Made by a program: the position numbers and the translations under genes | In this document: in pieces, positions 1 through 64,000 of the stretch | How the letters are laid out: each line of letters starts with the position of its first letter | How positions within the stretch are numbered: position 1 is the first letter of the stretch | Notes under the pieces: generated by a model | Database searches by the model: none | Told to the model about the DNA's origin: nothing | What the model saw: the letters and a program-made list of their open reading frames with translations, nothing else | Assembly (NCBI GenBank): GCA_963849365.1 | Contig: CAWKHA010000004.1 | Coordinates: forward strand, 585,214 to 649,213 | Direction of reading: 5' to 3' | Length of the DNA stretch: 64,000 nucleotides | Source of the DNA: an uncultured Actinomycetota bacterium | GTDB lineage: Bacteria > Actinomycetota > Actinomycetes > Prado026

Positions 1-853
1 CGCGCCCTGACCCGCTCGCACTCGTCCTCGCGGCCGACCAGCGCGGGCTCGCCGGAGCGCTGGCCCGAACCGCGCTCGGCCCTGGCCGCACGTGGCACCG
101 CGGCCGGAGCGGACTCGGTGAGCAGCTCGACGTGCAGCGCCCGTGTCTGCGGCGCCGGGTCCGTCCCCAGCTCGTCGGCCAGCCTGCGCCGCAGGTCTTC
201 GTAGCGCGCGAGCGCGCGGGACGGCTCGCCCGCCGAGCGGTGCGCCTGCATGAGCACGCGGACCGACGCCTCGTCGTAGGGGTCGTCCCGTACGGCGTCG
301 GTGGCGACCTCGACCGCCGTGCCGAGGTCGCCGGCCTGGAACGACGCTGCCGCCGCTGTGCGCCGGGCGCGCCGCAACGTCGCTGCCGCGTGCTCGCGCA
401 CGTCGTCGGACCAGGCGGCGGACGGCGCGTCGGCCAGCACGGCTCCGGCCAGGTGCCGGACCGCGGCGAGCGCCGCGGCCGCGGCCACCGCCGGCTCCGC
501 GTGCCCGAGCGCCGCCTCGGCCCTGGCGAGCAGCGCGCCGGCGGTGTCCAGGTCGACCCGGACCGCCGGTCCCAGCCGCCACCCGGACCGGTCGCCGACC
601 ACGAGGTCGGCGCCGAGCGCACCGCGGAGCCGGCTCACCAGCGTGGCGAGGTTGTCCGCCGGAGCTCCGGGCGGGTCGTCGCCCCACACGGCCTCGGCCA
701 GGCTGTCGACGCTCAGCGCCTCGCCACGGGCGGCCGCCAGCCGTTGCAGCAGCAGGCGGGCCTTGCGCGTGCCCACCTCCTGCGTGGGCAGCTCGACCGC
801 ATCGACGAGGACACGCAGCCGGCCCACCAGCAACACTTCGACCGTGGGCACCA
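1..853 (-). CDS. SARP/AfsR-family transcriptional regulator, N-terminal part (winged helix + BTAD, start of NB-ARC-like region); gene runs off the window start
   Basis: Minus-strand translation from GTG (rc of about 851-853): VPTVEVLLVGRLRVLVDAVELPTQ ... RALARYEDLRRRLADELGTDPAPQTRALHVELL ... LVGREDECERVRA. This is a BTAD signature. Not in ORF track because it has no in-window stop. Confidence 0.6.
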
Positions 854-937
854 GCCCTTGCTACGCCACGGCGCACCCCGCGGCAAGGCCCGTATCCGTA
901 GGCTCCGTCACAATGCACCGGTCAGCAGGAGGAACGC

Positions 938-1675
938 ATGACCCAGCCGGACATCCCCGCAGCCGCCGAGCAGGCGGCGCCGTGGACCCTGGGCTCCGTC
1001 CTGGGGGTGTGGGGTCACCCCGACGACGAGGGCTACCTGTCCGCGGCGCACATGATGCGCGCCCTGTCGGCCGGCCACCACGTCACCTGCGTGACCGCGA
1101 CCCGCGGCGAGCTGGGCTCCCCCGACCCGGAGCGCTGGCCGCCGGGCGAGCCGCTGGCCGAGGTCCGGACGGCGGAGCTGTACGCCGCGCTCGGCGTGCT
1201 CGGCGTCGAGGACCACGTGTGGCTCGACTACCCGGACGGCGGGTGCGCGGACGTCGACCCGGCAGAGGGGGCGGCCCGGGTGCTCGAACAGCTGCGCCGG
1301 ACCCGTCCGGACACGGTGCTGACGTTCGGGCCGGACGGCATGACCGGGCACTCCGACCACCAGTCGGTGTCGCGATGGGTGGACATCGCGGTCGACTCGT
1401 ACGACGGCCCGCGGCCGCGGGTCCTGCACGCGACGAACACCCCGCAGTGGCTGGCCCAGTGGCGGCCGCGCCTTGACGAGCTCAACGTCTACATGGGCTC
1501 CGAACCGCCGTGCCACCCGCACGACCAGCTGGTCTCGCACGTGCGCTTGACCGAGGCGGAGCAGGACCGCAAGGTTCAGGCGATGCTGTGCCAGACCAGC
1601 CAGATCGACCCGCTGGTCCAGGTCTTCGGCCGCGACTCGTTCCGCTCGGCGTTCTCCGAGGAGTCGTTCCACTAG
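938..1675 (+). CDS. PIG-L/LmbE-family N-acetylglucosaminyl deacetylase (MshB/Mca-like)
   Basis: 245-aa ORF with VWGHPDDE motif and HSDH downstream; ATG start. Confidence 0.75.
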   Translation: MTQPDIPAAAEQAAPWTLGSVLGVWGHPDDEGYLSAAHMMRALSAGHHVTCVTATRGELGSPDPERWPPGEPLAEVRTAELYAALGVLGVEDHVWLDYPDGGCADVDPAEGAARVLEQLRRTRPDTVLTFGPDGMTGHSDHQSVSRWVDIAVDSYDGPRPRVLHATNTPQWLAQWRPRLDELNVYMGSEPPCHPHDQLVSHVRLTEAEQDRKVQAMLCQTSQIDPLVQVFGRDSFRSAFSEESFH

Positions 1676-1724
1676 CAGCGCCGACCACACCAGGCACTGA
1701 CCACCCGCGAGGAGGAGCCGGACC

Positions 1725-2306
1725 GTGAGCGAGGAGAGCAACGCCGGGACGCTGGCCCGGTTCCAGTCCGCCAGCGACACCTTCGACGAGAAGGTGCACC
1801 TGGTGCCGGACGACCGCTGGTCCGCGCCGACGCCCTGCACCGACTGGGACGTGCACGCCCTGGTCAACCACGTCGTCGGCGAGCAGCTGTGGGTGGTCCC
1901 GCTGATGGCCGGCAAGACCGTGGCGGACGTGGGGTCCGAGCTCGACGGCGACCTGCTGGGCACCGACCCGTGCGCCGCCTGGCACCACGCCTGCGGACCG
2001 GCGCACGAGGCGTTCGCCGTGCCGGGCGCGCTGGACGGGACCGTGCACCTGTCGTACGGGGACGAGCACGCGGCGGCGTACTGCGACCAGCTGACCTTCG
2101 ACGCCCTGGTGCACGCCTGGGACCTCGCCCGCGGCGCAGGCTTGGACGACGAGCTGCCGGCCGACCTGGTCGAGTGGGGCCTGGGATGGGCGACGCCGAT
2201 CCTGGCGATGCTCACCGGCTCGGGCCTGTTCGGCCGGCCGTTGCCGGTCGACGCCGGCGTCGATCCGCAGACCCGGCTGCTGGCGCTGGTCGGCCGCGCC
2301 CGCTGA
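1725..2306 (+). CDS. TIGR03086-like actinobacterial protein (mycothiol-dependent maleylpyruvate isomerase N-terminal/DinB_2-like domain)
   Basis: 193 aa; GTG start 7 nt after GAGGAGGAG; conserved WSAPTPCTDWDVHALVNHVV segment. Confidence 0.55.
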   Translation: MSEESNAGTLARFQSASDTFDEKVHLVPDDRWSAPTPCTDWDVHALVNHVVGEQLWVVPLMAGKTVADVGSELDGDLLGTDPCAAWHHACGPAHEAFAVPGALDGTVHLSYGDEHAAAYCDQLTFDALVHAWDLARGAGLDDELPADLVEWGLGWATPILAMLTGSGLFGRPLPVDAGVDPQTRLLALVGRAR

Positions 2307-2333
2307 CCCGACCGTGGCGTCCCGGGTCGGGGG

Positions 2334-2570
2334 TTACTGCAGGTAGCCCTCGACCTCGCTGGCGGGGCGTACCCGGGCCTGCTCGGCCGGGGCGCCGGAG
2401 TCGCGCCTGGCCTGGCGCTGCCGCAGCAGGTCCCAGCACTGGTCGAGCTGCTCCTCGAGCTGGGCCAGCCGGTGCCGCGCCTCGTCGTCGACCTCGCCGG
2501 CCCGCAGCTCGTGCTCCTCGTCGACCAGACGGGACACCTTGGCGAGGATGTCGTGGTCGTCCATGCCCAC
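2334..2570 (-). CDS. small DUF2630-like protein
   Basis: 78-aa ORF MDDHDILAKVSRLVDEEHELRA... typical of actinobacterial DUF2630 proteins. Confidence 0.45.
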   Translation of the reverse strand: MGMDDHDILAKVSRLVDEEHELRAGEVDDEARHRLAQLEEQLDQCWDLLRQRQARRDSGAPAEQARVRPASEVEGYLQ

Positions 2571-2743
2571 CCCTTCTGCCGGATCCTGACGGTCCCCACC
2601 GTACGTGTCGCTACGCCGGCCTGGTGGGTAGCCGCCGTAGGCTCGATGCTCACACCCCGTGACGGCTCTAGCCTGTTCGGGTGATCCCCCGGCCCGACCG
2701 GAGCCGGGGGCCAGGCACGACGAGCACCCCGGGCAGGTTGCGG

Positions 2744-4642
2744 ATGGAGCACGCGGCGCCGACCACGAGCCGGACTCGCCGGGTGCCGTCGCGGGCCGCG
2801 GCGCCGCTGGTGCTCCTGGTCGCGCTGGCGTGGGTCGCGGTGACGTTCGTCGCCCTGCCCCAGCCGCACGCAGCCGCGGACGGCGTGGACACCGTCGACG
2901 AGATCAGCGCCAACTACGGCGACGACGCCGGCAGCAGCATGTGGCTGCACTGGCGCGGGGCCGAGACCGACGTCGCGTACGGCACCGACACGGGGTACGG
3001 GCAGCAGGCGACGGGCCAGCCGCCGCAGGTCGCCCCGGTCGACGTCACCGGCCCCTTCTACCGCGTGCTGCTCACCGGTCTGACGCCGGGCACGGTCTAC
3101 CACTACCGGATCGGTGCCGGCGGGGCCGACCACCAGTTCGAGACCGCCCCGACCAGTGACTTCAGCTGGGACGACATCGGCGACACCGGCAGCAGCTACT
3201 ACCTGCCCGGTTCGCCGGCCGGCTGCAACCGCCCGTTCATGCCGTCGTACTGGCAGCTGCTCGCCGCCGACAACGCCGACCTCTACACGCACGGCGGTGA
3301 CGTCTCCTACGCGAACCAGTGCGGGAACGCCGCCAGCCACCAGGTGTTCGACGACGTCCAGACCGTCACGACGCTTCGCCCGATGGAATGGACGCAGGGC
3401 AACCACGAGTACGGCGCACCCCAGCCGGGCGCACCCGCCGGCACCGTGCGCGACGTCCTCAACAACTACAAGGGGCGCTGGGTCATGGCCCACGGGCAGA
3501 GCGTTCCCAACGACACCGCTCTGCAGACCTCGCACCCGGGGTGCGCCGCGACCGGGGTCACCGGGAACGCCTGCCCGGGCAACGACTGGGGTTGGTTCGA
3601 CGTCGGCCACGTCCGGTTCATCAGCCGGCCCGAGCCGGAGCCGAAGGCGTACCCGGACTGGCAGGCCAAGGCGGACGCGATCATGGCCGACGCGCAGGCG
3701 GACCCGAACATCTACCTCGTCGTCACCTACGGACACCGCACCGCCTGCTCGAGCCTGCGGGTGAACGGGGCCTACGCCAGCGACCCCAACGTCGCCCCGG
3801 CCGTCGCCGCGCTCGGCGACAGGTACAGCCCGGTGGCGCGCCCGGACGGCAAGTACGTGCTGGACATCGGTCACCACGTGCACGCGGCGGAGATCTGCGG
3901 GCCGGTGCACGGCGTGTGGGAGCTCACCGACGGCGGCGGGGGCGCCGAGGAGGCATCGATCGTCGCGACGAACCCGCTGTCGGTGTGGAACTCGATCCAC
4001 CTCGCGTACCTGCACTCGACGATGGTGGGGAACACCCTGACGCTGAACTACGTCTGCGGACCGTTGTTCACGGTGAACCCGACGAAGGCCCCGCCGTGCA
4101 CCATGGGCTCGGTGATGCGCACGCTCACCATCACGGCACCGACCGGCGCGACGCCTCCGCCGCCGCCCCCACCGCCGACCGAGTACGTGCTGAACCAGAG
4201 CTTCGAGGCCGGTACCACCGGCTGGGCCGGCGTCTACAGCGTCGCCTCGCGGAACCGCCTCGTGGCGGGCGGCTTCGACGGCGCGTACAGCCTGCGCTCG
4301 GTCAACGGGACCGCGGCCACCGCCAACGTCGGCGTGATCGACAAGCCGCACTGGCTGACCGCCGCGACCGTGGCCGGCAGCACGTACACCTGCAGCGTCT
4401 GGGTCGCGCCCGACGTGGCCGGTACCAAGATCACCCTCGCGTTGAAGGAGCTCTCACCGTCCGGTGCTGTGGTGAAGACCACCGCGAAGGTGCTGACCAC
4501 GAACGCCACCGGGTGGGCGTCGCTGAGCCTGCCCGCCGTGGCGACCGCGACCGGCGACTCGTACGGGATCTACCTGAGCGCGGCCGGCGTCGCCCCTGGG
4601 CAGGGGTTCGGCGCCGACCTGTTCAGCCTCACCGCACCGTGA
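2744..4642 (+). CDS. secreted purple-acid-phosphatase-like metallophosphoesterase with N-terminal FN3-like domain and C-terminal CBM4_9-like carbohydrate-binding module
   Basis: Signal peptide after M at 2744 (alternative GTG at 2681). Motifs: GDTG, GDVSYANQ, GNHEY, GHHVH. Pro8 linker then jelly-roll-like C-terminal domain. Confidence 0.7.
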   Translation: MEHAAPTTSRTRRVPSRAAAPLVLLVALAWVAVTFVALPQPHAAADGVDTVDEISANYGDDAGSSMWLHWRGAETDVAYGTDTGYGQQATGQPPQVAPVDVTGPFYRVLLTGLTPGTVYHYRIGAGGADHQFETAPTSDFSWDDIGDTGSSYYLPGSPAGCNRPFMPSYWQLLAADNADLYTHGGDVSYANQCGNAASHQVFDDVQTVTTLRPMEWTQGNHEYGAPQPGAPAGTVRDVLNNYKGRWVMAHGQSVPNDTALQTSHPGCAATGVTGNACPGNDWGWFDVGHVRFISRPEPEPKAYPDWQAKADAIMADAQADPNIYLVVTYGHRTACSSLRVNGAYASDPNVAPAVAALGDRYSPVARPDGKYVLDIGHHVHAAEICGPVHGVWELTDGGGGAEEASIVATNPLSVWNSIHLAYLHSTMVGNTLTLNYVCGPLFTVNPTKAPPCTMGSVMRTLTITAPTGATPPPPPPPPTEYVLNQSFEAGTTGWAGVYSVASRNRLVAGGFDGAYSLRSVNGTAATANVGVIDKPHWLTAATVAGSTYTCSVWVAPDVAGTKITLALKELSPSGAVVKTTAKVLTTNATGWASLSLPAVATATGDSYGIYLSAAGVAPGQGFGADLFSLTAP

Positions 4643-5087
4643 GTCCGCGGGCGAGGTCGGTGTGCTCGGCGAGCAGCGCGGACACCGCCTGCGCTCGGTC
4701 CGGCGGGAACGGCACCACCCGGCCGCTGCGCGTGTCGACGTGCAGGTACAGGTACTCGGCAGTGAGCACCGCGCGCTCGTCCGCGTCGAGCAGCGTGGTG
4801 TGCAGGCGCAGCCGCTTCGCGTCCGCGGCGAGCAGCACCGTCTCCGCGTGCAGCTCACCGTCCGGACCCACCTCGGCGAGGAAGTGCAGGTGCGCCTCGA
4901 CGGTGTACGTGGCGCAGCCGGTCCGGTCCCGGTAGGCGGCACCGACTCCGAGCGCGTCGAGCACCAGCTCGTTGGCCTCGCCGCACGCCACGGCGTACGC
5001 GGAGTCGTTCAGGTGCCCGTTGTAGTCGATCCACTCGGGACGCGCCGGCGCGCGGTAGAGCCGCAGCGGGGTCCCCGGCCCGGTCAC
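4629..5087 (-). CDS. hotdog-fold acyl-CoA thioesterase (betainyl-CoA thioesterase-like)
   Basis: 152 aa from GTG: VTGPGTPLRLYRAPARPEWIDYNGHLND... Paralogous to the ORF at 5942. Start overlaps the IclR stop as GTGA. Confidence 0.6.
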   Translation of the reverse strand: MTGPGTPLRLYRAPARPEWIDYNGHLNDSAYAVACGEANELVLDALGVGAAYRDRTGCATYTVEAHLHFLAEVGPDGELHAETVLLAADAKRLRLHTTLLDADERAVLTAEYLYLHVDTRSGRVVPFPPDRAQAVSALLAEHTDLARGLTVR

Positions 5088-5857
5088 GACGTCACCGCCG
5101 CCGCGACGTCGGCCGCGGCCTGGACCGTCAGGGCACCGAGCTCGGCAAAGCGTTCCGGCGGAACCCGGTCGTGCGGTCCCCAGACGCTCAGGACCGCCAC
5201 CGGGCGCCCGGCGCCGTCCAGCACCGGCGCGGACACGCCGTTCAGCGTCGGCTCGAGCTCGCCGACGCAGAAGCCGTAGCCGCGCTCGCGGGTCTGCGCG
5301 AGATCGAGCCGCAGCGCCTTCAGCGACGTCAGCGTCGACGGTGTGTAACGCGTGAGCCGCTGCTCCAGCAGCGCCGACACCTCCGCGTCGGGAAGCCAGG
5401 CGAGCAGCGCCTTGCCGGACGACGTCGCGTGCAGCGGCACCTGGCGTCCCAGCCAGTTGGCCGCCAGGACCGACGGGGGCGCGACCTCGTCGACGTAGGT
5501 CAGTCCGAGCGGCCGGGCGACCGCCAGGTCGGCCGTCTCGCCGGTGCGCTCGCTGAGCCGGACCAGCACCGGGTGCGCCCGCCGGACCAGCCCGTCGACG
5601 CCGGCCGAGGCGGCCAGGCGGGAGACCGCGAAGCCGACCGAGTACCGCTGCGTGGCCGGGTCGCGGTCGACCAGACCGTGCGCCTCCAGCGTGCCCAGCA
5701 GCCGCCAGGCGGTGGCCCGGTTCAGACCGCAGCGCAGCGCGAGGCCGGCGACCGGGGCGCCCCCCGGCGAGGCGTCCGCGACCGCGTCCAGCAAGGCGAT
5801 GGCACGCTCCAGCGACTGGACGCGCCCACCTGTCGCAGCTGCCGGCACCTCGTCCAC
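5084..5857 (-). CDS. IclR-family transcriptional regulator
   Basis: C-terminal part of track ORF 5084..7693(-): N-terminal HTH (SLERAIALLDAVA...) plus IclR effector domain; GTG start in frame. Confidence 0.75.
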   Translation of the reverse strand: MDEVPAAATGGRVQSLERAIALLDAVADASPGGAPVAGLALRCGLNRATAWRLLGTLEAHGLVDRDPATQRYSVGFAVSRLAASAGVDGLVRRAHPVLVRLSERTGETADLAVARPLGLTYVDEVAPPSVLAANWLGRQVPLHATSSGKALLAWLPDAEVSALLEQRLTRYTPSTLTSLKALRLDLAQTRERGYGFCVGELEPTLNGVSAPVLDGAGRPVAVLSVWGPHDRVPPERFAELGALTVQAAADVAAAVTS

Positions 5858-5902
5858 CTCGTCTCGTCGCCCTTGACCGGGCGTGCCGCGCGTCTCTATC
5901 GT

Positions 5903-5933
5903 CGTCGCACGATACAAGCATCCGTCGCACGAT
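5903..5933. promoter_or_regulatory. direct repeat CGTCGCACGAT x2 in the divergent IclR/thioesterase intergenic region; candidate operator
   Basis: tcGTCGCACGATacaagcatcCGTCGCACGATg seen in sequence between the divergent starts. Confidence 0.3.
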
Positions 5934-5941
5934 GTGAACAG

Positions 5942-6517
5942 GTGGGCTCCACGACCGTGACCGAGGTCTTCGACTTCCCCAGCACCCGCCCGGGCGGCTG
6001 GGACGATCCGGCCGCGGCGCCGATCCCCGCCCCGCTGCGGCTGTACGAGGCCGCGGTCGGGCCGGACTGGGTCGACTACAACGACCACATGAGCGAGTGG
6101 TGCTTCCTGCTGGTGATGGGCAACAGCTCCGACGCCTTCTTCCGGTACCTGGGGATCGACGACGACTACCGGGACTCCGGGCGATCGCTGTACACCGTGG
6201 AGACGCACATCCGGAACCTCGACGAGGTCGGTGAGGGCGGACAGCTGATGCTCACGCTGCGCGTCCTGGGCGTCGATACCAAGCGGGTCCACATCGCGCA
6301 CGAGGTGCTCGTCCGGGCCGACGAGGCCGGCGTCCCGCCCACCCTGGTCGCCACCGGCGAGCAGCTGCTGCTGCACGTCGACGCCGCACTCGGCAGAGTC
6401 ACCCCCATACCGCCGGTCCTGCTGGACCGGCTCGAGCGGCTGGCGCACGCGCACGCCGTGCTGCCCGTCCCGTCGTGGGTGGGGCGGGCCGTCGGCCTGC
6501 GCCGTGGGGACGGCTGA
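5942..6517 (+). CDS. hotdog-fold acyl-CoA thioesterase, paralog of 4629..5087
   Basis: C-terminal part of track ORF 5171..6517: [12 protein letters not shown]...[23 protein letters not shown]...; GTG start (alternative at 5957). Confidence 0.6.
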
Positions 6518-6520
6518 GCC

Positions 6521-7687
6521 GTGGACTTCGAGCTGACCGCGGAGCAGCGGCTCATCGTCGAGACGGTGCGCGCCTTCGTCGAGACCGAGCTCTACCCGCA
6601 CGAGGACGAGGTCGAGCGGCTCGACGACGTCCCGCCCGACCTCGTCGCCTCCGTCCGGGCCAAGGCGCTGGCCGCCGGGCTGTACGCCGCGAACATGCCG
6701 GCCGAGATCGGCGGCGGCGGGCTGGACGCGATCGGCCTGACCCTCGCCGAACGCGAGCTGGGACGCGCTTCGTACGCCCTGCAGATGCTGGTGTCCCGGC
6801 CGAGCAACATCCTGCAGGCGTGCACCGGCGACCAGGTCGAGCAGTACCTGCTGCCGACCGTGCGCGGCGAGCGGCACGACTGCCTGGCGATGACCGAGCC
6901 CGGGTCCGGCTCGGACGTGCGCAGCATGACGACGCGGGCGGTGCGGGACAGCGCGGCGGGCGGCTGGGTGATCGACGGCACGAAGCACTTCATCAGCCAC
7001 GCGGACATGGCCGACTACGTGATCCTCTTCGCCGCCACCGGCACCGAGGAGACCGCCCGCGGGACCCGGCGCTCGATCAGCGCCTTCCTGGTCGACATGG
7101 GCACGGCCGGCTTCGAGGTGCACCGCGGGTCCAGCTGCGTCTCGCACCATGGGTACCACCAGTGCGAGCTGGTCTTCCACGGCTGCCGCGTGCCGGCGGG
7201 CGCCCTGCTCGGCGAGGAGGGCCGCGGGCTCGAGCTGATGGACCGATGGCTCGGCGCCAGCCGGCTGACGGTCGCGGCGACCAGTGTCGGCCGGGCCCGG
7301 CGGGTGCTCGAGTCCGCGCTGGACTGGGCGGCCACCCGCGAGCAGTTCGGGCAGCCGGTCGGCCGGTTCCAGGGTGTCGGCTTCCAGCTCGCGGACATGG
7401 CGGTGGCGGTCGAGGCCGCCGAGCTGCTGACGCTGCAGGCCGCGTGGAAGCTGGACCAGGGCCGCATGACCACCCAGGACGCGGCCATGGCCAAGCTCTT
7501 CGCTTCCGAGGCGCTCGGCCGCGTCACCGACACCGCGGTCCAGGTCTACGGCGGCATGGGGCTGATGACCGAGGCCCACGTGGAGCGCTGGTGGCGCGAC
7601 GCGCGGGTCGAGCGCGTGTGGGACGGCACCAGCGAGATCCAGCGCCTGATCATCTCCCGAGCCCTGCTGCGCCCCCGAGAGGCCTGA
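6521..7687 (+). CDS. acyl-CoA dehydrogenase (CaiA-like)
   Basis: 388 aa, FAD-dependent ACAD fold motifs (MTEPGSGSD, ...GGMGLMTE...), GTG start 3 nt after upstream stop. Confidence 0.85.
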
Positions 7688-7692
7688 GCCCA

Positions 7693-8508
7693 ATGAGCGA
7701 CGCGACGAACGAACCGGCAGCCGGCAGCGGGCCGGCGGTCCGGACCGAGGTCGACGACGCGATCCTCGTCATCACCCTGGACCGGCCGAAGGCCAACGCG
7801 GTCGACGCGCCGACCAGCCGGGCCCTGTACCGGGCGTTCGCCCAGCTCCGCGACGACCCGGCGCTGCGCGTCGGCATCCTCACCGGCGGTGGCGAACGGT
7901 TCTTCAGCGCGGGCTGGGACCTCAAGGCCGCCGCGGCCGGCGAGCGACCCGATGCCGACTGGGGCCCGGGCGGCTTCGCCGGCCTCACCGAGATGTTCGA
8001 CCTGGGCAAGCCGGTGATCGCGGCAGTCAACGGCATGGCCATGGGCGGCGGGTTCGAGCTGGCCCTGGCCGCGGACCTGATGCTCGTCGCCGACCACGCC
8101 GAGATGGCGTTGACCGAAGCCCGGCTGGGGCTGGTCGCCGATGCCGGCGGCATCCTGCGCGTACCCGGCCGGCTGCCCCGCGCCGTCGCCGTCGAGCTGC
8201 TGCTGACCGGTCGTCGGATGGACGCCGCCGAAGCCGCCCGCTGGGGACTGGCCAACGCCGTCGTACCGCTGGCCGGCCTGCTGCCCGCCGCGAAGGCGCT
8301 CGCGGCCCGGATCTGCGAGGCCGCGCCGTTGTCCGTGGCCGCCGTGCTGGAGGTGCTGCGCGAGACCGAGGGCATGAGCGTCCCGGACGGCTTCGCGGCG
8401 CTGCGGTCCGGGCTGCCGGCGTACTCGCGGGTCGCGACCTCGCTGGACGCGCAGGAGGGCGCGCGCGCGTTCGTGGAGAGGCGACCGCCGCGCTGGCAGG
8501 GCCGCTGA
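7693..8508 (+). CDS. enoyl-CoA hydratase/carnitinyl-CoA dehydratase-like crotonase
   Basis: ATG in frame within track ORF 6475..8508; crotonase motifs ([20 protein letters not shown]). Confidence 0.8.
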
Positions 8509-8595
8509 CCCGTGCCGCACTCACGACCTGTCAGACCCAGCCGGGCCTCTGGCCCTGGCTGGGTCTGACAAGAGCCATCGACCGGAGGAGCAGCA

Positions 8596-9501
8596 GTGCG
8601 CACCATGAGCACGTCTGCGTTCATCACCTGTGCCGTCACCGGCTCGGGCGACTCGACCGGCAGCAGCGACCGGGTGCCCGTCACCCCCGAGCAGATCGCC
8701 GGCGCCGCGATGGAGGCCGCCGCGGCCGGCGCCGCCGTCGTCCACATCCACGTGCGGGACCCGCACACCGGCAAGGGCGCGCGCGACGTCGCGTACTACC
8801 GCGAGGTGGTCGAGCGGCTGCGCGCGTCCGGCACCGATGTCGTCATCAACCTCACCACCGGGATGGGCGGCGACCTCGTCCTCGGCGGCGCCGAGCAGCC
8901 GCTGCCGCACCTGACCGCGGGTACCGACATGGCCGGCGCGACCGAGCGGCTCGCGCACGTGGCCGAGCTGCGGCCCGAGATCTGCTCGCTGGACTGCGGG
9001 ACGATGAACTTCGCCGCGGGCGGCGACTACATCATGGTGAACACGCCGGCGATGGTCCGGGCGATGGCGCAGGGCATCAAGGACCTCGGGGTCAAGCCCG
9101 AGGTCGAGGTCTTCGACACCGGCGATCTCGTCCTGCTGAACCAGCTCGTGGACGAAGGGCTGGTCGACGGGCCGGCGCTGGTGCAGCTGTGCATGGGCAT
9201 CCCGTACGGAGCCCCGAACGATCCGTTGACGCTCGCGGCCATGGTGAACCGGCTGCCGGCGGGCGCGGTGTTCTCGGCCTTCTCGATCGGACGCTTCCAG
9301 CTCCCGTACGCCGCGATGGCCGTGCTCTTCGGCGGCAACGTCCGGGTCGGGCTCGAGGACAACCTGTACCTGTCCCGCGGCGTGCTCGCGACCAACGGTC
9401 AGCTGGTCGAGCGTGCGGTCACGTTGCTGGAGGCGATGAACGTGCGGGTGCTCAGCGCCCCGGAGGTCCGCGACAACCTGGGCCTGGTCAGGCATGGCTG
9501 A
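8596..9501 (+). CDS. BKACE family beta-keto acid cleavage enzyme (DUF849; 3-dehydrocarnitine/3-keto-5-aminohexanoate cleavage type)
   Basis: 301 aa; GGAGG 7 nt upstream of GTG; BKACE-like TIM-barrel signature (HIHVRDP, EDNLY). Confidence 0.8.
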   Translation: MRTMSTSAFITCAVTGSGDSTGSSDRVPVTPEQIAGAAMEAAAAGAAVVHIHVRDPHTGKGARDVAYYREVVERLRASGTDVVINLTTGMGGDLVLGGAEQPLPHLTAGTDMAGATERLAHVAELRPEICSLDCGTMNFAAGGDYIMVNTPAMVRAMAQGIKDLGVKPEVEVFDTGDLVLLNQLVDEGLVDGPALVQLCMGIPYGAPNDPLTLAAMVNRLPAGAVFSAFSIGRFQLPYAAMAVLFGGNVRVGLEDNLYLSRGVLATNGQLVERAVTLLEAMNVRVLSAPEVRDNLGLVRHG

Positions 9502-10531
9502 CCCGCCGACCCGGCCGCCCGCACGCGTCGGACTGCTCGGCGGCGGCGTGATCGGCGGCGGCTGGGCCGCGCGCTTCGCGCTGGCCGGGTGCGACGTGCA
9601 GGTCTTCGACCCGGACCCGCAGGCCGCGCGCAGGCTCGGCGAGGTGCTCGACGGCGCGCGTACCGCCTGGGCCGGGCTGACCGAGGCGCCGATGCCGGCC
9701 GAGGGCGCGTGGACGGTCGTGGGCTCGGTGGCCGAGGCGGTGGCCGGAGCCGGGTTCGTGCAGGAGAGCGCTCCGGAGGACCCCGCGCTGAAGCAGGGCC
9801 TGCTCGCCGAGGCCGACGCCGCCGCCGACCCCGACGTCGTCATCGCGTCGTCCACGTCCGGGCTGCTGCCGTCGGTGCTGCAGTCCGGCATGGCGCACCC
9901 TGAGCGGATGGTCGTCGGGCACCCGTTCAACCCGGTGTACCTGCTGCCACTGGTGGAGGTGTGCCCCGGTGCGCGCACCGGTGCCGGCAGCGTCGCGCGA
10001 GCGGCGGCGGTCTACTCCGCCGTGGGCATGCACCCGCTGGTGCTCCGGCACGAGGTGGACGGGTTCGTCGCGGACCGGCTGCTCGAGGCGCTGTGGCGGG
10101 AGGCGCTGTGGCTCGTGCACGACGGCGTCGCGACGGTCGCCGAGATCGACGACGCGATCCGCTACGGCGCCGGCCTGCGCTGGGCGTCGATGGGCACGAT
10201 GCTCACCTACCGGATCGCCGGCGGGGAGGGCGGCATGCGGCACTTCATGGCGCAGTTCGGGCCCGCGCTGCAGTGGCCGTGGACTCATCTCACCGACGTC
10301 CCCGAGCTCACCGAGGAGCTGCTGGACCGGATCGCCGAGCAGTCCGACGCGCAGGCCGAGGGTGCCTCGGTCCGGGAGCTGGAGCGGCTCCGGGACCGCT
10401 GCCTGGTCGCGGTCCTGCGTGGTCTGCGCTCGGTGCCGTACGGTGCCGGAGCCGAGCTGGCCGGCTACGAGGCCACCCTGACCGAGACCCACGGCGGGGT
10501 ACGGTCCCCTTCCTCGCCTACCCGACCGTAG
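9494..10531 (+). CDS. 3-hydroxyacyl-CoA dehydrogenase family protein (L-carnitine dehydrogenase-like)
   Basis: 345 aa; Rossmann GLLGGGVIGGGWA; ATG overlaps BKACE stop (ATGGCTGA). Confidence 0.8.
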   Translation: MADPPTRPPARVGLLGGGVIGGGWAARFALAGCDVQVFDPDPQAARRLGEVLDGARTAWAGLTEAPMPAEGAWTVVGSVAEAVAGAGFVQESAPEDPALKQGLLAEADAAADPDVVIASSTSGLLPSVLQSGMAHPERMVVGHPFNPVYLLPLVEVCPGARTGAGSVARAAAVYSAVGMHPLVLRHEVDGFVADRLLEALWREALWLVHDGVATVAEIDDAIRYGAGLRWASMGTMLTYRIAGGEGGMRHFMAQFGPALQWPWTHLTDVPELTEELLDRIAEQSDAQAEGASVRELERLRDRCLVAVLRGLRSVPYGAGAELAGYEATLTETHGGVRSPSSPTRP

Positions 10532-11135
10532 GTTGCGGGTTCAGGGTGAGCCGGCGGAAGGACTCAAGGAGCACCAGCGCCAGCGCGGTGGACAGGGCCA
10601 CCGTCGCGCTGACGACCACCGGGAGCTGAACGGTCACCACGGCGTAGACCAGCCAGCAGGTCTGCGAGACGACCTTGATGGACCAGGTCGTGATCGACAC
10701 CCCGGACTCGCCGCCGCCCCGCCACCCCGTGAACGAGTCGAAGACCTGTGGCCAGGCGGAGACCAGACCGACGGCGAGTGCGAGGTAGCCGACCGACGTC
10801 GCCGGCACCGTGAACGCGAGCAGGAGGAGGGCGGTCGCGGCGGCGGCCAGGCGTGCGGCGCGGCTCCGACGCGACGTGGTGCTCGGGACCAGCAGCACGA
10901 TCGCCACCGCGCCGCTGACCAGCAGCACGTTGCCGGGGATCTGCGGGACCGTGCCGGTCCGGACCCCGTACGTCATCCAGGTCAGGCAGGCCAGAGCGGT
11001 CAGCGCCCATGACGCCGGCGACACCCCGTCGAGCTGGGGGTGCCGTACGGTGCGCAGGATCTGCGGGACGACCATGGCCACACCGAGAGTGGCTCCGAGG
11101 TAGGCGAGGCAGACGGCGAAGGCGTGGACGGACAC
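10518..11135 (-). CDS. PQ-loop/SWEET-like membrane transporter with two PQ motifs (predicted 7 TM)
   Basis: 205 aa, two PQ motifs (VPQILRT near residue 24, WPQVFDSF near residue 130) each at start of a 3-helix unit. Confidence 0.6.
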   Translation of the reverse strand: MSVHAFAVCLAYLGATLGVAMVVPQILRTVRHPQLDGVSPASWALTALACLTWMTYGVRTGTVPQIPGNVLLVSGAVAIVLLVPSTTSRRSRAARLAAAATALLLLAFTVPATSVGYLALAVGLVSAWPQVFDSFTGWRGGGESGVSITTWSIKVVSQTCWLVYAVVTVQLPVVVSATVALSTALALVLLESFRRLTLNPQPTVG

Positions 11136-11161
11136 GGAGCGGCTCGCTTCGACGGGGGCTT

Positions 11162-11190
11162 CTGTATGGATACAGTCTTGAACGATACAG
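11162..11190. promoter_or_regulatory. AT-rich inverted repeat CTGTAT-gg-ATACAG plus third half-site GATACAG; candidate LacI-family operator
   Basis: tCTGTATGGATACAGtcttgaacGATACAG in the 89-bp divergent intergenic region, strongly AT-rich versus 72% GC background. Confidence 0.35.
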
Positions 11191-11224
11191 GACGACCCGG
11201 ACCGGACGGAAGGAGGGCGGCGGC

Positions 11225-12283
11225 ATGACGGCGGACCGGCCGACCCTGGACACCGTGGCCGAGGCCGCCGGCGTCTCCCGGATGACGGTCTCGAACGCCT
11301 ACAACCGGCCGGACCAGCTGTCCGCCGCGACCCGCGAGCGGGTGCTGGTGGTGGCAGCCGAGCTGGGGTACCCGGGGCCGGACCCGGCCGGCCGGTCGCT
11401 GCGGCGCAGGCGCGTCGGCACCGTCGGCGTCCTGCTGACCGAGCGGCTGCCCGCGGCGTTCACCGACCCGGGTCTGGTGTCGTTCATGCGCGGCCTGGCC
11501 ACCGAGCTCGGCGCGGCCGGCCAGGCGGCCCTGCTGGTGCCCGCCGAGGCCGACCTGGACGGCTCGCTGGTCCGCAACGCGCTCGTCGACGCGTTCGTCG
11601 TCTGCTCGATGGGCGCCGCCGACCCTGCCGTCACCGCGGTCACGGCCCGGCGGCTGCCTGTCGTCACGGCGGGCAGCCCGCGCATCCCCGGCGTCCCGTT
11701 CGTCGGGATCGACAACCGGAAGGCGGGGGCGCTGGCGGCGGACCACCTGCTGCAGCTCGGGCACGCACGGTTCGGCGTGATCGCGCTGCCCGGCCGCGAC
11801 CCGTCCGCGCCCATCGACAGCGCCGTCCCGGTCCGGCTGGGCAGCAAGGAGCGCGTGGAGGGCTTCACCCGGGCGCTCGCGGCGGCCGGGGTTCCCGCCG
11901 GCTCCGTGCTCGTGGCCGGCGCCGACGCCAACACCGTCGAGGCCGGCGTCCGGGCCGCGCACGGGCTGCTCGACCGTCCCGCGTCGAGCCGCCCCACCGC
12001 CGTCTTCGCGGTCACCGACGTGCTGGCACTCGGTGCCCTCGGCGCCGCGGCCGACCTGGGTAGGCGCGTCCCGCGCGACGTCTCCGTGGTCGGGTTCGAC
12101 GACATCCCGGAGGCGGCCCGGTCAGAACCGGGGCTGACCACGGTCTCCCAGTCGCTGTACGACCAGGGGCAGGCCGCGGCGCGGCTGGCGCTCGAACTCG
12201 TCGCCGGTCACGAGGTCCGCTCGCCGCGGATCAGGGCCGAGCTGGTCGTCCGGCAGAGCACCGCGCCGCCGCCGCCGCGCTGA
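11225..12283 (+). CDS. LacI-family transcriptional regulator
   Basis: N-terminal HTH (TLDTVAEAAGVSRMTVSNAYN) plus periplasmic-binding-like sugar-sensor domain; ATG in frame of track ORF 11009..12283. Confidence 0.8.
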   Translation: MTADRPTLDTVAEAAGVSRMTVSNAYNRPDQLSAATRERVLVVAAELGYPGPDPAGRSLRRRRVGTVGVLLTERLPAAFTDPGLVSFMRGLATELGAAGQAALLVPAEADLDGSLVRNALVDAFVVCSMGAADPAVTAVTARRLPVVTAGSPRIPGVPFVGIDNRKAGALAADHLLQLGHARFGVIALPGRDPSAPIDSAVPVRLGSKERVEGFTRALAAAGVPAGSVLVAGADANTVEAGVRAAHGLLDRPASSRPTAVFAVTDVLALGALGAAADLGRRVPRDVSVVGFDDIPEAARSEPGLTTVSQSLYDQGQAAARLALELVAGHEVRSPRIRAELVVRQSTAPPPPR

Positions 12284-12446
12284 CGGCGAGCCCGAGCCAC
12301 CTCCGCGGTCACGCTGCGCAGCCTCCCGTCGCCCCTGCGAGACGAGCCTGTCCGCAACCGTGTTGCATGAGTAGCGTGACCGGGATCGTCGCCGGAGGGG
12401 CCGGCGGCAGGGGCGTCGGGGAGCGCTCCGTGCTAGGGGAGGGAGC

Positions 12447-13136
12447 TTGATGAGCCGACTACGCGTCGCCCTGGCAGCGGGGGCTGCCGTCGTACTCACG
12501 ACCGTGTGTCTGGCACCACCGGCAACAGCAGCAACACTGACGACGGTCGCGTTGTGGAACATGAACGAGAGGAGCGGCTCGACGCTCGTCGACTCCAGCG
12601 GCCACGGCATCAACGGCAGCATCGGCAGCGAGGTCGTGAAGAACGGCTCCGTGCACACGTTCAACCCCCTGAAGGCAACGCCGCCGGCCCACCCGGGACA
12701 CATCGACCTGGTCAGCAACTCCAAGCTCAACCCAGGCACGCGCGACTACAGCATCACGATCCGGCTGAAGTGGACGAACGCGTTCGGCAACATCATCCAG
12801 AAGGGTCAGTCGGCGACGGCCGGCGGCTACTTCAAGTGGCAGGCCCCGAACGGGAAGGTGCAGTGCCTGTTCCGCGGCTCGGTCGGGAACGCGGGAGTGG
12901 GGTCTCCGACGGCGCTCAACAACGGCGCGTGGCACGTGGTCAACTGCACGCGCACCGCCACGGCGGTGACGATGACCGTCGACGGCGTGCAGGTCGCCAA
13001 GATCGCCCACGCGACCGGCAACATCTCCAACACCAAGCCGCTCTCGATCGCGGGCAAGAACAGCTGCGACCAGATCACGGTCACGTGCGACTACTGGGCC
13101 GGCCAGATCGACTACGTGCAGATCCAGACCAGCTGA
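12447..13136 (+). CDS. secreted LamG/concanavalin-A-like lectin jelly-roll domain protein
   Basis: 229 aa, Sec signal (AAPPATAATLTT), locally lower GC codon usage, GGGAGGGAG RBS, TTGCAT -35-like hexamer upstream. Confidence 0.6.
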   Translation: MMSRLRVALAAGAAVVLTTVCLAPPATAATLTTVALWNMNERSGSTLVDSSGHGINGSIGSEVVKNGSVHTFNPLKATPPAHPGHIDLVSNSKLNPGTRDYSITIRLKWTNAFGNIIQKGQSATAGGYFKWQAPNGKVQCLFRGSVGNAGVGSPTALNNGAWHVVNCTRTATAVTMTVDGVQVAKIAHATGNISNTKPLSIAGKNSCDQITVTCDYWAGQIDYVQIQTS

Positions 13137-13154
13137 CGTCACGGCCACGCGACC

Positions 13155-13198
13155 GAGCAGGACTTCAGCGCTGGAGGAGCACGCTGAAGTCCTGCTCA
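13155..13198. terminator. perfect 16-bp inverted repeat (GAGCAGGACTTCAGCG ... CGCTGAAGTCCTGCTC), bidirectional terminator between convergent genes
   Basis: Seen in sequence; 12-nt loop; overlaps last codons of the minus-strand lipoprotein gene. Confidence 0.5.
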
Positions 13199-13785
13199 GT
13201 CAGGGGCAGGGCCGTCAGCTCGCCGTCGGGCAGCGCTGCTTCCAGCGGACGGCCGTTGCGCGTGAGCAGCACACTGTCGACCAGGGGCATGGCCGTGAGC
13301 GTCAGCACGACCTGACCGGTGGCCAGGTGGGCCTGGTCCGCGGCGGGACCGGGGTCGCTGCCCTCCAGGTCGACCACCGCCTGACCGTCGACGAGGCTGA
13401 CCAGCTTGAGCGTCAGGCCGGGTGGGATCGCCGACGACAGGCCGGCCTTGCGCTCCGTCGCGTCCGGCCCCGCGACCAGCTGCGCGAGCGTCTGCGCGAT
13501 CGCCTGCTGGGTGTCCGCCGACACCGGCGCGCGGCGGACGGGGCGCAGCATGTTCTCTCCCGACACGAAGAACAGGTCCGCCGTCCCTCCCGCCGCGGGA
13601 CGGGACTGCGTCTGCGAGCCCGCGGCCGCGTGGTCCGGCACCCCGGCCTGGTCGATCGCAGCCGGCTCGTCCATCGTCGGCAGCCCGCACCCGGACAGCC
13701 CCACCGCCAGCAACGTGGCCCCGAGCGCGCACCCGACGAGCGCCCGTACGACGGCCCGGCGGCGCCGGTGCAGCGAACCGTTCAC
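13165..13785 (-). CDS. small GerMN-domain lipoprotein, miniature LpqB-like
   Basis: 207 aa; lipobox LSGCG after signal; GTG start overlaps kinase stop as GTGA; C-terminal part of track ORF 13165..15168. Confidence 0.55.
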   Translation of the reverse strand: MNGSLHRRRRAVVRALVGCALGATLLAVGLSGCGLPTMDEPAAIDQAGVPDHAAAGSQTQSRPAAGGTADLFFVSGENMLRPVRRAPVSADTQQAIAQTLAQLVAGPDATERKAGLSSAIPPGLTLKLVSLVDGQAVVDLEGSDPGPAADQAHLATGQVVLTLTAMPLVDSVLLTRNGRPLEAALPDGELTALPLTEQDFSVLLQR

Positions 13786-15146
13786 GGCATGGCCTCCACG
13801 CAGGGCAGCCAGAGCACGAAGCGGGCCCCACCGCCGGGCCGTTCGGTGCACCACACCTCGCCACCGAGCGAGGACGCGGTCTCCTTGACGATCGCCAGAC
13901 CCAGCCCCGTCCCGCGGGCCGAGCCACGGGCGCCCCCGCTGGTCGCGAACCGCGCGAACACCCGCTCCCGGTCGGCCAGCGGCACTCCAGGTCCCGCGTC
14001 GTCGACGAGCACGCAGACCCCGGCGCTGTCCTGGACCACTTCGACAGCGACCACGCCGCCGCCGTACCGGTCCGCGTTCTCGACCAGGTTGGCGAACGCG
14101 CGCTCCAGCCGGGCCCGGTCGGCGTTGACCACGACGTGGGTGTCCCCCTGCACGAGCGTGGCCGGCAGGCTGCGCATGGCCAGCGACTGCTCGACCAGAC
14201 AGCGCAGGTCCACGTCCTGCAGCTGCTGGTCGGGCAGCCCCGCGTCGAAGCGGGCCAGCTCGATCAGCTCGTCCAGGAGCCGGCGGAACCGCGCCAGCTC
14301 CGCCGACGTCAGGTCGAGTGCCTGGCGCTGGACCGGCGACATCCCCGCCGCCCGCGCCTGCAGCAGGTCCACGGCGGCGACGAGCGTCGTCAACGGGGTG
14401 CGCAGCTCGTGGCTGACGTCGGCGGCGAACGACGCGTCCCGCTCGATCCGCGTCTGCAGCGCGTCCACCATGCTGTTGAACGAGCCGACGATCGTCACCA
14501 GGTCGGGGTCGTCGGTGGGCTCCAGCCGGCGGGACAGCTGACCGCCGGCGATCTGCGCGGCGGCGGTCGCCACGCCGTCCAGCGGCTCGAGCACCCGCCG
14601 GCTCGACCAGACGCCGATGCCCACGCCCGCGGCCGCCGCGCAGACGGTGCCGATGGCGAGGATGAGCCCGAGGATGTTCAGGCTGCGGACGAGGTCGTCC
14701 AGCGGGGCGACCTCGTACAGCTCGCCCCCCACGCCGGTCAACGGGATGCCGACGACGACGACCTCGCCCTGCGGCCCGTCCACCACCTGGTAGCCGGCCG
14801 ACCCGCCGGACGACATCGAGACCAGCGCGCCGGGGACCGACTCGGCGCCGACGTCGAGCGAGGACGAGAACCAGCTTCCCGCGCGGTGGATCAGTACCAC
14901 CGAGGCGGACAGCGGGTCGAGCGCGTTGAGCACGTCGCTGGCGTCGGTGCCGGGCGTCTCCAGCCTGGCCGTCGAGAGGCGCGCGTCGATGGCTGCCCGC
15001 CGCTGCACGCCCTCGACCCGCTGCTCGAGCAGGTAGCTGCGGGCCAGCAGGAAGGTCGCCATGGCGAACAGGACTGCGACCAGGAGCGTCCCCGCGCCCA
15101 GGTACAGGGTCGTCCGGGCCCGCAGCGACCGGGGCCGCAAGCTCAT
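13782..15146 (-). CDS. sensor histidine kinase (MtrB-like)
   Basis: 454 aa; two TM, HAMP, H-box SHELRTPLT, ATPase G-boxes. Confidence 0.8.
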   Translation of the reverse strand: MSLRPRSLRARTTLYLGAGTLLVAVLFAMATFLLARSYLLEQRVEGVQRRAAIDARLSTARLETPGTDASDVLNALDPLSASVVLIHRAGSWFSSSLDVGAESVPGALVSMSSGGSAGYQVVDGPQGEVVVVGIPLTGVGGELYEVAPLDDLVRSLNILGLILAIGTVCAAAAGVGIGVWSSRRVLEPLDGVATAAAQIAGGQLSRRLEPTDDPDLVTIVGSFNSMVDALQTRIERDASFAADVSHELRTPLTTLVAAVDLLQARAAGMSPVQRQALDLTSAELARFRRLLDELIELARFDAGLPDQQLQDVDLRCLVEQSLAMRSLPATLVQGDTHVVVNADRARLERAFANLVENADRYGGGVVAVEVVQDSAGVCVLVDDAGPGVPLADRERVFARFATSGGARGSARGTGLGLAIVKETASSLGGEVWCTERPGGGARFVLWLPCVEAMP

Positions 15147-15850
15147 CGCCGGTCGAGCCGGTAACCAAGACCGCGCACGGTCACGATCAGCTCGGGGTTC
15201 GCCGGGTCCTTCTCGATCTTCGTGCGGAGCCGCCGGACGTGGACGTCGACGAGCCGCTCGTCACCGAAGAAGCCGTGGTCCCAGACCCGTTCCAACAGCT
15301 GCTGGCGGCTGAGCACCCGGCCCTCGGCGTCGGCGAGCTCGCTGAGCAGCCGGAACTCGGTCAGCGTCAGGTGCACCGGCTCCTCGCCACGGCGTACCCA
15401 GCCGGCCGCCGTCGCCAGCACCAGCGGGGCCAGCGGGTCCGAGCCGTCCAGCAGCACCGCCCCGACGTCTTCGGACCCGTTGTCGTGGCGGCGCTGCGTC
15501 CGGCGCAGCAGCGCCCGCAACCGGGCCGTCATCTCCTTCACCTGGAACGGCTTGGTCAGGTAGTCGTCGGCCCCGACCTCCAGGCCGGCCACGATGTCGT
15601 GGGTGTCGTCGCGGGCGCTGACCACCACGATCGGGATGTCGCTCGTCCGGCGCACCTCGCGGATGCAGTCGAAGCCCGACATCCCGCCGAGCATCAGGTC
15701 GACCAGCATGACGTCCGGCCCCACCGCAGCGAAGGTGTCCAGCGCCTCCTCGGCGCTGGCGGTCGGGGCCACCTCGTAGCCCTCGTCCTCGAGTGCGAGC
15801 CCCAGCACGGCGCGGACGCGGTCGTCGTCCTCGACCAGCATCACCCGGAC
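15143..15850 (-). CDS. OmpR-family response regulator (MtrA-like paralog)
   Basis: Receiver domain (VMLVEDDDRV ... DYLTKPF) plus winged-helix trans_reg_C; stop overlaps kinase start (ATGA); start GTG near 15850 or ATG 15841. Confidence 0.8.
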   Translation of the reverse strand, partial: VRVMLVEDDDRVRAVLGLALEDEGYEVAPTASAEEALDTFAAVGPDVMLVDLMLGGMSGFDCIREVRRTSDIPIVVVSARDDTHDIVAGLEVGADDYLTKPFQVKEMTARLRALLRRTQRRHDNGSEDVGAVLLDGSDPLAPLVLATAAGWVRRGEEPVHLTLTEFRLLSELADAEGRVLSRQQLLERVWDHGFFGDERLVDVHVRRLRTKIEKDPANPELIVTVRGLGYRLDRR

Positions 15851-16032
15851 TCCCACCGCACGATGCTCGCACAGCCGCGGGACCGCCGGACCCGGCTGCC
15901 CGGACCCACGGAGTTCGTCACACGACCGCAAAGTGGCCGACCGCACCGTCGCAAGGTTGGCTGAGCACGGTAGGGGCCAAGGGACCGCGGCGCTACAGCC
16001 GCAGACGACGCACCGAGGAGGCAGGCGCTGCG

Positions 16033-16374
16033 ATGACGGCCACAGCGTTCGACCTGCGCGAGCAGGCCGTCGTCGAGCTGGACGACCACACGATCAACGA
16101 GGGGCTGCCGGACCTGCGCTGGCACCTGCGCGACCTGGTACTGGGCGGGGCCCAGACCATCCGGGTCGACCTGACGCACACGACCCGGATGGGCTCCACG
16201 GCGTTGGCGGCGCTGCTCAGCGCCCACCGGGCCTGCCGGGCCCGCGGCGGCGGCGTCGTGCTCGTCAACCCGAACCGGCAGGTGCTGGAGCTCATGCGGC
16301 GCACCGGGCTGTGGCGCGTCTTCCGTACCGAGCAGGCCGGCCGGGCGGGCAGCGAAGGCACCGGCCGACGGTGA
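16033..16374 (+). CDS. STAS-domain protein (anti-sigma-factor antagonist-like)
   Basis: 113 aa; STAS fold sequence; no conserved phosphorylatable Ser identified. Confidence 0.65.
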   Translation: MTATAFDLREQAVVELDDHTINEGLPDLRWHLRDLVLGGAQTIRVDLTHTTRMGSTALAALLSAHRACRARGGGVVLVNPNRQVLELMRRTGLWRVFRTEQAGRAGSEGTGRR

Positions 16375-16919
16375 GCGCCGCACCCACGCTGGGCCCGGAC
16401 AGCGCCGTCTACCGGCTCCCGCCACGCCGCGTGCACGAGCTGCTCGGCTGGAACGTCTGGTCGGCCCGCGGCCGCGCTGCCAGTGTCGACGTCCTGCGGG
16501 TGGGCGACCACCTCGAGGTCCTGCTCGCCGAGGCCGACCCCGGGGGCGGAGCGGCCGGTGCGTCGTCGGGCAGCCGCACGCGGCTCGTGCTCGGCGCCGA
16601 CGGCAGCTGCAGCGCCGCGCACGTGGCGTCCCCGTCCGTCCTGCACGTGCTGCACGCCGGGACCACGGCATCGGCCGCCAGCCGGGACGGCGGCCGGTCG
16701 AAGGTCGAGACCGAGTACGGCGACGTGCTGGTCGCCACCACCTCGGCGTTCCTGCAGGCTGCCCCGGCGGAGCTGCTGGCCCAGATCCCACAACGCACCA
16801 GACGCCGGCGCAGCCTGGCGGGGCTCGCCGACGAGCTGGTGCGTCGGGTGGGTCGCAGTCCCGCAGGGGACCGCGCGGGGATCGTCGTCGCCCAGAGGGT
16901 CTGGCCTGCCGGGGCCTGA
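16371..16919 (+). CDS. hypothetical protein translationally coupled to the STAS gene
   Basis: GTG overlapping the STAS stop (GTGA); 182 aa in frame of track ORF 15933..16919; no recognisable family. Confidence 0.4.
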   Translation: MSAAPTLGPDSAVYRLPPRRVHELLGWNVWSARGRAASVDVLRVGDHLEVLLAEADPGGGAAGASSGSRTRLVLGADGSCSAAHVASPSVLHVLHAGTTASAASRDGGRSKVETEYGDVLVATTSAFLQAAPAELLAQIPQRTRRRRSLAGLADELVRRVGRSPAGDRAGIVVAQRVWPAGA

Positions 16920-16934
16920 CGGCGACACCGCGCC

Positions 16935-16973
16935 GTGGCGCGCCGCAGCCGTTGGGGGCCTGCGGCGCGCCAC
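16935..16973. terminator. perfect 14-bp inverted repeat GTGGCGCGCCGCAG ... CTGCGGCGCGCCAC between convergent genes
   Basis: Seen in sequence; 11-nt loop. Confidence 0.5.
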
Positions 16974-17000
16974 GATCGGTTCAGAGGGCGCGAACCCCGT

Positions 17001-17971
17001 TCAGCCGGCCAGCGCGCGAAGGTACGCGAGCGTCTGCGGGATCTGCGTCAGCGGCTGCGAGAAGCTCGCCGCAGCCGTGTTGTTGTACCAGGCAGCGCCG
17101 ATCGGCGGGTAGGGCGCCCACTGGTTGATCGTCGACTGGATGTACGCGATGTCCTTGGCGTCACCGGAGTGGTAGCCGAACTCCGGGATCGCCCATGGCT
17201 TGTGCTTGGCCTTCGCGTAGTTCATCGCACGCACCACGTTGTCGGGCACGTAGCAGTCGAAGCCGAGCACGTCGGCGGGCACGTACCAGCTCTCCGGGTC
17301 ACCGTGCGGCTTGCTCGGCGCGAGCACGTATCCCTCGAGGATGCTCATCGACTTCACCCGCGAGCTCGGGTACTTCTTCTCCACCGACAGCAGCTGCGCC
17401 CAGCCGGCGCGGTACTGCGCGGTGTTGAAGTGGTTGCTCGGGTTGTCCGCCTCGTGCTGCCAGTCCCAGTAGACCGTGCGGCCGGACTTGTTCCACGCCT
17501 GCAGAAGAGTGGCGAACTGCGCGTTGAACTTGCCGGAGGCGACCGTCGCCAGGCTGACACCGTCGAAGGACACCCAGATCTGGTAGCTCGACGGCAGCGC
17601 GGGCAGCGTGGTCTTCGGGGTGCTCCAGAAGACGCGACCGACGCGGGCGTTCGGGAACATCTTGATCGTCTGGGTGCTGTTGCCGCCCATCGAGGTCCCG
17701 AAGGCCACGCCACGTGCGGCCGCGGGGATCGTGTAGGACGTCGTGGCGCTGGTGGGCTCGCGGTGGCCGCCTTCGCGGTGGCCGCCTTCGCGGTCGTCGC
17801 GGTCGTGGCCGCCGGGGTGGCCGTGGCGCTGACCGCCGCCTTGTCCTTGTGATGCTTGTGCTTGTGCTTGTGGACCGTGGCGGCGTTGCTGGTGCTCACC
17901 AGCACCGGTATGAGCAGCGGGACGGTGAAGAGGGACAGGGGCGCGAGTCTGCGGAGTAGGGCGGTTGACAT
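17001..17971 (-). pseudogene. secreted GH26-like glycoside hydrolase, copy 1, disrupted by a 1-nt frameshift next to a tandem repeat
   Basis: Signal peptide + KHKHKHH + TAK-rich linker in the frame of track ORF 17354..18304. Catalytic domain (WQHEAD ... WAIPEFG) in the frame of ORF 17001..18311. Frame switch near 17745-17752. Confidence 0.55.
17753..17800. repeat. tandem 15-bp duplication GCGGTGGCCGCCTTC x2 followed by GCGGTCGTC/GCGGTCGTG x2 (encodes KAATAKAATA linker on minus strand)
   Basis: Seen directly; immediately adjacent to the frameshift position of GH26-like copy 1. Confidence 0.5.
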
Positions 17972-18373
17972 CCGGTGAACCTTCTCTGTCGGGGGCATTG
18001 CCTGTCTCGGATCCCGGGGTCCCGCCCTGGTACACCCGGGTGTCCGATCTGTCTCGGCGGACAGCATGCCACGACCACCGCAACCTTTCTGTGACCTGAG
18101 GGGCGTGACATGAGCCACGGGGCCCCCGGGCTTGTGACATCGGCGTGAATTCGAAACCCGTTGGCCGCACACGCCACACGGCGCCCTCCTCCCCCACCGC
18201 AGGCCGCAGGCGTGGCATGGTGTCCTCGGACCAGATAACGAACTGGTCACGAGGTGCGGCGGATGCCGCAGGATAGGGAGGCGCCGCTTCGACGACGCGA
18301 CCAAGGAACATCCGACCGGAGTCCGACGTACAAGGGCGGGACGACCGGCTCCCAGGCAGAAAAGGTCAGCCGT

Positions 18374-19345
18374 ATGTCATCCGCCCTACTTCGTAGGCTT
18401 GCTCCACTTTCCCTCTTCGCCGTTCCCCTTCTGATACCCGTACTCGTCAGCACCAGCAACGCGGCCACCAACCACAAGCACAAGCACAAGCACCACGCGA
18501 ACAAGGCGTCGGTGAGTGCGAAGGCGACTACCTCGGCCAAGACCACCTCCGCCGCGAAGACCAGCACCACCGCGAAGGCCTCGACGGCCGCCGTGGCCGC
18601 GGCGCCGAACATGGCCATCCCGGCGGCAGCACGAGGTGTCCTGTTCGGCACCTCGATGGGCACCGACAGCGCAGCGACGGTGCGGCTCTTCCCGAACGCC
18701 CGGATCGGCCGGGTCTTCTGGAGCTCGCCGAAGACCACGCTGCCGGCGCTGCCGTCCTCGTACGCGATCTGGCTGTCCTTCAAGACCAGCCCTTCGACGG
18801 TCGCGTCCGGTCAGTTCAACGCTCAGTTCGCCACGATGCTGCAGGCCTGGAACAGGTCCGGACGCACCGTGTTCTGGACCTGGCAGCACGAGGCCGACCG
18901 GCACGCCGGGTTCAGCTCTGCGCAGTTCCGGCAGGGCTGGGCGCAGCTGCTGTCGGTGGAGAAGAAGTACCCCAGCTCCCGGGTGAGGTCAATGAGCATC
19001 CTCACCGGCATCGTCCTCGCGCCGAACAGGCCGCACGGAGACCCGGCCAACTGGTACGTGAACGCGGACGTGCTCGGCTTCGACTGCTACGTCCCGGCCA
19101 GCGTCCCGCGGGCCATGGCGTACGCGAGGGCGAAGCACAAGCCGTGGGCGATCCCGGAGTTCGGCGCCGACAACGGTGACGCCGGCAACATCAAGTACAT
19201 CCAGGACACCATCAACCAGTGGGCTGCGTACCCGCCGGTCGGCGCGTCCTGGTACAACAACACAGCCGCGGCCAGCTTCTCGCAGCCGTTGCGGCAGCTG
19301 CCGCAGACGACGACCTACCTGCGCGCACTCGCAGCCGTCGGCTGA
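18374..19345 (+). CDS. secreted GH26-like glycoside hydrolase, copy 2 (intact)
   Basis: 323 aa: signal, KHKHKHH, Thr/Ala/Lys linker, catalytic domain with WQHEAD (acid/base-like) and WAIPEFG (nucleophile-like) motifs. Confidence 0.65.
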   Translation: MSSALLRRLAPLSLFAVPLLIPVLVSTSNAATNHKHKHKHHANKASVSAKATTSAKTTSAAKTSTTAKASTAAVAAAPNMAIPAAARGVLFGTSMGTDSAATVRLFPNARIGRVFWSSPKTTLPALPSSYAIWLSFKTSPSTVASGQFNAQFATMLQAWNRSGRTVFWTWQHEADRHAGFSSAQFRQGWAQLLSVEKKYPSSRVRSMSILTGIVLAPNRPHGDPANWYVNADVLGFDCYVPASVPRAMAYARAKHKPWAIPEFGADNGDAGNIKYIQDTINQWAAYPPVGASWYNNTAAASFSQPLRQLPQTTTYLRALAAVG

Positions 19346-19452
19346 GGCACTTCTCCTGCCACTCGACCGGGCGAGCGGTCGCCGGCGGAGCCCGAAACGG
19401 CTCTGTCGGCGACCAACCGCCCGGTCGAGTGGTCCCCGGGGCCGCCTGCGCG

Positions 19453-20400
19453 TCAGTGGGTGGGGTGCGCCCGGTAGTAGTCGCGCCAGATGAGCCGGTG
19501 CACCGGCACCCAGCGCGGGATCGACCGCAGGACGGGGATGAACGGCAGCAGCAGGAACCCCAGCGTCAGCAGCATCATCAGCCCCCAGACGTAGGCGTCC
19601 GCGCTGGCCCCGACCGTGGTGCTCTCGTCGCTGAACGGCTTGACCTGGTACCAGAAGGTGTACAGCCACAGCCACGACTGGCCGGGGTAGCTGCCCGTCT
19701 CGTTCATCATCCCCCACTGGTCCCCGCCCAGGTGCTGGCCGCGGGCCTGGTCCTCCAGGTACGTGCCGTCGGCGAGGAACAGCAGCGGGTAGGTGTAGTC
19801 GGTGTTGAAGAACTTCCCGCGCGCCTGCAGGACCCCGTCCAGCGAACCCTGCTGCGCCGCGTCCAGGGCCGCCGCCGTCAGCGCCGGTACCGGACCGTAG
19901 TCACCCGACGCGGCCTGGGTGTAGTCGCCCTCCGGTGCGTTGGCCACGGCGTCCGCGTACGCGCCCGCCCACGCTGCCTGCTGGTCCGCCGTCGCCTGGT
20001 TCCAGGTGTTGAGCGCCGCCGTGACCTCCGCCGACGCCGGCAGGCTGCTGAGCGGGTCGATCACGAAGTCCTTCGCGGCGTCGATCGGGATCCGGACGCC
20101 GGAGGCCTTCTGCAGGTCCAGCGGACCGAGCTTCTGGGTCGCGTCCGTCGTGTTGTACGGCGGCCCGTAACCCGCCGTGCCGCTGGTTCCGGCCAGCTCC
20201 TGTGCCGCCGTCGAGACGAAGTCCGACGGGGCCGCCTTGGCCCACGACTGCAGGGTGAGGCTCTTCTCGTCCGGTGACCCGAACGCGAACGCCAGCCCGA
20301 TGACGAGCGCCCCGACCACGACCAGGGCGATCACGAACTCCTTGACCAGGTCGTACTCCCGGGTCGCTCCCGACCACGGGCGGCTCGCGATGTCGGTCAT
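19453..20400 (-). CDS. bitopic/polytopic membrane protein encoded downstream of cytochrome b; C-terminal helix carries a cyt b C-domain-like VLRSIP segment
   Basis: 315 aa, N-terminal TM, ~230-aa extracytoplasmic domain, C-terminal hydrophobic LMMLLTLGFLLLPFIPVLRSIPRW; ATG overlaps cyt b stop (ATGA); no Cys. Confidence 0.55.
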   Translation of the reverse strand: MTDIASRPWSGATREYDLVKEFVIALVVVGALVIGLAFAFGSPDEKSLTLQSWAKAAPSDFVSTAAQELAGTSGTAGYGPPYNTTDATQKLGPLDLQKASGVRIPIDAAKDFVIDPLSSLPASAEVTAALNTWNQATADQQAAWAGAYADAVANAPEGDYTQAASGDYGPVPALTAAALDAAQQGSLDGVLQARGKFFNTDYTYPLLFLADGTYLEDQARGQHLGGDQWGMMNETGSYPGQSWLWLYTFWYQVKPFSDESTTVGASADAYVWGLMMLLTLGFLLLPFIPVLRSIPRWVPVHRLIWRDYYRAHPTH

Positions 20401-21083
20401 GACTGCACCTCCTGCGGCTCCGGGGAGGCCAGCGGTTCCTCGTGCGCCTCAGGCGCGTCCGTCGCGTCGATCGGCGGCACGACACCGCGCCTGCGGACCT
20501 GGAGCACGTGCCACACCACGACCGCACCGAGGACCAGCGGGAGCAGCGCGACGTGGAACAGGAGCATCTGGCCGACGTCGAGCACGTTGAACCACGCGCC
20601 GATCCCGACCGAGTTGAGCCCGTCCTTCGCCTGCGTCGAGATCCACTGCGCGTCGAAGTTCGTCTGGACGAGGTAGCCCGTGAAGGCCGTGCCGATCGAG
20701 GCCAGGAAGGCCACGACCCCCGTCATCCAGGTCGCGGCGCGGCGACCCCGCCACGACGCCATCCAGAACTTGCCCCACAGGTGCACGACCATGAACAGGA
20801 AGAACAGCTCGACGCTCCACAGGTGGGTGCTGTTCACGTAGTGGCCGACCGAGGACGTGTGGTACCACTGCGGACCCGCGAGGGTCAGGACCAGCCCTGA
20901 CACGATCACGAAGATGAGCGCAGCGATGGTCGCGACGCCGAAGACGTAGATCCACGAGGCGACGTACTCGGGCTGCTCCTCGGGGAGGAGCTTCTCCGGT
21001 GGGAGCGCACCGAAGAACCGGCGGCGGAGCCGGCCGGTCCAGGTGCGCGGCTGCGGCTCCGCGTGGTGCGTGGCCGCCGTCAT
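20397..21083 (-). CDS. cytochrome b, N-terminal (b6-like, four-helix, bis-heme) domain only
   Basis: 228 aa; four His in expected helices (HLWS...VVHLW; FHVALLP...WHVLQ). Cyt b N-domain consensus. C-terminal part of artefactual track ORF 20397..23597. Confidence 0.75.
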   Translation of the reverse strand: MTAATHHAEPQPRTWTGRLRRRFFGALPPEKLLPEEQPEYVASWIYVFGVATIAALIFVIVSGLVLTLAGPQWYHTSSVGHYVNSTHLWSVELFFLFMVVHLWGKFWMASWRGRRAATWMTGVVAFLASIGTAFTGYLVQTNFDAQWISTQAKDGLNSVGIGAWFNVLDVGQMLLFHVALLPLVLGAVVVWHVLQVRRRGVVPPIDATDAPEAHEEPLASPEPQEVQS

Positions 21084-21259
21084 GGCCGCCGCCTCCCCTT
21101 GGGGAACGGCAACGCGATCGCCAGGACGAACAGCACGATCCCGATCGCGATCATGACGAGGTTGCCGACCGAGATCTGGATGGGCCCCGCGTCCAGGTAG
21201 CGCGCGGGCTGGTCCAGGTTGCCGGTGAGCGCCCAGAGGGCGGAAACGGCGGAACTCAT
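21080..21259 (-). CDS. small single-TM membrane protein, first gene of the cytochrome b operon
   Basis: 59 aa MSSAVSALWALTGNLDQPARYLDAGPIQISVGNLVMIAIGIVLFVLAIALPFPKGRRRP; stop overlaps cyt b ATG (ATGA). Confidence 0.45.
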   Translation of the reverse strand: MSSAVSALWALTGNLDQPARYLDAGPIQISVGNLVMIAIGIVLFVLAIALPFPKGRRRP

Positions 21260-21338
21260 GGCGTCTCCTGACGTCTCGGTGCCATGCCCCCATGACGAGC
21301 AGCAGGCTAGGGGCGGGCCGCTGGGCGGCAATAGGGAC

Positions 21339-21373
21339 CAACGTCCCTTCCGGCCCCGCTGCCGGGGACGTTG
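21339..21373. promoter_or_regulatory. 9-bp inverted repeat CAACGTCCC ... GGGACGTTG (17-nt spacer) in divergent promoter region between the cyt b operon and the DUF4157 gene
   Basis: Seen in sequence; also nested GGGAC-N4-GTCCC. Confidence 0.35.
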
Positions 21374-21497
21374 CGGTGACGCGCCGGGACGACCCTGGAG
21401 GGCTCCGCCGGTCGCCGGACGAGGCGACCCTTGACGAGGACGCGCCTTGACCGAGCAGGCCCGAGCACGGCGAGCCGGCACCGACCACCCACTGGCC

Positions 21498-23672
21498 ATG
21501 AGCTCGCCGCATGACGCCCAGGAGCAGGAAGCAGAGGGCGCGGCCCGCGCTGTCGTCGGCGGCGGGTCGGCGCGTCCGGTGACCCGGCGGCCGGCGGCGG
21601 CCGGTGCTGCGGGCACGGCAGCCGCTGCCGCCGAGATCTCGGCGCAGATCGACCCGGCCCGTAGCGGCGGCGACGCGCTGCCGGGCGACGTCCGCGGTCG
21701 GATGGAGCGTGGCTTCGGCACGAGCTTCGGTGGCGTACGGCTGCACACCGGTGCCGACGCCGACCGGTTGGCCGGCTCCGCCTCCGCCCGCGCGGTCACC
21801 TCCGGCCCGGACGTGTTCCTGCGCTGGGGCGAGAACCGTCCCGCCAGCCCCGAGGGGCAGCGACTGCTGGCCCACGAGCTGGCGCACGTGGTCCAGCAGC
21901 GCGGTGGCGAGCGGGCCATCCACCGGCAGACCAACCCGCCGCCGACCGGTGGCGGTGGAGGCGGGACACCGGCAGCACGCGTGGTGTACATCGACGCCAA
22001 CGTCGTCATCCAGATCAACCGCGGCAACCAGCCGGTGGCCGACGCGCTCCGGCAGATGCGGGCATCGGGCGTCGACGTGCGCATATCGCCGTTCCAGCGC
22101 GACGAGCTGGTCCGCAACCCGGACATCCCCCGCACGGCCACCGCTCAGCGCCTCATGCTCGAGGAGATGAACGTCCAGACCGGGACGGCACCGACCCTCG
22201 CACAGCGGATCGACGTGGCTACCGAGGGCCAGACGGCCAGCGGCGGCAACATCATGCAGCTGCGCGACCAGCAGCTGGTCGCCTCCGCGCGGGCGGACGG
22301 CAGGAACGTCGAGATCTGGAGCCTGGACACGCCGTTCACGTCCAACTCCGGGCAGGTCGAGGGCACGTACGGCGTGCGCGTCGCGCCGGAGAGCCGGTTG
22401 CCCGTCGTCGCGGCGCGTCCGGACTACCGGGTGGGGCGGGCCCTGCTCGGGCTCGATCCCGTGGAGATCTCGCTCACCGGCGAGGTCACGCGCGGCACGC
22501 CGCCGAGCGGAGGCGGCGGCACCACCACGGGGGGCGGCGGACCGGCCGGAGGCGGTGTCCGACCCGTCCCGCCGACGCCGGGCAGCTCGGGCGCCGGGTC
22601 CACCGTCGGGACCGGAACCAGGGTCGTGGCCGGTGGTCTGGCCATCCTGATCGTTGTCAACGAGGTGCTCGGCGGGATCAACCGCGTCCGAAACGTCCAG
22701 CAGCAGAACATCGACATGGGAGAGGCGCGGCTGGCCTTCTGGCAGCGGTTCGGCGGCAGCCCCACCCGAGGCGTCTGGGACCAGACCGGGCAGCACCCGC
22801 TGCCGGCCGGCACGACGCCGGAGACCAGCGTCTTCGGGTCGCCGTCCTTCCCCTACGTCGTCGACATCGATGTCGCCGGCTTCCGCACCAGCCTGGCGAG
22901 CCACATCGACAGCTACCAGGACTTCTTGTACTTCCTCGACGCCGCCAAGACGCTGGGCACGATCGAGGAAGACCCGCTCATGCCCGACTTCCCCAACAGT
23001 GCGCAACGGGCCGCGAGCCGGCGCTACTACGCCTGGGTCAACAACCCCGACCGCGCCGGACGGCACAGCTACGACATCACGGACACGATCACCAGCGTGC
23101 GCGACGCCGCGCTCAACGAGCTCGGCGAGGGGATGCGCGACCAGGTGCGCGGGCTCTCGGCGGCGCAGCAGGGCAGCGTGTTCCGGCTGAAGGACCGGGC
23201 CGACACCCCGATCTACCGGTCGGCGGGGGGTGGCCAGCAGATCCTCACCGCGCAACAGGTCTTCGGGCCCGACCCGTGGGTCCGGACGACGGGTGAGCAA
23301 CGGGACGTGGGCGGCTGGTTCAGCACAGACATCAGGAAGCTCGTCGTGCCCGCGAACGCCGACGCCCAGCGCGCGGCGCTGGTCAGCGGGTACTGGGTCA
23401 AACAGCCCATCGAGGACACGCTCGACGAGGTCAAGGCCGGCGGACGGCCGGTCCTGGACCGGCAGCCCGCCACCGGTCCGGTCAACAGCTTCGTGGCCGG
23501 CCCCGAACCGGCGGGCCGGGACCGCTTCGGCCAGACGCGCTACTACCGTCATCCCGACCCCGACATCAGGTGGACCGTCGCGCTGGGCGAGCTGCACGAG
23601 TTCTGGGTCAAGGCGGGCGACCTCGAGAGCATCCCCGTGGCCGACGTCCAGGCCTACGCGGGCAGCCGGTAG
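21498..23672 (+). CDS. large multidomain protein: DUF4157 zincin-like (HExxH) module + PIN-like nuclease-like region + Gly-rich linkers/hydrophobic segment + ~330-aa unknown C-terminal domain
   Basis: RMERGFGTSFGGVRLHTGADADRLA ... RLLAHELAHVVQQRG; VVYIDANVVIQINRGN ... NVEIWSLDTPF; ATG 21498 (alternative weak TTG 21447). Confidence 0.7.
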   Translation: MSSPHDAQEQEAEGAARAVVGGGSARPVTRRPAAAGAAGTAAAAAEISAQIDPARSGGDALPGDVRGRMERGFGTSFGGVRLHTGADADRLAGSASARAVTSGPDVFLRWGENRPASPEGQRLLAHELAHVVQQRGGERAIHRQTNPPPTGGGGGGTPAARVVYIDANVVIQINRGNQPVADALRQMRASGVDVRISPFQRDELVRNPDIPRTATAQRLMLEEMNVQTGTAPTLAQRIDVATEGQTASGGNIMQLRDQQLVASARADGRNVEIWSLDTPFTSNSGQVEGTYGVRVAPESRLPVVAARPDYRVGRALLGLDPVEISLTGEVTRGTPPSGGGGTTTGGGGPAGGGVRPVPPTPGSSGAGSTVGTGTRVVAGGLAILIVVNEVLGGINRVRNVQQQNIDMGEARLAFWQRFGGSPTRGVWDQTGQHPLPAGTTPETSVFGSPSFPYVVDIDVAGFRTSLASHIDSYQDFLYFLDAAKTLGTIEEDPLMPDFPNSAQRAASRRYYAWVNNPDRAGRHSYDITDTITSVRDAALNELGEGMRDQVRGLSAAQQGSVFRLKDRADTPIYRSAGGGQQILTAQQVFGPDPWVRTTGEQRDVGGWFSTDIRKLVVPANADAQRAALVSGYWVKQPIEDTLDEVKAGGRPVLDRQPATGPVNSFVAGPEPAGRDRFGQTRYYRHPDPDIRWTVALGELHEFWVKAGDLESIPVADVQAYAGSR

Positions 23673-23694
23673 CCGGGAGCGACAGCCCGCTTCC

Positions 23695-24735
23695 TCACAG
23701 CACGGCGACCGTGGTGCCGGGCGTGCTCGGCACGTCCCGGTCCATCGCAGCGAGCGCGTCCGGCACCTCGTCGAGCCTGATGCGCCGGCCGATCAGGGCG
23801 GAAGGGTCCAGCCGCCCCGACACGATGTCGGCGAGCATCGGGGCGTACTCCGGCGCCGGCATCCCGTGGCTGCCCAGGATCTCGAGCTCGCGGTACACCA
23901 CGTCGCCCATGTCGACCGGGGGATCGGCGTCGGGCCCGGTCAGCAGTCCGACCTGGACGTGCCGGCCGCCCGGGCGCAGGCTGGCGACACCGTCGGCCAG
24001 TAGAGCCGCTCGACCCAGGGCGTCGATGCTCGCGTGCGCTCCCTCGCCGGTCAGGTCCCGGGCGGCGCCGCGCACGTCGACCGCGGCCGGGTCGAGGGTG
24101 ACCTGGGCACCCATCGTCGTGGCCGCGGCACGGGCCGCGGGTGACGGGTCGACAGCGATGACCCGCGCGCCACGGCTGGCGGCGACCATCACCGCGGAGA
24201 GGCCGACTCCTCCGCAGCCGAGGACCAGCACCCAGTCCTGCGCCCCGACCCGGGCCTGCGAGACGACGGCCCGGTAGGCGGTCGCGAAGCGGCAGCCGAG
24301 CACGGCGGCCGTGACGTCGTCGAGCCCGGCAGGGAGTGCGACCAGGTTGACGTCCGCATGGTCGACCAGCACCCGCTCCGCGAAGGAGCCGTCCCTGGTG
24401 AACCCCGGCTGAGTCTGGCGGAGGCAGACCTGCGGGCGACCCTCCCGGCACAGCGCGCAGCTGCCGCACGCGTTCACGAACGGCGCCGTGACGCGATCGC
24501 CGGGGCGCCAGCCGACGACGTCCGGACCGACCTCGATCACCGCACCGGCGAACTCGTGCCCCGGCACGTACGGCACGGTCATGCTCGGGTCGTGCCCGCG
24601 CCAGCCGTGCCAGTCGCTCCGGCAGACCCCGGTGGCGCCGACCTCCACCACTGCACCGTGCGGCGGGCAGACGGGCTCGGACACCTCGTGCAGCCGAGGC
24701 CTGCGCCCGAACTCCTCGACGACCACCGCTTGCAC
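23695..24735 (-). CDS. zinc-dependent alcohol dehydrogenase (MDR family)
   Basis: 346 aa from GTG; GHEFAG, C-x2-C-x2-C-x7-C structural zinc motif, GCGGVG Rossmann. Confidence 0.8.
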   Translation of the reverse strand: MQAVVVEEFGRRPRLHEVSEPVCPPHGAVVEVGATGVCRSDWHGWRGHDPSMTVPYVPGHEFAGAVIEVGPDVVGWRPGDRVTAPFVNACGSCALCREGRPQVCLRQTQPGFTRDGSFAERVLVDHADVNLVALPAGLDDVTAAVLGCRFATAYRAVVSQARVGAQDWVLVLGCGGVGLSAVMVAASRGARVIAVDPSPAARAAATTMGAQVTLDPAAVDVRGAARDLTGEGAHASIDALGRAALLADGVASLRPGGRHVQVGLLTGPDADPPVDMGDVVYRELEILGSHGMPAPEYAPMLADIVSGRLDPSALIGRRIRLDEVPDALAAMDRDVPSTPGTTVAVL

Positions 24736-24879
24736 GGCCGGCCTCCCGCTCTTCGTGGCAGGACCGCAGCCGGCGAACGCACGGCCGCTCCCTGCTGGAG
24801 GAACGTACCCGGCGCTGCGGTCCGCCGGGCGGGACCAACGACCCTGCGCGGGGACCGGGACGGCGCGTGTACTCGGACG

Positions 24880-25470
24880 GTGACTCGTCCTGCGTCGCCC
24901 TGGAAGGTGATGGCTGCGGCCATCGGCGCTGTCCTGCTGGCCGGTTGCGTCACCGTCGACGGGCCGGGCGGGGGCGGCATGGGCGGCCCGGGGATGATGG
25001 GCGCCGACTCGGCCTACCACTACTCGCGCCTGACCTGCTCGGCACCCGCGGACCTCACCGGCGCGCGGGTCATCGTGATGCTCGGTGACATGGGCATGAT
25101 GCGGATGATGGGCGGCACGGCGCCGCTGGGAGTTCGCATGATGCTGCGGGCGGTACCCGGGACCGTGCCGGCCGGGCCGGTGAGCCTGCTCGCGGAGAAC
25201 ATGGGCTGGCGCACCCACGAGCTGGTGATCCTGCCGCTGGCCGCGGGGGTCGCCGCCGGCCAGCGCGTGCCGGGGGCGGACGGCACGATCGACGAGACCG
25301 GCAGCCTCGGCGAGGCCTCGGCCTCGTGCGGGGCCGGAACCGGTGATGGCATCACATCTGGCTCGGTCGGCTGGATGACCGTGACGCTGGCACCCGGACG
25401 CTACGAGCTCCTCTGCAACCTGCCGAACCACTACGCCGACGGCATGTACCAGGAGCTGATCGTCACCTGA
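24880..25470 (+). CDS. cupredoxin-like (type-1 copper motif) lipoprotein
   Basis: Signal + lipobox LLAGC; C-terminal C-x2-H-x4-M (CNLPNHYADGM) with upstream His; GTG start in frame of track ORF 24358..25470. Confidence 0.6.
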   Translation: MTRPASPWKVMAAAIGAVLLAGCVTVDGPGGGGMGGPGMMGADSAYHYSRLTCSAPADLTGARVIVMLGDMGMMRMMGGTAPLGVRMMLRAVPGTVPAGPVSLLAENMGWRTHELVILPLAAGVAAGQRVPGADGTIDETGSLGEASASCGAGTGDGITSGSVGWMTVTLAPGRYELLCNLPNHYADGMYQELIVT

Positions 25471-26119
25471 CGGCGGGCTCGGGCTCGGGCTCGCGCCGGG
25501 GCCGACCAGCGGTCGCACCGCTGCTGGCGACCAGAGCGCGGAGACGGCCACCTCGCAGCCACTCGACCATCCTGGTGACCGGGATCCGCAGCAGCACCCA
25601 GCACAGCACCGCGACGGCCGCGCCGAACACGAGCCCGGCCACCACGTCCAGCGGGAAGTGGGCGCCGACATAGACGCGGGCGAAGCCCATCGCCACCGCC
25701 GCCAGGCCGGCGACCAGGCCCAGCTGCCAGGCCACGAAGAACAGCCCCGCGGCCACCGCGCCCGCCATGGCCGCGTGGTCGCTGGGGAAGGAAGGGTCGC
25801 CCGTCCTGGTCACCAGGACCAGAGCATGCGGGTGGACGACGTAGGGACGGGTCTCGTCCACGGCTTTGATGATCGGCTGGTTGAGGCCGACCGCGAGAAC
25901 CGTGGCCACCGGCGCGACGAGGGCCGCCGCCATCCTGGGCGCGGGCCGGAAGCGGGCGACCCACCAGCCGGCGAGCAGAAGCAGTGCGAAGGCGACGAGG
26001 CCGTACTTGGCCCAGGCCGTCACCGGCCCGTGCAACCAGGACGTCGATCGCGCGAAATCGTTGACGCGCACGAAGAGGCCACCGGGGTCGTAGGCGGTCA
26101 GGCTCACGCTGTTCCTCAT
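25463..26119 (-). CDS. PAP2-family membrane phosphatase
   Basis: Motifs KAVDETRPY, PSDH, ARVYVGAHFPLD. Confidence 0.75.
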   Translation of the reverse strand: MRNSVSLTAYDPGGLFVRVNDFARSTSWLHGPVTAWAKYGLVAFALLLLAGWWVARFRPAPRMAAALVAPVATVLAVGLNQPIIKAVDETRPYVVHPHALVLVTRTGDPSFPSDHAAMAGAVAAGLFFVAWQLGLVAGLAAVAMGFARVYVGAHFPLDVVAGLVFGAAVAVLCWVLLRIPVTRMVEWLRGGRLRALVASSGATAGRPRREPEPEPAVR

Positions 26120-26217
26120 GGTCGAAGGGAGCGATCAGGGTAGGACTCGCCAGGTAAGGCCCCGGTCAACCCGGGGCGTCGGGCGTCCGTGGTGCCGCGG
26201 GCTGGCAACCTGGTCGC

Positions 26218-27504
26218 GTGAGCGATCACCCGCGCGCGCCCGAAGGGGCGCCTCCCAGGCGTCGGCCCGGGCTCACCGGTGATGGGCGCCGGGTGGTCTG
26301 GGCCCAGGCCCTCCGCGCGGCCGGGTACGGGTTCACGTCCGTGCTCCTGGGCCGCTTGCTGGCGGACCGTGGTGCCTCGCCGACCGTCGTCGGGCTGCTG
26401 CTCGCCGCGCTGGTGGCCGGGTCGGCGATCTCGTCGCTGGTGGTCGGCCGCTTCGGCGACTTGGTGGGTCGCCGCCGCTCGTACGCGCTGATCTCCCTGG
26501 GGATCGCCGGCACCGGCGTGGTGGTGGCTCTCGGCGCCCCGGTATGGGTGATCGCCGTGGTCGCCCTGACCGGGACACTGTCCACCGACGTCGTCGACAA
26601 CGGGCCCGCGACCACGTTGGAGCAGGCGATGCTCGCGGCCGAGGACGGCGGCAGGTCGGGGGCCCGGGCGCTCGGGGTCTACAACGCCGTCGGCTACGCG
26701 GCGGGTGCCCTGGGCGCGTTGGCGCAAGGTGGTCTGTCGCTGCTGACGAACGGCCCGATGAGCGCGGTGGCGTTCGTGGTCCTGGTCCCGGTAGGCTTGG
26801 CCGGGGCGGCGCTGGCGTGGTCGTTGAGTGCTCGGGTCGAACCCGAGCCGCCCCAGCGCGACCGGCCCGACGGGGCGCGCCGCGAGCGTCGCCGGTTGGG
26901 GCCGTCCCGCCGGCGTGTGTTCGGGCTCGCGGGACTGTTCGCCGTCGACGCTGCCGGTGGCGGGTTGATCACCACGACGTTCCTGTCCTACTACCTGACC
27001 AGCCGCTACGGTGCGGCCCCCTTCGGCCTGGGGGTGCTGTTCTTCAGCATCACCGTCGTGCAGGCCGTCAGCGTCCTGCTCGCGCCGCGGTTGGCCGACC
27101 GGTTCGGGCTGATCCCCACCATGGTCGGCACGCACCTGCCGAGCAACCTGCTGCTGGCCGCTGCCGCCTTCGCTCCGACCCTGGCGTGGGCGTCGGTCCT
27201 GCTGCTGGCACGGAGCCTGCTGTCGCAGATGGACGTCCCGACCAGGCAGGCTCTGGTGATGGCCGTCGTCACTCCGGCGGAGCGCACCCCCGCCGCCGCG
27301 ACGACGAACGCCGCCCGGTACGTCGTGCGGCCGCCCAGCGCGACCTGCTGGAGGCCGGCAGCACATCGGCTCCACCCTCCCAGCCGAACGGGCGCCGACG
27401 CCGACGCCCGACGCCCAGGGCGACAGGAGCCCTTGACTCAGCGCTGTCTGAGCCGGGCGACCGCACCGGCCGTCACCGCGACGAACACGACGTCGCGGTT
27501 GTAG
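26218..27504 (+). CDS. MFS transporter with degenerate C-terminus (only ~10 TM helices; possible pseudogene)
   Basis: 10 predicted TM then ...TNAARYVVRP followed by non-hydrophobic Arg/Pro-rich tail in all three frames. Confidence 0.6.
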   Translation: MSDHPRAPEGAPPRRRPGLTGDGRRVVWAQALRAAGYGFTSVLLGRLLADRGASPTVVGLLLAALVAGSAISSLVVGRFGDLVGRRRSYALISLGIAGTGVVVALGAPVWVIAVVALTGTLSTDVVDNGPATTLEQAMLAAEDGGRSGARALGVYNAVGYAAGALGALAQGGLSLLTNGPMSAVAFVVLVPVGLAGAALAWSLSARVEPEPPQRDRPDGARRERRRLGPSRRRVFGLAGLFAVDAAGGGLITTTFLSYYLTSRYGAAPFGLGVLFFSITVVQAVSVLLAPRLADRFGLIPTMVGTHLPSNLLLAAAAFAPTLAWASVLLLARSLLSQMDVPTRQALVMAVVTPAERTPAAATTNAARYVVRPPSATCWRPAAHRLHPPSRTGADADARRPGRQEPLTQRCLSRATAPAVTATNTTSRL

Positions 27505-30002
27505 TCGCTGTGGCCACGGATCGGCGGGTCCTCGATGTCACCCCGGGGCGGTGCCAGCCCGGTGGGGTCGACCAGTGGTCGTTCGTCTACGTGCAGCTCG
27601 CCACCGACGTTGGGCACGACAACCTTGACGGGGTAGCCGAGCGGGTCCGTCGGGCGGTACAGGCTGCGCCAGCGCAGCCACGTCGGATGACTCACCGTGC
27701 CGACCAGCTTTCCGCCGATCGCCTCCAGCTCGGTGGGACCGAAGAAGAACGGGAAGACACGGCCGTACAGCGCCCTGAGCTGGGTGCCGTAGCTCAGCAG
27801 GAACACCCTGGCCTGCTTGCTCTCAGGGAGCTGCAGGATGGTGGCCACGGCGAGCACGGCGCCCTGGCTGTGCCCGGACAGGACATAGCCGGGGCGGTGG
27901 TCGACGTCGTTCGCGATGCGGGTGACCAGCTGGGGGACGCAGCGCTCCGCGTAGCAGGGCGGAGCCAGCGGGTGCCCGGCGCGTGGCCAGAACGTCGCGA
28001 GGTCCCAGATGATCGCGACACCTCGGCGCCGCGGGTCCGCGCGGTACACCAGCGTGCCGAGCAGCATGACGAACAGCAGCAACAGCAGGCTGAGCCGCAC
28101 ACCGACGTTGCGTACCGGTCCGGCCCACGGACCTGCCCATCCCACATCCACACGAGTCGTCGCTACGGAGATGCCGAGCACGACCTCCACGACCGCGAAG
28201 AGCATCAGCACGCCGATGTACGTCAGCAGCCGGTCCTGCATGAAGTCGTGGAAGGCACGGTGCCTCGTCACGGCCAGCTCGCGCCGTCGTTCGTGCGTGG
28301 TCAGCCCGGTGGCACCCCGCGCCTCGCGGTAGGCGCGCCCTCGGCGTGAGATGAAGTACATGGTCCAACCGGCCGCGATCACGACGGCGACCAGGAAGAA
28401 CGGCAGCCCGAGAGCCGCCCACTGGAACGGAAGCGGCAGCTCGACCCGCGGTCTCCCGTCGGGTCCGACGAGCCCGTTGCTCAGCCAGTCGGCTGCGAAG
28501 AACAGGACTCCCGAGGAGTAGAGCAGGGCGAGCAGCCAGCCGAGCATCATCAGGAGCGGACCACCCAGCAACCGCCAGGCCTGACCTCCCGCGTCGGCAC
28601 CGCCGGTGCCGGTGGTGGGGACGAGCAGGACCAGCGCACAGAGCACAGTCAGCGGGACGGCGACGACCCAGAACACGGCGTGCCCGCCGAGCAGCTCGGA
28701 CCGCCCCGATGCTGCGTCGAGCTTCAGCCAGGACGACAACGGCAGGCCGTCAACCGTGTTCGCTGCGACGAACCAGAACATCAGCAGCAGGACGAGCACC
28801 AGGCCGACGGTGAACGGGGACGTCCAGCGCTGCCCGGCAGCCAGACCGATCAGGAGCAGGAACTGCGCGGCGAACAGCAGCAGCACCGACTCGGAGTAAC
28901 CGGGGAAGTCGAGGTGACCCTTGCGGTCCAGCCCGATGCCCGGAAGAGCGCAGAGGTAAATCACCGTCGCCGGCACGGCGAGCGCGAAGCCGAGTATGAC
29001 CAGAGCGCGCATCGCCTGCCAGGACCCGGAAGCCTCACCCGGTGCCTGCCTCACCGTGACGTCGCTCGGCAGCAGCGACGTGGCGCACAGGAGCAGGACC
29101 AGGACCAGCGCGACGACGATCGCGCGCGCGATCCATCGACCGGCCGGCTCGGGGACGGTCGCCCGTCCGAGCCCGACGGGCGCGAGGGTCATGAGACACG
29201 CCGCCGATATTCCGGCGACGAGGTGCAGCCAGGCGAGCCTGCGCGCCTGGGTCTCACCGCGCCAGAACCACCTGCTCTCGAACGCGGACACCTCGGTCGG
29301 CTCGGACGGCACAGGTCCTGCCGGCCCGGTGTGCTGCACCGTGGCCTCGTACTGGAACGAGCGACGGGCGACCAGCCACACCAGCAGCATGACCGCGAGC
29401 GGGACGGCCAGCGCCGCTGCCAGCGGTCGGGTGCCGTGGCTCCACCACCCATCGTGCAGGAAGGCCAGCTGCGTGACCCACCGGACCTGCGTCGGGTCGT
29501 CGTACCCGAGCCACTGCCAGGCCAGCAGGTCGACCGACACGCCGGTCGCGGCCAGGCTCAGCGTGACGGTCAGGCTCAGCGCGAAGAGCCGCGAGAAGAA
29601 CGACGCGACGCCGGTCGTCTCCGAGAGAGTCCAGCTCTGCCTGCCCGGCAGGTTCTTCCTGGCCCAGAACCCGACGTTGGCGAAGGCGAACGGCAGCAGG
29701 GTCATCCAGAGCCCGCGGCTCAGGTCCTTCTTCGCGCGTACCCCGCCGGTCAGCTGCCCCCAGCTGTACGCCTGGGTGTCGACCGTCGGATCGAGCGGAC
29801 GGACCCGTCGGTAGAACGCCGTCGAGTCGTCCCCGGCCACGCGCTCGATCTGGCTCTCGTCCTGCAGGCCGAGCGTGAACTGCGGTGGCGTGTTGGAAAC
29901 CCCGTGGATCCGGATCTCCAGGACGGGCGGGGCGGCTGTACCCGCTCCCGCGCCCGGGACTTCGCCCGCTCCAGCAGACATCGGCCCCCCGAAGATGATC
30001 AC
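27438..30002 (-). CDS. polytopic membrane protein carrying a split alpha/beta-hydrolase fold (N-terminal HG oxyanion segment, ~12 TM insert, C-terminal GHSQG/Asp/His)
   Basis: 854 aa; EIRIHGVSNTPP near N-terminus; GYVLSGHSQGAVLA and RGHSDY near C-terminus; GTG start. Confidence 0.6.
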   Translation of the reverse strand: MIIFGGPMSAGAGEVPGAGAGTAAPPVLEIRIHGVSNTPPQFTLGLQDESQIERVAGDDSTAFYRRVRPLDPTVDTQAYSWGQLTGGVRAKKDLSRGLWMTLLPFAFANVGFWARKNLPGRQSWTLSETTGVASFFSRLFALSLTVTLSLAATGVSVDLLAWQWLGYDDPTQVRWVTQLAFLHDGWWSHGTRPLAAALAVPLAVMLLVWLVARRSFQYEATVQHTGPAGPVPSEPTEVSAFESRWFWRGETQARRLAWLHLVAGISAACLMTLAPVGLGRATVPEPAGRWIARAIVVALVLVLLLCATSLLPSDVTVRQAPGEASGSWQAMRALVILGFALAVPATVIYLCALPGIGLDRKGHLDFPGYSESVLLLFAAQFLLLIGLAAGQRWTSPFTVGLVLVLLLMFWFVAANTVDGLPLSSWLKLDAASGRSELLGGHAVFWVVAVPLTVLCALVLLVPTTGTGGADAGGQAWRLLGGPLLMMLGWLLALLYSSGVLFFAADWLSNGLVGPDGRPRVELPLPFQWAALGLPFFLVAVVIAAGWTMYFISRRGRAYREARGATGLTTHERRRELAVTRHRAFHDFMQDRLLTYIGVLMLFAVVEVVLGISVATTRVDVGWAGPWAGPVRNVGVRLSLLLLLFVMLLGTLVYRADPRRRGVAIIWDLATFWPRAGHPLAPPCYAERCVPQLVTRIANDVDHRPGYVLSGHSQGAVLAVATILQLPESKQARVFLLSYGTQLRALYGRVFPFFFGPTELEAIGGKLVGTVSHPTWLRWRSLYRPTDPLGYPVKVVVPNVGGELHVDERPLVDPTGLAPPRGDIEDPPIRGHSDYNRDVVFVAVTAGAVARLRQR

Positions 30003-30109
30003 CGAACCCGTCCCCGGCGATCATCCTCCGCCGATACCGATGTGGGAAGCCCGCTTCGGTGGTTCTTCCACGCTCCACTCGCACGCACTCCAGGCCGTGC
30101 GCGAAGCGC

Positions 30110-30739
30110 TCAGCGGGTCGGCTCGACCGGGGGTTCGAGGCCCGGCGCACCAGCCGCACCGGGCTCGGGCCGTCCACCGAACTCCTGCCTCGCGTGCTCG
30201 GTCAGCGTGTCCAGCTGGCCGCCGATCGAGTCCGTCAACCGGGTCACGAGCCGGGTGAGGGTCTCGACGTCGCCGCGGTCCCAGCCGGCGAGCACCTTGC
30301 GCGTCAGGAACCGCCGCATCGCCTTCGAGTCCGCCACCACCTGGCAGCCCAGGTAGGTCAGCGACACGGTCGTACGACGGCGGTCGACCGGGTCCTCACC
30401 CCGGACCAGCAGGCCGTCGGCCTCCGCCTCCCCGAGCAGACGGCTGACGGTCGAGTGCTCTAGCTCCAGGGCAGCGGCCACGTCCTTGACCGTGACCGAC
30501 CCACCCGCCTCGGTCAGCTCGGCGACCGCGTCGCAGGCGAACACCTTGGCGATGTCGACCGGGCGGCCCAGCGACGGGATCGGGATCACGGCCTGCGGCG
30601 GCTTCATCATGGTGCGACGCAGCCGGCGGAATCCTCGGTCCAGAGTGTCGACCAGGTCGTCCGGCAGGGCCGTCTCGTCGGCCCCGTCTGACGGCCCACC
30701 CGGGATGGCGGTTGACGGCACGGTCGGGTTCGCGATCAC
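30110..30739 (-). CDS. MarR-family transcriptional regulator
   Basis: LVDTLDRGFRRLRR ... wHTH; GTG start chosen downstream of G-rich RBS (start uncertain within 30608-30790). Confidence 0.65.
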   Translation of the reverse strand: MIANPTVPSTAIPGGPSDGADETALPDDLVDTLDRGFRRLRRTMMKPPQAVIPIPSLGRPVDIAKVFACDAVAELTEAGGSVTVKDVAAALELEHSTVSRLLGEAEADGLLVRGEDPVDRRRTTVSLTYLGCQVVADSKAMRRFLTRKVLAGWDRGDVETLTRLVTRLTDSIGGQLDTLTEHARQEFGGRPEPGAAGAPGLEPPVEPTR

Positions 30740-30789
30740 GCGCCTCACCCCCTGACTGTTCACCTTCGGGGACACGAAACGGGATTGCC

Positions 30790-30842
30790 TGTGTCGCACA
30801 CATAGTCTAGCGTGCCGGAAGACCCTATGTGAGGCACATGTG
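30790..30842. promoter_or_regulatory. AT-rich palindromes TGTGT-cgc-ACACA and ATGTG-agg-CACAT/CACATGTG in the MarR/MmpL divergent intergenic region
   Basis: Seen in sequence. Confidence 0.4.
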
Positions 30843-30875
30843 TCGCCGTGCGCGGCGCTCCGGAAGGTGGACGTG

Positions 30876-33347
30876 ATGGGCCGGGTATCGCAGTGGGCGG
30901 TCCGCCGCCCCTGGTATGCGTTGGTGACCTGGATCGGGATCATGCTCCTGGTCGGGATCCTCGGAGTCAGGTTCGGCGGCGACTACAACGACAACTTCGA
31001 GCTTCCCGACACCGAGTCGACGACCGCGCAGGATCTCCTGTCCAACCTGTCCGGCGGTGCCGGGACCGGTGCCGGGCTGGACGGCCAGGTCGTCTGGAAG
31101 TCCGAGTCCGGCAAGGCCACCGAAGGCCAGGCGGCGACCTCGATGAAGGCGCTGCTCACCGGGCTGTCCACCTCGCCGGGCGTGGCCTGCGTGATCACGC
31201 CGTTCGGAGACCCGCTGGGCACCGCGTGCCCACAGCAGCCGGCCGGCCAGGGTCAGCAGAGCGGAGGGGCAGGACAGGGTGAGCAGCCACAGCTCTCGCC
31301 GGCCGCGGAGGGCGCGATGGCGCACTTCGGCCAGGCCGGGGTGAGCCCCGACGGCACCATCGCCTACGGCACGGTCACGTTCAAGGGCAAGGACTTCAAC
31401 GACCTGAGCACCGCTGACGCCACCAAGGCGTTGGACAAGATCAAGGCACAGAACGGCAAGGACGGGCTCGAGGTCGGCGCCAACGGCGTGTTCGGCTTCG
31501 TCGGCGGTGAGCCGCCGTCGTCCGAGAGCATCGGCGTGACCGTCGCTCTGGTGATCCTGCTGTTCGCCTTCGGTTCGATCCTGGGCGCGTTCCTGCCGAT
31601 CGTCTCGGCCGCGATGTCCGTGGCGCTCGCGACCACGTTCGCCCTGCCGCTCGTGGCGCGGTTCTTCGACGTCGCGACGTTCGCGCCGATCCTGGCCTCG
31701 ATGATCGGCCTCGGGGTCGGCATCGACTACTCGCTCTTCGTCATCAACCGGTACCGCGAGGCGATCATCCACGGCCGCCCGCCGCGCGAGGCCGCACTGG
31801 AGTCGGTCCGTACGTCGGGTCGCGCCGTGCAGTTCGCCGCAGCGACGGTGATCATCGCGTTGCTCGGCCTGTTCGTCATGCGGATCACGTTCTTCAACGG
31901 CATCGCAGTTGCGGCCGCTGTCACCGTCTTCACGGTGATGGTGGGAGCGCTGCTGCTGCTGCCTGCTGTCCTGTCGTTGCTGGGCACCTGGGCGTTCGTC
32001 GGCCGGATGGCCTGGATCACCGACCAGGAGGCCATCCCGAAGCAACGCCTAACCGGCATACGGCACACAGTGGGGCGGCTCCTTCGGTACCTCGGCTGGG
32101 TGCTCTACTTCCCGGTCACCCTGATCGGGCTGGTCTGGCGCCGGCTCGTGCACCACGGCACGGCACCGGACCCGCACCGACCCAACGCTTTCGCGCGGTA
32201 CGGCAACTGGCTGCAGAAGCGGCCCTGGCTGACCGGCGCTTTCGCGCTCGTGGTCATGCTCGTGATCGCCCTTCCGATGCTCTCGCTGCGCCTGGGCTTC
32301 TCCGACGACTCAGGAACCCCGCAGGGCAGCTCGCCGCGGATCGCGTACGACCTGACCGCCAAGGGCTTCGGGCCGGGAGTCAACGGACCGTTCTACCTCG
32401 CGGTCAAGCTCCCGAAGGCCGGCGACCAAGCGTCGGTCACTGCGTTGACCGACGCGCTGAACAAGGACCCTGGCGTGGCGCTGGCCGCCGCGGCGCCGGT
32501 CGCCGCGGAGGCCACGGTCGCGCCGATCCAGGTGTTCCCGAAGACGGCGCCGCAGGACAAGGCGACGACCGACCTGCTGTTCCACTTGCGCGAGGACGTC
32601 ATCCCGACAGCCACGGCAGGCACCGGGGCCAAGGCGTACGTCGGCGGCTTCCAGGCCGTGACCGTCGACTTCACCCAGGTGCTGCAGAACGCGCTGCCGT
32701 GGTTCCTGCTGATCGTCGTGGGCCTCGGCTTCCTTGCCATGGTGGTCCTGTTCCGGTCGATCCTGGTGCCCGCGACCGGTGCACTGTCCAGCCTGCTGTC
32801 GCTGGGTGCGGCTCTCGGCATCACCGTGGCCGTGTTCCAGTGGGGCTGGTTCCAGAACGTGATCAAGCTGGAGGCGACCGGACCGATCTTCCCGTTCCTG
32901 CCGGTCATGGTGTTCTCGATCCTGTTCGGGTTGTCGTGTGACTACCAGGTGTTCCTGGTGAGCCGCATGCACGAGGAGTGGGTCAACACCGCCGACAACC
33001 GCAAGGCGGTACGCCGCGGGCTCGCCGGTTCCGGCCGGGTGGTGGCGATCGCGGCGGCGATCATGACGAGCGTGTTCGGCGCCTTCATCCTCGGCAACGA
33101 CGCCATCATCAAGCTGTTCGGCGTCGCGCTGTCGACTGCCGTGCTGCTCGACGCGTTCGTTGTCCGGCTGATCCTCATCCCGTCGTTGATGACGATCTTC
33201 GGCAAGGCGAACTGGTGGCTGCCAGCCTGGCTGGAGAGGCTGCTGCCGCACATCAGTGTCGAGTCCGAGCGCGATGTGGAGGCCGGCGCCGCTGAGATCG
33301 TGGACATCAGCGAGCCGGGTGAGGAGACCGAGCCGGCGCGCGTCTGA
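30876..33347 (+). CDS. MMPL-family (RND superfamily) membrane transporter
   Basis: 823 aa, two 6-TM bundles with large periplasmic loops, GGAAGG RBS 8 nt upstream of ATG. Confidence 0.85.
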   Translation: MGRVSQWAVRRPWYALVTWIGIMLLVGILGVRFGGDYNDNFELPDTESTTAQDLLSNLSGGAGTGAGLDGQVVWKSESGKATEGQAATSMKALLTGLSTSPGVACVITPFGDPLGTACPQQPAGQGQQSGGAGQGEQPQLSPAAEGAMAHFGQAGVSPDGTIAYGTVTFKGKDFNDLSTADATKALDKIKAQNGKDGLEVGANGVFGFVGGEPPSSESIGVTVALVILLFAFGSILGAFLPIVSAAMSVALATTFALPLVARFFDVATFAPILASMIGLGVGIDYSLFVINRYREAIIHGRPPREAALESVRTSGRAVQFAAATVIIALLGLFVMRITFFNGIAVAAAVTVFTVMVGALLLLPAVLSLLGTWAFVGRMAWITDQEAIPKQRLTGIRHTVGRLLRYLGWVLYFPVTLIGLVWRRLVHHGTAPDPHRPNAFARYGNWLQKRPWLTGAFALVVMLVIALPMLSLRLGFSDDSGTPQGSSPRIAYDLTAKGFGPGVNGPFYLAVKLPKAGDQASVTALTDALNKDPGVALAAAAPVAAEATVAPIQVFPKTAPQDKATTDLLFHLREDVIPTATAGTGAKAYVGGFQAVTVDFTQVLQNALPWFLLIVVGLGFLAMVVLFRSILVPATGALSSLLSLGAALGITVAVFQWGWFQNVIKLEATGPIFPFLPVMVFSILFGLSCDYQVFLVSRMHEEWVNTADNRKAVRRGLAGSGRVVAIAAAIMTSVFGAFILGNDAIIKLFGVALSTAVLLDAFVVRLILIPSLMTIFGKANWWLPAWLERLLPHISVESERDVEAGAAEIVDISEPGEETEPARV

Positions 33348-33472
33348 CCGCAGGACAGAGCCGCTTTCCTCGTAGGTGCCACCGCCCGACGAGAGGGCAG
33401 TCGGAAGAAGCAGCGGACTCCGAACCAGTCCTCGGCCATGCCCATATCCTGCCGAAGCGTGGGCCAGTCCAG

Positions 33473-33494
33473 GCGCCCTGCAACGGCAGGGCGC
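33473..33494. terminator. hairpin GCGCCCTGC-aacg-GCAGGGCGC downstream of mmpL
   Basis: Perfect 9-bp arms seen in sequence. Confidence 0.35.
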
Positions 33495-33553
33495 AGCTCG
33501 GGTGACGCCGAATCGCTATGGGCCCGCACGTTGAATGCCGGAGGATGGACCCC

Positions 33554-33997
33554 ATGTCACATGTACGACGTTTCGACCATGTCGGTATTACCGTTGCGGA
33601 CCTCGACACGGTGACCTCATTCTTCGTCGGGCTGGGTCTCGAAGTCGAAGGCACGCCGATGTTCGTGGAGGGAGAGTTCCTGGACACGGTCATCGGTATA
33701 CCCGACTCCCGCACCGAGATCGTCATGCTGCGGCCGCCCGACGGAGGTACCCGGCTGGAGCTCTCGAGCTTCATCCGGCCCGACCATCAGCCCGGATCGC
33801 CCGCCGCGATGGCCAACGAGCTGGGGCTGCGCAACGTGGCCTTCGAGGTGGACGACCTCCAGGCGGCCGTCGACCGGCTGGCCGCGGACGGCTACGGGCT
33901 GGTCGGCGACATCGGCCAGTACGAGCACATCTGGCGCATGGCCTACGTTCGCGGCCCGGAGGGGATCATCGTGTCGCTGGCCGAGCGGATCGGCTGA
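33554..33997 (+). CDS. VOC-family (glyoxalase/bleomycin-resistance fold) protein
   Basis: MSHVRRFDHVGITVADLD... Confidence 0.7.
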   Translation: MSHVRRFDHVGITVADLDTVTSFFVGLGLEVEGTPMFVEGEFLDTVIGIPDSRTEIVMLRPPDGGTRLELSSFIRPDHQPGSPAAMANELGLRNVAFEVDDLQAAVDRLAADGYGLVGDIGQYEHIWRMAYVRGPEGIIVSLAERIG

Positions 33998-34042
33998 CCC
34001 GTCTTCAGCCGCGCCGACCTCACCGGTGACGCCCGCCTCCGG

Positions 34043-34766
34043 CTAGTCGCGACGGTCCTCGGAGCCTGGGTTCTCGACCAGCACTCGCCCGACGACCAGC
34101 GGATCAGCGGGAGCAGGCGGGACGGACCCGTCGGGCCACGTGGCGATGCACACCCGGTTGCCGGCGCGGTCGGCGAGGATCCAGTTCGCAGGGGCGTCGG
34201 CGTCGTTCGACGATGCGGCCTCCTGCGGCAAGGGCCGCCGCCACACGTGCCTCGGCGTGCTCTCGGGCGACGGACACGTCGACGTGCATGGCGTGCCGGA
34301 GCGGCTTGTCCGGGTCGAGCTCTTGCATCCAGACCGTCGAGCCGTGGCCAAGCGGGTCGATGGCGTTGTCGTCGTCCTGCCGTGCGTAGCCGAGGACAGC
34401 GCGCCAGAAGCCGACATCGACCGCGTCGGGCTTCGCAGCTATCGCCAAGTGAACCTCGTGCACACCTGTTCGGTCGGCGACGGCACCAAGGCTCCTCGCC
34501 ACCGCCGAGACGGCCCGCGCAAGGTCGATGTGCCGCTCCTCCACCCGAAACACACCGCGGCTCAGCCGCACGCTGAGACCGTCGTCGGCGATCGTCAACA
34601 GAGCCGCCGAGCCCTCGAGGCCGGGGACCTGGGTGATTGCCTCGGCGAGCTGCGCCGCTGAGCGGAGCGACGGGACGCGGAACACAGCAGTCGCACCGCC
34701 GTGCAACACCACCCAGTCGTCAACGCCTTCCGCGGCGAGGAACGCCTGCCACCCCTGCTCGCTCAT
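34043..34766 (-). pseudogene. PCD-like/VOC-like two-domain protein, copy 1, 1-nt frameshift near 34198
   Basis: Track ORF 34104..34766 matches paralog 48523..49194 through ...AAGGRIV. Remainder (DADAPANWILADRAGNRVCIATWPDG...) lies in the frame of ORF 34043..34417. Copy 1 has 25 nt where copy 2 has 24. Confidence 0.5.
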
Positions 34767-35336
34767 GCCGACCTCCCACAGGGAACGTGGTTGAACAGCA
34801 CGACGTCGGCCATCTTCGGCTCCTGATCCTACGTCGGCAATCGAGGCAACCCGGAGGTGCGCAGTTCGACGGTGGAGCGCATCCCGGACGATCTGCGTCC
34901 GGAACCGCTCGACAACCGCTCATCGACATGCGCGTGATCCGGGGGCGATCGGTACTGCCGGATCTGATCAGCCCCGTAACGGGTCCCCTCTGTGCGCCAT
35001 GGGGCCTGACAGTTGACGACGTGTTCCGCCGTGTCCCCTGGGGTCAGTCCTCCCAGGTCCATCGGACCTTGCCATTCCCCGAGCTGGCTCCTGTGCATGT
35101 TCGGGTCAAGGATCATGACCGCTCGCCAGGTCAGCGATGCCTGCGGAACCGGCAGGTCCGATCCGTTGGCCGCGGTGACCCACAAAGTGGGCCACGCGCG
35201 ACGTTCCCTCGATCCCGAAGAACGGCGGAATCGCTTGCATTCTGCGGTGACTGAGACCTCCGTGACTGGCCACATTGTGGGGAAGAACTTTGGCCAGTCT
35301 TGGACCCCCGAGTGGCGCGCGGGATAGCGTGGGCCG

Positions 35337-35915
35337 GTGAGCAGTGACCCGTACCAGCAGTGGGCCCTGGTCGTCGTCGATGTCCAGCAGGGTTTCGACG
35401 ACCCCTACTGGGGGGCTCGCAACAATCCCGACTGCGATCGCAATATCGCAGCACTCGTCGAGGCGTGGTCTGCCAACGGCCGCCCGCTTGTCTACGTCAG
35501 ACACGACTCGGTCGAGGACGGCTCGCCGCTCGACCGCGAGCGCGCTGGCAACCAGCTCAAGCCGTACCTGACGGCGACTCCCGACCTGATCGTGTCGAAG
35601 TCGGTGAACTCGGCTTTCCACGGCGCACCCGACCTGCACGCGTGGCTGGTCGCCCAGCGAACCGCTGGCATCGTCGTCTGCGGAATCACGACCAACCATT
35701 GCTGCGAGACGACGGCCCGTGTCGGCGGCAACCTGGGCCATGACGTGCTGTTCGCCCTCGACGCGACTCACACGTTTGATCGGGCCGGACCCGACGGCCG
35801 CACCATGACCGCCGACGAGTTGGCCCGTGCCACGGCAACTAACCTCCACGGCGAGTTCGCCACGGTCACCCGAACCGCCGACCTCCTCGCCGGGGTCGCG
35901 CGCGTCCTCGACTGA
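35337..35915 (+). CDS. isochorismatase-family cysteine hydrolase
   Basis: VVVDVQQGF ... IVVCGITTNHCCETTARVGG. Confidence 0.75.
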   Translation: MSSDPYQQWALVVVDVQQGFDDPYWGARNNPDCDRNIAALVEAWSANGRPLVYVRHDSVEDGSPLDRERAGNQLKPYLTATPDLIVSKSVNSAFHGAPDLHAWLVAQRTAGIVVCGITTNHCCETTARVGGNLGHDVLFALDATHTFDRAGPDGRTMTADELARATATNLHGEFATVTRTADLLAGVARVLD

Positions 35916-36478
35916 CCCACCGTCGACGCCGCGCGCCGCGACGCAGGCCGGGCTCCGCGCGTCGCGCCGTGCGGTTCGCGGCGATCATCGGCAGTATTCG
36001 GGGCATGCCATCGCCGACCCCGACAGACCTCCTGCCAGGCCTGCCCGCGCACCGCGTCGCATTGTCGGGCTACACATCCCGTGCCGACGCTGAAGGCAAA
36101 GTGATGACCACAGCCGACGCCGCGAGCCTGTCGGATTCTGTCCTGCTCCAACTCTCGCTCGCGCAGGTTCTTGCCCTGTCGTAGCGCCACGACGCTAAAC
36201 GCACCGGTGACCACGAACGCACCGACAGTGCCAACGGCTTCGACCCAAGCTGCGGGCCTCGCTCACGCGCCGAGCGTAGAGCCGCTGCCCGCCCTCACTC
36301 TGGAGAACACGCTCCGGGTCCAACGTGGGTTACGCGACGTTCTCGATCATCCCGTCCGCGGCGCTTCCAGCAGTCCCTCATCCGCCAGACCTCGGCCCCG
36401 ACGACCCAGGCCGGCGCCCAGGCCAACCGGTGCCGGCTGGCCAGCTCCCGCCCGTGCATCACTTCTGTCTCCCACGGG

Positions 36479-37042
36479 CTACGCCGATGTCTGCCCTGGG
36501 ACGCGGAAGCGGAGGAGGGTGACGGCTCCCGAGCGTTTGCTGCTGATCGGTTCCAGGTCTACTCGAGCGAGTCCCGGGGACGAAAAGGGGATGCCGTCGC
36601 CGGCAAGAATGGGCAGTACGTACACCAGGATCTCGTCGACGAGCCCGCGCTGCAGACACTGACCGGCCACGTCAGCGCCGAGGATCTCCAGGTCCTTGCC
36701 GCCCGCAGCGTCCAGCGCGGTGGCGACCGCTGTCCCGATGTCACCGGTGAGAACCCTGACCACCGGGTCCGGCGGCTCCAGGGGCCGATGAGTCAGGAGG
36801 AACATGGGTCCGGAGAACGGGTAGTCGTAGCTGCCCGGCTCCTCGGCCTCCATCCTGTCGCCCGTGTCCCATGTCCGTCGGCCGATGAGCATGGCGCCGG
36901 TGGCCGCCGCGATCTCCGCGAAATCGTCCGGCGCCACGAGGCGGCTCAAACGCGGCCAACTCCGCGAGTCCATCGCATGACCGGGACCGGCGATGAAGCC
37001 GTCGAGCGACATTGCCCTGTTCACGACGACTTTGCCGCTCAT
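36479..37042 (-). CDS. dihydrofolate reductase-like (RibD C-terminal domain family) protein
   Basis: MSGKVVVNRAMSLDGFIAGPG ... Confidence 0.7.
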   Translation of the reverse strand: MSGKVVVNRAMSLDGFIAGPGHAMDSRSWPRLSRLVAPDDFAEIAAATGAMLIGRRTWDTGDRMEAEEPGSYDYPFSGPMFLLTHRPLEPPDPVVRVLTGDIGTAVATALDAAGGKDLEILGADVAGQCLQRGLVDEILVYVLPILAGDGIPFSSPGLARVDLEPISSKRSGAVTLLRFRVPGQTSA

Positions 37043-37189
37043 GTCACGCCCACCATCCCGTCTCCACAACAAGTCACGAAAGCCTAACCGTCGGCACGTC
37101 CGACGGCACTCGACGCAGCCGACTCCGAGTCGTTCCGCGATCCTCGCCGAGGTGTCCTCCCGCGCATATTGGGCCGGATCAGATCAGCT

Positions 37190-37320
37190 CTAGAACGGCA
37201 TCCCTTCGCGGAGTTGTCGATCTGCACACAGTCCAGCACCCCGCCCTCGGGGTCCATCCTGGTGATCACACTGCGCCGGCGAGCCAGATCCACCCCCACG
37301 AACTGACCCGGCCCGGCATA
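37190..37320 (-). mobile_element. fragment of an IS110-family transposase N-terminus (remnant)
   Basis: YAGPGQFVGVDLARRRSVITRMDPEGGVLDCVQIDNSAKG matches N-terminal pattern of the two intact IS110-family genes in this window. Confidence 0.35.
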
Positions 37321-37455
37321 CGATTTCCTCACGGCGGCCTCCCAACACGTGGTCTTCACTGGCAACCCGAGAATGACTCGGGCACCACGGGAACGGGAGG
37401 CCCCATCCCCTCATCGCAGCACTTCGGTGCGGCCTAGCCAGAGCGTCGCGGCCAC

Positions 37456-37890
37456 TCAGTCGAGACAGAACTCGTTGCCCTCGATGTCCTGCATCACGAG
37501 GCACGACTCGTCGTCGCCATCGGCAAGCAGTAGTCGAACGCGTACCGCGCCGAGCGCGACCAGGCGTGCGCATTCGGCCTCAAGTACGGCCAGGCGCTCT
37601 TCACCCACCAGCCCGGTGCCGACCCGCACGTCAAGATGCAGCCGATTCTTGACGACCTTGCCTTCAGGAACGCGCTGGAAGAACAGTCGCGGGCCCACAC
37701 CTGAGGGATCAATGCATGCGAACCTTGAACCCTGATGCTCAGGTGGCAGCGCGCGATCGAAATCGTCCCAAGTAGCAAACCCCTCCGGTGGCGGCGGTAT
37801 GACGTACCCCAACACCTCGCACCAGAAACGAGCGACGCGCTCAGGTTCTGCGCAGTCGAAGGTGACTTGGATCTGCTTGACCGACGCCAT
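37456..37890 (-). CDS. VOC-family (glyoxalase-like) protein
   Basis: MASVKQIQVTFDCAEPERVARFW... Confidence 0.6.
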   Translation of the reverse strand: MASVKQIQVTFDCAEPERVARFWCEVLGYVIPPPPEGFATWDDFDRALPPEHQGSRFACIDPSGVGPRLFFQRVPEGKVVKNRLHLDVRVGTGLVGEERLAVLEAECARLVALGAVRVRLLLADGDDESCLVMQDIEGNEFCLD

Positions 37891-38159
37891 CGGCCCACCA
37901 TAGAGGCGCGACCCAGCCATCGCCGCGCGGGTCGCGGTCTCGCGTCACATGGGTTGGTGACACACCCAGGAGGACCTGCGCCCGTCCGACCGCGCGAAGT
38001 TCACCCGGAAGCACCCCGGTTCGGTCGTGGCCGCGACCGAGTCCAGCGTCGGCGGCCGCCTCTTCCGTCACCCGCACACACACTGTCGGATCCGTTCAGT
38101 CCTCCAACGGCACATACCGTGAGGTCAGCGGCCGCACGTCCGGCCAACTGAACTGTTGA

Positions 38160-38717
38160 TTACGTGGCGCCGCGAAGCTTGCCGTTCTTGGACACCGCTG
38201 GGTCCGTGCAAGCGGAGAGGTCGAAGCAGCACGGCCGCCGCTTGCCGTGTTGCATCTTGGAAATGCTCACCTCTACTCGGCGCTGGCGCGTCACCGGGTT
38301 TGCGGTCCCGTTGACCCAACGCACCCATTCCCAACGGGCCATCGGCGTGATGTCGCCCCACATGTCTCGGATGTTCTGGGGCGCGGCCGCCAGAGCCGTT
38401 GCCAGGTCTGACGGCACGTCCGGCTCCGGCCAGTCTCGAGTTACCTCAATGACCAGGGTGACGACGTCTCCGGCGCCTATGTCAGCGGCGTGCCGGAGTC
38501 CTTGCGGAATGTGCATCCAGTGGCCCCTTAGGCCGTCTGGCTCCAGCACCGTCTGAAACTCATAGCCATTGATCGCTCCCTGCACGGCCACCTGACCGCG
38601 TGATGGCAACCCCCCGCTCGCCTCCCTGGGCAACCGCACGATGGTCGATGAGTCGATGCTGTCCAGCCTGGCCGCGAATCGAATCGCCGTCCCGGTCCTG
38701 TGACTCACACCAGGCAT
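38160..38717 (-). CDS. DUF1905/YdeI-OmpD-associated family protein
   Basis: 185-aa ORF; family call from memory of DUF1905 pattern. Confidence 0.5.
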   Translation of the reverse strand: MPGVSHRTGTAIRFAARLDSIDSSTIVRLPREASGGLPSRGQVAVQGAINGYEFQTVLEPDGLRGHWMHIPQGLRHAADIGAGDVVTLVIEVTRDWPEPDVPSDLATALAAAPQNIRDMWGDITPMARWEWVRWVNGTANPVTRQRRVEVSISKMQHGKRRPCCFDLSACTDPAVSKNGKLRGAT

Positions 38718-39714
38718 GCTTTCACGGCGTCACCACGCCGGGTACCCGATGGGCATCAGCACCATTTCGCGGATCTTGGGAAGTTCCTCGGGTGCCGCTG
38801 CTGCCAACGGATCGCCACCGCACTCTCGATCAATCCGCCGACGGCGAGAACCCGACTCAGAATGGCCGGTTCGTCCGCCCGTGAACAGGTAGGCGCATTG
38901 GTGCGCCTGCGACTAAGAGAGGTCGAGGGTCAACGCGGAGACGGGGTGGATCAGCACGAGCAGCAGCCTGCGGCCAAGCGGAAGGTGAGCGAGGTCTGCC
39001 CGAAGCACGAGCTACCGCCCGGCAGGTACGTCAACTTCGCGTGGACGACTCAGGTAGTACCACCGGCGCACTCGGACGCGGTGGGATCCCGGCGAGACCG
39101 GTACGACAAGAGCTCCCTCATGCGGTGCCACGCCCGCTCGGCGCCCGTCCACGTAGACCACGAACGCGGCGACTCGCGGGTCCCAAACACCCAACGACGA
39201 TCGTTGCGGACAACGATCTCCGTGTTCTGCTCCACGACTCCCTATCGGCTGCATTCAAGATCGACAAGAGCGGCCCCTAGTTCCGGGACAGCGCGGTCCG
39301 TCCCGCACATCACATATGTGCTCGCGGGGTCGCTCGCGCCCCGGCACACTCGTCGTCATGTCTCGCAGCCGCCTCATCGATTCAGTGGGAGGGCGACCTG
39401 CGCGGCCTGACTGACCAGGGCGTCCGAGACCGGCTGGCGTTGGCAACCAAGAACGCCGCCGACTCGCAGGGCGGCCGTGGACGGAACCCCAAGGCTGCCC
39501 GGATGTGGCGAGATAAGGCCGCCCGAGCCGAGGCTGAGCTGGAACTCAGAGGACTTGCTCGGTAGCCCGCTAACGCACTTCGGGGCGCTCCAGGGGGGCC
39601 CTCGGACGCTGCCGCGTCGGGTTCGGCGAGATGGCCATGCCAGGCAGGCGCCAGGCGTACCGTCCCGGCGCTGGATCGAGGCTGAGAGCGAGCGAGCGTG
39701 ACCCAGGACTACAA

Positions 39715-40458
39715 CTAGTGCGGGCCCACCGGTCCGGTCGCCCCGCTGAGCGTGGTGATCCTGGGCGGGCTTGCGGACGATGCTCTGGACGTCGGGGGCG
39801 ACGGGCTAAAGCCCTTTACCAGCAACCAGACGGCGAAGACCATCTCCTGGACCGCGATGGGCAGGAAGAGAAGCACGTACCCGGTCACTGGATTGTCGCT
39901 GAACAGCGCCAGCAGGCAGGCGGTGATCATCGGAAGCGCCGCGGCCAAGCCCCAGCCCGACAGCCAGCGCGGAACGAGACGGGATCGGTACAACACGACG
40001 TAGTACATGCACGCACCCAAGGTGAACGCGAAGACCGCGACGAGAGCGGAGTGTTCGCGAACGCTCAGGAGCGAGTCGGCCATCGCATATATCGGGGCAC
40101 GATCGGCGGCCGATGCCGTGGCGAACTGCTGGCCGAGGGTGCCGATGGATAGCAGGCTCACGACGGCGGCCGTGTAGAAGACCGCTTCGATGGTCCTGAA
40201 GACCACTGAACCCAGCGCCAGGGTGGCGTTGATCTCCTTCAGCAGTGGGTAGAGGGCGATGGCGATGCCGACGCTGGCGCCTGCCGCGATCAGGTACAGG
40301 AGCGCAGCGGCAGCCATCTGATCGGCGTGGTTGGCGACTCCCGTCAGGTAGTCCGCCCCGGTGAGGGCGGGTAAGAGCGCAGCCGCCGCGAGCGACGAGA
40401 CGGTCGCGAGAATGAATAGGGCTCCCGTTGCGATCGCGATTCTTCGAGTTGCGCGCAT
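39715..40458 (-). CDS. DUF4386-family membrane protein
   Basis: MRATRRIAIATGALFILATV ... paralog of 41031..41819. Confidence 0.55.
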   Translation of the reverse strand: MRATRRIAIATGALFILATVSSLAAAALLPALTGADYLTGVANHADQMAAAALLYLIAAGASVGIAIALYPLLKEINATLALGSVVFRTIEAVFYTAAVVSLLSIGTLGQQFATASAADRAPIYAMADSLLSVREHSALVAVFAFTLGACMYYVVLYRSRLVPRWLSGWGLAAALPMITACLLALFSDNPVTGYVLLFLPIAVQEMVFAVWLLVKGFSPSPPTSRASSASPPRITTLSGATGPVGPH

Positions 40459-40471
40459 GGTGAGTCTCTTC

Positions 40472-41023
40472 TCAGAGTGAGGAAGTGGCGGTAGAGCCAC
40501 TTCGGGCGGAAGGGTCTGATCGGGACAACCGGACTGTCTGGTGTCGAGCAGTCCCGTCGCGCGGTTCGAGGACGACCACGGGCGTCTCGGTCGACCGCAG
40601 ACCGGCGTACGCGTCGATCTGCGGGTCGAGCGCGACCCAGCGCTGCCACAGCCGATCACGCTCGTCCCCGGCGGCCTGGCGCGCGCGCACCGGGCGTGGA
40701 CGCTGGCCCGCTAGTCGAACCATGGCGTCCGGGTGCGCCTCGAGATTGAGCCACCAAGAGGGATGACCCTCGTCCACCCAGCCGTTCATCGCGAGCGCGA
40801 CGAGGTCAGGGCCATCCTCGACGTAGCCGATGATGACGCCGCGTTCCTGCCCGGACTGCCGCCCGATGGTCGTCAGGCGTAGCGCACCCCAGCCGCGCTT
40901 GTTCGACGTGGTCCACAGGAACCGGCCTCCACTCAGTCGGTAGAGCGCTCGATGAGCGCGCCAAGCCGTGTGCACGAACCACGGCGGCGAGATTCTCGGC
41001 GGTCTGGGTGAAGGTGTGTTCAT
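40472..41023 (-). CDS. Ddn/DUF385-family deazaflavin (F420H2)-dependent nitroreductase-like protein
   Basis: LRLTTIGRQSGQERGVIIGYVEDG ... WWLNLEAHP ... ERDRLW. Confidence 0.7.
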   Translation of the reverse strand: MNTPSPRPPRISPPWFVHTAWRAHRALYRLSGGRFLWTTSNKRGWGALRLTTIGRQSGQERGVIIGYVEDGPDLVALAMNGWVDEGHPSWWLNLEAHPDAMVRLAGQRPRPVRARQAAGDERDRLWQRWVALDPQIDAYAGLRSTETPVVVLEPRDGTARHQTVRLSRSDPSARSGSTATSSL

Positions 41024-41030
41024 GGCTGAC

Positions 41031-41819
41031 CTACGCACCGGCCGGTTTGCCGCGCACGAGCTCGGGCGTGGTCGCGACAGCCGCCGGCCGGAAGCCGCGC
41101 GCGATCATCCAGACCGCCAGCACCATCTCCTGCACGGCCAGGGGGATGAACATCAGCACCTGCGCGGGACCGTTGGCTGCGAAGGCGCCGTACATCGCAA
41201 GCAGGTCGGCCGCCACATAGATGGGGATGGCCACAAGGCCCCACGCTGAGATCCAACGCGGAACGATGCGCGACCGGTACAGAAGCACGTAGAACATTCC
41301 GGCACCAAGGCAGAACACGAGTGTGAGCACGGCGTTGGTGGCGTCAGCGTCGATGACCAGGGTGCCGACCCGCACGCCTGCCGGTGAGGCCGCGCCTCCT
41401 CCTGCCGCCATGGCCTCACCCAGCGGCACGAGCAGCAGCCAGCCGATCGCGAGGATGACGTAGCAGACTGTCTCGACCGCTCCGCGCACAACCAGGTAGC
41501 CGACCGCCAACACCTCGTCCACCCGGCGCAGCACCGAGAACAACACGACCGGGACGAACGCGAGCGATAGCCCCATGACGAGCACGAGCAGCGCGCCGGT
41601 CACCACTGTGCCGGAGTGCTCCCCGGCATAGGCCAACGGGTCGCCCGCGTCACCAACCGGGGCAATGACGACGAAACTGAGGAATCCGGCAACCGTTCCG
41701 ATGATGTACAGGATCCCGGCCGTCGTGGCGGCAGCCCGGTGCTCACGCGCCGACCGGTGGTGCTCGACCGAGACCTGCTCCGACACCGCCTTGTGCTGTA
41801 GATCAGTCACAGCACTCAC
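41031..41819 (-). CDS. DUF4386-family membrane protein
   Basis: Paralog of 39715..40458 (YVLLYRSRIVPRWISAWGL / YVVLYRSRLVPRWLSGWGL). Confidence 0.55.
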   Translation of the reverse strand: MSAVTDLQHKAVSEQVSVEHHRSAREHRAAATTAGILYIIGTVAGFLSFVVIAPVGDAGDPLAYAGEHSGTVVTGALLVLVMGLSLAFVPVVLFSVLRRVDEVLAVGYLVVRGAVETVCYVILAIGWLLLVPLGEAMAAGGGAASPAGVRVGTLVIDADATNAVLTLVFCLGAGMFYVLLYRSRIVPRWISAWGLVAIPIYVAADLLAMYGAFAANGPAQVLMFIPLAVQEMVLAVWMIARGFRPAAVATTPELVRGKPAGA

Positions 41820-41992
41820 CTCCCGGCCGCCGAATCAGAAGCCAGGGCTACGCCGCCCTGGGCGGCCACGCACAGCCTCGCGGCCTGCCGGTCCGCTCCC
41901 GTAGAGGCGAAGGTCACCACCTGACCCAGCACCGAACGAGAGGCCGCCCCGGCCGCACTGGTCCCCGGATCGCGTACGTCTCAGAAGCGCAC

Positions 41993-42740
41993 CTAATGGC
42001 CGGTTCTTGTGCTCCTAGGCGGCTCCGGCGATGAAGGCGGCAACGACGTAGTTGGCGTGCCGGTCCAGCGGGCCCGGTCGTAGCGCGCGGTGGTGCGGGG
42101 GTCGGCGTGGCGGGCAACGATCTGGACATCGCGCAGGGACTGGCAGCCCACCCGGTGGTCCATCCCGGCCTTCTTGGCCAGGCGGTGCACGATCCGGGAG
42201 GCGGCGTAGCGGTCCATGCGGCGCCCGGTGCGGGTCAGCAGCAGCGGGCCGGTGCCCCGTTCGTCGGCGGCCAGGTCCAGGGTCCGGGCGACCCGGGGGT
42301 GGGATCGGGATGAGGGCGGGTTTGCCGCCTTTGCCGATGATGTGCAGAGTGCGGTGGCCTCGTTCGGCACCGAAGTCTTCCAGGTCGACCGAGCAGGCCT
42401 CTGAGACCCGCCCCCATCTGCATCCAGTCCAGCCCGAGGGCCTGGGACTCGGCCGAGACCCGGGGCCGGCGCACGTACTGGGCCGGGGACTTGTCCAGCC
42501 GACCGTCGATGACCATGAACCGGGAAGCCCGATCACGGTGGACAGCCGGCGGGCCACGGTGGCCCGGGCCAGGTGCCGATCCTTCGAGCCAGCGGGTGTA
42601 GATCTCCACGTGCGGGCGGGTCGCGCCGAACACGTCCAGGTGCCGGGTCTCACACCAGGCCAGGTAGGTGCGCAGGTCCGCCGGACACCTGGTTCTTCGG
42701 ACGCACCCGATACGACCTCAGTGCTGTGCGGTTCGAACAC
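41993..42740 (-). pseudogene. tyrosine recombinase (phage-type integrase) remnant with several frameshifts
   Basis: Core-binding-like RTYLAWCETRHLDVFGATRPHVEIYTRWL, catalytic LHIIGKGGKPALIPIPP and C-terminal RHADPRTTARYDRAR spread over three reading frames. Confidence 0.55.
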
Positions 42741-42837
42741 GGCCCGGCCTCAGGCGCACTCCCGGGCCCGTGCCGATGAGTCGACACGGGCCCGATAGGA
42801 ACTGGGCGGGCCTCCCCTCCCTGATCCGGCCGAGCCT

Positions 42838-43293
42838 TCAGGACTTCAACTCGGCACCGTGTACACAGATCGCGTAGATGACGATCAGATCAATCGCGAT
42901 CACGGTGACTGCCCAAACGGGTGCCGCCGCGACGAACGCCAAGTTGACGATCGCGCTCACCGCCGCCACCACCACACCCAGGACCCGGCCCCACATGCGA
43001 CCGGCCAGCAGGGCGAACCCAGCCAGAAGCGCGACCGACCCGATCACCAGGTGGGTCCACCCCCAGGTGTTGTAGTTGACGGTGACCAGTAGTCCGTTGG
43101 ACGCCACCAGGTAGTAGGTGTCCTTGAACAGCGCGGTCAACGCCTCGATGAACTGGAAGATGCCGAGCACGATCATCATCGCGCCGGCGAAGACCACCCA
43201 CCCTGTCCAAGCGGTGCGCTCGGGGGTGTGGTCGACACGAACCTCGATCCGACCGTTGGTCGTCGACGGGGCCGCCTTGTATGTCTGGCTCAT
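42838..43293 (-). CDS. small 4-TM membrane protein (hypothetical)
   Basis: MSQTYKAAPSTTNGRIEVRVDHTPERTAWTGWVVFAGAMMIVLGIF... Confidence 0.5.
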   Translation of the reverse strand: MSQTYKAAPSTTNGRIEVRVDHTPERTAWTGWVVFAGAMMIVLGIFQFIEALTALFKDTYYLVASNGLLVTVNYNTWGWTHLVIGSVALLAGFALLAGRMWGRVLGVVVAAVSAIVNLAFVAAAPVWAVTVIAIDLIVIYAICVHGAELKS

Positions 43294-43536
43294 CACGCGC
43301 TCCCTTCCGGGACTCAAGCCGGAAGGCCAACGGCCCAGCGGCCGTCCTGTTTCAAGCCTCAGACGCGACGGCTGCCGCTGCCAGAGTCTTTCGACCCGAC
43401 CTCGTATGTCCAGCGCCCGACCCTGAGAGCACAAGAACCGACCAGTGTGTGCGGCGGTTATCGATCAGGCAGTTTGGGATCAACAACGGACCACACGACA
43501 CTCTGCTGGTCTAGGCCGGGCCAGGATCGCCGATTC

Positions 43537-44562
43537 CTAGGCGAGTCGGCCGAGGAGTTCTCCACGGCCGGTCACGTTTGCTTTGCGGTAGATGGAGCGC
43601 AGATGGCCGTTGGCGGTCTGCGGGGATAGCTGGAGTCGGGTGGCGATGTGCTTGCCGGGCAGGCCGTCGGCAACGAGCTGTAGGACCTGAGCCTCACGGG
43701 GAGTCAACCCGAGCCAGGCGTCGACCGCTGGCAACAGCTGGCTGAGGCTGGCTGGCTGAAGGATCACCGCGATGTCGGCGGAGCCCACATCGATCCGGTT
43801 CCCTTGCAGTGCAACCCAGGCGCCGCCACTCGTACGGATGCGACACAGGCTCTGATCTTTGCTGACGCTTGTTCGAGTGGCGTGAGCGACCTCGTAGACC
43901 ACCCGCAGCATGTCGTGCATGGTCATCTCGTCCGACCCGCCGGCGCACAGGGCCTGCAGCCAGCTACGTGCCTCTTCGCTCATCGAGACGATGTTGTTGT
44001 TCGGGTCCACGAGCACGATGCCGGATGGAGGCACCTGCAGACGGGAAGGAAGCTTGCGGAGCGGGCGCTGGCGTACTGCCGTGCTCAAGGCAGGAGCCAG
44101 CCTTGTGGCGAGGACAGCGTCATCGGTGCTGAAGGGGTGCCGGGGATCCTGGCGGAACAACGAGAGCGCCCCCCACCAGCCCCGGTCGGTGCGGAGGGCG
44201 AGACGAAGCTCGGACCGGAAGCCGGCGGGCCGCAGAATGTCGTGCAGGCGTGGGCTGGCGGGCTCCCTGGCGCTGCCCCCGAGGATGCCCGCCGGCACCC
44301 TGCCCCTGGCCAGTTCCGCGTAGCGGTTGACGTCATGCTCACGCGTCTCGTTGTGGGATAGCCGGGCCACGACGCCGTCGAGGCCGTGCCGCGAGAGCAT
44401 GAACGAGCGAAGCCCGCTTACCGGGTCCACGCCGAACAGGCAGTAGCCGTCGTACGGCAAGATAGCCGCCACGGCTGCCAGCGCCTCATCGGCAAAGTCC
44501 GCGTCCGAGGCGTATCCGCCCGCCTGCGCAATGGTGCGGGCCGCGCGCTGGAACGCGTCCAT
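43537..44562 (-). CDS. LuxR-family transcriptional regulator with N-terminal sensor-like domain
   Basis: C-terminal HTH LTPREAQVLQLVADGLPGKHIATRLQLSPQTANGHLRSIYRKANV. Confidence 0.7.
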   Translation of the reverse strand: MDAFQRAARTIAQAGGYASDADFADEALAAVAAILPYDGYCLFGVDPVSGLRSFMLSRHGLDGVVARLSHNETREHDVNRYAELARGRVPAGILGGSAREPASPRLHDILRPAGFRSELRLALRTDRGWWGALSLFRQDPRHPFSTDDAVLATRLAPALSTAVRQRPLRKLPSRLQVPPSGIVLVDPNNNIVSMSEEARSWLQALCAGGSDEMTMHDMLRVVYEVAHATRTSVSKDQSLCRIRTSGGAWVALQGNRIDVGSADIAVILQPASLSQLLPAVDAWLGLTPREAQVLQLVADGLPGKHIATRLQLSPQTANGHLRSIYRKANVTGRGELLGRLA

Positions 44563-44915
44563 CCATCCATGGTGACAGCCCGACGCCTACCTAGAAATAG
44601 GGAGAGCCATGGCGGTGACCACATCATGACCATGGCCGGTGGCTCGTTCATGCGCCACGGCCGTGCCCCGGCACCGAGCCCGCGAGGGCGGCGACGATCA
44701 AGGTTAGGGAACCCCTGGGCCTGGCCGCACGGTCATCGTCAACCCCCAGGAAATGACTGTGGCGGGCGCGGCCCGCCACTGCGACGCTGCCCTCGACAGC
44801 CCGGTGCCGCCGACGACCGCTCCGCCGGATCTCGACGCGCACGGTGCGTCGGCGTCCGGGCACGCCAGTAGGAGCCGCAGCACGCGTGCGTCGGCCGGGC
44901 CGAGAGGAGCGCGGG

Positions 44916-45596
44916 ATGGCTCGTCGCAGCTCCAGCGTCCTGATCGTCAGCCTAGGTCTGCTGACGTTGCTCGGCTTGCTGGCCGGGTGCTCGGGAGATT
45001 CGCGCGCCAGCACGTCCGCTACCGGCGACACCACCACGTCGCGCGCGCCGGTCGGCACGGCGAGCCCTGCCGGCTACGCGACCACCCGGTTCGTCGTCCC
45101 GCTCACGGTGACTCCGCCGTCGTGGGGGCCGGGGCCGCCCACACACGAACAGGCCAACTTCATGACTTGGGTGAGTGCCGACCATGCGCACGCCGTGCGC
45201 TTTCTGGTGCCCCTCACCGTCTACCAGCCCGGCTCCTCCACCGACGTGGCGGCGCCGGCGCCGGGCAAGTACTTGCCCTACCTGCGCGGACTCAGTCGCG
45301 CCGGGGCGAGCTTCTTCGACGTTCGCAACACGGTTGTCGGAGGCCAGTCCGCAACCATCCTCACCGCGACGACGACCGAGTCCCTCGACGGCTCCCTCGG
45401 CTGCCAGGAGAAGGGGCTGGCCGCGCGGGACTGCTTCGGCCTGCAACCTGACCTTCTTCTGCGCGTGGCCGTGGTGACGGTTCGCGGCGAGACGATGCTC
45501 ATCTGGGAACGCATCGCCGCATCCGCGTCGGCTGGGCTGCAGAACGCCGACGTAGAAGCCTTCCAACGGATGCTGGACACCGTCACGTTCCAGTGA
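44916..45596 (+). CDS. lipoprotein, hypothetical
   Basis: GAGGAG RBS; signal + lipobox LLAGCSG. Confidence 0.55.
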   Translation: MARRSSSVLIVSLGLLTLLGLLAGCSGDSRASTSATGDTTTSRAPVGTASPAGYATTRFVVPLTVTPPSWGPGPPTHEQANFMTWVSADHAHAVRFLVPLTVYQPGSSTDVAAPAPGKYLPYLRGLSRAGASFFDVRNTVVGGQSATILTATTTESLDGSLGCQEKGLAARDCFGLQPDLLLRVAVVTVRGETMLIWERIAASASAGLQNADVEAFQRMLDTVTFQ

Positions 45597-45990
45597 GCGA
45601 GGCCGTGCCGATGGCCTCAGGTCCTAACCAGATCGATGGTCCGCCCCGCGGTTTGTGTCGGCGTCGCAGAAGCACCGAAGTGCCCAGTTCTAGGGCGCCC
45701 GCCGCGAGCATCATCCGGCAGCAAGGATGACGTGGCGCTGCCGAGGTAGTGATCGTTTTGGTGGCAGCGTGTGGGTGAGCGTCCTGGCCGGGTCTGACTC
45801 GAATCTTCCGGCTGACGTCCTTTGGGCCTGTCTTGCGAATGATCTGTCGGCCCGGTTTGGTCGCTCACCCGACACCGACCGGACGGGGCACGTGACCTAC
45901 TAGGAGCCTGCCGTTACCAGGCTCTTTGCTGTCCTGTCCGCCGTCCCGGCCGGCGCGGTGTCAGTCCTTCCTGCGACGAAAGGGTTGACG

Positions 45991-47031
45991 ATGAACAGCA
46001 TCGCAAGTGTGACCGGAGGTGTCGACACCCACCTGGATGTGCATGTCGCCGCCGCGTTGGATGAGCGCGGCGGGCTGCTGGGGACCGGGTCGTTCCCGAC
46101 CACCCCGGCCGGGTACCGGTCGCTGGTCGGGTGGCTGCGCGGGTTCGGTGAGGTCAAGCTGGTCGGGGTCGAGGGCACCGGCAGCTACGGCGTCGGCTTG
46201 GCACGACATCTGCGCGCCGAGGCCATCGCAGTCGTCGAGATCGACCGACCCAACCGGCAGAAGCGACGGCACAGCGGTAAGTCTGACTCCCTGGACGCGA
46301 TCTCGGCGGCCCGGGCCGCGCACAGCGGCGACGCGACCGGTGCGGCGAAGACCAGAGACGGAAACGTTGAGGCCATCAGGGTTCTGCGGGTCGCCAGGGT
46401 CAGCGCACTCAAGGCCCGGACCCAGGCACTGAACCAGCTGCGGTCACTGATCTGCACCGCCCCCGACGAGCTCCGCGCCCGGCTGCGAGACCTCGGTGTC
46501 GCCGAGCTGGCCGTCACCGCCGCCGCCCTGCGGCCTGGGACGACACCCGGGGTGGACGCCGCGACCAAGCTCGCGATGCGCAGCCTCGGCCGGCGGGTGA
46601 AGGCCCTGGAGGTCGAGGTCGCCGACCTGGACGCGGTGCTCGGTCCGCTGGTCGCCGCCACCGCACCCGCACTGCTCGCCCACCACGGCGTCGGCACCGA
46701 CACCGCAGCCGCCTTGCTCGTCGCCGCCGGCGACAACCCGAGCCGGCTACGCACCGAAGCCACCTTCGCCCGCCTGTGCGGCGCCGCACCGATCCCGGCC
46801 AACAGCGGCAAGACCCAGAACCGGCACCGGCTGCACCGCGGCGGAGATCGACAAGCCAACAGCGCCCTTTGGCACATCGCCCTGACCCGCATGAGTAGCC
46901 ACCCCAGGACCAGGGCCTACGTCGAACGCCGTCTCGACCAAGGGCTGACCAAGCGAGACATCATGCGCTGCCTCAAGCGATACATCGCACGCGAGCTGTT
47001 CCCCGACCTACCCCACGAAATCCTCGCTTGA
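45991..47031 (+). mobile_element. IS110-family insertion sequence transposase gene (DEDD-type), element A
   Basis: MNSIASVTGGVDTHLDVHVAAALD ... C-terminal conserved IS110 region; ~370 bp non-coding left end upstream. Confidence 0.8.
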
Positions 47032-47078
47032 CACACCTAGGAGCATCATTCTCTGCGTGAGTTGCTTCCCAGGTTCGC

Positions 47079-47510
47079 TCATGGGCCTGCTGCTTCATCC
47101 GCCTCATGGGGCGGGCGATAGAGCTCCTGAACCGCAACGGCGATGTCGCCACCACCCTCCTCGACTGGCTCCATGTACAGGCGAGCCCACGCGATCTTGT
47201 TATCGCGTATGCCGAGGACCGTTATGCCCCGCATCAGGAAGGGGGACCCGTCGCGATACGTGCCCTGCCAGCGCATCTCCGACCAGACCATGCCCTGGGC
47301 GGAGGCCGACGCGACTCGCTCGGCGACAAAGTCCGGCACACCCTCGAAGACCGACGTCCAGTTCGCCAAAACCTGCTCGCTCCCGCCGAAGCCACGGTTC
47401 GGGTGCAGCGGCTGCTCGCTGCGATAGTCGGCCGCGAAGAATGCCGCGACGGCTCCTGCATCGTGACGGTTCATCGCCGCGATCAACTGCTCAGTTAGGT
47501 CGGCCACCAT
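47079..47510 (-). CDS. SnoaL/NTF2-like fold protein
   Basis: MVADLTEQLIAAMNRHDAGAVAAFFAADYRSEQP... Confidence 0.6.
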   Translation of the reverse strand: MVADLTEQLIAAMNRHDAGAVAAFFAADYRSEQPLHPNRGFGGSEQVLANWTSVFEGVPDFVAERVASASAQGMVWSEMRWQGTYRDGSPFLMRGITVLGIRDNKIAWARLYMEPVEEGGGDIAVAVQELYRPPHEADEAAGP

Positions 47511-47692
47511 TCCACCCCCTGTCTTGTCTCGCACGCGGCGCCGGAGTCGCCGTCCGACGCGTAGCACCGATGGTCCCGCGCCTTGGCGGATTGCTGAACG
47601 CCTGGGCAGGCCCTCCAATCTCACCCGAGCATCCTGGCAGTCCAACCCGAACAAATGTGCGGTGGGCGCACGAGATCCGGCATTCTGTGCGC

Positions 47693-48334
47693 ATGGACGA
47701 TCTCGTCACTCAGTCGTTCGGCTATGACGGTGGACGACAAGTCACGGTGTACGTTCCGTCGGCGCCGCCCGAAGCAGTTGTGTTCGCAGGCGATGGTCAA
47801 ATGCTTGCGGAGTGGGGCGCCGACCTGGAGAAGGCGGATGGCCCGTCAACCTTGATCGTCGGTGTCCACAGCCGACCAGATGAATCCGGACGCCTCGGCG
47901 AGTACTCGCCGGCGCTAGACCCGGATCGGTTCGCGGCTCATGAGCGGTTTGTAATGCGGGATGTATGTGACTGGGTGGGATCGCACTTCCGGTTCACCTC
48001 AACTGCTGCTACGACGGCTGTCTTTGGTGTTTCAGCCGGCGGGGAATTGGCACTTGCCCTGGGTCTTCGGCATCCGGATGTGTTCGGTGCGATCCTCTGC
48101 GCGTCGCCCGGTGCGGGCTACCGCCCGCCCGGATTCATGCCTGATCCGATCCCCCGTACGTACTTCGTCGCCGGAACCGAGGAGCCGTTCTTCCACGAAA
48201 ACGCGACTCGTTGGGCTTCGGCCCTACGCGACGCGGGAGCCGAAGTTGTCATGACGGAGCGGCCCGGGTCGCACGGCGACGCGTTTTGGCGCGAAGAGTT
48301 CCCCACGATGGTGCGGTGGGCCTTCGGTCGATGA
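47693..48334 (+). CDS. esterase-family alpha/beta hydrolase
   Basis: GVSAGGELALALGLRHPDVF nucleophile elbow; ATG 47693. Confidence 0.65.
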   Translation: MDDLVTQSFGYDGGRQVTVYVPSAPPEAVVFAGDGQMLAEWGADLEKADGPSTLIVGVHSRPDESGRLGEYSPALDPDRFAAHERFVMRDVCDWVGSHFRFTSTAATTAVFGVSAGGELALALGLRHPDVFGAILCASPGAGYRPPGFMPDPIPRTYFVAGTEEPFFHENATRWASALRDAGAEVVMTERPGSHGDAFWREEFPTMVRWAFGR

Positions 48335-48522
48335 CGCCGTCTGATAGCCCTAACGCGAGTGCCGTTAGAGGGCTGAGCCGATCCGGCATTATCGGGTGCA
48401 CGGGAAAGGCGTGCACCCACCCGTGAGTCGCGCGTCCTTCCCCCCGGCTTGGCGCTTGAGTATCACAAGTGCAGGGGAGTCCCTGGATCATCTCTCCAGT
48501 GCTTGTATGTGGGAGGCAGTCA

Positions 48523-49194
48523 ATGAGCACACAGGGCTGGCAGAAGTTCCTCGCCGCGGAGGGCGTTGACGACTGGGTCGTTCTGCACGGCGGTGCGACC
48601 GCTGTCTTCCGCGTTCCAACACTCGCCGAGGCGGCGCAGCTCGCCGGGGCAGTCGCAGCCCTCCCCGGCCTAGAGGGCTCGGGGGTTCTCTTGACGATTG
48701 CCGATGACCGTCTCACCGTGCGGCTGAGCCGGGGTGTGTTTCGGCTGGAGGAGCGGCACATCGACCTGGCGCGGGCAGTCTCGGCTGCGGCGCGGAAGCA
48801 CGGTGCCGTCGCCGACCGCGCGGGTACGCAGGAGGTCTCGCTAGCGATCGCAGCGAAGCCCGACGCGATCGATGTCAGGTTTTGGCGGACCGTCCTCGGC
48901 TATGCGCCGCTGGCCGAGGACAACGCGGTCGACCCGCTGGGCCACGGCTCGACGGTCTGGTTGCAGGAGCTCAACGCCGACAAGCCGCTCCGGCACGCGA
49001 TGCACCTCGACGTGTCCGTCGCTCGTGAGCACGTCGAGGCGCGATTGGCGGCCGCGCTCGCCGCAGGCGGCCGCATCGTCCAGGACACCGACGCCCCCGG
49101 TGCCTGGATCCTCGCCGACCGTGCCGGAAACCGCGTCTGTGTCGTCGCTTGGCCGGACGGGTCCGTCTCGCCTGCATCTGTTCTTCCCCAGTAG
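48523..49194 (+). CDS. PCD-like/VOC-like two-domain protein, copy 2 (intact)
   Basis: GGGAGG RBS; 223 aa; full-length paralog of the frameshifted copy at 34043..34766. Confidence 0.6.
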   Translation: MSTQGWQKFLAAEGVDDWVVLHGGATAVFRVPTLAEAAQLAGAVAALPGLEGSGVLLTIADDRLTVRLSRGVFRLEERHIDLARAVSAAARKHGAVADRAGTQEVSLAIAAKPDAIDVRFWRTVLGYAPLAEDNAVDPLGHGSTVWLQELNADKPLRHAMHLDVSVAREHVEARLAAALAAGGRIVQDTDAPGAWILADRAGNRVCVVAWPDGSVSPASVLPQ

Positions 49195-49436
49195 CGTGCC
49201 GCGCGGCGTGCACCGAAGTGCCTACCTGTTGACTTCGGGCAGCTCCTGGTCGGCAGGCTGGGGGTCAGATGGTCAGCGGGTCGCTCTCGAAGTGCCTGCC
49301 CACGGAGGCTTCGTGTGGCTCTCGAACGGAGTGCGTCCGCCGGCCATCGTTGACGGGATGTGGCTCGAGAGGGGTCTGCGTCGCCCGAGGTAGGCATGCC
49401 CTCCCGTCGTCCCTTCGAAGACAAGGAGACTGGCGG

Positions 49437-50591
49437 ATGGCTGCTGTAGTGATCGGTGTGGATCCGGCGAAACGTTCGCACACGGTTGAGGTGATCGACG
49501 GCCGGGAGCACGTGCTGGCGACGGGACGGTTCGAGAACAACAACGACGGCTATCGGGCGATGCGGGTGCTGGCCAACCGGTGGCCGGCCCGGGTGTGGGC
49601 AGTGGAGGGCGCGTCCGGTGTGGGCCGGCAGCTGGCCCAGCGGCTTGTGTCCGATGGCGAACGCATCCTTGATGTGCCCTCGAAGCTGTCGACGCGGGTC
49701 AGGGCGATGGACACTGGGCATGGCCGTAAGAACGACCCGGCGGACGCTCACGCTGTCGCGGTCGTGGGGCTGCGCACGACCGATCTTCGCGAGGTCAAGT
49801 CCGATGACCAGATGGTCGCGTTGCGACTGCTGTCCGCCCGCCGCCGTGACCTGGTCCGCTCTCGCACGCAGGCGGTGAACCGGCTGCACCAGACGTTGAT
49901 GGAGCTGATTCCCGCTGGTGCACGCAAGGATCTGTCCGCGACCGCCGCGAGGGCCCTGATCGCCACGGTCCGCCCACGCGACGTGGCCGGCAAGACTCGA
50001 CGGCAGGTCGCGGTCGACCTGATCGACGACGTGGCCGTAGCGGACCGCAAGCTCAAGGCCGTCGAATCCAGCATCAAGGCGGCCGTCGCAGCGACCGGCA
50101 CCACACTGACCGACATCGTCGGGATCGCATCGATCACGGCCGCGGTGATCCTCGGTGAGGTCGGCGACGTCGCCCGGTTCGCCAACGCTGACAACTTCGC
50201 CAGCTACACCGGCACCGCACCCCTGGAGGTCTCCAGCGGCGAGGTCGTCCGGCACCGCCTGAACCGAGCCGGGAACCGGCGACTGAACTCCGCGTTGCAC
50301 GTCGCCGCCCTGGCCAACAAACGCCACGACTCCCGCGGCAAGGCCTACTACGAGAAGAAGCGCGCCGCCGACAAGGGCAAGAAAGGCGCCCTGCGCTGCC
50401 TGAAACGACGCCTGGCCGACGTCGTCTTCCGCACCATGCTCACCGATCAGGCGTTAAGGAACCCGGGAGGGCAATTGGGGGCGACACTCACATCCAGCGC
50501 GGCTGACCTGATCCCCATGGCCAACACTTCGGAAAAGCCACAACCCGGGTCCAGGACCGACCATACGCCCGCAACCGCAGCCGCGTCTTGA
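49437..50591 (+). mobile_element. IS110-family insertion sequence transposase gene, element B (different sequence from element A)
   Basis: AAGGAG RBS; MAAVVIGVDPAKRSHTVEVIDG ... Confidence 0.8.
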
Positions 50592-50701
50592 CACAGAGGG
50601 GAACCGTTCGCGGGTGGCTCTGGTTGCTCGGATCCGGCGCCCGAGCGCGCATCCGTTCTGCACCATTGTTTCGCGGCCCACCGGAAGCAGGGATGAGAGA
50701 C

Positions 50702-51175
50702 ATGCCAGTCATCGCGCTAAGGCCGGTCGCCGACGCTGACCTCGACGCGCTGTTCGATCAGACGCGCGACCCCGAGTCGGTCTGGATGGCCGCGTTTACT
50801 CCCGACGACCCGGACGACAAGAGTGCATTCGAAGCGCACATGGCCAAGGTGAGATCCTCGCCAGACATCACACTGCGCGCGGTCACGTGCGACGGCCAGC
50901 TCGTAGGCAGCGTTTCTTCGTTCGTCATCGACGGCGAAACGGACGTCACCTACTGGATCGACCGCGCAGTCTGGGGACGCGGCATCGCGAGCCGAGCGCT
51001 GGAGCTGCTCATGGACCTAGTCCCCACCCGGCCGCTGCACGCCCGCGCGGCCAGCGACAACGTCGCCTCGCTCAGGGTCCTCCAGAAGGTCGGTTTCAAG
51101 ATCATCGGAACCGAGAACTCGTTCGCACCCGGCCGGAACAGCCATATCGAGGAAACCATTCTGCGCAGGGACTAG
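50702..51175 (+). CDS. GNAT-family N-acetyltransferase
   Basis: ...YWIDRAVWGRGIASRALELL... Confidence 0.7.
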   Translation: MPVIALRPVADADLDALFDQTRDPESVWMAAFTPDDPDDKSAFEAHMAKVRSSPDITLRAVTCDGQLVGSVSSFVIDGETDVTYWIDRAVWGRGIASRALELLMDLVPTRPLHARAASDNVASLRVLQKVGFKIIGTENSFAPGRNSHIEETILRRD

Positions 51176-51298
51176 CGTCCTGGGCTGAGCTGGCCCCCCG
51201 CGTGGTACGCGACCGTGACGCCGCGCGAGCGCCGACCTACCCCTGCACCTGCGGCAGCGGGCATGAGTAAGCCCGCTGCCACGGCTCGCTGTTGCGGC

Positions 51299-53587
51299 TC
51301 ACTGGGCAGCCAGCACGATCGACCACATGACGGCCATGTTGCTGGCCACGCTGGACGTCGCTGACAGCCCTCCGACCGTGCCGAGGCCGACCGGGCCAGC
51401 GCTGTCCCCCGACAGCGAGCTGATCCGGCCGCCGCCGGTGCCGACCGACTGGTAGCGGCGGGTCACACCCGCGGGCGCGGTCCAGCCGGTCGCCGTCCCG
51501 GTCTTGTCCGCCCAGTACGACACCAGCCACCCGCCCGGCGCCGTCACGGACACCGTCGGCGTCCGGTGGCTCGCGGAAGTGCCCGGCTCGGTTGCGACGG
51601 CGAACGCCTGGATCGCCGGCCCTGCCACACCCGAGTACGCGAGCAGCTGGACGTCCGTCTTCGTGGTCAGCGACGCGGTGACCGTGACGCCCGAGCCGGC
51701 GTCGGCGGACCCCGCCACCCGCCACCAGACCGCCGACTGCATGCTCGCGTCCGTGGCTCGGCTCAGCTGCGTCCAGCCGGCCGGGACACCCACTGTCGAG
51801 TCGATCCGGTTGGCGGACACGAGCAGCAGCAGCACGTCACCGGCCCGCACGGCCGCCGGCACCGTCACGGTGGCCGTCCTGGCGTTGACCGTCCGGGTGG
51901 CACCCGCGCGGTAGGCAACGGCCGAGGGTGTACCGACCACCACCGTCCTGGCCGCCGTCCCTGTCGCGTACTCGTTGTCGGTCACGGTGAGGGTCACCTG
52001 GTAGCTGCCCGCGCTCGGGTACGTGTGAGTGGGCGCCATTCCGGTCGTGGTCTGGCCATCACCGAACTGCCACCGGTATCCCACGATCGTCCCGTCGCTG
52101 TCGTACGAGCCCGCCGCTGAGAAGGTGCCCGTCAGCCCGGTGAAGACCGGAGTCGCCATCACCGCGACGGGCGGCGAGTTCACCGGTGTGTCCGACACCA
52201 CGCACTGCTGCCCGACACAGCTGCGCAGAGCAGCCAGGCGCGCGCTCCACACCGCCTCGTCCGGGTCGTTGGCCGCGCTCGCGTCACCCAGCAGGTTGAG
52301 CAGCTGGTCAGGATCGTTGCTCAGGTCGTAGTACTCACGACCTGTCACCGCCCCGGTGGTGGGGTCGTACCACTGCGTGTACTGCGCTGTGGGTGTGACC
52401 ACCGATGACCACGGAGGCAGCGGTGCGTCGAGGCTCCGCCCGTACTCGACGAGGAGCTGCGAGCGACGGACGCCCGACAGGATCGACGTCCCGTCCAGCG
52501 GGGCCTTCAGGGTCGGCGTCACGCCGGCGGCGTCGAGCAGCGTCGGCAGCATGTCCACACCACTCACGAGGCGCCCGTCCGAGGTGCCGGCTGTGATGTG
52601 CCCCGGCCACCGCATGATCAGCGGTGTGGTCTCGCTGTCGGTGTACGCAAACCGCTTGTCGAGGATGCGGTGCTCACCCCACAAGTACCCGTTGTCGGAG
52701 GTGAAGATCGCCAGCGTGTTCTGGTCCTCACCCAGGCGGGTGATCTCGTCGGTGACCTTGGCCACCATGTCGTCCACCGACATGAGCGTCCGCAGCTGGT
52801 CCGTGCGCCGTTGCTGCGCGGTGGTCACGTTCACCAGCGGGCGCCAGCTCACGTTGGACGGCTTGTCGGACACGTCCGCCTCGTTGAAGCTCGGCGGCGG
52901 CGTCCAGGCCGGCACGGCCGCGTTGGCGTACTTGGCCTCCGGAGTGAACGGGTCGTGCGGTGCCTGCGGTGCCACGTAGATGAGCCATGGCTTCGCGTCG
53001 TTCTGCTCGAAGGTGTTCAGGTCCTGCACGACCTCGTCGCCCAGGACGGTGGAGTAGTAGCCGGGGATCTTCCGGACCGTGCCGTCGTCGTTGTACGACA
53101 CGTCGCTGTACCCGCCGGTGGTGAACAGCCAGTGGTCCCACTGCTGAGGGCTCCGTGCCAGCGGGACCGTGTTCATGAACTTGCCGGCCATCGCCGTCGA
53201 GTACCCGGCCGCGTGCAGGTACGCCTCGAACGTCGCCGACTGGTCCATCGCCGCGATCTCCGCGTCGAGGCCGTTGCCGGTGATGCCGTTGTTGTGCCCG
53301 TACCGACCGGTGAAGAGGCTGCCGCGCGACGGGGAGCACAGCGGGGTGCTCGGGTAGTTGTGCGTGTACGTCTGGCCCTGCTGCTGGAACCAGCTGCGCA
53401 CGTGTGGCATCACGTCGAGCGTGCCCCCGGACGGCCGCATGTCGTCCAGGTTGATGAGCAGGATGTTGGGCTGGGCGTTGGCTGCCGCCTCGGCCGGAGG
53501 GGCGAGGGAGCCGGAGTTGGCACCCAGCGCAACCACGGCCCCGGTCGACGCGGCCAGCAACGCTGCCATCCAGGGGGAGCGCTTCAT
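51299..53587 (-). CDS. secreted sulfatase (formylglycine CxPSR) with C-terminal PKD-like and additional beta-rich domains
   Basis: CSPSRGSLFTGRY; signal peptide from MKRSPW (alternative start 53614). Confidence 0.8.
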   Translation of the reverse strand: MKRSPWMAALLAASTGAVVALGANSGSLAPPAEAAANAQPNILLINLDDMRPSGGTLDVMPHVRSWFQQQGQTYTHNYPSTPLCSPSRGSLFTGRYGHNNGITGNGLDAEIAAMDQSATFEAYLHAAGYSTAMAGKFMNTVPLARSPQQWDHWLFTTGGYSDVSYNDDGTVRKIPGYYSTVLGDEVVQDLNTFEQNDAKPWLIYVAPQAPHDPFTPEAKYANAAVPAWTPPPSFNEADVSDKPSNVSWRPLVNVTTAQQRRTDQLRTLMSVDDMVAKVTDEITRLGEDQNTLAIFTSDNGYLWGEHRILDKRFAYTDSETTPLIMRWPGHITAGTSDGRLVSGVDMLPTLLDAAGVTPTLKAPLDGTSILSGVRRSQLLVEYGRSLDAPLPPWSSVVTPTAQYTQWYDPTTGAVTGREYYDLSNDPDQLLNLLGDASAANDPDEAVWSARLAALRSCVGQQCVVSDTPVNSPPVAVMATPVFTGLTGTFSAAGSYDSDGTIVGYRWQFGDGQTTTGMAPTHTYPSAGSYQVTLTVTDNEYATGTAARTVVVGTPSAVAYRAGATRTVNARTATVTVPAAVRAGDVLLLLVSANRIDSTVGVPAGWTQLSRATDASMQSAVWWRVAGSADAGSGVTVTASLTTKTDVQLLAYSGVAGPAIQAFAVATEPGTSASHRTPTVSVTAPGGWLVSYWADKTGTATGWTAPAGVTRRYQSVGTGGGRISSLSGDSAGPVGLGTVGGLSATSSVASNMAVMWSIVLAAQ

Positions 53588-53649
53588 TGCAGACACCTCG
53601 GACCAATTCCGCACCTCGCGGGCGGCGGCCGGGCCCCTGCACCTGCCTG

Positions 53650-54150
53650 TCGCAGCGTCGGCGGAGAAGCACCGCCCCCGCGCTCACCAGCAGTCAACGC
53701 CGCACGGTGCGCCCGCCGGTAGGGACGAATGGCCTTGCGGTTCGGGGCGGCGGCGGTGAAGTCACGGCCGAGCAGGTCACCGGCGCGCTTGCCGTCGTTG
53801 CCCGGGATCGTGGTCCGGTTGCCTTCGAGCGGCGGATCCCTCGCTCGCAGGCCAAGGGATCTCATCGCCCGGTCCACGCTGCCTGGCGACGCGGTGGGCA
53901 GCTCACAGCGCACCGCGGCGGTGATCTTCCGCCGCCCATACAGCCCCTCCGGAGCCAGCCGGCGGCACCCGTTGTGGTCGACGGTCCAGGCCAGCTCGCG
54001 GACCTTGTCGAGCACGACAGCGTCGGTGATGGTGCGATCGGCGACCGCCCGGCCCGGCTGTGCCCGATGGATCCCCCGAGCCCGCTCGCGCACCGGGTGG
54101 CTCGCGGCACAATGGCACCGCTTCAAGGGCCGACAGGAAGGTCCAGCCCT
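53650..54150 (-). pseudogene. IS3-family transposase OrfB N-terminal remnant
   Basis: Track ORF 53584..54225(-): ITDAVVLDKVRELAWTVDHNGCRRLAPEGLYGRRKITAAVRCELP ... LGRDFTAAAPNRKA, then diverges; no DDE core follows. Confidence 0.45.
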
Positions 54151-54724
54151 GACCCAGGGCCAGCCGCTGACAACCCGGCAGCGACGCCGGAACGCCGCCG
54201 TCATCATCCTTCGCGTCCTCGCCACAGCGACGGTTGTGGTCGCGCTGTACTACATCCTCCCGCTGGACCGCCTTGACGGAAGCCCAGCGGTCCTGTCGTT
54301 CGCGGTCGGGTTCGTCCTACTCGTCGGCGTGGGGGCCTGGCAGATCCGCACTGTCCTAGATGCCGAGCATCCATCGATCCGCGCCATCGAGTCGCTGTCC
54401 GGGTACGTTCCGTTGCTCCTGGTCCTGTTCGCGGCCGACTACTACCTGATGGCCAGGGCCGACCCTGCCAGCTTCAACGTCCACATCCTGACCCGGACGG
54501 ACTCCCTGTACTTCACCTTGACCATCTTCAGCACCGTCGGCTTCGGAGACACCAACGCGACCAGCCAAGGCGCCCGAGTCGTGGTCATGGTCCAGATCGT
54601 CCTCAACCTCACCGTGCTCGGCCTAGGCGTCCGGCTGCTGACGCAGGCCGTTCACATCGGTGAAGCCCGACGACAGAACGAGCAGCCTCCGCACCCAACG
54701 ACGACACCCCGGCCAACCGCCTAA
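54029..54724 (+). CDS. potassium-channel-family protein (pore TVGFGD)
   Basis: C-terminal ~200 aa of track ORF 53729..54724; start uncertain (first in-frame ATG 54029 overlaps the IS3 remnant). Confidence 0.55.
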   Translation: MVRSATARPGCARWIPRARSRTGWLAAQWHRFKGRQEGPALTQGQPLTTRQRRRNAAVIILRVLATATVVVALYYILPLDRLDGSPAVLSFAVGFVLLVGVGAWQIRTVLDAEHPSIRAIESLSGYVPLLLVLFAADYYLMARADPASFNVHILTRTDSLYFTLTIFSTVGFGDTNATSQGARVVVMVQIVLNLTVLGLGVRLLTQAVHIGEARRQNEQPPHPTTTPRPTA

Positions 54725-54854
54725 GGAACGCGAAAGCGCCGCCTCGAGCCGATCTGTTCGCCTTATCGGTCAGTCACGACTCGCACAACTACGGTCGCGT
54801 CTTCGTCCGCTTCCGCTGGCAGTGAGCACCTTCGAGGACGCCGTCTGAGCTGTC

Positions 54855-55580
54855 CTACGACGTACGGGAGAGAGTCCGCTCGAGACCGTCGAGGAGCAGG
54901 TCGAGCCCGAGCTCGAAGTGCTCGACCCGACCTGTCTTGCTGATCTCGGTGACCACCTCGACCACGTACGGGAACTGTGCCGGGTCGAAGAGCTCGAGTG
55001 CGTCCGCTGACACCTGCGCGTTGTCCACGGCGTCGAACGGCAGCTGGAGCTCCTGCAGCGTGAAGCCGTAGATGTGGCTGTCCAGGGTGTGCCACGCGTC
55101 GAGCGCGCCGTGGATCGAGAACCCACCTTCGCGCAGCCGGCCGAGGGTCGCATCGAGGTAGCGGGTCATACCGGGGCCGATGTTGAACCTGGACATGATC
55201 AGCATTGCGGCCCAGGGATGGGCCAGCAGGACCTCGTGCGCGGAGATCGCGCGATCACGCATGGCCGACCGCCAGTCGGTCCCGCTCGGGGGGACGGCGA
55301 TCTCACTCACGACGAGGTCGGTGATGCCGTCGAGGACGTCGTCCTTGTTCGCCACGTGGTGGTAGAGCGACATGGCCTCGACGCCGAGCTCCTGGGCCAG
55401 CCTGCGCATCGTCAGCGATGCGAGGCCCTCGGCGTCCGCGATGGCGACAGCAGCCGTCAACGCCCGCTGGCGACTGAGCGGCTCACGCGCCTTGCGGGGC
55501 TTGCCGGTCTTCGTCGTGGCCTGGCGCACCATGTCGCTCGCTCGCCTTCCGGTTACCTGGACGGGGTCCAACGTTGACAA
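54855..55580 (-). CDS. TetR/AcrR-family transcriptional regulator
   Basis: HTH LSRQRALTAAVAIADAEGLASLTMRRLAQELGV; alternative start 55532. Confidence 0.75.
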   Translation of the reverse strand: MSTLDPVQVTGRRASDMVRQATTKTGKPRKAREPLSRQRALTAAVAIADAEGLASLTMRRLAQELGVEAMSLYHHVANKDDVLDGITDLVVSEIAVPPSGTDWRSAMRDRAISAHEVLLAHPWAAMLIMSRFNIGPGMTRYLDATLGRLREGGFSIHGALDAWHTLDSHIYGFTLQELQLPFDAVDNAQVSADALELFDPAQFPYVVEVVTEISKTGRVEHFELGLDLLLDGLERTLSRTS

Positions 55581-55613
55581 CCTTACAACGTATGGCTATC
55601 TTGATGGACGACA

Positions 55614-55628
55614 CCTTACACCGTAAGG
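55614..55628. promoter_or_regulatory. 15-bp palindrome CCTTAC-acc-GTAAGG plus upstream direct copy CCTTACA; candidate TetR operator
   Basis: Seen in the TetR/oxidoreductase divergent intergenic region. Confidence 0.35.
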
Positions 55629-55669
55629 CTCACGAGTCCGACCGGGCTCACCGACGCGAAGGACTCGAC

Positions 55670-56704
55670 ATGACGACCTCAGCACCTCGCAGCAACGAGC
55701 ACGAGGCAGCACCCGAGACGACGCAGGCCCGGACAATGCGTGCGATCACGCAGACCACGTACGGCACTGCCGACACCTGGGGCATTGACGAGATCGGCCT
55801 CCCGGTGATCGGATCCGGCGAGGTGCTGGTCAAGGTGCACTCGGCGGGTCTCGACCGAGGCACGTGGCACCTCATGGCCGGCAAGCCCTACGTGATGAGG
55901 CTCGGCCTGGGCTTCCACGGGCCGAAGACCGCCGTTCCCGGCATCGACCTCTCCGGCACCGTCGTGGCGATCGGCACGGACGTCACACGCTTCCAGGTCG
56001 GCGATCAGGTGTTCGGCATCGGCAAGGGCGCCTACGCGGAGTACGCGGCCGCCCGCGAGGACAAGCTCGCCCTGAAGCCCGCGAACCTCCCGTTCGACCA
56101 GGCCGCAGCCCTGGCGGTCTCGGGGTCGACCGCCCTGCGCGCCGTCACCGACGTCGGCCGGGTCGAAGCCGGCCAGAAGGTGCTCGTCATCGGCGCCTCC
56201 GGCGGAGTCGGCAGCTACGCGGTGCAGATCGCCATGACCCTGGGGGCCGAGGTCACCGCCGTGTGCAGCGCGGCCAAGGCCGACCTCGTCCGCTCCCTCG
56301 GCGCCGTCCACGTACTCGACTACGCCCGGGACGACTTCGCGGACGGGCGCACGAAGTACGACGTGATCCTCGACATCGCCGGCAACTCCTCGATCTCGCG
56401 ACTGCGCCGCGCGCTCGCCCCGCGTGGCACGCTCGTCATCGTCGGCGGCGAGGACGGTGGGAGCCTCACCGGCGGGATGGGCCGGCAGTTCCGGGCACTG
56501 GCCGTCTCGCCATTCATCCGCCAGCGCATGGCACTCGTCGTGCCCAAGGAGCACTACTCCGTGATCGAGCGCCTCGCGGCCCTGGTCCAGGACGGCACGC
56601 TCACTCCCTCCGTCGAGCGGACCTACCCGCTCAGCGAGGCACCGACGGCCATGAGACATCTCGTCGCAGGACAGGTGCGAGGCAAGCTCGTTATCACGAT
56701 CTGA
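55670..56704 (+). CDS. NAD(P)H:quinone oxidoreductase/zinc-binding dehydrogenase family (MDR)
   Basis: GAAGGA RBS; GASGGVGSYAVQIA Rossmann. Confidence 0.8.
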   Translation: MTTSAPRSNEHEAAPETTQARTMRAITQTTYGTADTWGIDEIGLPVIGSGEVLVKVHSAGLDRGTWHLMAGKPYVMRLGLGFHGPKTAVPGIDLSGTVVAIGTDVTRFQVGDQVFGIGKGAYAEYAAAREDKLALKPANLPFDQAAALAVSGSTALRAVTDVGRVEAGQKVLVIGASGGVGSYAVQIAMTLGAEVTAVCSAAKADLVRSLGAVHVLDYARDDFADGRTKYDVILDIAGNSSISRLRRALAPRGTLVIVGGEDGGSLTGGMGRQFRALAVSPFIRQRMALVVPKEHYSVIERLAALVQDGTLTPSVERTYPLSEAPTAMRHLVAGQVRGKLVITI

Positions 56705-56740
56705 CGAGGGCCCGTCGTGGCGGACGCACTCAGCGGAACC

Positions 56741-56845
56741 CCCCGAAGTCGTGACCACCAATCAACCGAAGTAGGCGTCACCCATCAGCCGAAACACTGT
56801 CAAGCCTCACCCGAAGGCGAAACGACAAGCATCAGCCGAAGTAAC
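56741..56845. repeat. about five imperfect ~23-bp tandem repeats with core (A/C)TCA(G/A)CCGAAG immediately 3' of the tRNA-Lys gene
   Basis: CCGAAG recurs at about 56743, 56766, 56790 (ccgaaa), 56811, 56836 with ~23-bp period. Confidence 0.4.
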
Positions 56846-56849
56846 ACAC

Positions 56850-56922
56850 ACAACGTGGGTGGGCCGCCTGGGGATCGAACCCAGAACCCGCGGATTAAAA
56901 GTCCGCTGCTCTGCCAGTTGAG
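56850..56922 (-). tRNA. tRNA-Lys (anticodon TTT), 73 nt, CCA not encoded
   Basis: rc sequence GGGCCGTTAGCTCAACTGGCAGAGCAGCGGACTTTTAATCCGCGGGTTCTGGGTTCGATCCCCAGGCGGCCCA folds as cloverleaf with anticodon loop CTTTTAA. Confidence 0.85.
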
Positions 56923-57323
56923 CTAACGGCCCGGGATACAGCTAACACTCCGTCAAAGCCTCCCATGAAGGCTCCCAGGAGCCCCACAGTGTGACCGACA
57001 ACGACTCATGCACTTGACGGTCTCTGGTCGGGTGCCTGACGTCGCGGCTGCCGTCCAGGCTGCCGAGATCCTCACCGGCCGGCAGGGGAGTCCGCCGCGA
57101 GTCCGCGGCTGGGCACTGACCGCCGGGTCCGCCGTATGCGCCTTCAGCCGCCGGCCGGTCGTTTCACCCGGGTGAGCCACGGTCGGGGTGATCCGACCAC
57201 CTGGCCCTTGTCGAAGGATCGGGTCGGCGGGTCGGGCCAACCGCGCCGGCCTGTTCGAGCTCCGGCCCCCGGTCTTGCTCAAGACGACCCGATCGGGCGA
57301 GGCACATGAGAGAAGGACGCGCC

Positions 57324-58770
57324 ATGAGCACTGTCGTCGAGCGGGACCAGGCACCCGACCTCGTCCTGACGCATCGCAGCAGGGACGAGCGCGTCGCCGC
57401 CGGCAAGGCCGCCCGCGCAGACGTGCCGCTCGAGGCCCATGCGCACTTCACCCCGGCGTCCGGACGCGACCCGGTCGCGCTCCTTCTCGAGCAGGGCATC
57501 TCCCGCGTGGCCGAGCTGGTGCCGGTCCGGCACGGGCGGATGCTGGTCTCGCCGTTCACGTTCTACCGCGGGGCTGCGCTGCCGATGGCCGCGGACCTGG
57601 CCGACGACTCCCACGTCCGGGCTGTCGGGTGCAGCTGTGCGGGGACGCGCACCTGTCCAATTTCGGGGCGTTCGCCTCGCCGGAGCGCAGGCTGGTCTTC
57701 GACGTCAACGACTTCGACGAGACTCTGCCCGGCCCGTTCGAGTGGGACGTCAAGCGGCTGGCCGCCAGCCTGGCGGTGGCGGGCCGGGACAACGGCTTAC
57801 AGCCGCCAAGGACACGCCGCAAGATCGTCCTCGCGGCGGTCGACGGCTACCGGACGGCGATGCGCGAGTTCGCGAAGCAGTCCATTGCTGGACGTCTGGT
57901 ACGCGCACCTGGATATCGAGGACGCCATCGTCACGTTCAGGTCGCAGGTCAAGGCGAAACGGTTCAAGGCCGCCGAGGAGATGCTGGCCAAGGCCCACAC
58001 CCAGGACAGCACTCCAGGCGCTGGCCAAGCTCACCACCGTGGTCGACGGGCGGCGACGGATCATCAGCGCACCCGCCGATGATCGTCCCGATCGAAGAGG
58101 TCTTCACCGAGCAGCAGGCCGACGCGATCAATGCCGAGCAGCTGGAGTCGCTGCTGGGCAAGTACCGGCGCACCCTGCAGTCCGACCGGCGGCACCTGCT
58201 CGAGCAGTTCAGCGCTGGTCCAGGTCGCCCGCAAGGTCGTCGGGCGTCGGCAGCGTCGGCACCCGCGCCTGGATCCTGCTGATGGACGCCGGCGACGGGA
58301 TCGAACCGCTGTTCCTGCAGGCCAAGGAGGCCCAGCCATCGGTCCTGGCGGGCTACTGCGGGCGCAGCCAGTACACCAACCAGGGCGAGCGGGTCGTCGC
58401 CGGGCAGCACCTGATGCAGGCCAGAAGCGACATCTTCCTCGGCTGGACCCGCGCACGACCGGACCCGACGGGGTGGATCGCGACTTCTACGTGCGCCAGC
58501 TGCGGGACTGGAAGTTCTCCGTCCCGATCGAGCAGATGCTCCCGACCGGTATGAGCGCTGTACGCCCGGCTGTGCGGCTGGACCCTCGCCCGGGCGCACG
58601 CCCGCTCCGGGGACCGCGTCGCCCTGGCCGCCTACCTCGGCGGCTCCGACAAGTTCGACCAGGCGATCGCCGACTTCGCCGAAACCTACGCCGACCAGAA
58701 CGAACGCGACTACGCCGCTCTCGCAGCGGCGGTCGCCTCCGGTCGGGCCGAGGCGCAGTCCGGCGTGTAG
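57324..58770 (+). pseudogene. DUF2252-family gene broken by at least six frameshifts
   Basis: Conserved DUF2252 segments (RMLVSPFTFYRGAA; LCGDAHLSNFGAFASPERRLVFDVNDFDETLPGPFEWDVKRLAASLAV; LAKLTTVVDGRRRIIS; IVPIEEVFTEQQADAI; GVGSVGTRAWILLMDAGDG...FLGWTR; YARLCGWTLARAHARSGD...) alternate among three frames. Confidence 0.6.
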
Positions 58771-58809
58771 CCGGCCGCGATCACCCACCCCAACCGAAAG
58801 GAAGATGGC

Positions 58810-59286
58810 ATGTCGCACAAGACGATCACCCTCGCGCTCTTCGACACCGAGGCTGCTGCGGACGCCGCAGCCGCATCCCTCGGCGCCTCGAAGCTCGCGC
58901 AGCACGACGCGATCGGCGTTCTCGCCCTCGACACCGATGGCAAGCTCAAGGTGGACAAGGTCGGGGCCCGCAGCACGGGCAAGGGCGCCGGCATCGGCGC
59001 GGTCCTGTGGCTGCTCGGCCCCGTCGGGATCGGCGCGGGCGTGGTCGGCGGTGGCCTGCTCGGAGCTCTGCACCACAAGGGCCTCGGTCTGGACGACAGC
59101 GACCAGGCACGCATCACCAAGGAGCTCGAGGGCGGTCACGCCGCGGTCGGGGTCCTGACGTCGGCGAGCGAGGCAGCCGCCGTGTCTGCGCACCTGGCCT
59201 CCCTCGGCGGCTCCCCGGAGCTGCACGATGCGCCGGACGAGGCCCTCGAGCATGCTGCCTCGCAGGACCCTCCCGCCAAGCCCTGA
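58810..59286 (+). CDS. DUF1269-like glycine-zipper membrane protein (general-stress-protein-like)
   Basis: 158-aa ORF with Gly-rich zipper GIGAVLWLLGPVGIGAGVVGGGLLGA; family assignment from memory. Confidence 0.55.
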   Translation: MSHKTITLALFDTEAAADAAAASLGASKLAQHDAIGVLALDTDGKLKVDKVGARSTGKGAGIGAVLWLLGPVGIGAGVVGGGLLGALHHKGLGLDDSDQARITKELEGGHAAVGVLTSASEAAAVSAHLASLGGSPELHDAPDEALEHAASQDPPAKP

Positions 59287-59317
59287 TCCCCACCAGCGCT
59301 AGCCGGAAGGGCCGCCC

Positions 59318-59974
59318 GTGACCGGCGCGTCTGCGCTCACCTTGGTCCTGCTCGCACTGGCGTTGGCGGCCCAGCCGTGGTCGGTCCTGGCTGCCGTTCT
59401 CCTGGTGGCCAGCGACCGCGGCGTGGCCAAGGAAGTCGCGTATGTCATCGGATGGGTGCTTGCGCTGACCGCGGTGGCGGTCGTGACGGTGGTGCTGTAC
59501 CCGGCGCAGCCGAAGCCGACGTCGAGTTCCGCGGTGCTGAGCGGGATCGAGGTGGCCGCCGGGATCGTCCTTGTCCTGTGGGTGCTTGTCCGGTGGCGAG
59601 GCCCGGCGAAGCCGAGCGGTCCCGACCAGCCCAAGTGGATGGCTCGCATCGACACGATGCCGCCGGTGCTGGCCGGTGCCCTCGGCGCGTTCTTGCCCAA
59701 CTACGTCCTCGTCGTCGCGGCTGTGACGAACGTGCTCGAGCTGGGTCTGAGCAGGGCCGCTGCATCGGCGGTCGTGGTCACGTGGGTCGTGGTCGCATCC
59801 CTCGGTGTCGCGGCTCCCCTGTTCGTCCTCCTGGTGCGTCGGGACGACGCTGCCGGCATCTACCGGAGCTGGCGCGTCTGGCTGCTCAGCAACGGGCAGG
59901 CGATAGTGCTGGTCGTGCTCGGCGTGGTGGGCGTCGTACTCACGATCAAGGGCGTCGTCGGCCTGGCCACCTGA
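59318..59974 (+). CDS. GAP-family membrane protein
   Basis: 6-TM, 218 aa; family assignment from memory. Confidence 0.55.
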   Translation: MTGASALTLVLLALALAAQPWSVLAAVLLVASDRGVAKEVAYVIGWVLALTAVAVVTVVLYPAQPKPTSSSAVLSGIEVAAGIVLVLWVLVRWRGPAKPSGPDQPKWMARIDTMPPVLAGALGAFLPNYVLVVAAVTNVLELGLSRAAASAVVVTWVVVASLGVAAPLFVLLVRRDDAAGIYRSWRVWLLSNGQAIVLVVLGVVGVVLTIKGVVGLAT

Positions 59975-59995
59975 CGGTTCGGGGCGCGGGGCCGC

Positions 59996-61303
59996 TCAGG
60001 CGACCCGAGGCTGCCCGGCTCCGAGGTCCGGAGAGTCCGGGGCACGGTCGGTTCCCCGACTGCCAGGAAGGCCCGGGGCGCCCGCCCCGACCAGGACCTG
60101 GACGACGGCGAGCAGCACCAGCAACAGCAAGGCGGACCAGCCCAGCCGCGACACCGACACGTCGTTCCCCCACAACAGGACGACGACACCCAGGACACCG
60201 ACGGCGACCCGCAGCCATCCGGCGTTCGCGCGAACCCAGCGGCCGGCCGGGGCCACAGGCCCGTCGGCGAGCTTCCCGCCGACCCCTTCCAGCCCGTCCC
60301 GGACGCTGGTGCGTACCGCGGTTCCGGCCCGGTTCGGTCCGGCGAACAGCCCTGCGAGGATCAACAGGACGCCCAGCCAGCACATCACGTGCCAGCCGCG
60401 CTCGAGGTAGCTGAGCATGGTGTCGTAGAACACCGAGCTGGCCGGGCCGAACACGGTTCCGGCGAGCTCGTTGATGAACAGCTGGCGGGCGACCGACAGC
60501 GCAAGGGCCAGCAGCACTCCGTTCGCCGCCAGGAGCACGCCTACGGTCACGACCATGCGCGGGCGACGTCGGGCGAGCAGGACGGCGGCCAGGTACAGCA
60601 CAGCGACGAGAATGATGAGCCAGCGCGCGACCGGGTTGGCGAAGGCGTAGATGGTACGCACCTGTCGCAGCTGCGGGGCGTCCAGCAGCACGATCTGCTT
60701 GTCCACGTTCGGGACGGGGATGTTCTCGACGATCGTCAGGCCGCGGTCGACGAGGCGCTGCTTGACCTGCTCGATGACTACGGACAGGTCCAGCACGACC
60801 TGGTCGCCCTGCAGGGACACCGCGCCGCTGTCGTCTCCCTGGAGCAGCCGGACCAGGGATTGCTGTGCCTTGGTGTTCAGCTGCACCCACAGGTCGGCGA
60901 AGGTGTCGGAGGCGACGAAGTTGCGGACCTGGGTCTCGATGAGGCCATCGATGGCACCGGACAGCGGGCCGACCAGCTTCGCCAGCCTGGGGCGGTCGGT
61001 GATGACTCCCGCGAACACGTCGTCGAGGATCGCCTGCACGTCGACCTGCTTCTGGATCGCGTCGGTGACGTTCGTGACGATCGCGTCCTGGACCTGCGGG
61101 GAGTCGATCAGCGGGCCGACGGTGTCCAGGTAGCGCTGGGTGTCGTTCAGGGTCCGCTGGCCCCAGAACGCCAGAACGGCCGGGGTCGTGAGCAGTGCGG
61201 CGATGACCAAGCATATGACCGCGCTGGCCGCCTTGCCGCGACCCCGGTGCGCGGCGGGCGTCGCCGGGCCCGGCTCGGCGTCGACTGGTGCTGAGCTGGA
61301 CAC
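59996..61303 (-). CDS. integral membrane protein, hypothetical (N-terminal TM, large extracytoplasmic domain, C-terminal TM bundle)
   Basis: 435-aa ORF with coding-like composition. Confidence 0.5.
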   Translation of the reverse strand: MSSSAPVDAEPGPATPAAHRGRGKAASAVICLVIAALLTTPAVLAFWGQRTLNDTQRYLDTVGPLIDSPQVQDAIVTNVTDAIQKQVDVQAILDDVFAGVITDRPRLAKLVGPLSGAIDGLIETQVRNFVASDTFADLWVQLNTKAQQSLVRLLQGDDSGAVSLQGDQVVLDLSVVIEQVKQRLVDRGLTIVENIPVPNVDKQIVLLDAPQLRQVRTIYAFANPVARWLIILVAVLYLAAVLLARRRPRMVVTVGVLLAANGVLLALALSVARQLFINELAGTVFGPASSVFYDTMLSYLERGWHVMCWLGVLLILAGLFAGPNRAGTAVRTSVRDGLEGVGGKLADGPVAPAGRWVRANAGWLRVAVGVLGVVVLLWGNDVSVSRLGWSALLLLVLLAVVQVLVGAGAPGLPGSRGTDRAPDSPDLGAGQPRVA

Positions 61304-61335
61304 GTCATGCCTCCTGGTGGTCGGCGTTTGGACGG

Positions 61336-62031
61336 TCAGAGCGGATCGGCGACCTGGCGTTCGACCTGGGTCGCAGCCAGACGGTCGACGAGCCGGGTAG
61401 CGAAAGCGCGGGCCTGCTCGGGGTACTCGGGCTGCAGGTTCGCCGGAGGGATCGGGATCCCGAGCGAGCGGGGGCGGTCCTCACCGGTACCCAGGTAGCT
61501 GATCAGCGACAGCAGCGAGCGGACCTGCCCGCCGGCGGCGACGAAGTGGGTCTCGTCGACGTACTCCCCGCCGCGCGCGGTGGCCAGCCTGCGGAGCGAC
61601 TTGAGGTTCCCGCGCCAGTACCGCCGGCAGACGACGAACGCGGCGAACCGCTTGCCGGCCAGGACGCGGCCGGACGCATCGGACACCAGGTAGGACCGGA
61701 TCGGCAGACAGGTGGTGAGCCACCAGGTCGCCGAACCGATGCAGACCAGGTCGTAGTCGCCGTCGCGCGCCTCGGCCGGGATGGCGATCTCACCGGTGGC
61801 GCGACGCAGCTGCGCCGGGAGCATCGCGACGACGTCCAGGACCCGGTGCCGCAACGGGAACCGGGAGAATCGATGCAGGTACCGCAGGTCGGTGAGCTCG
61901 ATGCCGGCGAGGGTGACGTCGCAGCCGCGTTCGCGCATCGACTCCGCGACGACGTCGGCCACCCTCCGGTGCTGCTGGGTGAACGAGTAGTACACGACCA
62001 GGACCCTGGGCGCTGACGTGGCTGATGACAT
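61336..62031 (-). CDS. flavodoxin-like fold protein
   Basis: PRVLVVYYSFTQQHRRVADVV ... Confidence 0.5.
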   Translation of the reverse strand: MSSATSAPRVLVVYYSFTQQHRRVADVVAESMRERGCDVTLAGIELTDLRYLHRFSRFPLRHRVLDVVAMLPAQLRRATGEIAIPAEARDGDYDLVCIGSATWWLTTCLPIRSYLVSDASGRVLAGKRFAAFVVCRRYWRGNLKSLRRLATARGGEYVDETHFVAAGGQVRSLLSLISYLGTGEDRPRSLGIPIPPANLQPEYPEQARAFATRLVDRLAATQVERQVADPL

Positions 62032-62066
62032 GGTCACTGGACGTAGGCGCCGGCCATCGCAGGGGG

Positions 62067-62582
62067 CTACGCCGTCTCGAGCTCGTCGGAGGCGAGCAGT
62101 CCGATCTCGACCAGGTCCAGGGGGTGGACCCATTCGTCGCTGACCGCGACCCCGCCGGCCCTGGCGATGGCTGCGCGCAGCGGCACGGCCCAGACGTGCT
62201 CGATCAACGCGATCGCCGCCGCGCTGCCGGGCTCGATGGCGTCGGCGACATTCCAGACCTCGGACTCGTCGATCAGGTGACCGTCCGACCCGGCTTCCAT
62301 CCCGGCGATGGCTCCGGCCTCCATGCCGGCCTCGCCGTCCAGGCCGAGGCCGAGCAGCGCGCCAACGGTGGCGCCCAGACCCTCGGCCTCGGCCACGGAC
62401 AGGTCACTCCACTGCAGGGCGACGAGGGTGCCGTCCATGTTCTTCTGGACCGCGATCGCGTCGATGAGCCGGATGACGTCGTTCTCCCGGAGCCGCCTGA
62501 GCTCCGCGAGGATCTCCCCGGAGAAGTCAGGCTTCTCGAAGCCGACGACGAGCAGCTGTACGGGTCCGATAGTCATGCTCAA
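62067..62582 (-). CDS. conserved hypothetical protein
   Basis: MSMTIGPVQLLVVGFEKPDFSGEILAELRRLRENDVIRLIDAIAV... Confidence 0.45.
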   Translation of the reverse strand: MSMTIGPVQLLVVGFEKPDFSGEILAELRRLRENDVIRLIDAIAVQKNMDGTLVALQWSDLSVAEAEGLGATVGALLGLGLDGEAGMEAGAIAGMEAGSDGHLIDESEVWNVADAIEPGSAAAIALIEHVWAVPLRAAIARAGGVAVSDEWVHPLDLVEIGLLASDELETA

Positions 62583-62636
62583 CGCTCCTGTGTGTTCGCC
62601 GAGCAGGCAGCCCGGACTCGGGACGGGGGACTGGGC

Positions 62637-62900
62637 TCAGGCGCCGAGGATCTTCTGCTTCTGCGCGTCGAACTCTGCCTGTGTGAGCGCGCCGGCGTCC
62701 AGCAGCTCCTTGAGCTTCATCAGATCGCCGTAGGTGTCCTCCGGCGGCGCCGCAGCCGGGGGAGCCTCCTGGACGGGCGGTGGCGGCGGTGCAGCGGCGG
62801 CGGCCTGCTGCTGGGCGGCTTCGGCCTTGGCCTGCCCACGGTTCGACGCCACATGAGCGGTGGCTCCCAGGACCGCTGCGCGTCGCAACATGCGTGGCAT
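62637..62900 (-). CDS. SHOCT-domain protein
   Basis: C-terminal DLMKLKELLDAGALTQAEFDAQKQKIL; start taken at MPRMLRR (alternative 62966). Confidence 0.6.
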   Translation of the reverse strand: MPRMLRRAAVLGATAHVASNRGQAKAEAAQQQAAAAAPPPPPVQEAPPAAAPPEDTYGDLMKLKELLDAGALTQAEFDAQKQKILGA

Positions 62901-62962
62901 GGTGATCTCCTTCGGTCGGGTCCGATGAGGCACATCCTCGAAGCCGGGGAGGGGCCCTGTGC

Positions 62963-63271
62963 TCACCCGGGGAGCGGCTCACCCGGGTGAACAGCCTTGC
63001 TGACCGGCTCGAGGCTGGGAGCCGCGGTGAACGAGACCACGACCAGGCCCAGATCGAAGAGCTGGCGCAGGACGCCCTGCAGCTGCGCCTGGTCGGCGAG
63101 CGACCCGCTCAGCTCGGTCATGCCGTCGCCTGCGGTCAGCGCCAGGCCCTCGAACGCGGCTCCGAAGCGTTGGTCCAGCTCACCCGAGACGACGATCGTG
63201 CACGCGAGCTGGCCCATTGCTGGATCGTCGTCCGCAGGACCGGTCGTTGAAACACCCGCGGCGCGCGTCAC
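62963..63271 (-). CDS. hypothetical small protein coupled to the upstream LuxR-type gene
   Basis: Start overlaps upstream stop by 4 nt. Confidence 0.35.
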   Translation of the reverse strand: MTRAAGVSTTGPADDDPAMGQLACTIVVSGELDQRFGAAFEGLALTAGDGMTELSGSLADQAQLQGVLRQLFDLGLVVVSFTAAPSLEPVSKAVHPGEPLPG

Positions 63272-64000
63272 CCGGGTGAGCCTGACGGCAGATCTCTCTC
63301 GTCGTGGGTGAGTTCCAGCGCCACGAACCTGGCCACCGCTTCGTCCCGTGAGGTCACACCGAGCTTGCGGTAGCTCGCCTTCAGGTGCGACTTCACCGTG
63401 TTGTAGGAGATGAACAGCTGCTCGGCGATCTGGCGCTGCCCCAGGCCGGCCGCGGCCAGCCGGAGGACGGACATCTCGCGATCGGTCAGCTGCTCACCGA
63501 ACTCCGACGCGCGCCGGACCGGCGCGGCGAGCAGCTCCCTCAGCCGTTCCGACCGCTCTCTGAGGTCGCCAGGGTCGGGGAGCCGGTCCAAGATGTCGTC
63601 GGCATGATCGAGATCGGCGACGGCGGCAGCCGGGTCCCCCAGGTCGCGATGAACGGCCGCGAGCAGCAGATGGGCGTTGGCCAGCCAGGCACTGCGGGGC
63701 ATCGCCTCCAGGAGCTCGATGGTCAGCTCGAAGCGTGCCGCCGCGGCCCGCAGATCCCCGCCGCGACGGTCCCGCTCACCGATGGCGAGGTGGACGACGG
63801 CACCCGCCGGGGTGCGGTCCGCGCCGATCAGAGCGAGCTGGCCGAGCACCTGGTCGAGCTTGGCGTCAGCTCGGGAGGCCACCTCGAGAGCCGACTCGGC
63901 CAGGCCGAGGTTGCCGACGCCTACGGCCAGCAGGATCGGGTTGGCGTCCGGGATCTGGCCGACCGCCTGGCGCAGCGTCTCGACCGCCGCAGTGATCCGC
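63268..64000 (-). CDS. large LuxR-family (MalT/TPR-like) regulator, C-terminal part; 5' end beyond window
   Basis: C-terminal HTH LTDREMSVLRLAAAGLGQRQIAEQLFISYNTVKSHLKASYRKLGV; in-frame coding continues to 64000. Confidence 0.7.
   Translation of the reverse strand, partial: RITAAVETLRQAVGQIPDANPILLAVGVGNLGLAESALEVASRADAKLDQVLGQLALIGADRTPAGAVVHLAIGERDRRGGDLRAAAARFELTIELLEAMPRSAWLANAHLLLAAVHRDLGDPAAAVADLDHADDILDRLPDPGDLRERSERLRELLAAPVRRASEFGEQLTDREMSVLRLAAAGLGQRQIAEQLFISYNTVKSHLKASYRKLGVTSRDEAVARFVALELTHDERDLPSGSPG

Follow-up and report, generated by a model that had tools for sequence, protein, structure and literature searches.

Cytochrome b is among the best-studied of membrane proteins and is nearly always treated as part of Rieske/cytochrome b complexes. 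Cytochrome b-family proteins of subfamilies K, H and G' (Dibrova et al. 2013/2017), as well as ExtP and NarC, act without or separately from a Rieske/cytochrome c pair (PMC5600118). The same source calls the functions of the cyanobacterial subfamily K cytochromes b 'obscure', gives planctomycetes as an example of cytochrome b genes with non-adjacent Rieske genes, and describes four-helix cytochromes as common membrane anchors (PMC5600118). In the locus analyzed here, found in a 64-kb window (the whole stretch of DNA that was studied), a b6-type core has fixed private partners: a fold-orphan protein with two TM helices and a sizeable outer domain, together with a very small TM subunit. The module occurs widely: thousands of its sequences are known, and it is present in at least 583 species genomes and in three phyla. 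Pfam holds no family for its 315-aa and 59-aa partners, and no description of the three-gene module was found in the literature.

The first-pass annotation described three minus-strand ORFs chained by ATGA, and the ORF coordinates and both overlaps agree with this (Table 1). GC3 is 0.95, 0.95 and 0.96 for the three ORFs versus a GC of 0.46-0.50 at codon position 2, which in a genome of about 72% GC is a strong coding signature. Because the flanking genes are divergent on one side and convergent on the other, the operon consists of exactly three genes. No identical record was found for the protein sequence from the window itself, and a plasmid database gave no match. One locus from another genome (L065) sits on a Pseudarthrobacter plasmid.

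Table 1. Features of the three-gene operon and its surroundings (window positions)
Feature	Position	Strand	Remark
Convergent neighbour gene	18254-19345	+	flanks operon
315-aa partner gene	19453-20400	-	last gene of the trio; without Cys
ATGA overlap	20397-20400		junction of cytochrome b and 315-aa genes
Cytochrome b gene, 228 aa	20397-21083	-	middle gene of the trio
ATGA overlap	21080-21083		junction of small ORF and cytochrome b gene
Small ORF, 59 aa	21080-21259 (including stop)	-	first gene of the trio; one TM helix
AGGAG ribosome-binding site	21265-21269	-	5 nt 5' of the small-ORF ATG
TAGCCT, candidate -10-like hexamer (TANNNT)	21304-21309	-	found by eye
GGGACGTTGGTCCC, perfect palindrome, putative DevR/DosR/OsdR-type operator	21334-21347		88 nt 5' of the first ATG
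Divergent neighbour gene	21447-23672	+	flanks operon

Profile matches and alignments show the 228-aa product to be a four-helix protein of cytochrome b6 type, predicted to carry two hemes. It scores 48.2 bits against PF13631 (gathering cut-off 27) and 29.7 bits against PF00033 (gathering cut-off 27.2), and its closest relatives in the PDB are the cytochromes b6 of solved b6f complexes (1q90_B, 3.5e-9). When aligned to solved b6, both of its His pairs are in register with the b6 ligands, giving H87/H101 in helix B and H177/H192 in helix D as the predicted heme ligands. These four His are invariant in eight diverse members, including Bacillota proteins (38-46% identity) and fusions, which upholds the original assignment of four heme ligands to helices B and D. 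The CxGG motif associated with heme cn is absent, helix A reading YVFGVAT with no Cys. The cd loop diverges and is shorter, VQTNFDAQW taking the place of LPWGQ, and has invariant residues peculiar to the module (Q146, W147, K153, D154 and N157). Since the canonical Qo determinants PEWY and cd-loop LPWGQ are both missing, a Qo-like site that oxidizes quinol cannot be taken for granted. The top NCBIfam match is the ExtP model NF040969 (3.5e-13), though at 49.9 bits versus a cut-off of 290. The actinobacterial QcrB model NF050120 gives 8.5 bits versus a cut-off of 500, and among solved structures the protein matches actinobacterial QcrB with 21.6 bits versus 39.7 bits for b6. More than 7,000 non-redundant homologues were found for this protein, and likewise for the 315-aa protein. 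Automated pipelines annotate homologues of the former as 'ubiquinol-cytochrome c reductase cytochrome b subunit'.

A large family without relatives in Pfam, NCBIfam or the PDB is defined by the 315-aa protein. Pfam and NCBIfam searches of the 315-aa and 59-aa window proteins gave TM-helix noise only, as did Pfam on 109 members of the 315-aa family, where PF00032 was not detected. PDB sequences compared with the protein by phmmer yielded nothing meaningful, and hmmsearch of the family profile against PDB sequences yielded nothing at E <= 10. The AF2 model is confident (pLDDT 89.8, pTM 0.79), and Foldseek found no fold match for it in the PDB (best E 1.8). The protein consists of TM helix 1 (residues 18-40), an all-alpha extracytoplasmic domain of about 200 aa, an amphipathic helix (242-252, SWLWLYTFWYQ), TM helix 2 (267-283) and, in the cytoplasm, a basic tail. 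The invariant motifs of the family are YGPPYN, PL, YGPVP, QWG, YPGxxW, Y-Q and LVPFIPGxxxxP. No Cys, His or Met is conserved in the family, nor are ligands for a metal or cofactor conserved in its outer domain.

As first described, the 315-aa protein is Cys-free and its last helix ends in PFIPVLRSIP, but the likening of VLRSIP to the helix-E region was a mis-assignment. In canonical cytochrome b, ILRSIP sits between PEWY and helix F rather than at helix E. The last TM helix of the family was aligned by hhalign to helix F, which places VLRSIP after this helix and not before it. In this comparison, which gave the only profile similarity above controls, the family profile scored 26.5 against the stretch of PetD/cytochrome b from PEWY to helix F, versus at most 20.1 in any of 60 shuffles of the columns and 18.1 when the template was reversed. 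The match is weak (probability 8.7%), comes mostly from one TM helix and used templates typed by hand. It pairs WLWLYTFWYQ of the family with PEWYFYPVFQ (PEWY and the ef helix) and the last TM helix with helix F. The motif in the family is P-G-x-x-W-L-W, not PxWY. This weak similarity suggests that the 315-aa protein may descend from subunit IV. The natural fusion P0107 was also modelled to stand in for the complex (pTM 0.74, with the conserved loops at pLDDT < 50). The top Foldseek matches of this model were full-length bc1 cytochromes b, but it aligned to long cytochromes b with a TM score of only 0.26-0.31, so the equivalence of its C-terminal half to helices E/F is no more than tentative.

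The small subunit has one TM helix, with its N-terminus predicted outside and its C-terminal KGRRRP inside, and an alignment of 74 copies shows the conserved motif Y..(W)G..QISV.NL.VI..M...F.LA..LPFP.GR. It lies upstream of cytochrome b in 78 of 81 actinobacterial loci (tblastn), and cytochrome b is directly 5' of the 315-aa homologue in all 81 of the sampled actinobacterial genomes. These loci span Streptomyces, Kitasatospora, Arthrobacter, Terrabacter, Amycolatopsis, Acidimicrobiia and Thermoleophilia, and the same core was found in Bacillota and Chloroflexota (five loci outside Actinomycetota were looked at). Additionally, cytochrome b and the 315-aa protein are naturally fused in P0107, P0116 and P0128. 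In P0129, the small subunit (46% identity, E 3e-13) is fused to cytochrome b and the 315-aa protein in a three-part protein. The linker lengths of the fusions agree with the topology of a long cytochrome b. Co-conservation and the QcrB score thus agree with the first-pass view that this is not a canonical qcrCAB/bc1 locus but a stand-alone b-type unit with novel partners. Since the partners are kept together with cytochrome b and the cytochrome b gene is not a truncated qcrB copy, given its score of 8.5 bits and the b6 proteins as its top solved relatives, this core reading holds.

The earlier statement that no Rieske protein or cytochrome c is nearby was also correct, as neither a Rieske nor a CxxCH protein is encoded within about 10 kb of the window operon. 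Within 8 kb on either side of the module, a Rieske-motif ORF was found in none of the 81 actinobacterial loci, though one may be encoded elsewhere in the genome, and CxxCH ORFs were found in only 4. Nor did a Rieske family appear among those recorded for the five Bacillota and Chloroflexota loci. No redox-partner family is conserved beside the module, no other family occurs in more than 15 of the 81 neighbourhoods, and none of the three phyla has an oxidoreductase conserved next to it. Sensor kinases with GAF domains recur as neighbours.

A regulatory box that the first-pass annotation had missed lies upstream of the operon. The palindrome GGGACGTTGGTCCC has this single exact match within the window and is a putative DevR/DosR/OsdR-type operator; PMC5069765 describes the OsdR consensus AGGGCCGATCGGCCCT as one that 'conforms well' to the DevR site. 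A scan of the other genomes, which covered the actinobacterial loci, found six exact boxes at -92 to -120 versus 0.025 expected (p 3e-13) and 17 boxes with no more than one mismatch versus 0.6 expected (p 3e-19). The operator is missing or degenerate (at least 3 mismatches) in about half of the actinobacterial loci. The same box stands 5' of dosR/dosS-like, USP, Pyridox_ox_2, CBS and Zn-ADH genes (L001, L025, L038, L067 and L073), and the dosR/dosS-like, USP, Pyridox_ox_2, CBS and ADH families are those found most often among the module's minority neighbours. A DosS/DosR-type system with the same box ahead adjoins the module in about 10 of the 81 other genomes, and the 64-kb window contains no dosR/dosS gene. 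A sigma-70 consensus scan gave no match and a terminator scan was uninformative. If TAGCCT occupies positions -12 to -7, the centre of the box would be at -43.5. Taken together, the box and its recurrence suggest that transcription of the module may depend on DosR.

The reading preferred here, with a probability of roughly 0.55, is that the module belongs to the hypoxia regulon and encodes an autonomous di-heme cytochrome b complex that works independently of a Rieske protein. The three gene products would form one membrane complex of 1 + 4 + 2 TM helices, whose core would be a b6-type four-helix bundle holding two bis-His b hemes, stacked from one face of the membrane to the other. The 315-aa subunit would take the position of subunit IV or of the C-terminal domain of long cytochromes b, after helix D and with the same topology. 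It may derive from the helix E/PEWY/helix F segment, having lost the later helices and gained the helical outer domain of about 200 aa. No dedicated Rieske protein or cytochrome c would be needed, and the most likely activity would be to move electrons across the membrane between the menaquinone pool and a partner on the outer face. Interaction with quinone, which the first-pass annotation had also proposed, is putative, as are the direction of electron flow and the acceptor. The DevR/DosR/OsdR-type operator would drive transcription both here and in numerous other Actinomycetota, and transcription from such an operator would place the complex in the hypoxia/NO/CO (dormancy) response. Its most plausible role would then be as an extra outlet that disposes of or redistributes electrons once oxygen respiration fails.

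Other explanations have to be weighed against this. Formate dehydrogenase, hydrogenase and pNar (NarC) anchors as well as ExtP are models for a di-heme anchor or electron conduit serving a soluble oxidoreductase encoded elsewhere, with the outer domain as a docking platform. That four-helix cytochromes are often anchors (PMC5600118), that ExtP, the b-type cytochrome of a reductase operon, is the top NCBIfam match and that the outer domain has no cofactor ligands would all fit such an anchor. However, the ExtP score falls far below its cut-off, no phylum shows a conserved oxidoreductase beside the module and the same two or three private subunits are retained everywhere, which makes this explanation unlikely. 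It is unlikelier still that the module is an alternative Rieske/cytochrome b complex running a normal bifurcating Q cycle, with the Rieske protein and a c-type or other acceptor encoded elsewhere and, for example, shared with qcrCAB. The ligands for both hemes are kept as such a complex would require, full-length bc1 cytochromes b are the top matches of the P0107 model, and cytochrome b genes with a non-adjacent Rieske are known from planctomycetes (PMC5600118). Nevertheless, no Rieske motif was seen within 8 kb on either side in the 81 actinobacterial loci and no Rieske family in the five from other phyla, and PEWY and LPWGQ, which build the Qo site and Rieske docking surface, are replaced. 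Additionally, a conserved domain of about 200 aa would sit where the Rieske head would dock.

Two bis-His hemes that span the membrane with b6-type spacing are the hallmark of an electron wire, and hexacoordinate hemes are poor gas sensors. Both points argue against a complex of the stress response that is not an electron-transfer enzyme and works in heme-based signalling, heme handling or membrane structure. The recurrence of GAF-domain sensor kinases beside the module, the lack of an evident electron donor or acceptor and the similarly 'obscure' function of the cyanobacterial subfamily K cytochromes b (PMC5600118) are in its favor, but it is judged improbable. The possibility that decay or truncation of a qcrB paralogue gave rise to the cytochrome b ORF, and that the ORFs beside it are fortuitous, agrees with the name that pipelines give to its homologues. 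A truncated qcrB pseudogene is ruled out by the QcrB score, co-conservation, GC3 and the invariant His, and the thousands of homologues of both proteins, the in-frame fusions and a gene order fixed in three phyla leave a decayed paralogue with next to no chance of being correct.

The Rieske-independent complex preferred above can be taken further, tentatively and with a good chance of being wrong. It could be an unrecognized respiratory complex of monoderms (Actinomycetota, Bacillota and Chloroflexota), a Rieske-independent descendant of b6/subunit IV whose outer domain is a novel catalytic or docking site and which, under DosR-type control, oxidizes menaquinol and passes the electrons to an extracytoplasmic acceptor. 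If this is true, it would be an electron sink for dormant, oxygen-starved cells that is now missing from models of hypoxic survival. The DosR-type operator would link the module to the hypoxia/dormancy response of Actinomycetota, and the module would bear on how dormant cells keep their menaquinone pool oxidized and their membrane energized, a question of medical relevance in mycobacterial relatives and of ecological relevance in soil bacteria.

When the module is compared with the DevR/DosR (M. tuberculosis) and OsdR (S. coelicolor) regulons, its GGGAC-N4-GTCCC fits the published consensus. The putative -43.5 position and the neighbours with the same box, which are USP, Pyridox_ox_2, CBS, P-type ATPase and GAF-kinase/NarL-regulator genes, are further likenesses. 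The M. tuberculosis DosR regulon is not known to include a comparable cytochrome b module. For OsdR, the word 'cytochrome' is absent from the main text of PMC5069765. Among subfamilies K, H and G', ExtP and NarC, no described member has the 315-aa partner or the small subunit, and subfamily K lost one heme ligand whereas the module cytochrome b keeps all four. Actinobacterial QcrB of the bcc-aa3 supercomplex (NF050120; 7q21_B, 6hwh) shares the phylum, the Pfam superfamily and a di-heme cytochrome b with the module, but the module cytochrome b is short and split and has no qcrA or qcrC adjacent.

The module also resembles cytochrome b6 (PetB/QcrB of b6f-type complexes) with subunit IV (PetD). 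It shares with them a cytochrome b of four helices with His pairs spaced by 13 and 14 residues, the FTGY motif, and a C-terminal VRRRGVxPP that resembles IRKQGISGP. As in b6f, the membrane partner has its own gene directly downstream, and the first helix of this partner has helix-E topology. Independent fusions that yield a 'long' form and tiny single-TM subunits are further shared traits. The module differs from b6f in having no Rieske, cytochrome f or cytochrome c nearby, in lacking the CxGG/heme cn motif and in the replacement of PEWY and LPWGQ. Its partner also has two TM helices instead of the three of PetD, and adds a helical outer domain of about 200 aa without a fold match. The profile of this partner is weakly similar to the PEWY-helix F segment, and the 315-aa family may inform the obscure origin of subunit IV.

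The three minus-strand genes of the module are best explained as encoding the three subunits of an autonomous di-heme cytochrome b complex. This complex would derive from a b6/subunit IV core, operate with no Rieske protein or cytochrome c dedicated to it and be expressed in a DosR-type hypoxia response. Each ORF overlaps the next in an ATGA start/stop and, in this actinobacterium of ~72% GC, the three have a GC content of 0.95-0.96 at third positions compared with 0.46-0.50 at second positions; therefore all three frames are truly coding. Since a divergent gene lies upstream and a convergent gene downstream, the operon consists of exactly three genes. No Rieske or heme c protein is encoded within ~10 kb, and the first-pass annotation was accurate in its coordinates, overlaps, Cys-free 315-aa protein and lack of such neighbors. 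The reading of the module as a pseudogene was refuted.

Coordinates of the operon, its surroundings, elements of the 315-aa protein and features of related loci
Feature	Location	Strand	Remark
Small protein, 59 aa	21080-21259	minus	ORF; single TM
Cytochrome b, 228 aa	20397-21083	minus	ORF
315-aa protein, Cys-free	19453-20400	minus	ORF
eCIS_core/DUF4157 gene, 741 aa	21447-23672	+	ORF/domain; divergent, upstream side of operon
363-aa gene, secreted-protein paralogue	18254-19345	+	ORF; convergent, downstream side of operon
Secreted-protein paralogue	17001-18311	minus
Two-component system, OmpR-type	13782-16093	minus	~3.4 kb downstream of operon
Zn-dependent alcohol dehydrogenase (Zn-ADH; ADH_N + ADH_zinc_N)	23695-24735	minus	~2.4 kb upstream of operon's first gene, past the divergent gene
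Palindrome GGGACGTTGGTCCC	21334-21347		88 nt upstream of first operon ATG
One-mismatch copy GGGACCAACGACCC	24831-24844		96 nt upstream of Zn-ADH GTG start
TAGCCT hexamer	21304-21309		seen by eye
TM helix of 315-aa protein	residues 18-40		AlphaFold2 model
All-alpha outer domain of 315-aa protein			~200 residues; AlphaFold2 model
Amphipathic helix SWLWLYTFWYQ of 315-aa protein	residues 242-252		AlphaFold2 model
Second TM helix of 315-aa protein	residues 267-283		followed by basic tail; AlphaFold2 model
Fourth gene, L082	9035-9244		directly downstream of module
Fourth gene, L084	8969-9187		directly downstream of module
Fourth gene, L086	7990-8205		directly downstream of module
Module on plasmid, L065	5524-7339		complete, three genes
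DosR-type boxes, L001 (Phycicoccus badiiscoriae)	1708, 1769, 2322, 5767, 7624

The 228-aa protein scores above the Pfam gathering thresholds for PF13631 and PF00033, which by sequence places it firmly in the cytochrome b N-terminal domain family. Its closest solved relatives are the cytochromes b6 of b6f complexes (1q90_B, 3.5e-9), whereas the match to actinobacterial QcrB is weaker and the score with the NCBIfam model of QcrB is 8.5 bits (cut-off 500). The protein is therefore not a truncated qcrB product, a possibility left standing in the first-pass annotation, whose view that this is not a canonical qcrCAB/bc1 locus holds. H87/H101 and H177/H192 are in register with the bL/bH ligands, the helix D spacing is b6-type, and all four histidines are invariant, also among fusions and in members with as little as 38% identity. 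There is no CxGG motif for heme cn, and the cd loop is shorter with VQTNFDAQW in place of LPWGQ and has invariant residues of its own (Q146, W147, K153, D154, N157, G171 and Q172).

Relatives were sought in one genome per GTDB species, and a relative was found in at least 583 species genomes. Neighborhoods were compared for 81 loci, the 80 best and one from Phycicoccus. The cytochrome b gene was directly upstream of the 315-aa homologue in 81/81 of these and the small protein was present in 78, so both partners are co-conserved with cytochrome b, as the annotation had proposed to check; two of the three exceptions are contigs ending upstream, and in the third (L063) the small protein was not detected. 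These loci come from Streptomyces, Kitasatospora, Arthrobacter, Terrabacter, Amycolatopsis, Cryobacterium, Nocardioides, Acidimicrobiia and Solirubrobacterales. A distant-member profile also finds the 315-aa family in Chloroflexota and in Bacillota (Alicyclobacillus, Sulfoacidibacillus, Hydrogenisulfobacillus and Thermaerobacter). Four of five such loci examined have the order small ORF, cytochrome b (201-213 aa), ~320-aa protein and an additional protein of 69-77 aa, predicted to have two TM helices; the fifth, L089, does not have this fourth protein, which is usual outside Actinomycetota (for instance in L082, L084 and L086, from the L082-L088 set of Bacillota and Chloroflexota loci) and absent from the window. 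Some of these 315-aa homologues are called 'cytochrome B6' in NCBI/UniRef despite having no cytochrome b domain, probably a propagated misannotation. Natural in-frame fusions join cytochrome b to the 315-aa protein (P0107, P0116 and P0128) or all three proteins (P0129, residues 14-59 of which are 46% identical to the window's small protein, E 3e-13). Such fusions and the fixed gene order argue strongly that the three proteins form one complex. One complete module lies on the 95-kb plasmid unnamed3 of Pseudarthrobacter sp. P1, so the module can be mobile; PLSDB (2024 version) gave no copy.

Non-redundant homologues of the 315-aa protein number more than 7,900, nearly all of them labelled 'hypothetical', and there are 957 clusters at 50% identity. 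The protein has no Pfam or NCBIfam family, including in a scan of 109 members, and a profile search gave no PDB relative at E <= 10. A confident AlphaFold2 model (pLDDT 89.8, pTM 0.79; 109-sequence alignment) has no solved fold relative by Foldseek (best E 1.8). Invariant residues are Pro, Gly, Tyr, Trp, Gln and Asp, in the motifs YGPPYN, PL, YGPVP, QWG, YPGxxW, YQ and LVPFIPGxxxxP. The family alignment has no conserved Cys, His or Met, thus there is no evident metal or cofactor site. The 59-aa protein is also conserved, with the motif Y..WG..QISV.NL.VI..M...F.LA..LPFP.GR.

It is plausible but unproven that the 315-aa protein descends from subunit IV. Its gene follows cytochrome b as petD follows petB, and in the fusions its first TM helix comes ~30 cytoplasmic residues after helix D, which is helix-E topology. 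When the family profile was aligned by hhalign with a small, hand-entered PetD/bovine cytochrome b C-domain alignment, the score was 26.5 (P 0.004, probability 8.7%), a lead rather than a database result; 60 column shuffles scored 20.1 at most and the reversed template 18.1. This alignment pairs WLWLYTFWYQV with PEWYFYPVFQIL and sets the last TM helix, together with LLPFIPV, against helix F (...ITVPFIE). A model of the fused protein (pLDDT 75, pTM 0.74) has full-length cytochromes b as its first Foldseek matches, at TM-scores of 0.26-0.31 that span little beyond the four-helix bundle. In the models, confidence is lowest in the best-conserved loops of both proteins (the cytochrome b cd loop and the QWG..NETG..YPG loop), which would be consistent with a shared site that depends on a cofactor or ligand. 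The likeness of VLRSIP to the helix-E region, to which the first-pass annotation pointed, is probably coincidental in position: the motif follows the helix in the 315-aa protein and precedes it in canonical cytochrome b.

Beyond that annotation, the DosR-type box upstream of the module is new. The perfect palindrome GGGACGTTGGTCCC fits the DevR/DosR box, to which the OsdR consensus AGGGCCGATCGGCCCT is closely related (PMC5069765), and has no other exact match within the 64-kb window. Over 1.17 Mb of related loci, the interval -160..-40 holds 6 exact boxes (at -92 to -120) compared with 0.025 expected (Poisson p 3e-13; 3 outside), and 17 boxes with at most one mismatch (16 loci) compared with 0.6 expected (p 3e-19; 73 outside). 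With up to two mismatches, a box occurs in 42/79 upstream regions, mainly at -50 to -130. The same box precedes GAF histidine-kinase/NarL-type regulator pairs (dosS/dosR-like), USP, Pyridox_ox_2, CBS and Zn-ADH genes in L001, L025, L038, L067 and L073, and these families, with P-type ATPases, are the commonest minority neighbors of the module. In the window, the one-mismatch copy lies ahead of a Zn-ADH gene; because such a gene is a neighbor of the module in 7/81 other genomes, the two may be co-regulated. No dosR/dosS gene is present within the window. The TAGCCT hexamer may be a promoter element and would set the box center at -43.5, which is the typical box position in DevR-activated promoters; a promoter consensus scan gave no match.

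Several surrounding features are worth recording. The L001 boxes lie densely, ahead of genes for Pyridox_ox_2, CBS, beta-CASP/metallo-beta-lactamase, GAF-kinase and regulator proteins; USP genes flank them and the module sits in the middle. The whole resembles a compact island of a dormancy regulon. In the window, the box lies in the 187-bp intergenic region shared with the 741-aa gene, the product of which has its eCIS_core domain with HExxH at residues 78-154, followed by ~580 residues, Gly-rich linkers included, that have no Pfam match. The two divergently oriented secreted-protein paralogues each have an N-terminal signal/TM segment, a His-Lys repeat (HKHKHKHH), an Ala/Thr-rich linker and, at the C-terminus, a domain of ~250 aa. 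The WQHEAD and PEFG motifs in this domain recall glycoside hydrolases; Pfam gave no match at E <= 0.001 for either protein. The OmpR-type system (HAMP-HisKA-HATPase kinase and Response_reg/Trans_reg_C regulator) gave no sign of a link to the module.

In the proposed complex, by analogy with all characterized members of the fold, the two hemes would act as an electron wire that crosses the membrane and connects to a quinone site; that the module is a heme protein with no role in electron transfer is very improbable. Together, the outer domain, which is conserved, and the p-side loops, which are remodelled, would give a substrate or partner a new site. A Rieske protein could instead be recruited from elsewhere in the genome, which is unlikely; no Rieske-motif ORF was present in any of the 81 neighborhoods, and neither Rieske nor cytochrome c was found in the five Bacillota/Chloroflexota loci. 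Also unlikely, if slightly less so, is that the module anchors an unlinked oxidoreductase to the membrane. No further gene family occurs in more than 15 of the 81 neighborhoods. An autonomous complex could relieve an over-reduced menaquinone pool, as an electron sink or by redistributing electrons, a role that would fit the logic of a DosR-type regulon.

No published account of the three-gene set, of the 315-aa family or of its connection with DosR was found. The closest known systems include b6/PetD-type cores, actinobacterial QcrB, ExtP and the cytochrome b subfamilies K, H and G' of 'obscure function' catalogued by Dibrova et al. (PMC5600118). The module's cytochrome b does not reach the cut-offs of the specific NCBIfam models, and the module departs from Rieske/cytochrome b complexes in their defining features: it has no Rieske or cytochrome c gene nearby, no LPWGQ, no CxGG and no recognizable PxWY.

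Follow-up and report, generated by a model that had tools for sequence, protein, structure and literature searches.

A gene within the analysed window, a stretch of 64,000 nucleotides from an uncultured Actinomycetota bacterium, probably encodes a cargo protein or effector of the DUF4157 class for phage-tail-like contractile injection systems (CIS), at a location remote from the injection machine. The systems meant are either of the eCIS/PVC type or those located in the cytoplasm of filamentous bacteria. The protein combines a DUF4157 domain with a PIN-fold module, a single hydrophobic helix and a C-terminal domain of a new family, and the relatives of the whole protein and of its modules are linked to CIS gene clusters. 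The putative PIN-fold warhead and the C-terminal module are the mildly novel points of this effector. With this reading, a mystery protein becomes annotated as a DUF4157-class injection-system effector.

Gene and domain architecture

The reading frame offers two start codons, a TTG with a GAGGA sequence 8-12 nt on its 5' side and a downstream ATG that is the start in public gene calls, where the identical 724-aa sequence is on record (P0001). Residue positions refer to the 724-aa numbering (Table 1). Codon-position GC contents of 0.72, 0.55 and 0.91 for the first, second and third position present the pattern of a coding frame, and the ORF is a real gene. Its GC3 of about 0.91-0.92 matches that of the host's genes, thus the gene is resident and not recently acquired. 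A minus-strand ORF of 1066 aa (20397..23597) was rejected as a shadow frame over the effector gene; it is real only at its 3' end, where positions 20400-21083 represent the cytochrome b gene. An assembly fusion of separate genes was ruled out, as 12 independent metagenomic orthologs possess the same full architecture.

Table 1. Features of the effector gene and its upstream region, in window coordinates
Feature	Residues	Position	Strand	Basis or remark
Whole ORF		21447..23672	+	741 aa from TTG 21447; 724 aa from ATG 21498; stop codon 23670-23672
Low-complexity N-terminus, Ala/Gly-rich	1-60	21498..21677	+	63 % G/P/S/T/A
DUF4157 / eCIS_core zincin-like domain	61-137	21678..21908	+	PF13699
HELAH zinc-binding motif	126-130	21873..21887	+	HExxH of DUF4157
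Gly/Pro-rich linker 1	138-160	21909..21977	+	composition
PIN-fold domain	161-330	21978..22487	+	AlphaFold model, Foldseek, acidic residues
Invariant acidic residues of the PIN module	D166; E203; D257; D277	21993-21995; 22104-22106; 22266-22268; 22326-22328	+	
Gly/Pro/Thr-rich linker 2	331-374	22488..22619	+	89 % G/P/S/T/A
Single hydrophobic helix VVAGGLAILIVVNEVLGGI	376-394	22623..22679	+	Kyte-Doolittle 2.15 over 19 residues
C-terminal alpha/beta domain (~330 aa)	398-724	22689..23669	+	new family, no relatives by sequence or fold
9-nt perfect inverted repeat CAACGTCCC / GGGACGTTG		21339-21347 / 21365-21373	.	divergent intergenic region

The first-pass annotation had the order of parts right, from the Ala-rich N-terminus through DUF4157, a linker, a PIN-like segment, a second linker and a hydrophobic stretch to the C-terminal region. 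Its DUF4157 assignment was borne out by a PF13699 match with an E-value of 1.6e-28 and 99 bits (cut-off 22 bits) that covers profile positions 2-78 of 79 and includes the HELAH motif; in Pfam, NCBIfam, PHROGs and PADLOC this was the sole match of the whole protein. The N-terminal region carries SSPHDAQEQEAEGAAR, which aligns with the motif VSxPGDxxEQEADRVA of the orthologs. By analogy to the AlgoCIS cargo study, residues 1-60 are a candidate loading sequence. The region ahead of DUF4157 is shorter than in most orthologs, thus the loading signal might be truncated.

The proposed PIN-like nature of the following segment holds by fold and invariant acidic residues, without any HMM support: Pfam and NCBIfam gave no PIN match at E<=1, and a profile search of the PDB retrieved no PIN entry. 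The AlphaFold model of the module (pLDDT 87.9, pTM 0.81) had as best PDB matches in Foldseek VapC15, FitB, VapC11, VapC20 and PAE0151, with a probability of 1.00; VapC15 (4chg_A) was matched with an E-value of 7e-5 and a TM-score of 0.74 normalised on the target. The four acidic residues, D17, E54, D108 and D128 in the numbering of the module, showed no substitution among 18 sequences with identities as low as 40 %, nor across a set of 12 sequences. In the model they map to the end of beta1, the helix that follows beta2, the first part of the helix preceding beta4 and the segment immediately behind beta4, positions that fit a PIN domain with respect to strands and helices. An hhalign comparison to a VapC sequence was not significant and aligned three of the four residues with D7, E42 and D98. 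The module has a conserved C-terminal extension of ~45 aa (VAPES..DYRVGRxLLGLxPVEISLTG). A profile search for further relatives of the module yielded just two fragments, probably because the Gly-rich flanks dominated the search. No small conserved ORF and no VapB-type antitoxin gene was present upstream or downstream, here or at the orthologous loci.

Linker 2 is apparently a recombination joint between modules. It is followed by the only hydrophobic stretch of the protein, a candidate membrane-inserting helix with a nearly invariant N-E pair; a signal peptide is absent. The C-terminal domain was modelled confidently (pLDDT 85) and had no match in Pfam, NCBIfam, PHROGs, PADLOC, the PDB (sequence, profile and fold) or BFVD. 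The region thus still cannot be placed in any family, as had been stated, and no characterised family covers it. It defines a small, widely transferred domain family with no known fold relative, comprising 93 clusters among 1.84 billion representatives in hosts that span 41 % to 73 % GC. The module is always joined via a Gly-rich linker and the hydrophobic helix with the conserved N-E pair. A role as second payload has no support from homology.

Relatives, module exchange and injection-system genes

The domain combination had been described as an orphan, which was not borne out: the protein belongs to a conserved family of 12 or more full-length orthologs (55-73 % identity). Six or more different C-termini follow the DUF4157-PIN cassette, and the C-terminal module is joined to many N-terminal parts, including deaminase domains; each of the two modules, PIN and C-terminal, is exchanged independently of the other at Gly-rich linkers. 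A scan of 45 proteins with the C-terminal domain revealed DUF4157 in 24, deaminase toxin domains in four, Ntox4 in one and an MBL fold in two. In two such proteins, P0014 of Massilia antarctica and P0020, hhalign with the PIN profile detected no PIN module. A protein of Amycolatopsis nigrescens (P0125/P0136) presents a deaminase fused to the same C-terminal module. P0136 was considered as EAT11 and rejected, because HExxH is not visible in its sequence. P0011, another remote copy, is N-terminally truncated and adjoins a transposase fragment. At the level of genomes, a scan of GTDB representatives gave no exact hit and had a Caldilineales MAG as its closest match; a named relative was not found at 90 % identity.

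The apparent isolation from injection systems does not apply to the family. Relatives of the whole protein and of both sub-modules reside in or beside CIS clusters, with CIS genes within 10 kb at no fewer than 12 loci, among them those for Afp15-like ATPases of the AAA+WHD type, sheath, tube, VgrG, gp25, baseplate J and Pvc16. The ortholog P0003 (73 % identity) is encoded between Pvc16_N plus AAA+WHD on one side and sheath, gp19 tubes, CIS_tube, VgrG, PAAR, gp25 and baseplate J on the other. P0010, P0004, L016, L018 and L020 adjoin Afp15-like ATPases, gp25 or Tail_P2_I, and P0121 is located 3' of an AAA+WHD gene. Proteins that join DUF4157-PIN to other C-termini were found directly 3' of AAA+WHD or in a cluster of Pvc16_N, base_V, gp25 and baseplate J. 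In Massilia and Duganella, the proteins with the C-terminal domain are the last in eCIS operons.

Proposed function, genomic locus and alternative readings

As cargo of such a system, the protein would be recognised and processed at its possibly disordered N-terminus and the adjoining DUF4157 domain. Via this end, an AAA+ ATPase of the Afp15/Pvc15 type may load it in the tube lumen or on the spike of a CIS that is presumably present in this genome, and contraction would eject it. The PIN-fold domain, in which the D-E-D-D tetrad of acidic residues is intact, may then act as a metal-dependent ribonuclease warhead, the hydrophobic helix may bring the released protein to a membrane, and the conserved C-terminal domain could be a second payload module. 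The Gly-rich linkers would serve as joints for module exchange between effectors. Located away from any injection-system locus, the gene would be a remote effector gene. DUF4157 was dispensable for loading in AlgoCIS (AlgoCIS cargo study), thus its part in this mechanism is uncertain.

Pfam scans and tblastn located no structural or ATPase genes of a CIS within 21 kb upstream and 40 kb downstream, and together with the flanking ORFs they agree with the first-pass annotation, which had seen neither an injection-system gene nor an immunity candidate in the window. Nor does a CIS operon occur in these 64 kb at a distance of up to about ten genes from the effector gene. For eCIS-associated toxins (EATs), 88 % were found within ten genes of the operon and 12 % remote; so large a distance to injection-machine genes is unusual but not unprecedented. 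The window contains no conserved immunity ORF, no neighbour was co-conserved across 12 loci, and an all-against-all BLAST of the flanking ORFs detected only DUF4157 paralogs and CIS genes. Effectors of this class usually come without an immunity gene (Zhang 2012 PMC3482391; Geller 2021 PMC8213781). The predicted neighbours were confirmed, on one side a convergent ADH gene (23698-24735, minus strand) with 22 nt between it and the effector stop codon, on the other side a divergent small membrane protein and cytochrome b. Scans of the locus with Rfam and for promoters and terminators were empty. IS110 transposases are encoded in the same window.

The divergent intergenic region on the cytochrome b side, 238 bp long, had been described as a shared promoter region with an inverted repeat. 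The repeat exists, but it comprises only 9 nt and about 0.1-0.2 of such repeats are expected by chance in the region (rough estimate); its significance is doubtful. Moreover, a cytochrome b gene was absent from every related locus annotated or compared; the shared promoter is therefore without functional implication and the neighbour coincidental. A functional coupling to the cytochrome b operon, e.g., as a protease in the assembly or turnover of a respiratory complex, could refer to this common region and its repeat, but with the repeat near chance expectation and the cytochrome b gene missing from the related loci it is barely conceivable. The remote location together with the IS110 transposases might also mark a decaying relic, a non-functional effector gene that remained when its injection system was lost or moved elsewhere, and the short N-terminal region and the truncated state of P0011 beside its transposase fragment would suit such a fate. 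The frame of 741 codons, the HELAH motif and the acidic tetrad are intact, however, and a GC3 of 0.92 is that of the host's genes, so we regard a relic as quite improbable. Improbable is also a self-acting, membrane-anchored toxin of the regulated cell-death or abortive-infection type that operates without an injection machine. Such a single-pass protein, with the N-terminus inside and the C-terminus outside, would sense the exterior with its C-terminal domain and kill or arrest the producer with its cytoplasmic PIN domain. One hydrophobic helix without a signal peptide, the lack of CIS and immunity genes nearby and the codon usage of a resident gene are in line with this topology and life style; the partner domains of the C-terminal module all target nucleic acids, i.e., act in the cytoplasm, and the literature reports self-death mediated by the cytoplasmic CIS of Streptomyces. 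Against it stand the relatives of both modules, which occur overwhelmingly in CIS clusters, the absence of a PADLOC match and the very high specificity of DUF4157 for eCIS (odds ratio 2614; PMC8213781).

A different division of labour within an injected effector is a tentative possibility: the helix and the C-terminal domain may not be a warhead, but a portable device for membrane insertion or entry into the cytoplasm, which after injection carries toxins that attack nucleic acids (PIN, deaminases) onto the cytoplasmic membrane of the target or across it. The C-terminal module is constant whereas the toxin upstream varies among PIN, Pput_2613-like and DddA-like deaminases, Ntox4 and MBL, toxins too diverse to be fitted by one inhibitor-type domain, and the helix with the N-E pair always precedes it. 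Precedents are known from the CIS of Streptomyces, where transmembrane helices may enhance the toxicity of Tme (PMC11126660) and Sle1 was reported to translocate to lipid membranes (PMC13277306). Most family members, however, have no other recognised toxin domain, and the module sits at the very C-terminus, the place of the 'toxin'; its numerous invariant polar residues point to an enzyme, a displaced copy that stands alone resembles an orphan toxin cassette in its behaviour, and a fold similarity to known translocation domains was not found. In its specific form, a portable entry device fused behind PIN RNase and DddA-/Pput_2613-like deaminase warheads in contractile-injection effectors, we consider the proposal unlikely. 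If true, it would reverse the usual layout of polymorphic toxins and present PIN nucleases deployed as injected weapons; a C-terminal module that helps cargo to reach or cross membranes would be of interest for the engineering of eCIS protein delivery. The remote effector of the DUF4157 class with a C-terminal payload module is our preferred reading.

Comparison with known systems

DUF4157 is a core marker of eCIS, situated N-terminal to toxins of which many lack immunity genes (PMC8213781; PMC3482391). The AlgoCIS proteins Cgo1 and Cgo2 of Algoriphagus machipongonensis consist of a disordered NTD, DUF4157 and a C-terminal domain and fill the tube lumen (PMC8894135; bioRxiv 10.64898/2026.05.27.728243). 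The window protein resembles them in DUF4157 and variable C-terminal domain(s), behind an N-terminal region that may likewise be disordered, and its relatives, like cgo1 and cgo2, adjoin the gene of an Afp15-like AAA+ ATPase. In contrast to cgo1 and cgo2, the window gene lies outside any CIS cluster; the C-terminal part of its product comprises a PIN fold, the hydrophobic helix and the novel domain, and there is no sequence similarity with Cgo1/Cgo2 beyond DUF4157. The EATs, e.g., the deaminase EAT11 of A. nigrescens and EAT14 (PMC8213781; Danov 2024 PMC11297309), agree in the N-terminal DUF4157, long linkers and modular toxin domains, and the immunity gene, frequently absent in EATs, is absent here. 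The EAT model places the toxin as last domain, whereas the PIN domain is internal in the window protein and a conserved, non-annotated module comes last.

Tme and Sle1 are tape-measure-related CIS effectors of Streptomyces. Tme (PMC11126660) likewise unites DUF4157 with a nuclease and hydrophobic helices. Sle1 is devoid of DUF4157 and has as binding partner a small DUF4157 protein of its own, Sle2 (PMC13277306); for both Tme and Sle1 membrane targeting was proposed (PMC11126660, PMC13277306). Unlike these two, the window protein has one helix, no apparent coiled-coil or tape-measure region and globular modelled modules. Its gene does not take the place of the largest ORF ahead of baseplate genes, which do not occur in the window, and its nuclease is of the PIN fold, not EndA-like. 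The PVC-metallopeptidase polymorphic toxins (PMC3482391) share the N-terminal PVC-metallopeptidase (= DUF4157), proposed to be a releasing peptidase, their cassettes recombine as well, and immunity genes are missing from many of them. In contrast, the PIN and C-terminal modules are unmatched by Pfam toxin models, which include domains of the 2012 catalogue such as Ntox4, Pput_2613-deam and DddA-like, and a classical polymorphic toxin would have an immunity gene immediately downstream, which the window gene has not.

To our knowledge, PIN nucleases have long been regarded as confined to toxin-antitoxin systems. According to Zhang et al. 2012 (PMC3482391), polymorphic toxins were not known to contain PIN domains. 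In eCIS operons, PIN domains recognised by Pfam are under-represented (odds ratio 0.18). With the VapC/FitB toxins of type II toxin-antitoxin systems, the window protein has in common the fold (Foldseek probability 1.00, TM up to 0.74 on target) and four invariant acidic residues at canonical positions. Unlike VapC and FitB, its PIN domain is without a Pfam PIN match and a VapB-type antitoxin gene, and is embedded, with its conserved C-terminal extension, in a secreted-effector architecture of 724 aa. A PIN-fold nuclease that escapes current HMMs would thus be a module of injected effectors, against the statement of the 2012 survey.

Gene and domain architecture

The codon-position GC of the target ORF (0.72/0.55/0.91 at positions 1/2/3) identifies it as the true coding frame, and its 724-aa form is identical to a public protein encoded on a contig of 2.03 Mb. 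A 1066-aa minus-strand ORF overlapping the gene is a shadow frame, genuine only at its 3' end, the cytochrome b gene. A GAGGA motif lies 8-12 nt 5' of the TTG and conserved N-terminal residues start ahead of the ATG, thus the 741-aa form is plausible. Gene, order of parts and a DUF4157 module with HExxH had been described correctly in the first-pass annotation; the module matched the entire PF13699 (eCIS_core) profile with E 1.6e-28 and an intact HELAH. The PIN-like segment with acidic residues at catalytic positions was also confirmed, not by the envisaged HMM search, as the module matched no sequence library searched, but by its fold. The confident AlphaFold model (pLDDT 87.9, pTM 0.81) had VapC15, FitB, VapC11, VapC20 and further PIN proteins as top PDB matches (probability 1.00; TM up to 0.74, normalised on the target). 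Four acidic residues invariant in an 18-sequence alignment (D166, E203, D257, D277) occupy in the model the places of PIN catalytic residues relative to strands and helices. We accept the modelled PIN fold of residues 161-330 and predict nuclease activity for it.

The C-terminal region of about 330 aa could not be placed by eye, and PDB, BFVD and all HMM libraries searched gave no match. Its model is good except for the leading hydrophobic helix (pLDDT 84.6, pTM 0.78). Searched exhaustively with a profile, 1.84 billion representatives yielded just 93 clusters of relatives, nearly all with the domain at the extreme C-terminus, and no link from these to other families. The domain combination had been called apparently undescribed. 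Within the literature that could be searched, this stands for a PIN-fold module in an injected or polymorphic effector and for the uncharacterised C-terminal family, but the DUF4157 effector class is already known. No paper there linked such effectors to PIN domains, a 2012 survey (PMC3482391) had stated that polymorphic toxins were not known to use them, and Pfam PIN is depleted in operons of extracellular contractile injection systems (eCIS; odds ratio 0.18). Among predicted DUF4157 eCIS-associated toxins (EATs), 983 of 1130 have no second annotated domain; another unannotated module is therefore expected rather than surprising.

Surroundings in the window

The absence of injection-system genes and of an immunity ORF was borne out. 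Pfam assigned the large ORFs of the window to cytochrome b, ADH, PAP2, MFS, MMPL, a LacI regulator, a histidine kinase, a GerE/GAF regulator, acyl-CoA dehydrogenase, a sulfatase-PKD protein and two IS110 transposases, none of them an injection-system gene. The sole tblastn match of all contractile injection system (CIS) proteins gathered from related loci was the DUF4157 domain of the target gene, and no small ORF was co-conserved with the family in the window and related loci. The convergent ADH gene does follow, 22 nt past the stop codon. The inverted repeat in the promoter region shared with cytochrome b exists, but its 9 nt are close to chance expectation, and none of the related loci annotated or compared has the cytochrome b neighbour. 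The divergent three-gene set (19456-21259) resembles a split cytochrome b-like module, and its proteins had no named relative at 90% identity. The stretch 34000-50000, with IS110 genes and a GC of 0.66-0.68 versus 0.72-0.75 upstream, may be an acquired island. The 854- and 436-aa ORFs had no PADLOC match.

Features in the window and in locus L011 of a relative
Feature	Location	Strand	Remarks
Target ORF	21447-23672	+	741 aa from TTG 21447, 724 aa from ATG 21498
59-aa membrane protein	21083-21259	-	first of divergent set
Cytochrome b N-terminal-type protein	20400-21083	-	PF13631/PF00033
315-aa protein	19456-20400	-	terminal hydrophobic segments; no Pfam match
IS110-family transposases	45958-47028, 49269-50588	+	Pfam
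GerE/GAF regulator	43540-44562	-	adjoins IS110 genes
854-aa ORF	27441-30002	-	coding-type GC3; no Pfam match
436-aa ORF	17004-18311	-	coding-type GC3; no Pfam match
435-aa ORF	59999-61303	-	coding-type GC3; no Pfam match
tRNA-Lys(UUU)	56858-56932	-	only Rfam/ARAGORN feature in 64 kb
P0121, stand-alone C-module ORF	L011 9862-11050		in-frame Gly/Pro-linker coding DNA upstream

Relatives, injection-system linkage and module exchange

The gene had been called an orphan; gene-neighbourhood comparison revealed CIS hallmark genes within 10 kb in at least 12 loci of relatives. Two loci had none, the window and L002, whose copy is N-terminally truncated beside a transposase fragment; the remaining loci, too short or ambiguous, were not counted. 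Ortholog P0003 lies within a complete CIS cluster (Pvc16_N, AAA+WHD, sheath, gp19 tubes, CIS_tube, VgrG, PAAR, gp25, baseplate J). P0010 (L001/L017) adjoins an Afp15-like AAA+WHD ATPase, another gene with DUF4157 and a tail-fibre-type Peptidase_S74 gene, P0004 (L003) lies with three DUF4157 paralogs and an AAA ATPase, and the ortholog in L016 (64% identity, 71.5% GC) adjoins an Afp15-like ATPase, gp25 and Tail_P2_I. More distant relatives (about 50% identity) also adjoin Afp15-like ATPases, in L020 with Tail_P2_I and in L018 with other CIS-associated genes. DUF4157-PIN proteins with other C-termini are encoded directly 3' of the ATPase (L013) or among Pvc16_N, base_V, gp25 and baseplate J (L014). 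Proteins carrying the C-module, i.e., hydrophobic helix plus C-terminal domain, are the last genes of eCIS operons in Massilia antarctica and Duganella, and occur beside Tail_P2_I and the ATPase (L008) or AAA+WHD, a BTAD regulator and two additional DUF4157 genes (L011). In Duganella the product of the preceding gene (L007, 5311-9819) is a DUF4157 protein of 1503 aa with Ntox4 at its end; Massilia has a homologous 1540-aa DUF4157 gene (BLAST) at the equivalent position. By analogy, these pairs suggest a two-cargo arrangement like Cgo1/Cgo2 of the Algoriphagus machipongonensis CIS (AlgoCIS).

The whole layout recurs in at least 12 full-length orthologs (55-73% identity), which rules out the assembly fusion considered at first. 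The contigs carrying full-length orthologs of about 60-70% protein identity (L003, L006, L001, L016, window) range from 41% to 73% GC. At about 64% identity, the orthologs are adapted to host GC3 from 0.30 to 0.92, pointing to repeated transfer long ago under strong constraint. The GC3 of the window copy matches that of its host; the closest genome match was a Caldilineales (Chloroflexota) MAG. The gene has crossed phylum boundaries and subsequently adapted to its individual hosts.

The DUF4157-PIN cassette precedes at least six unrelated C-termini, each behind a Gly-rich linker, and at least 4 of 6 alternative C-termini also follow a hydrophobic segment (19-residue Kyte-Doolittle 1.24-1.82). 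Conversely, the C-module stands behind other N-terminal parts; Pfam scanning of 45 such proteins gave DUF4157 (24), Pput_2613-like deaminase (3), DddA-like deaminase (1), Ntox4 (1) and MBL fold (2). P0121, with its linker-coding DNA, comes immediately after the stop codon of an unrelated DUF4157 gene (657 aa) and resembles a displaced 'orphan cassette' of the kind known from CDI/Rhs loci. These pairings and the displaced cassette suggest that Gly-rich linkers behave as recombination joints. Most non-PIN C-module proteins (P0014-P0016, P0128, P0140-P0162, others) have, about 100 aa ahead of the Gly linker, a conserved beta-rich element without annotation (NFSG..GGR..GE.VV.G..W.V.D..TG.PIAGV.EGG.WYRV...D..G). 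Five without DUF4157 (P0136, P0143, P0146, P0152, P0167) have a common N-terminus, MR(T/I)xCH(V/I)PI(T/A)VR..G.PT..QL.AL, which precedes a deaminase-type (PCxxC) segment in P0136 and P0143 and is perhaps an alternative module for loading or trafficking.

Proposed function and known effectors

Beyond domain identity, we infer that the N-terminus and DUF4157 would act in recognition and processing, the PIN domain would be an RNase warhead, the hydrophobic helix would target membranes and the C-terminal domain would add a second payload module. The main alternative, a C-module acting as delivery or entry device, agrees with its constancy behind varied nucleic-acid-targeting toxins, but its conservation is enzyme-like and its position terminal.

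The effector reading draws on known systems. In PVC/eCIS toxins, many of which lack immunity genes, DUF4157 ('PVC-metallopeptidase') is the mark of the N-terminal part (PMC3482391; PMC8213781). AlgoCIS cargos consist of a disordered N-terminal domain, the loading signal, DUF4157 and a C-terminal domain, and fill the tube lumen. In CIS effectors of Streptomyces, hydrophobic helices and a nuclease or membrane activity occur together with DUF4157 itself or with a partner that bears it (PMC13277306; PMC11126660). Since 88% of EATs are encoded no more than ten genes from the operon, about 12% are remote. Because of these parallels, the target protein is most likely a remote member of the DUF4157-type CIS effector class.
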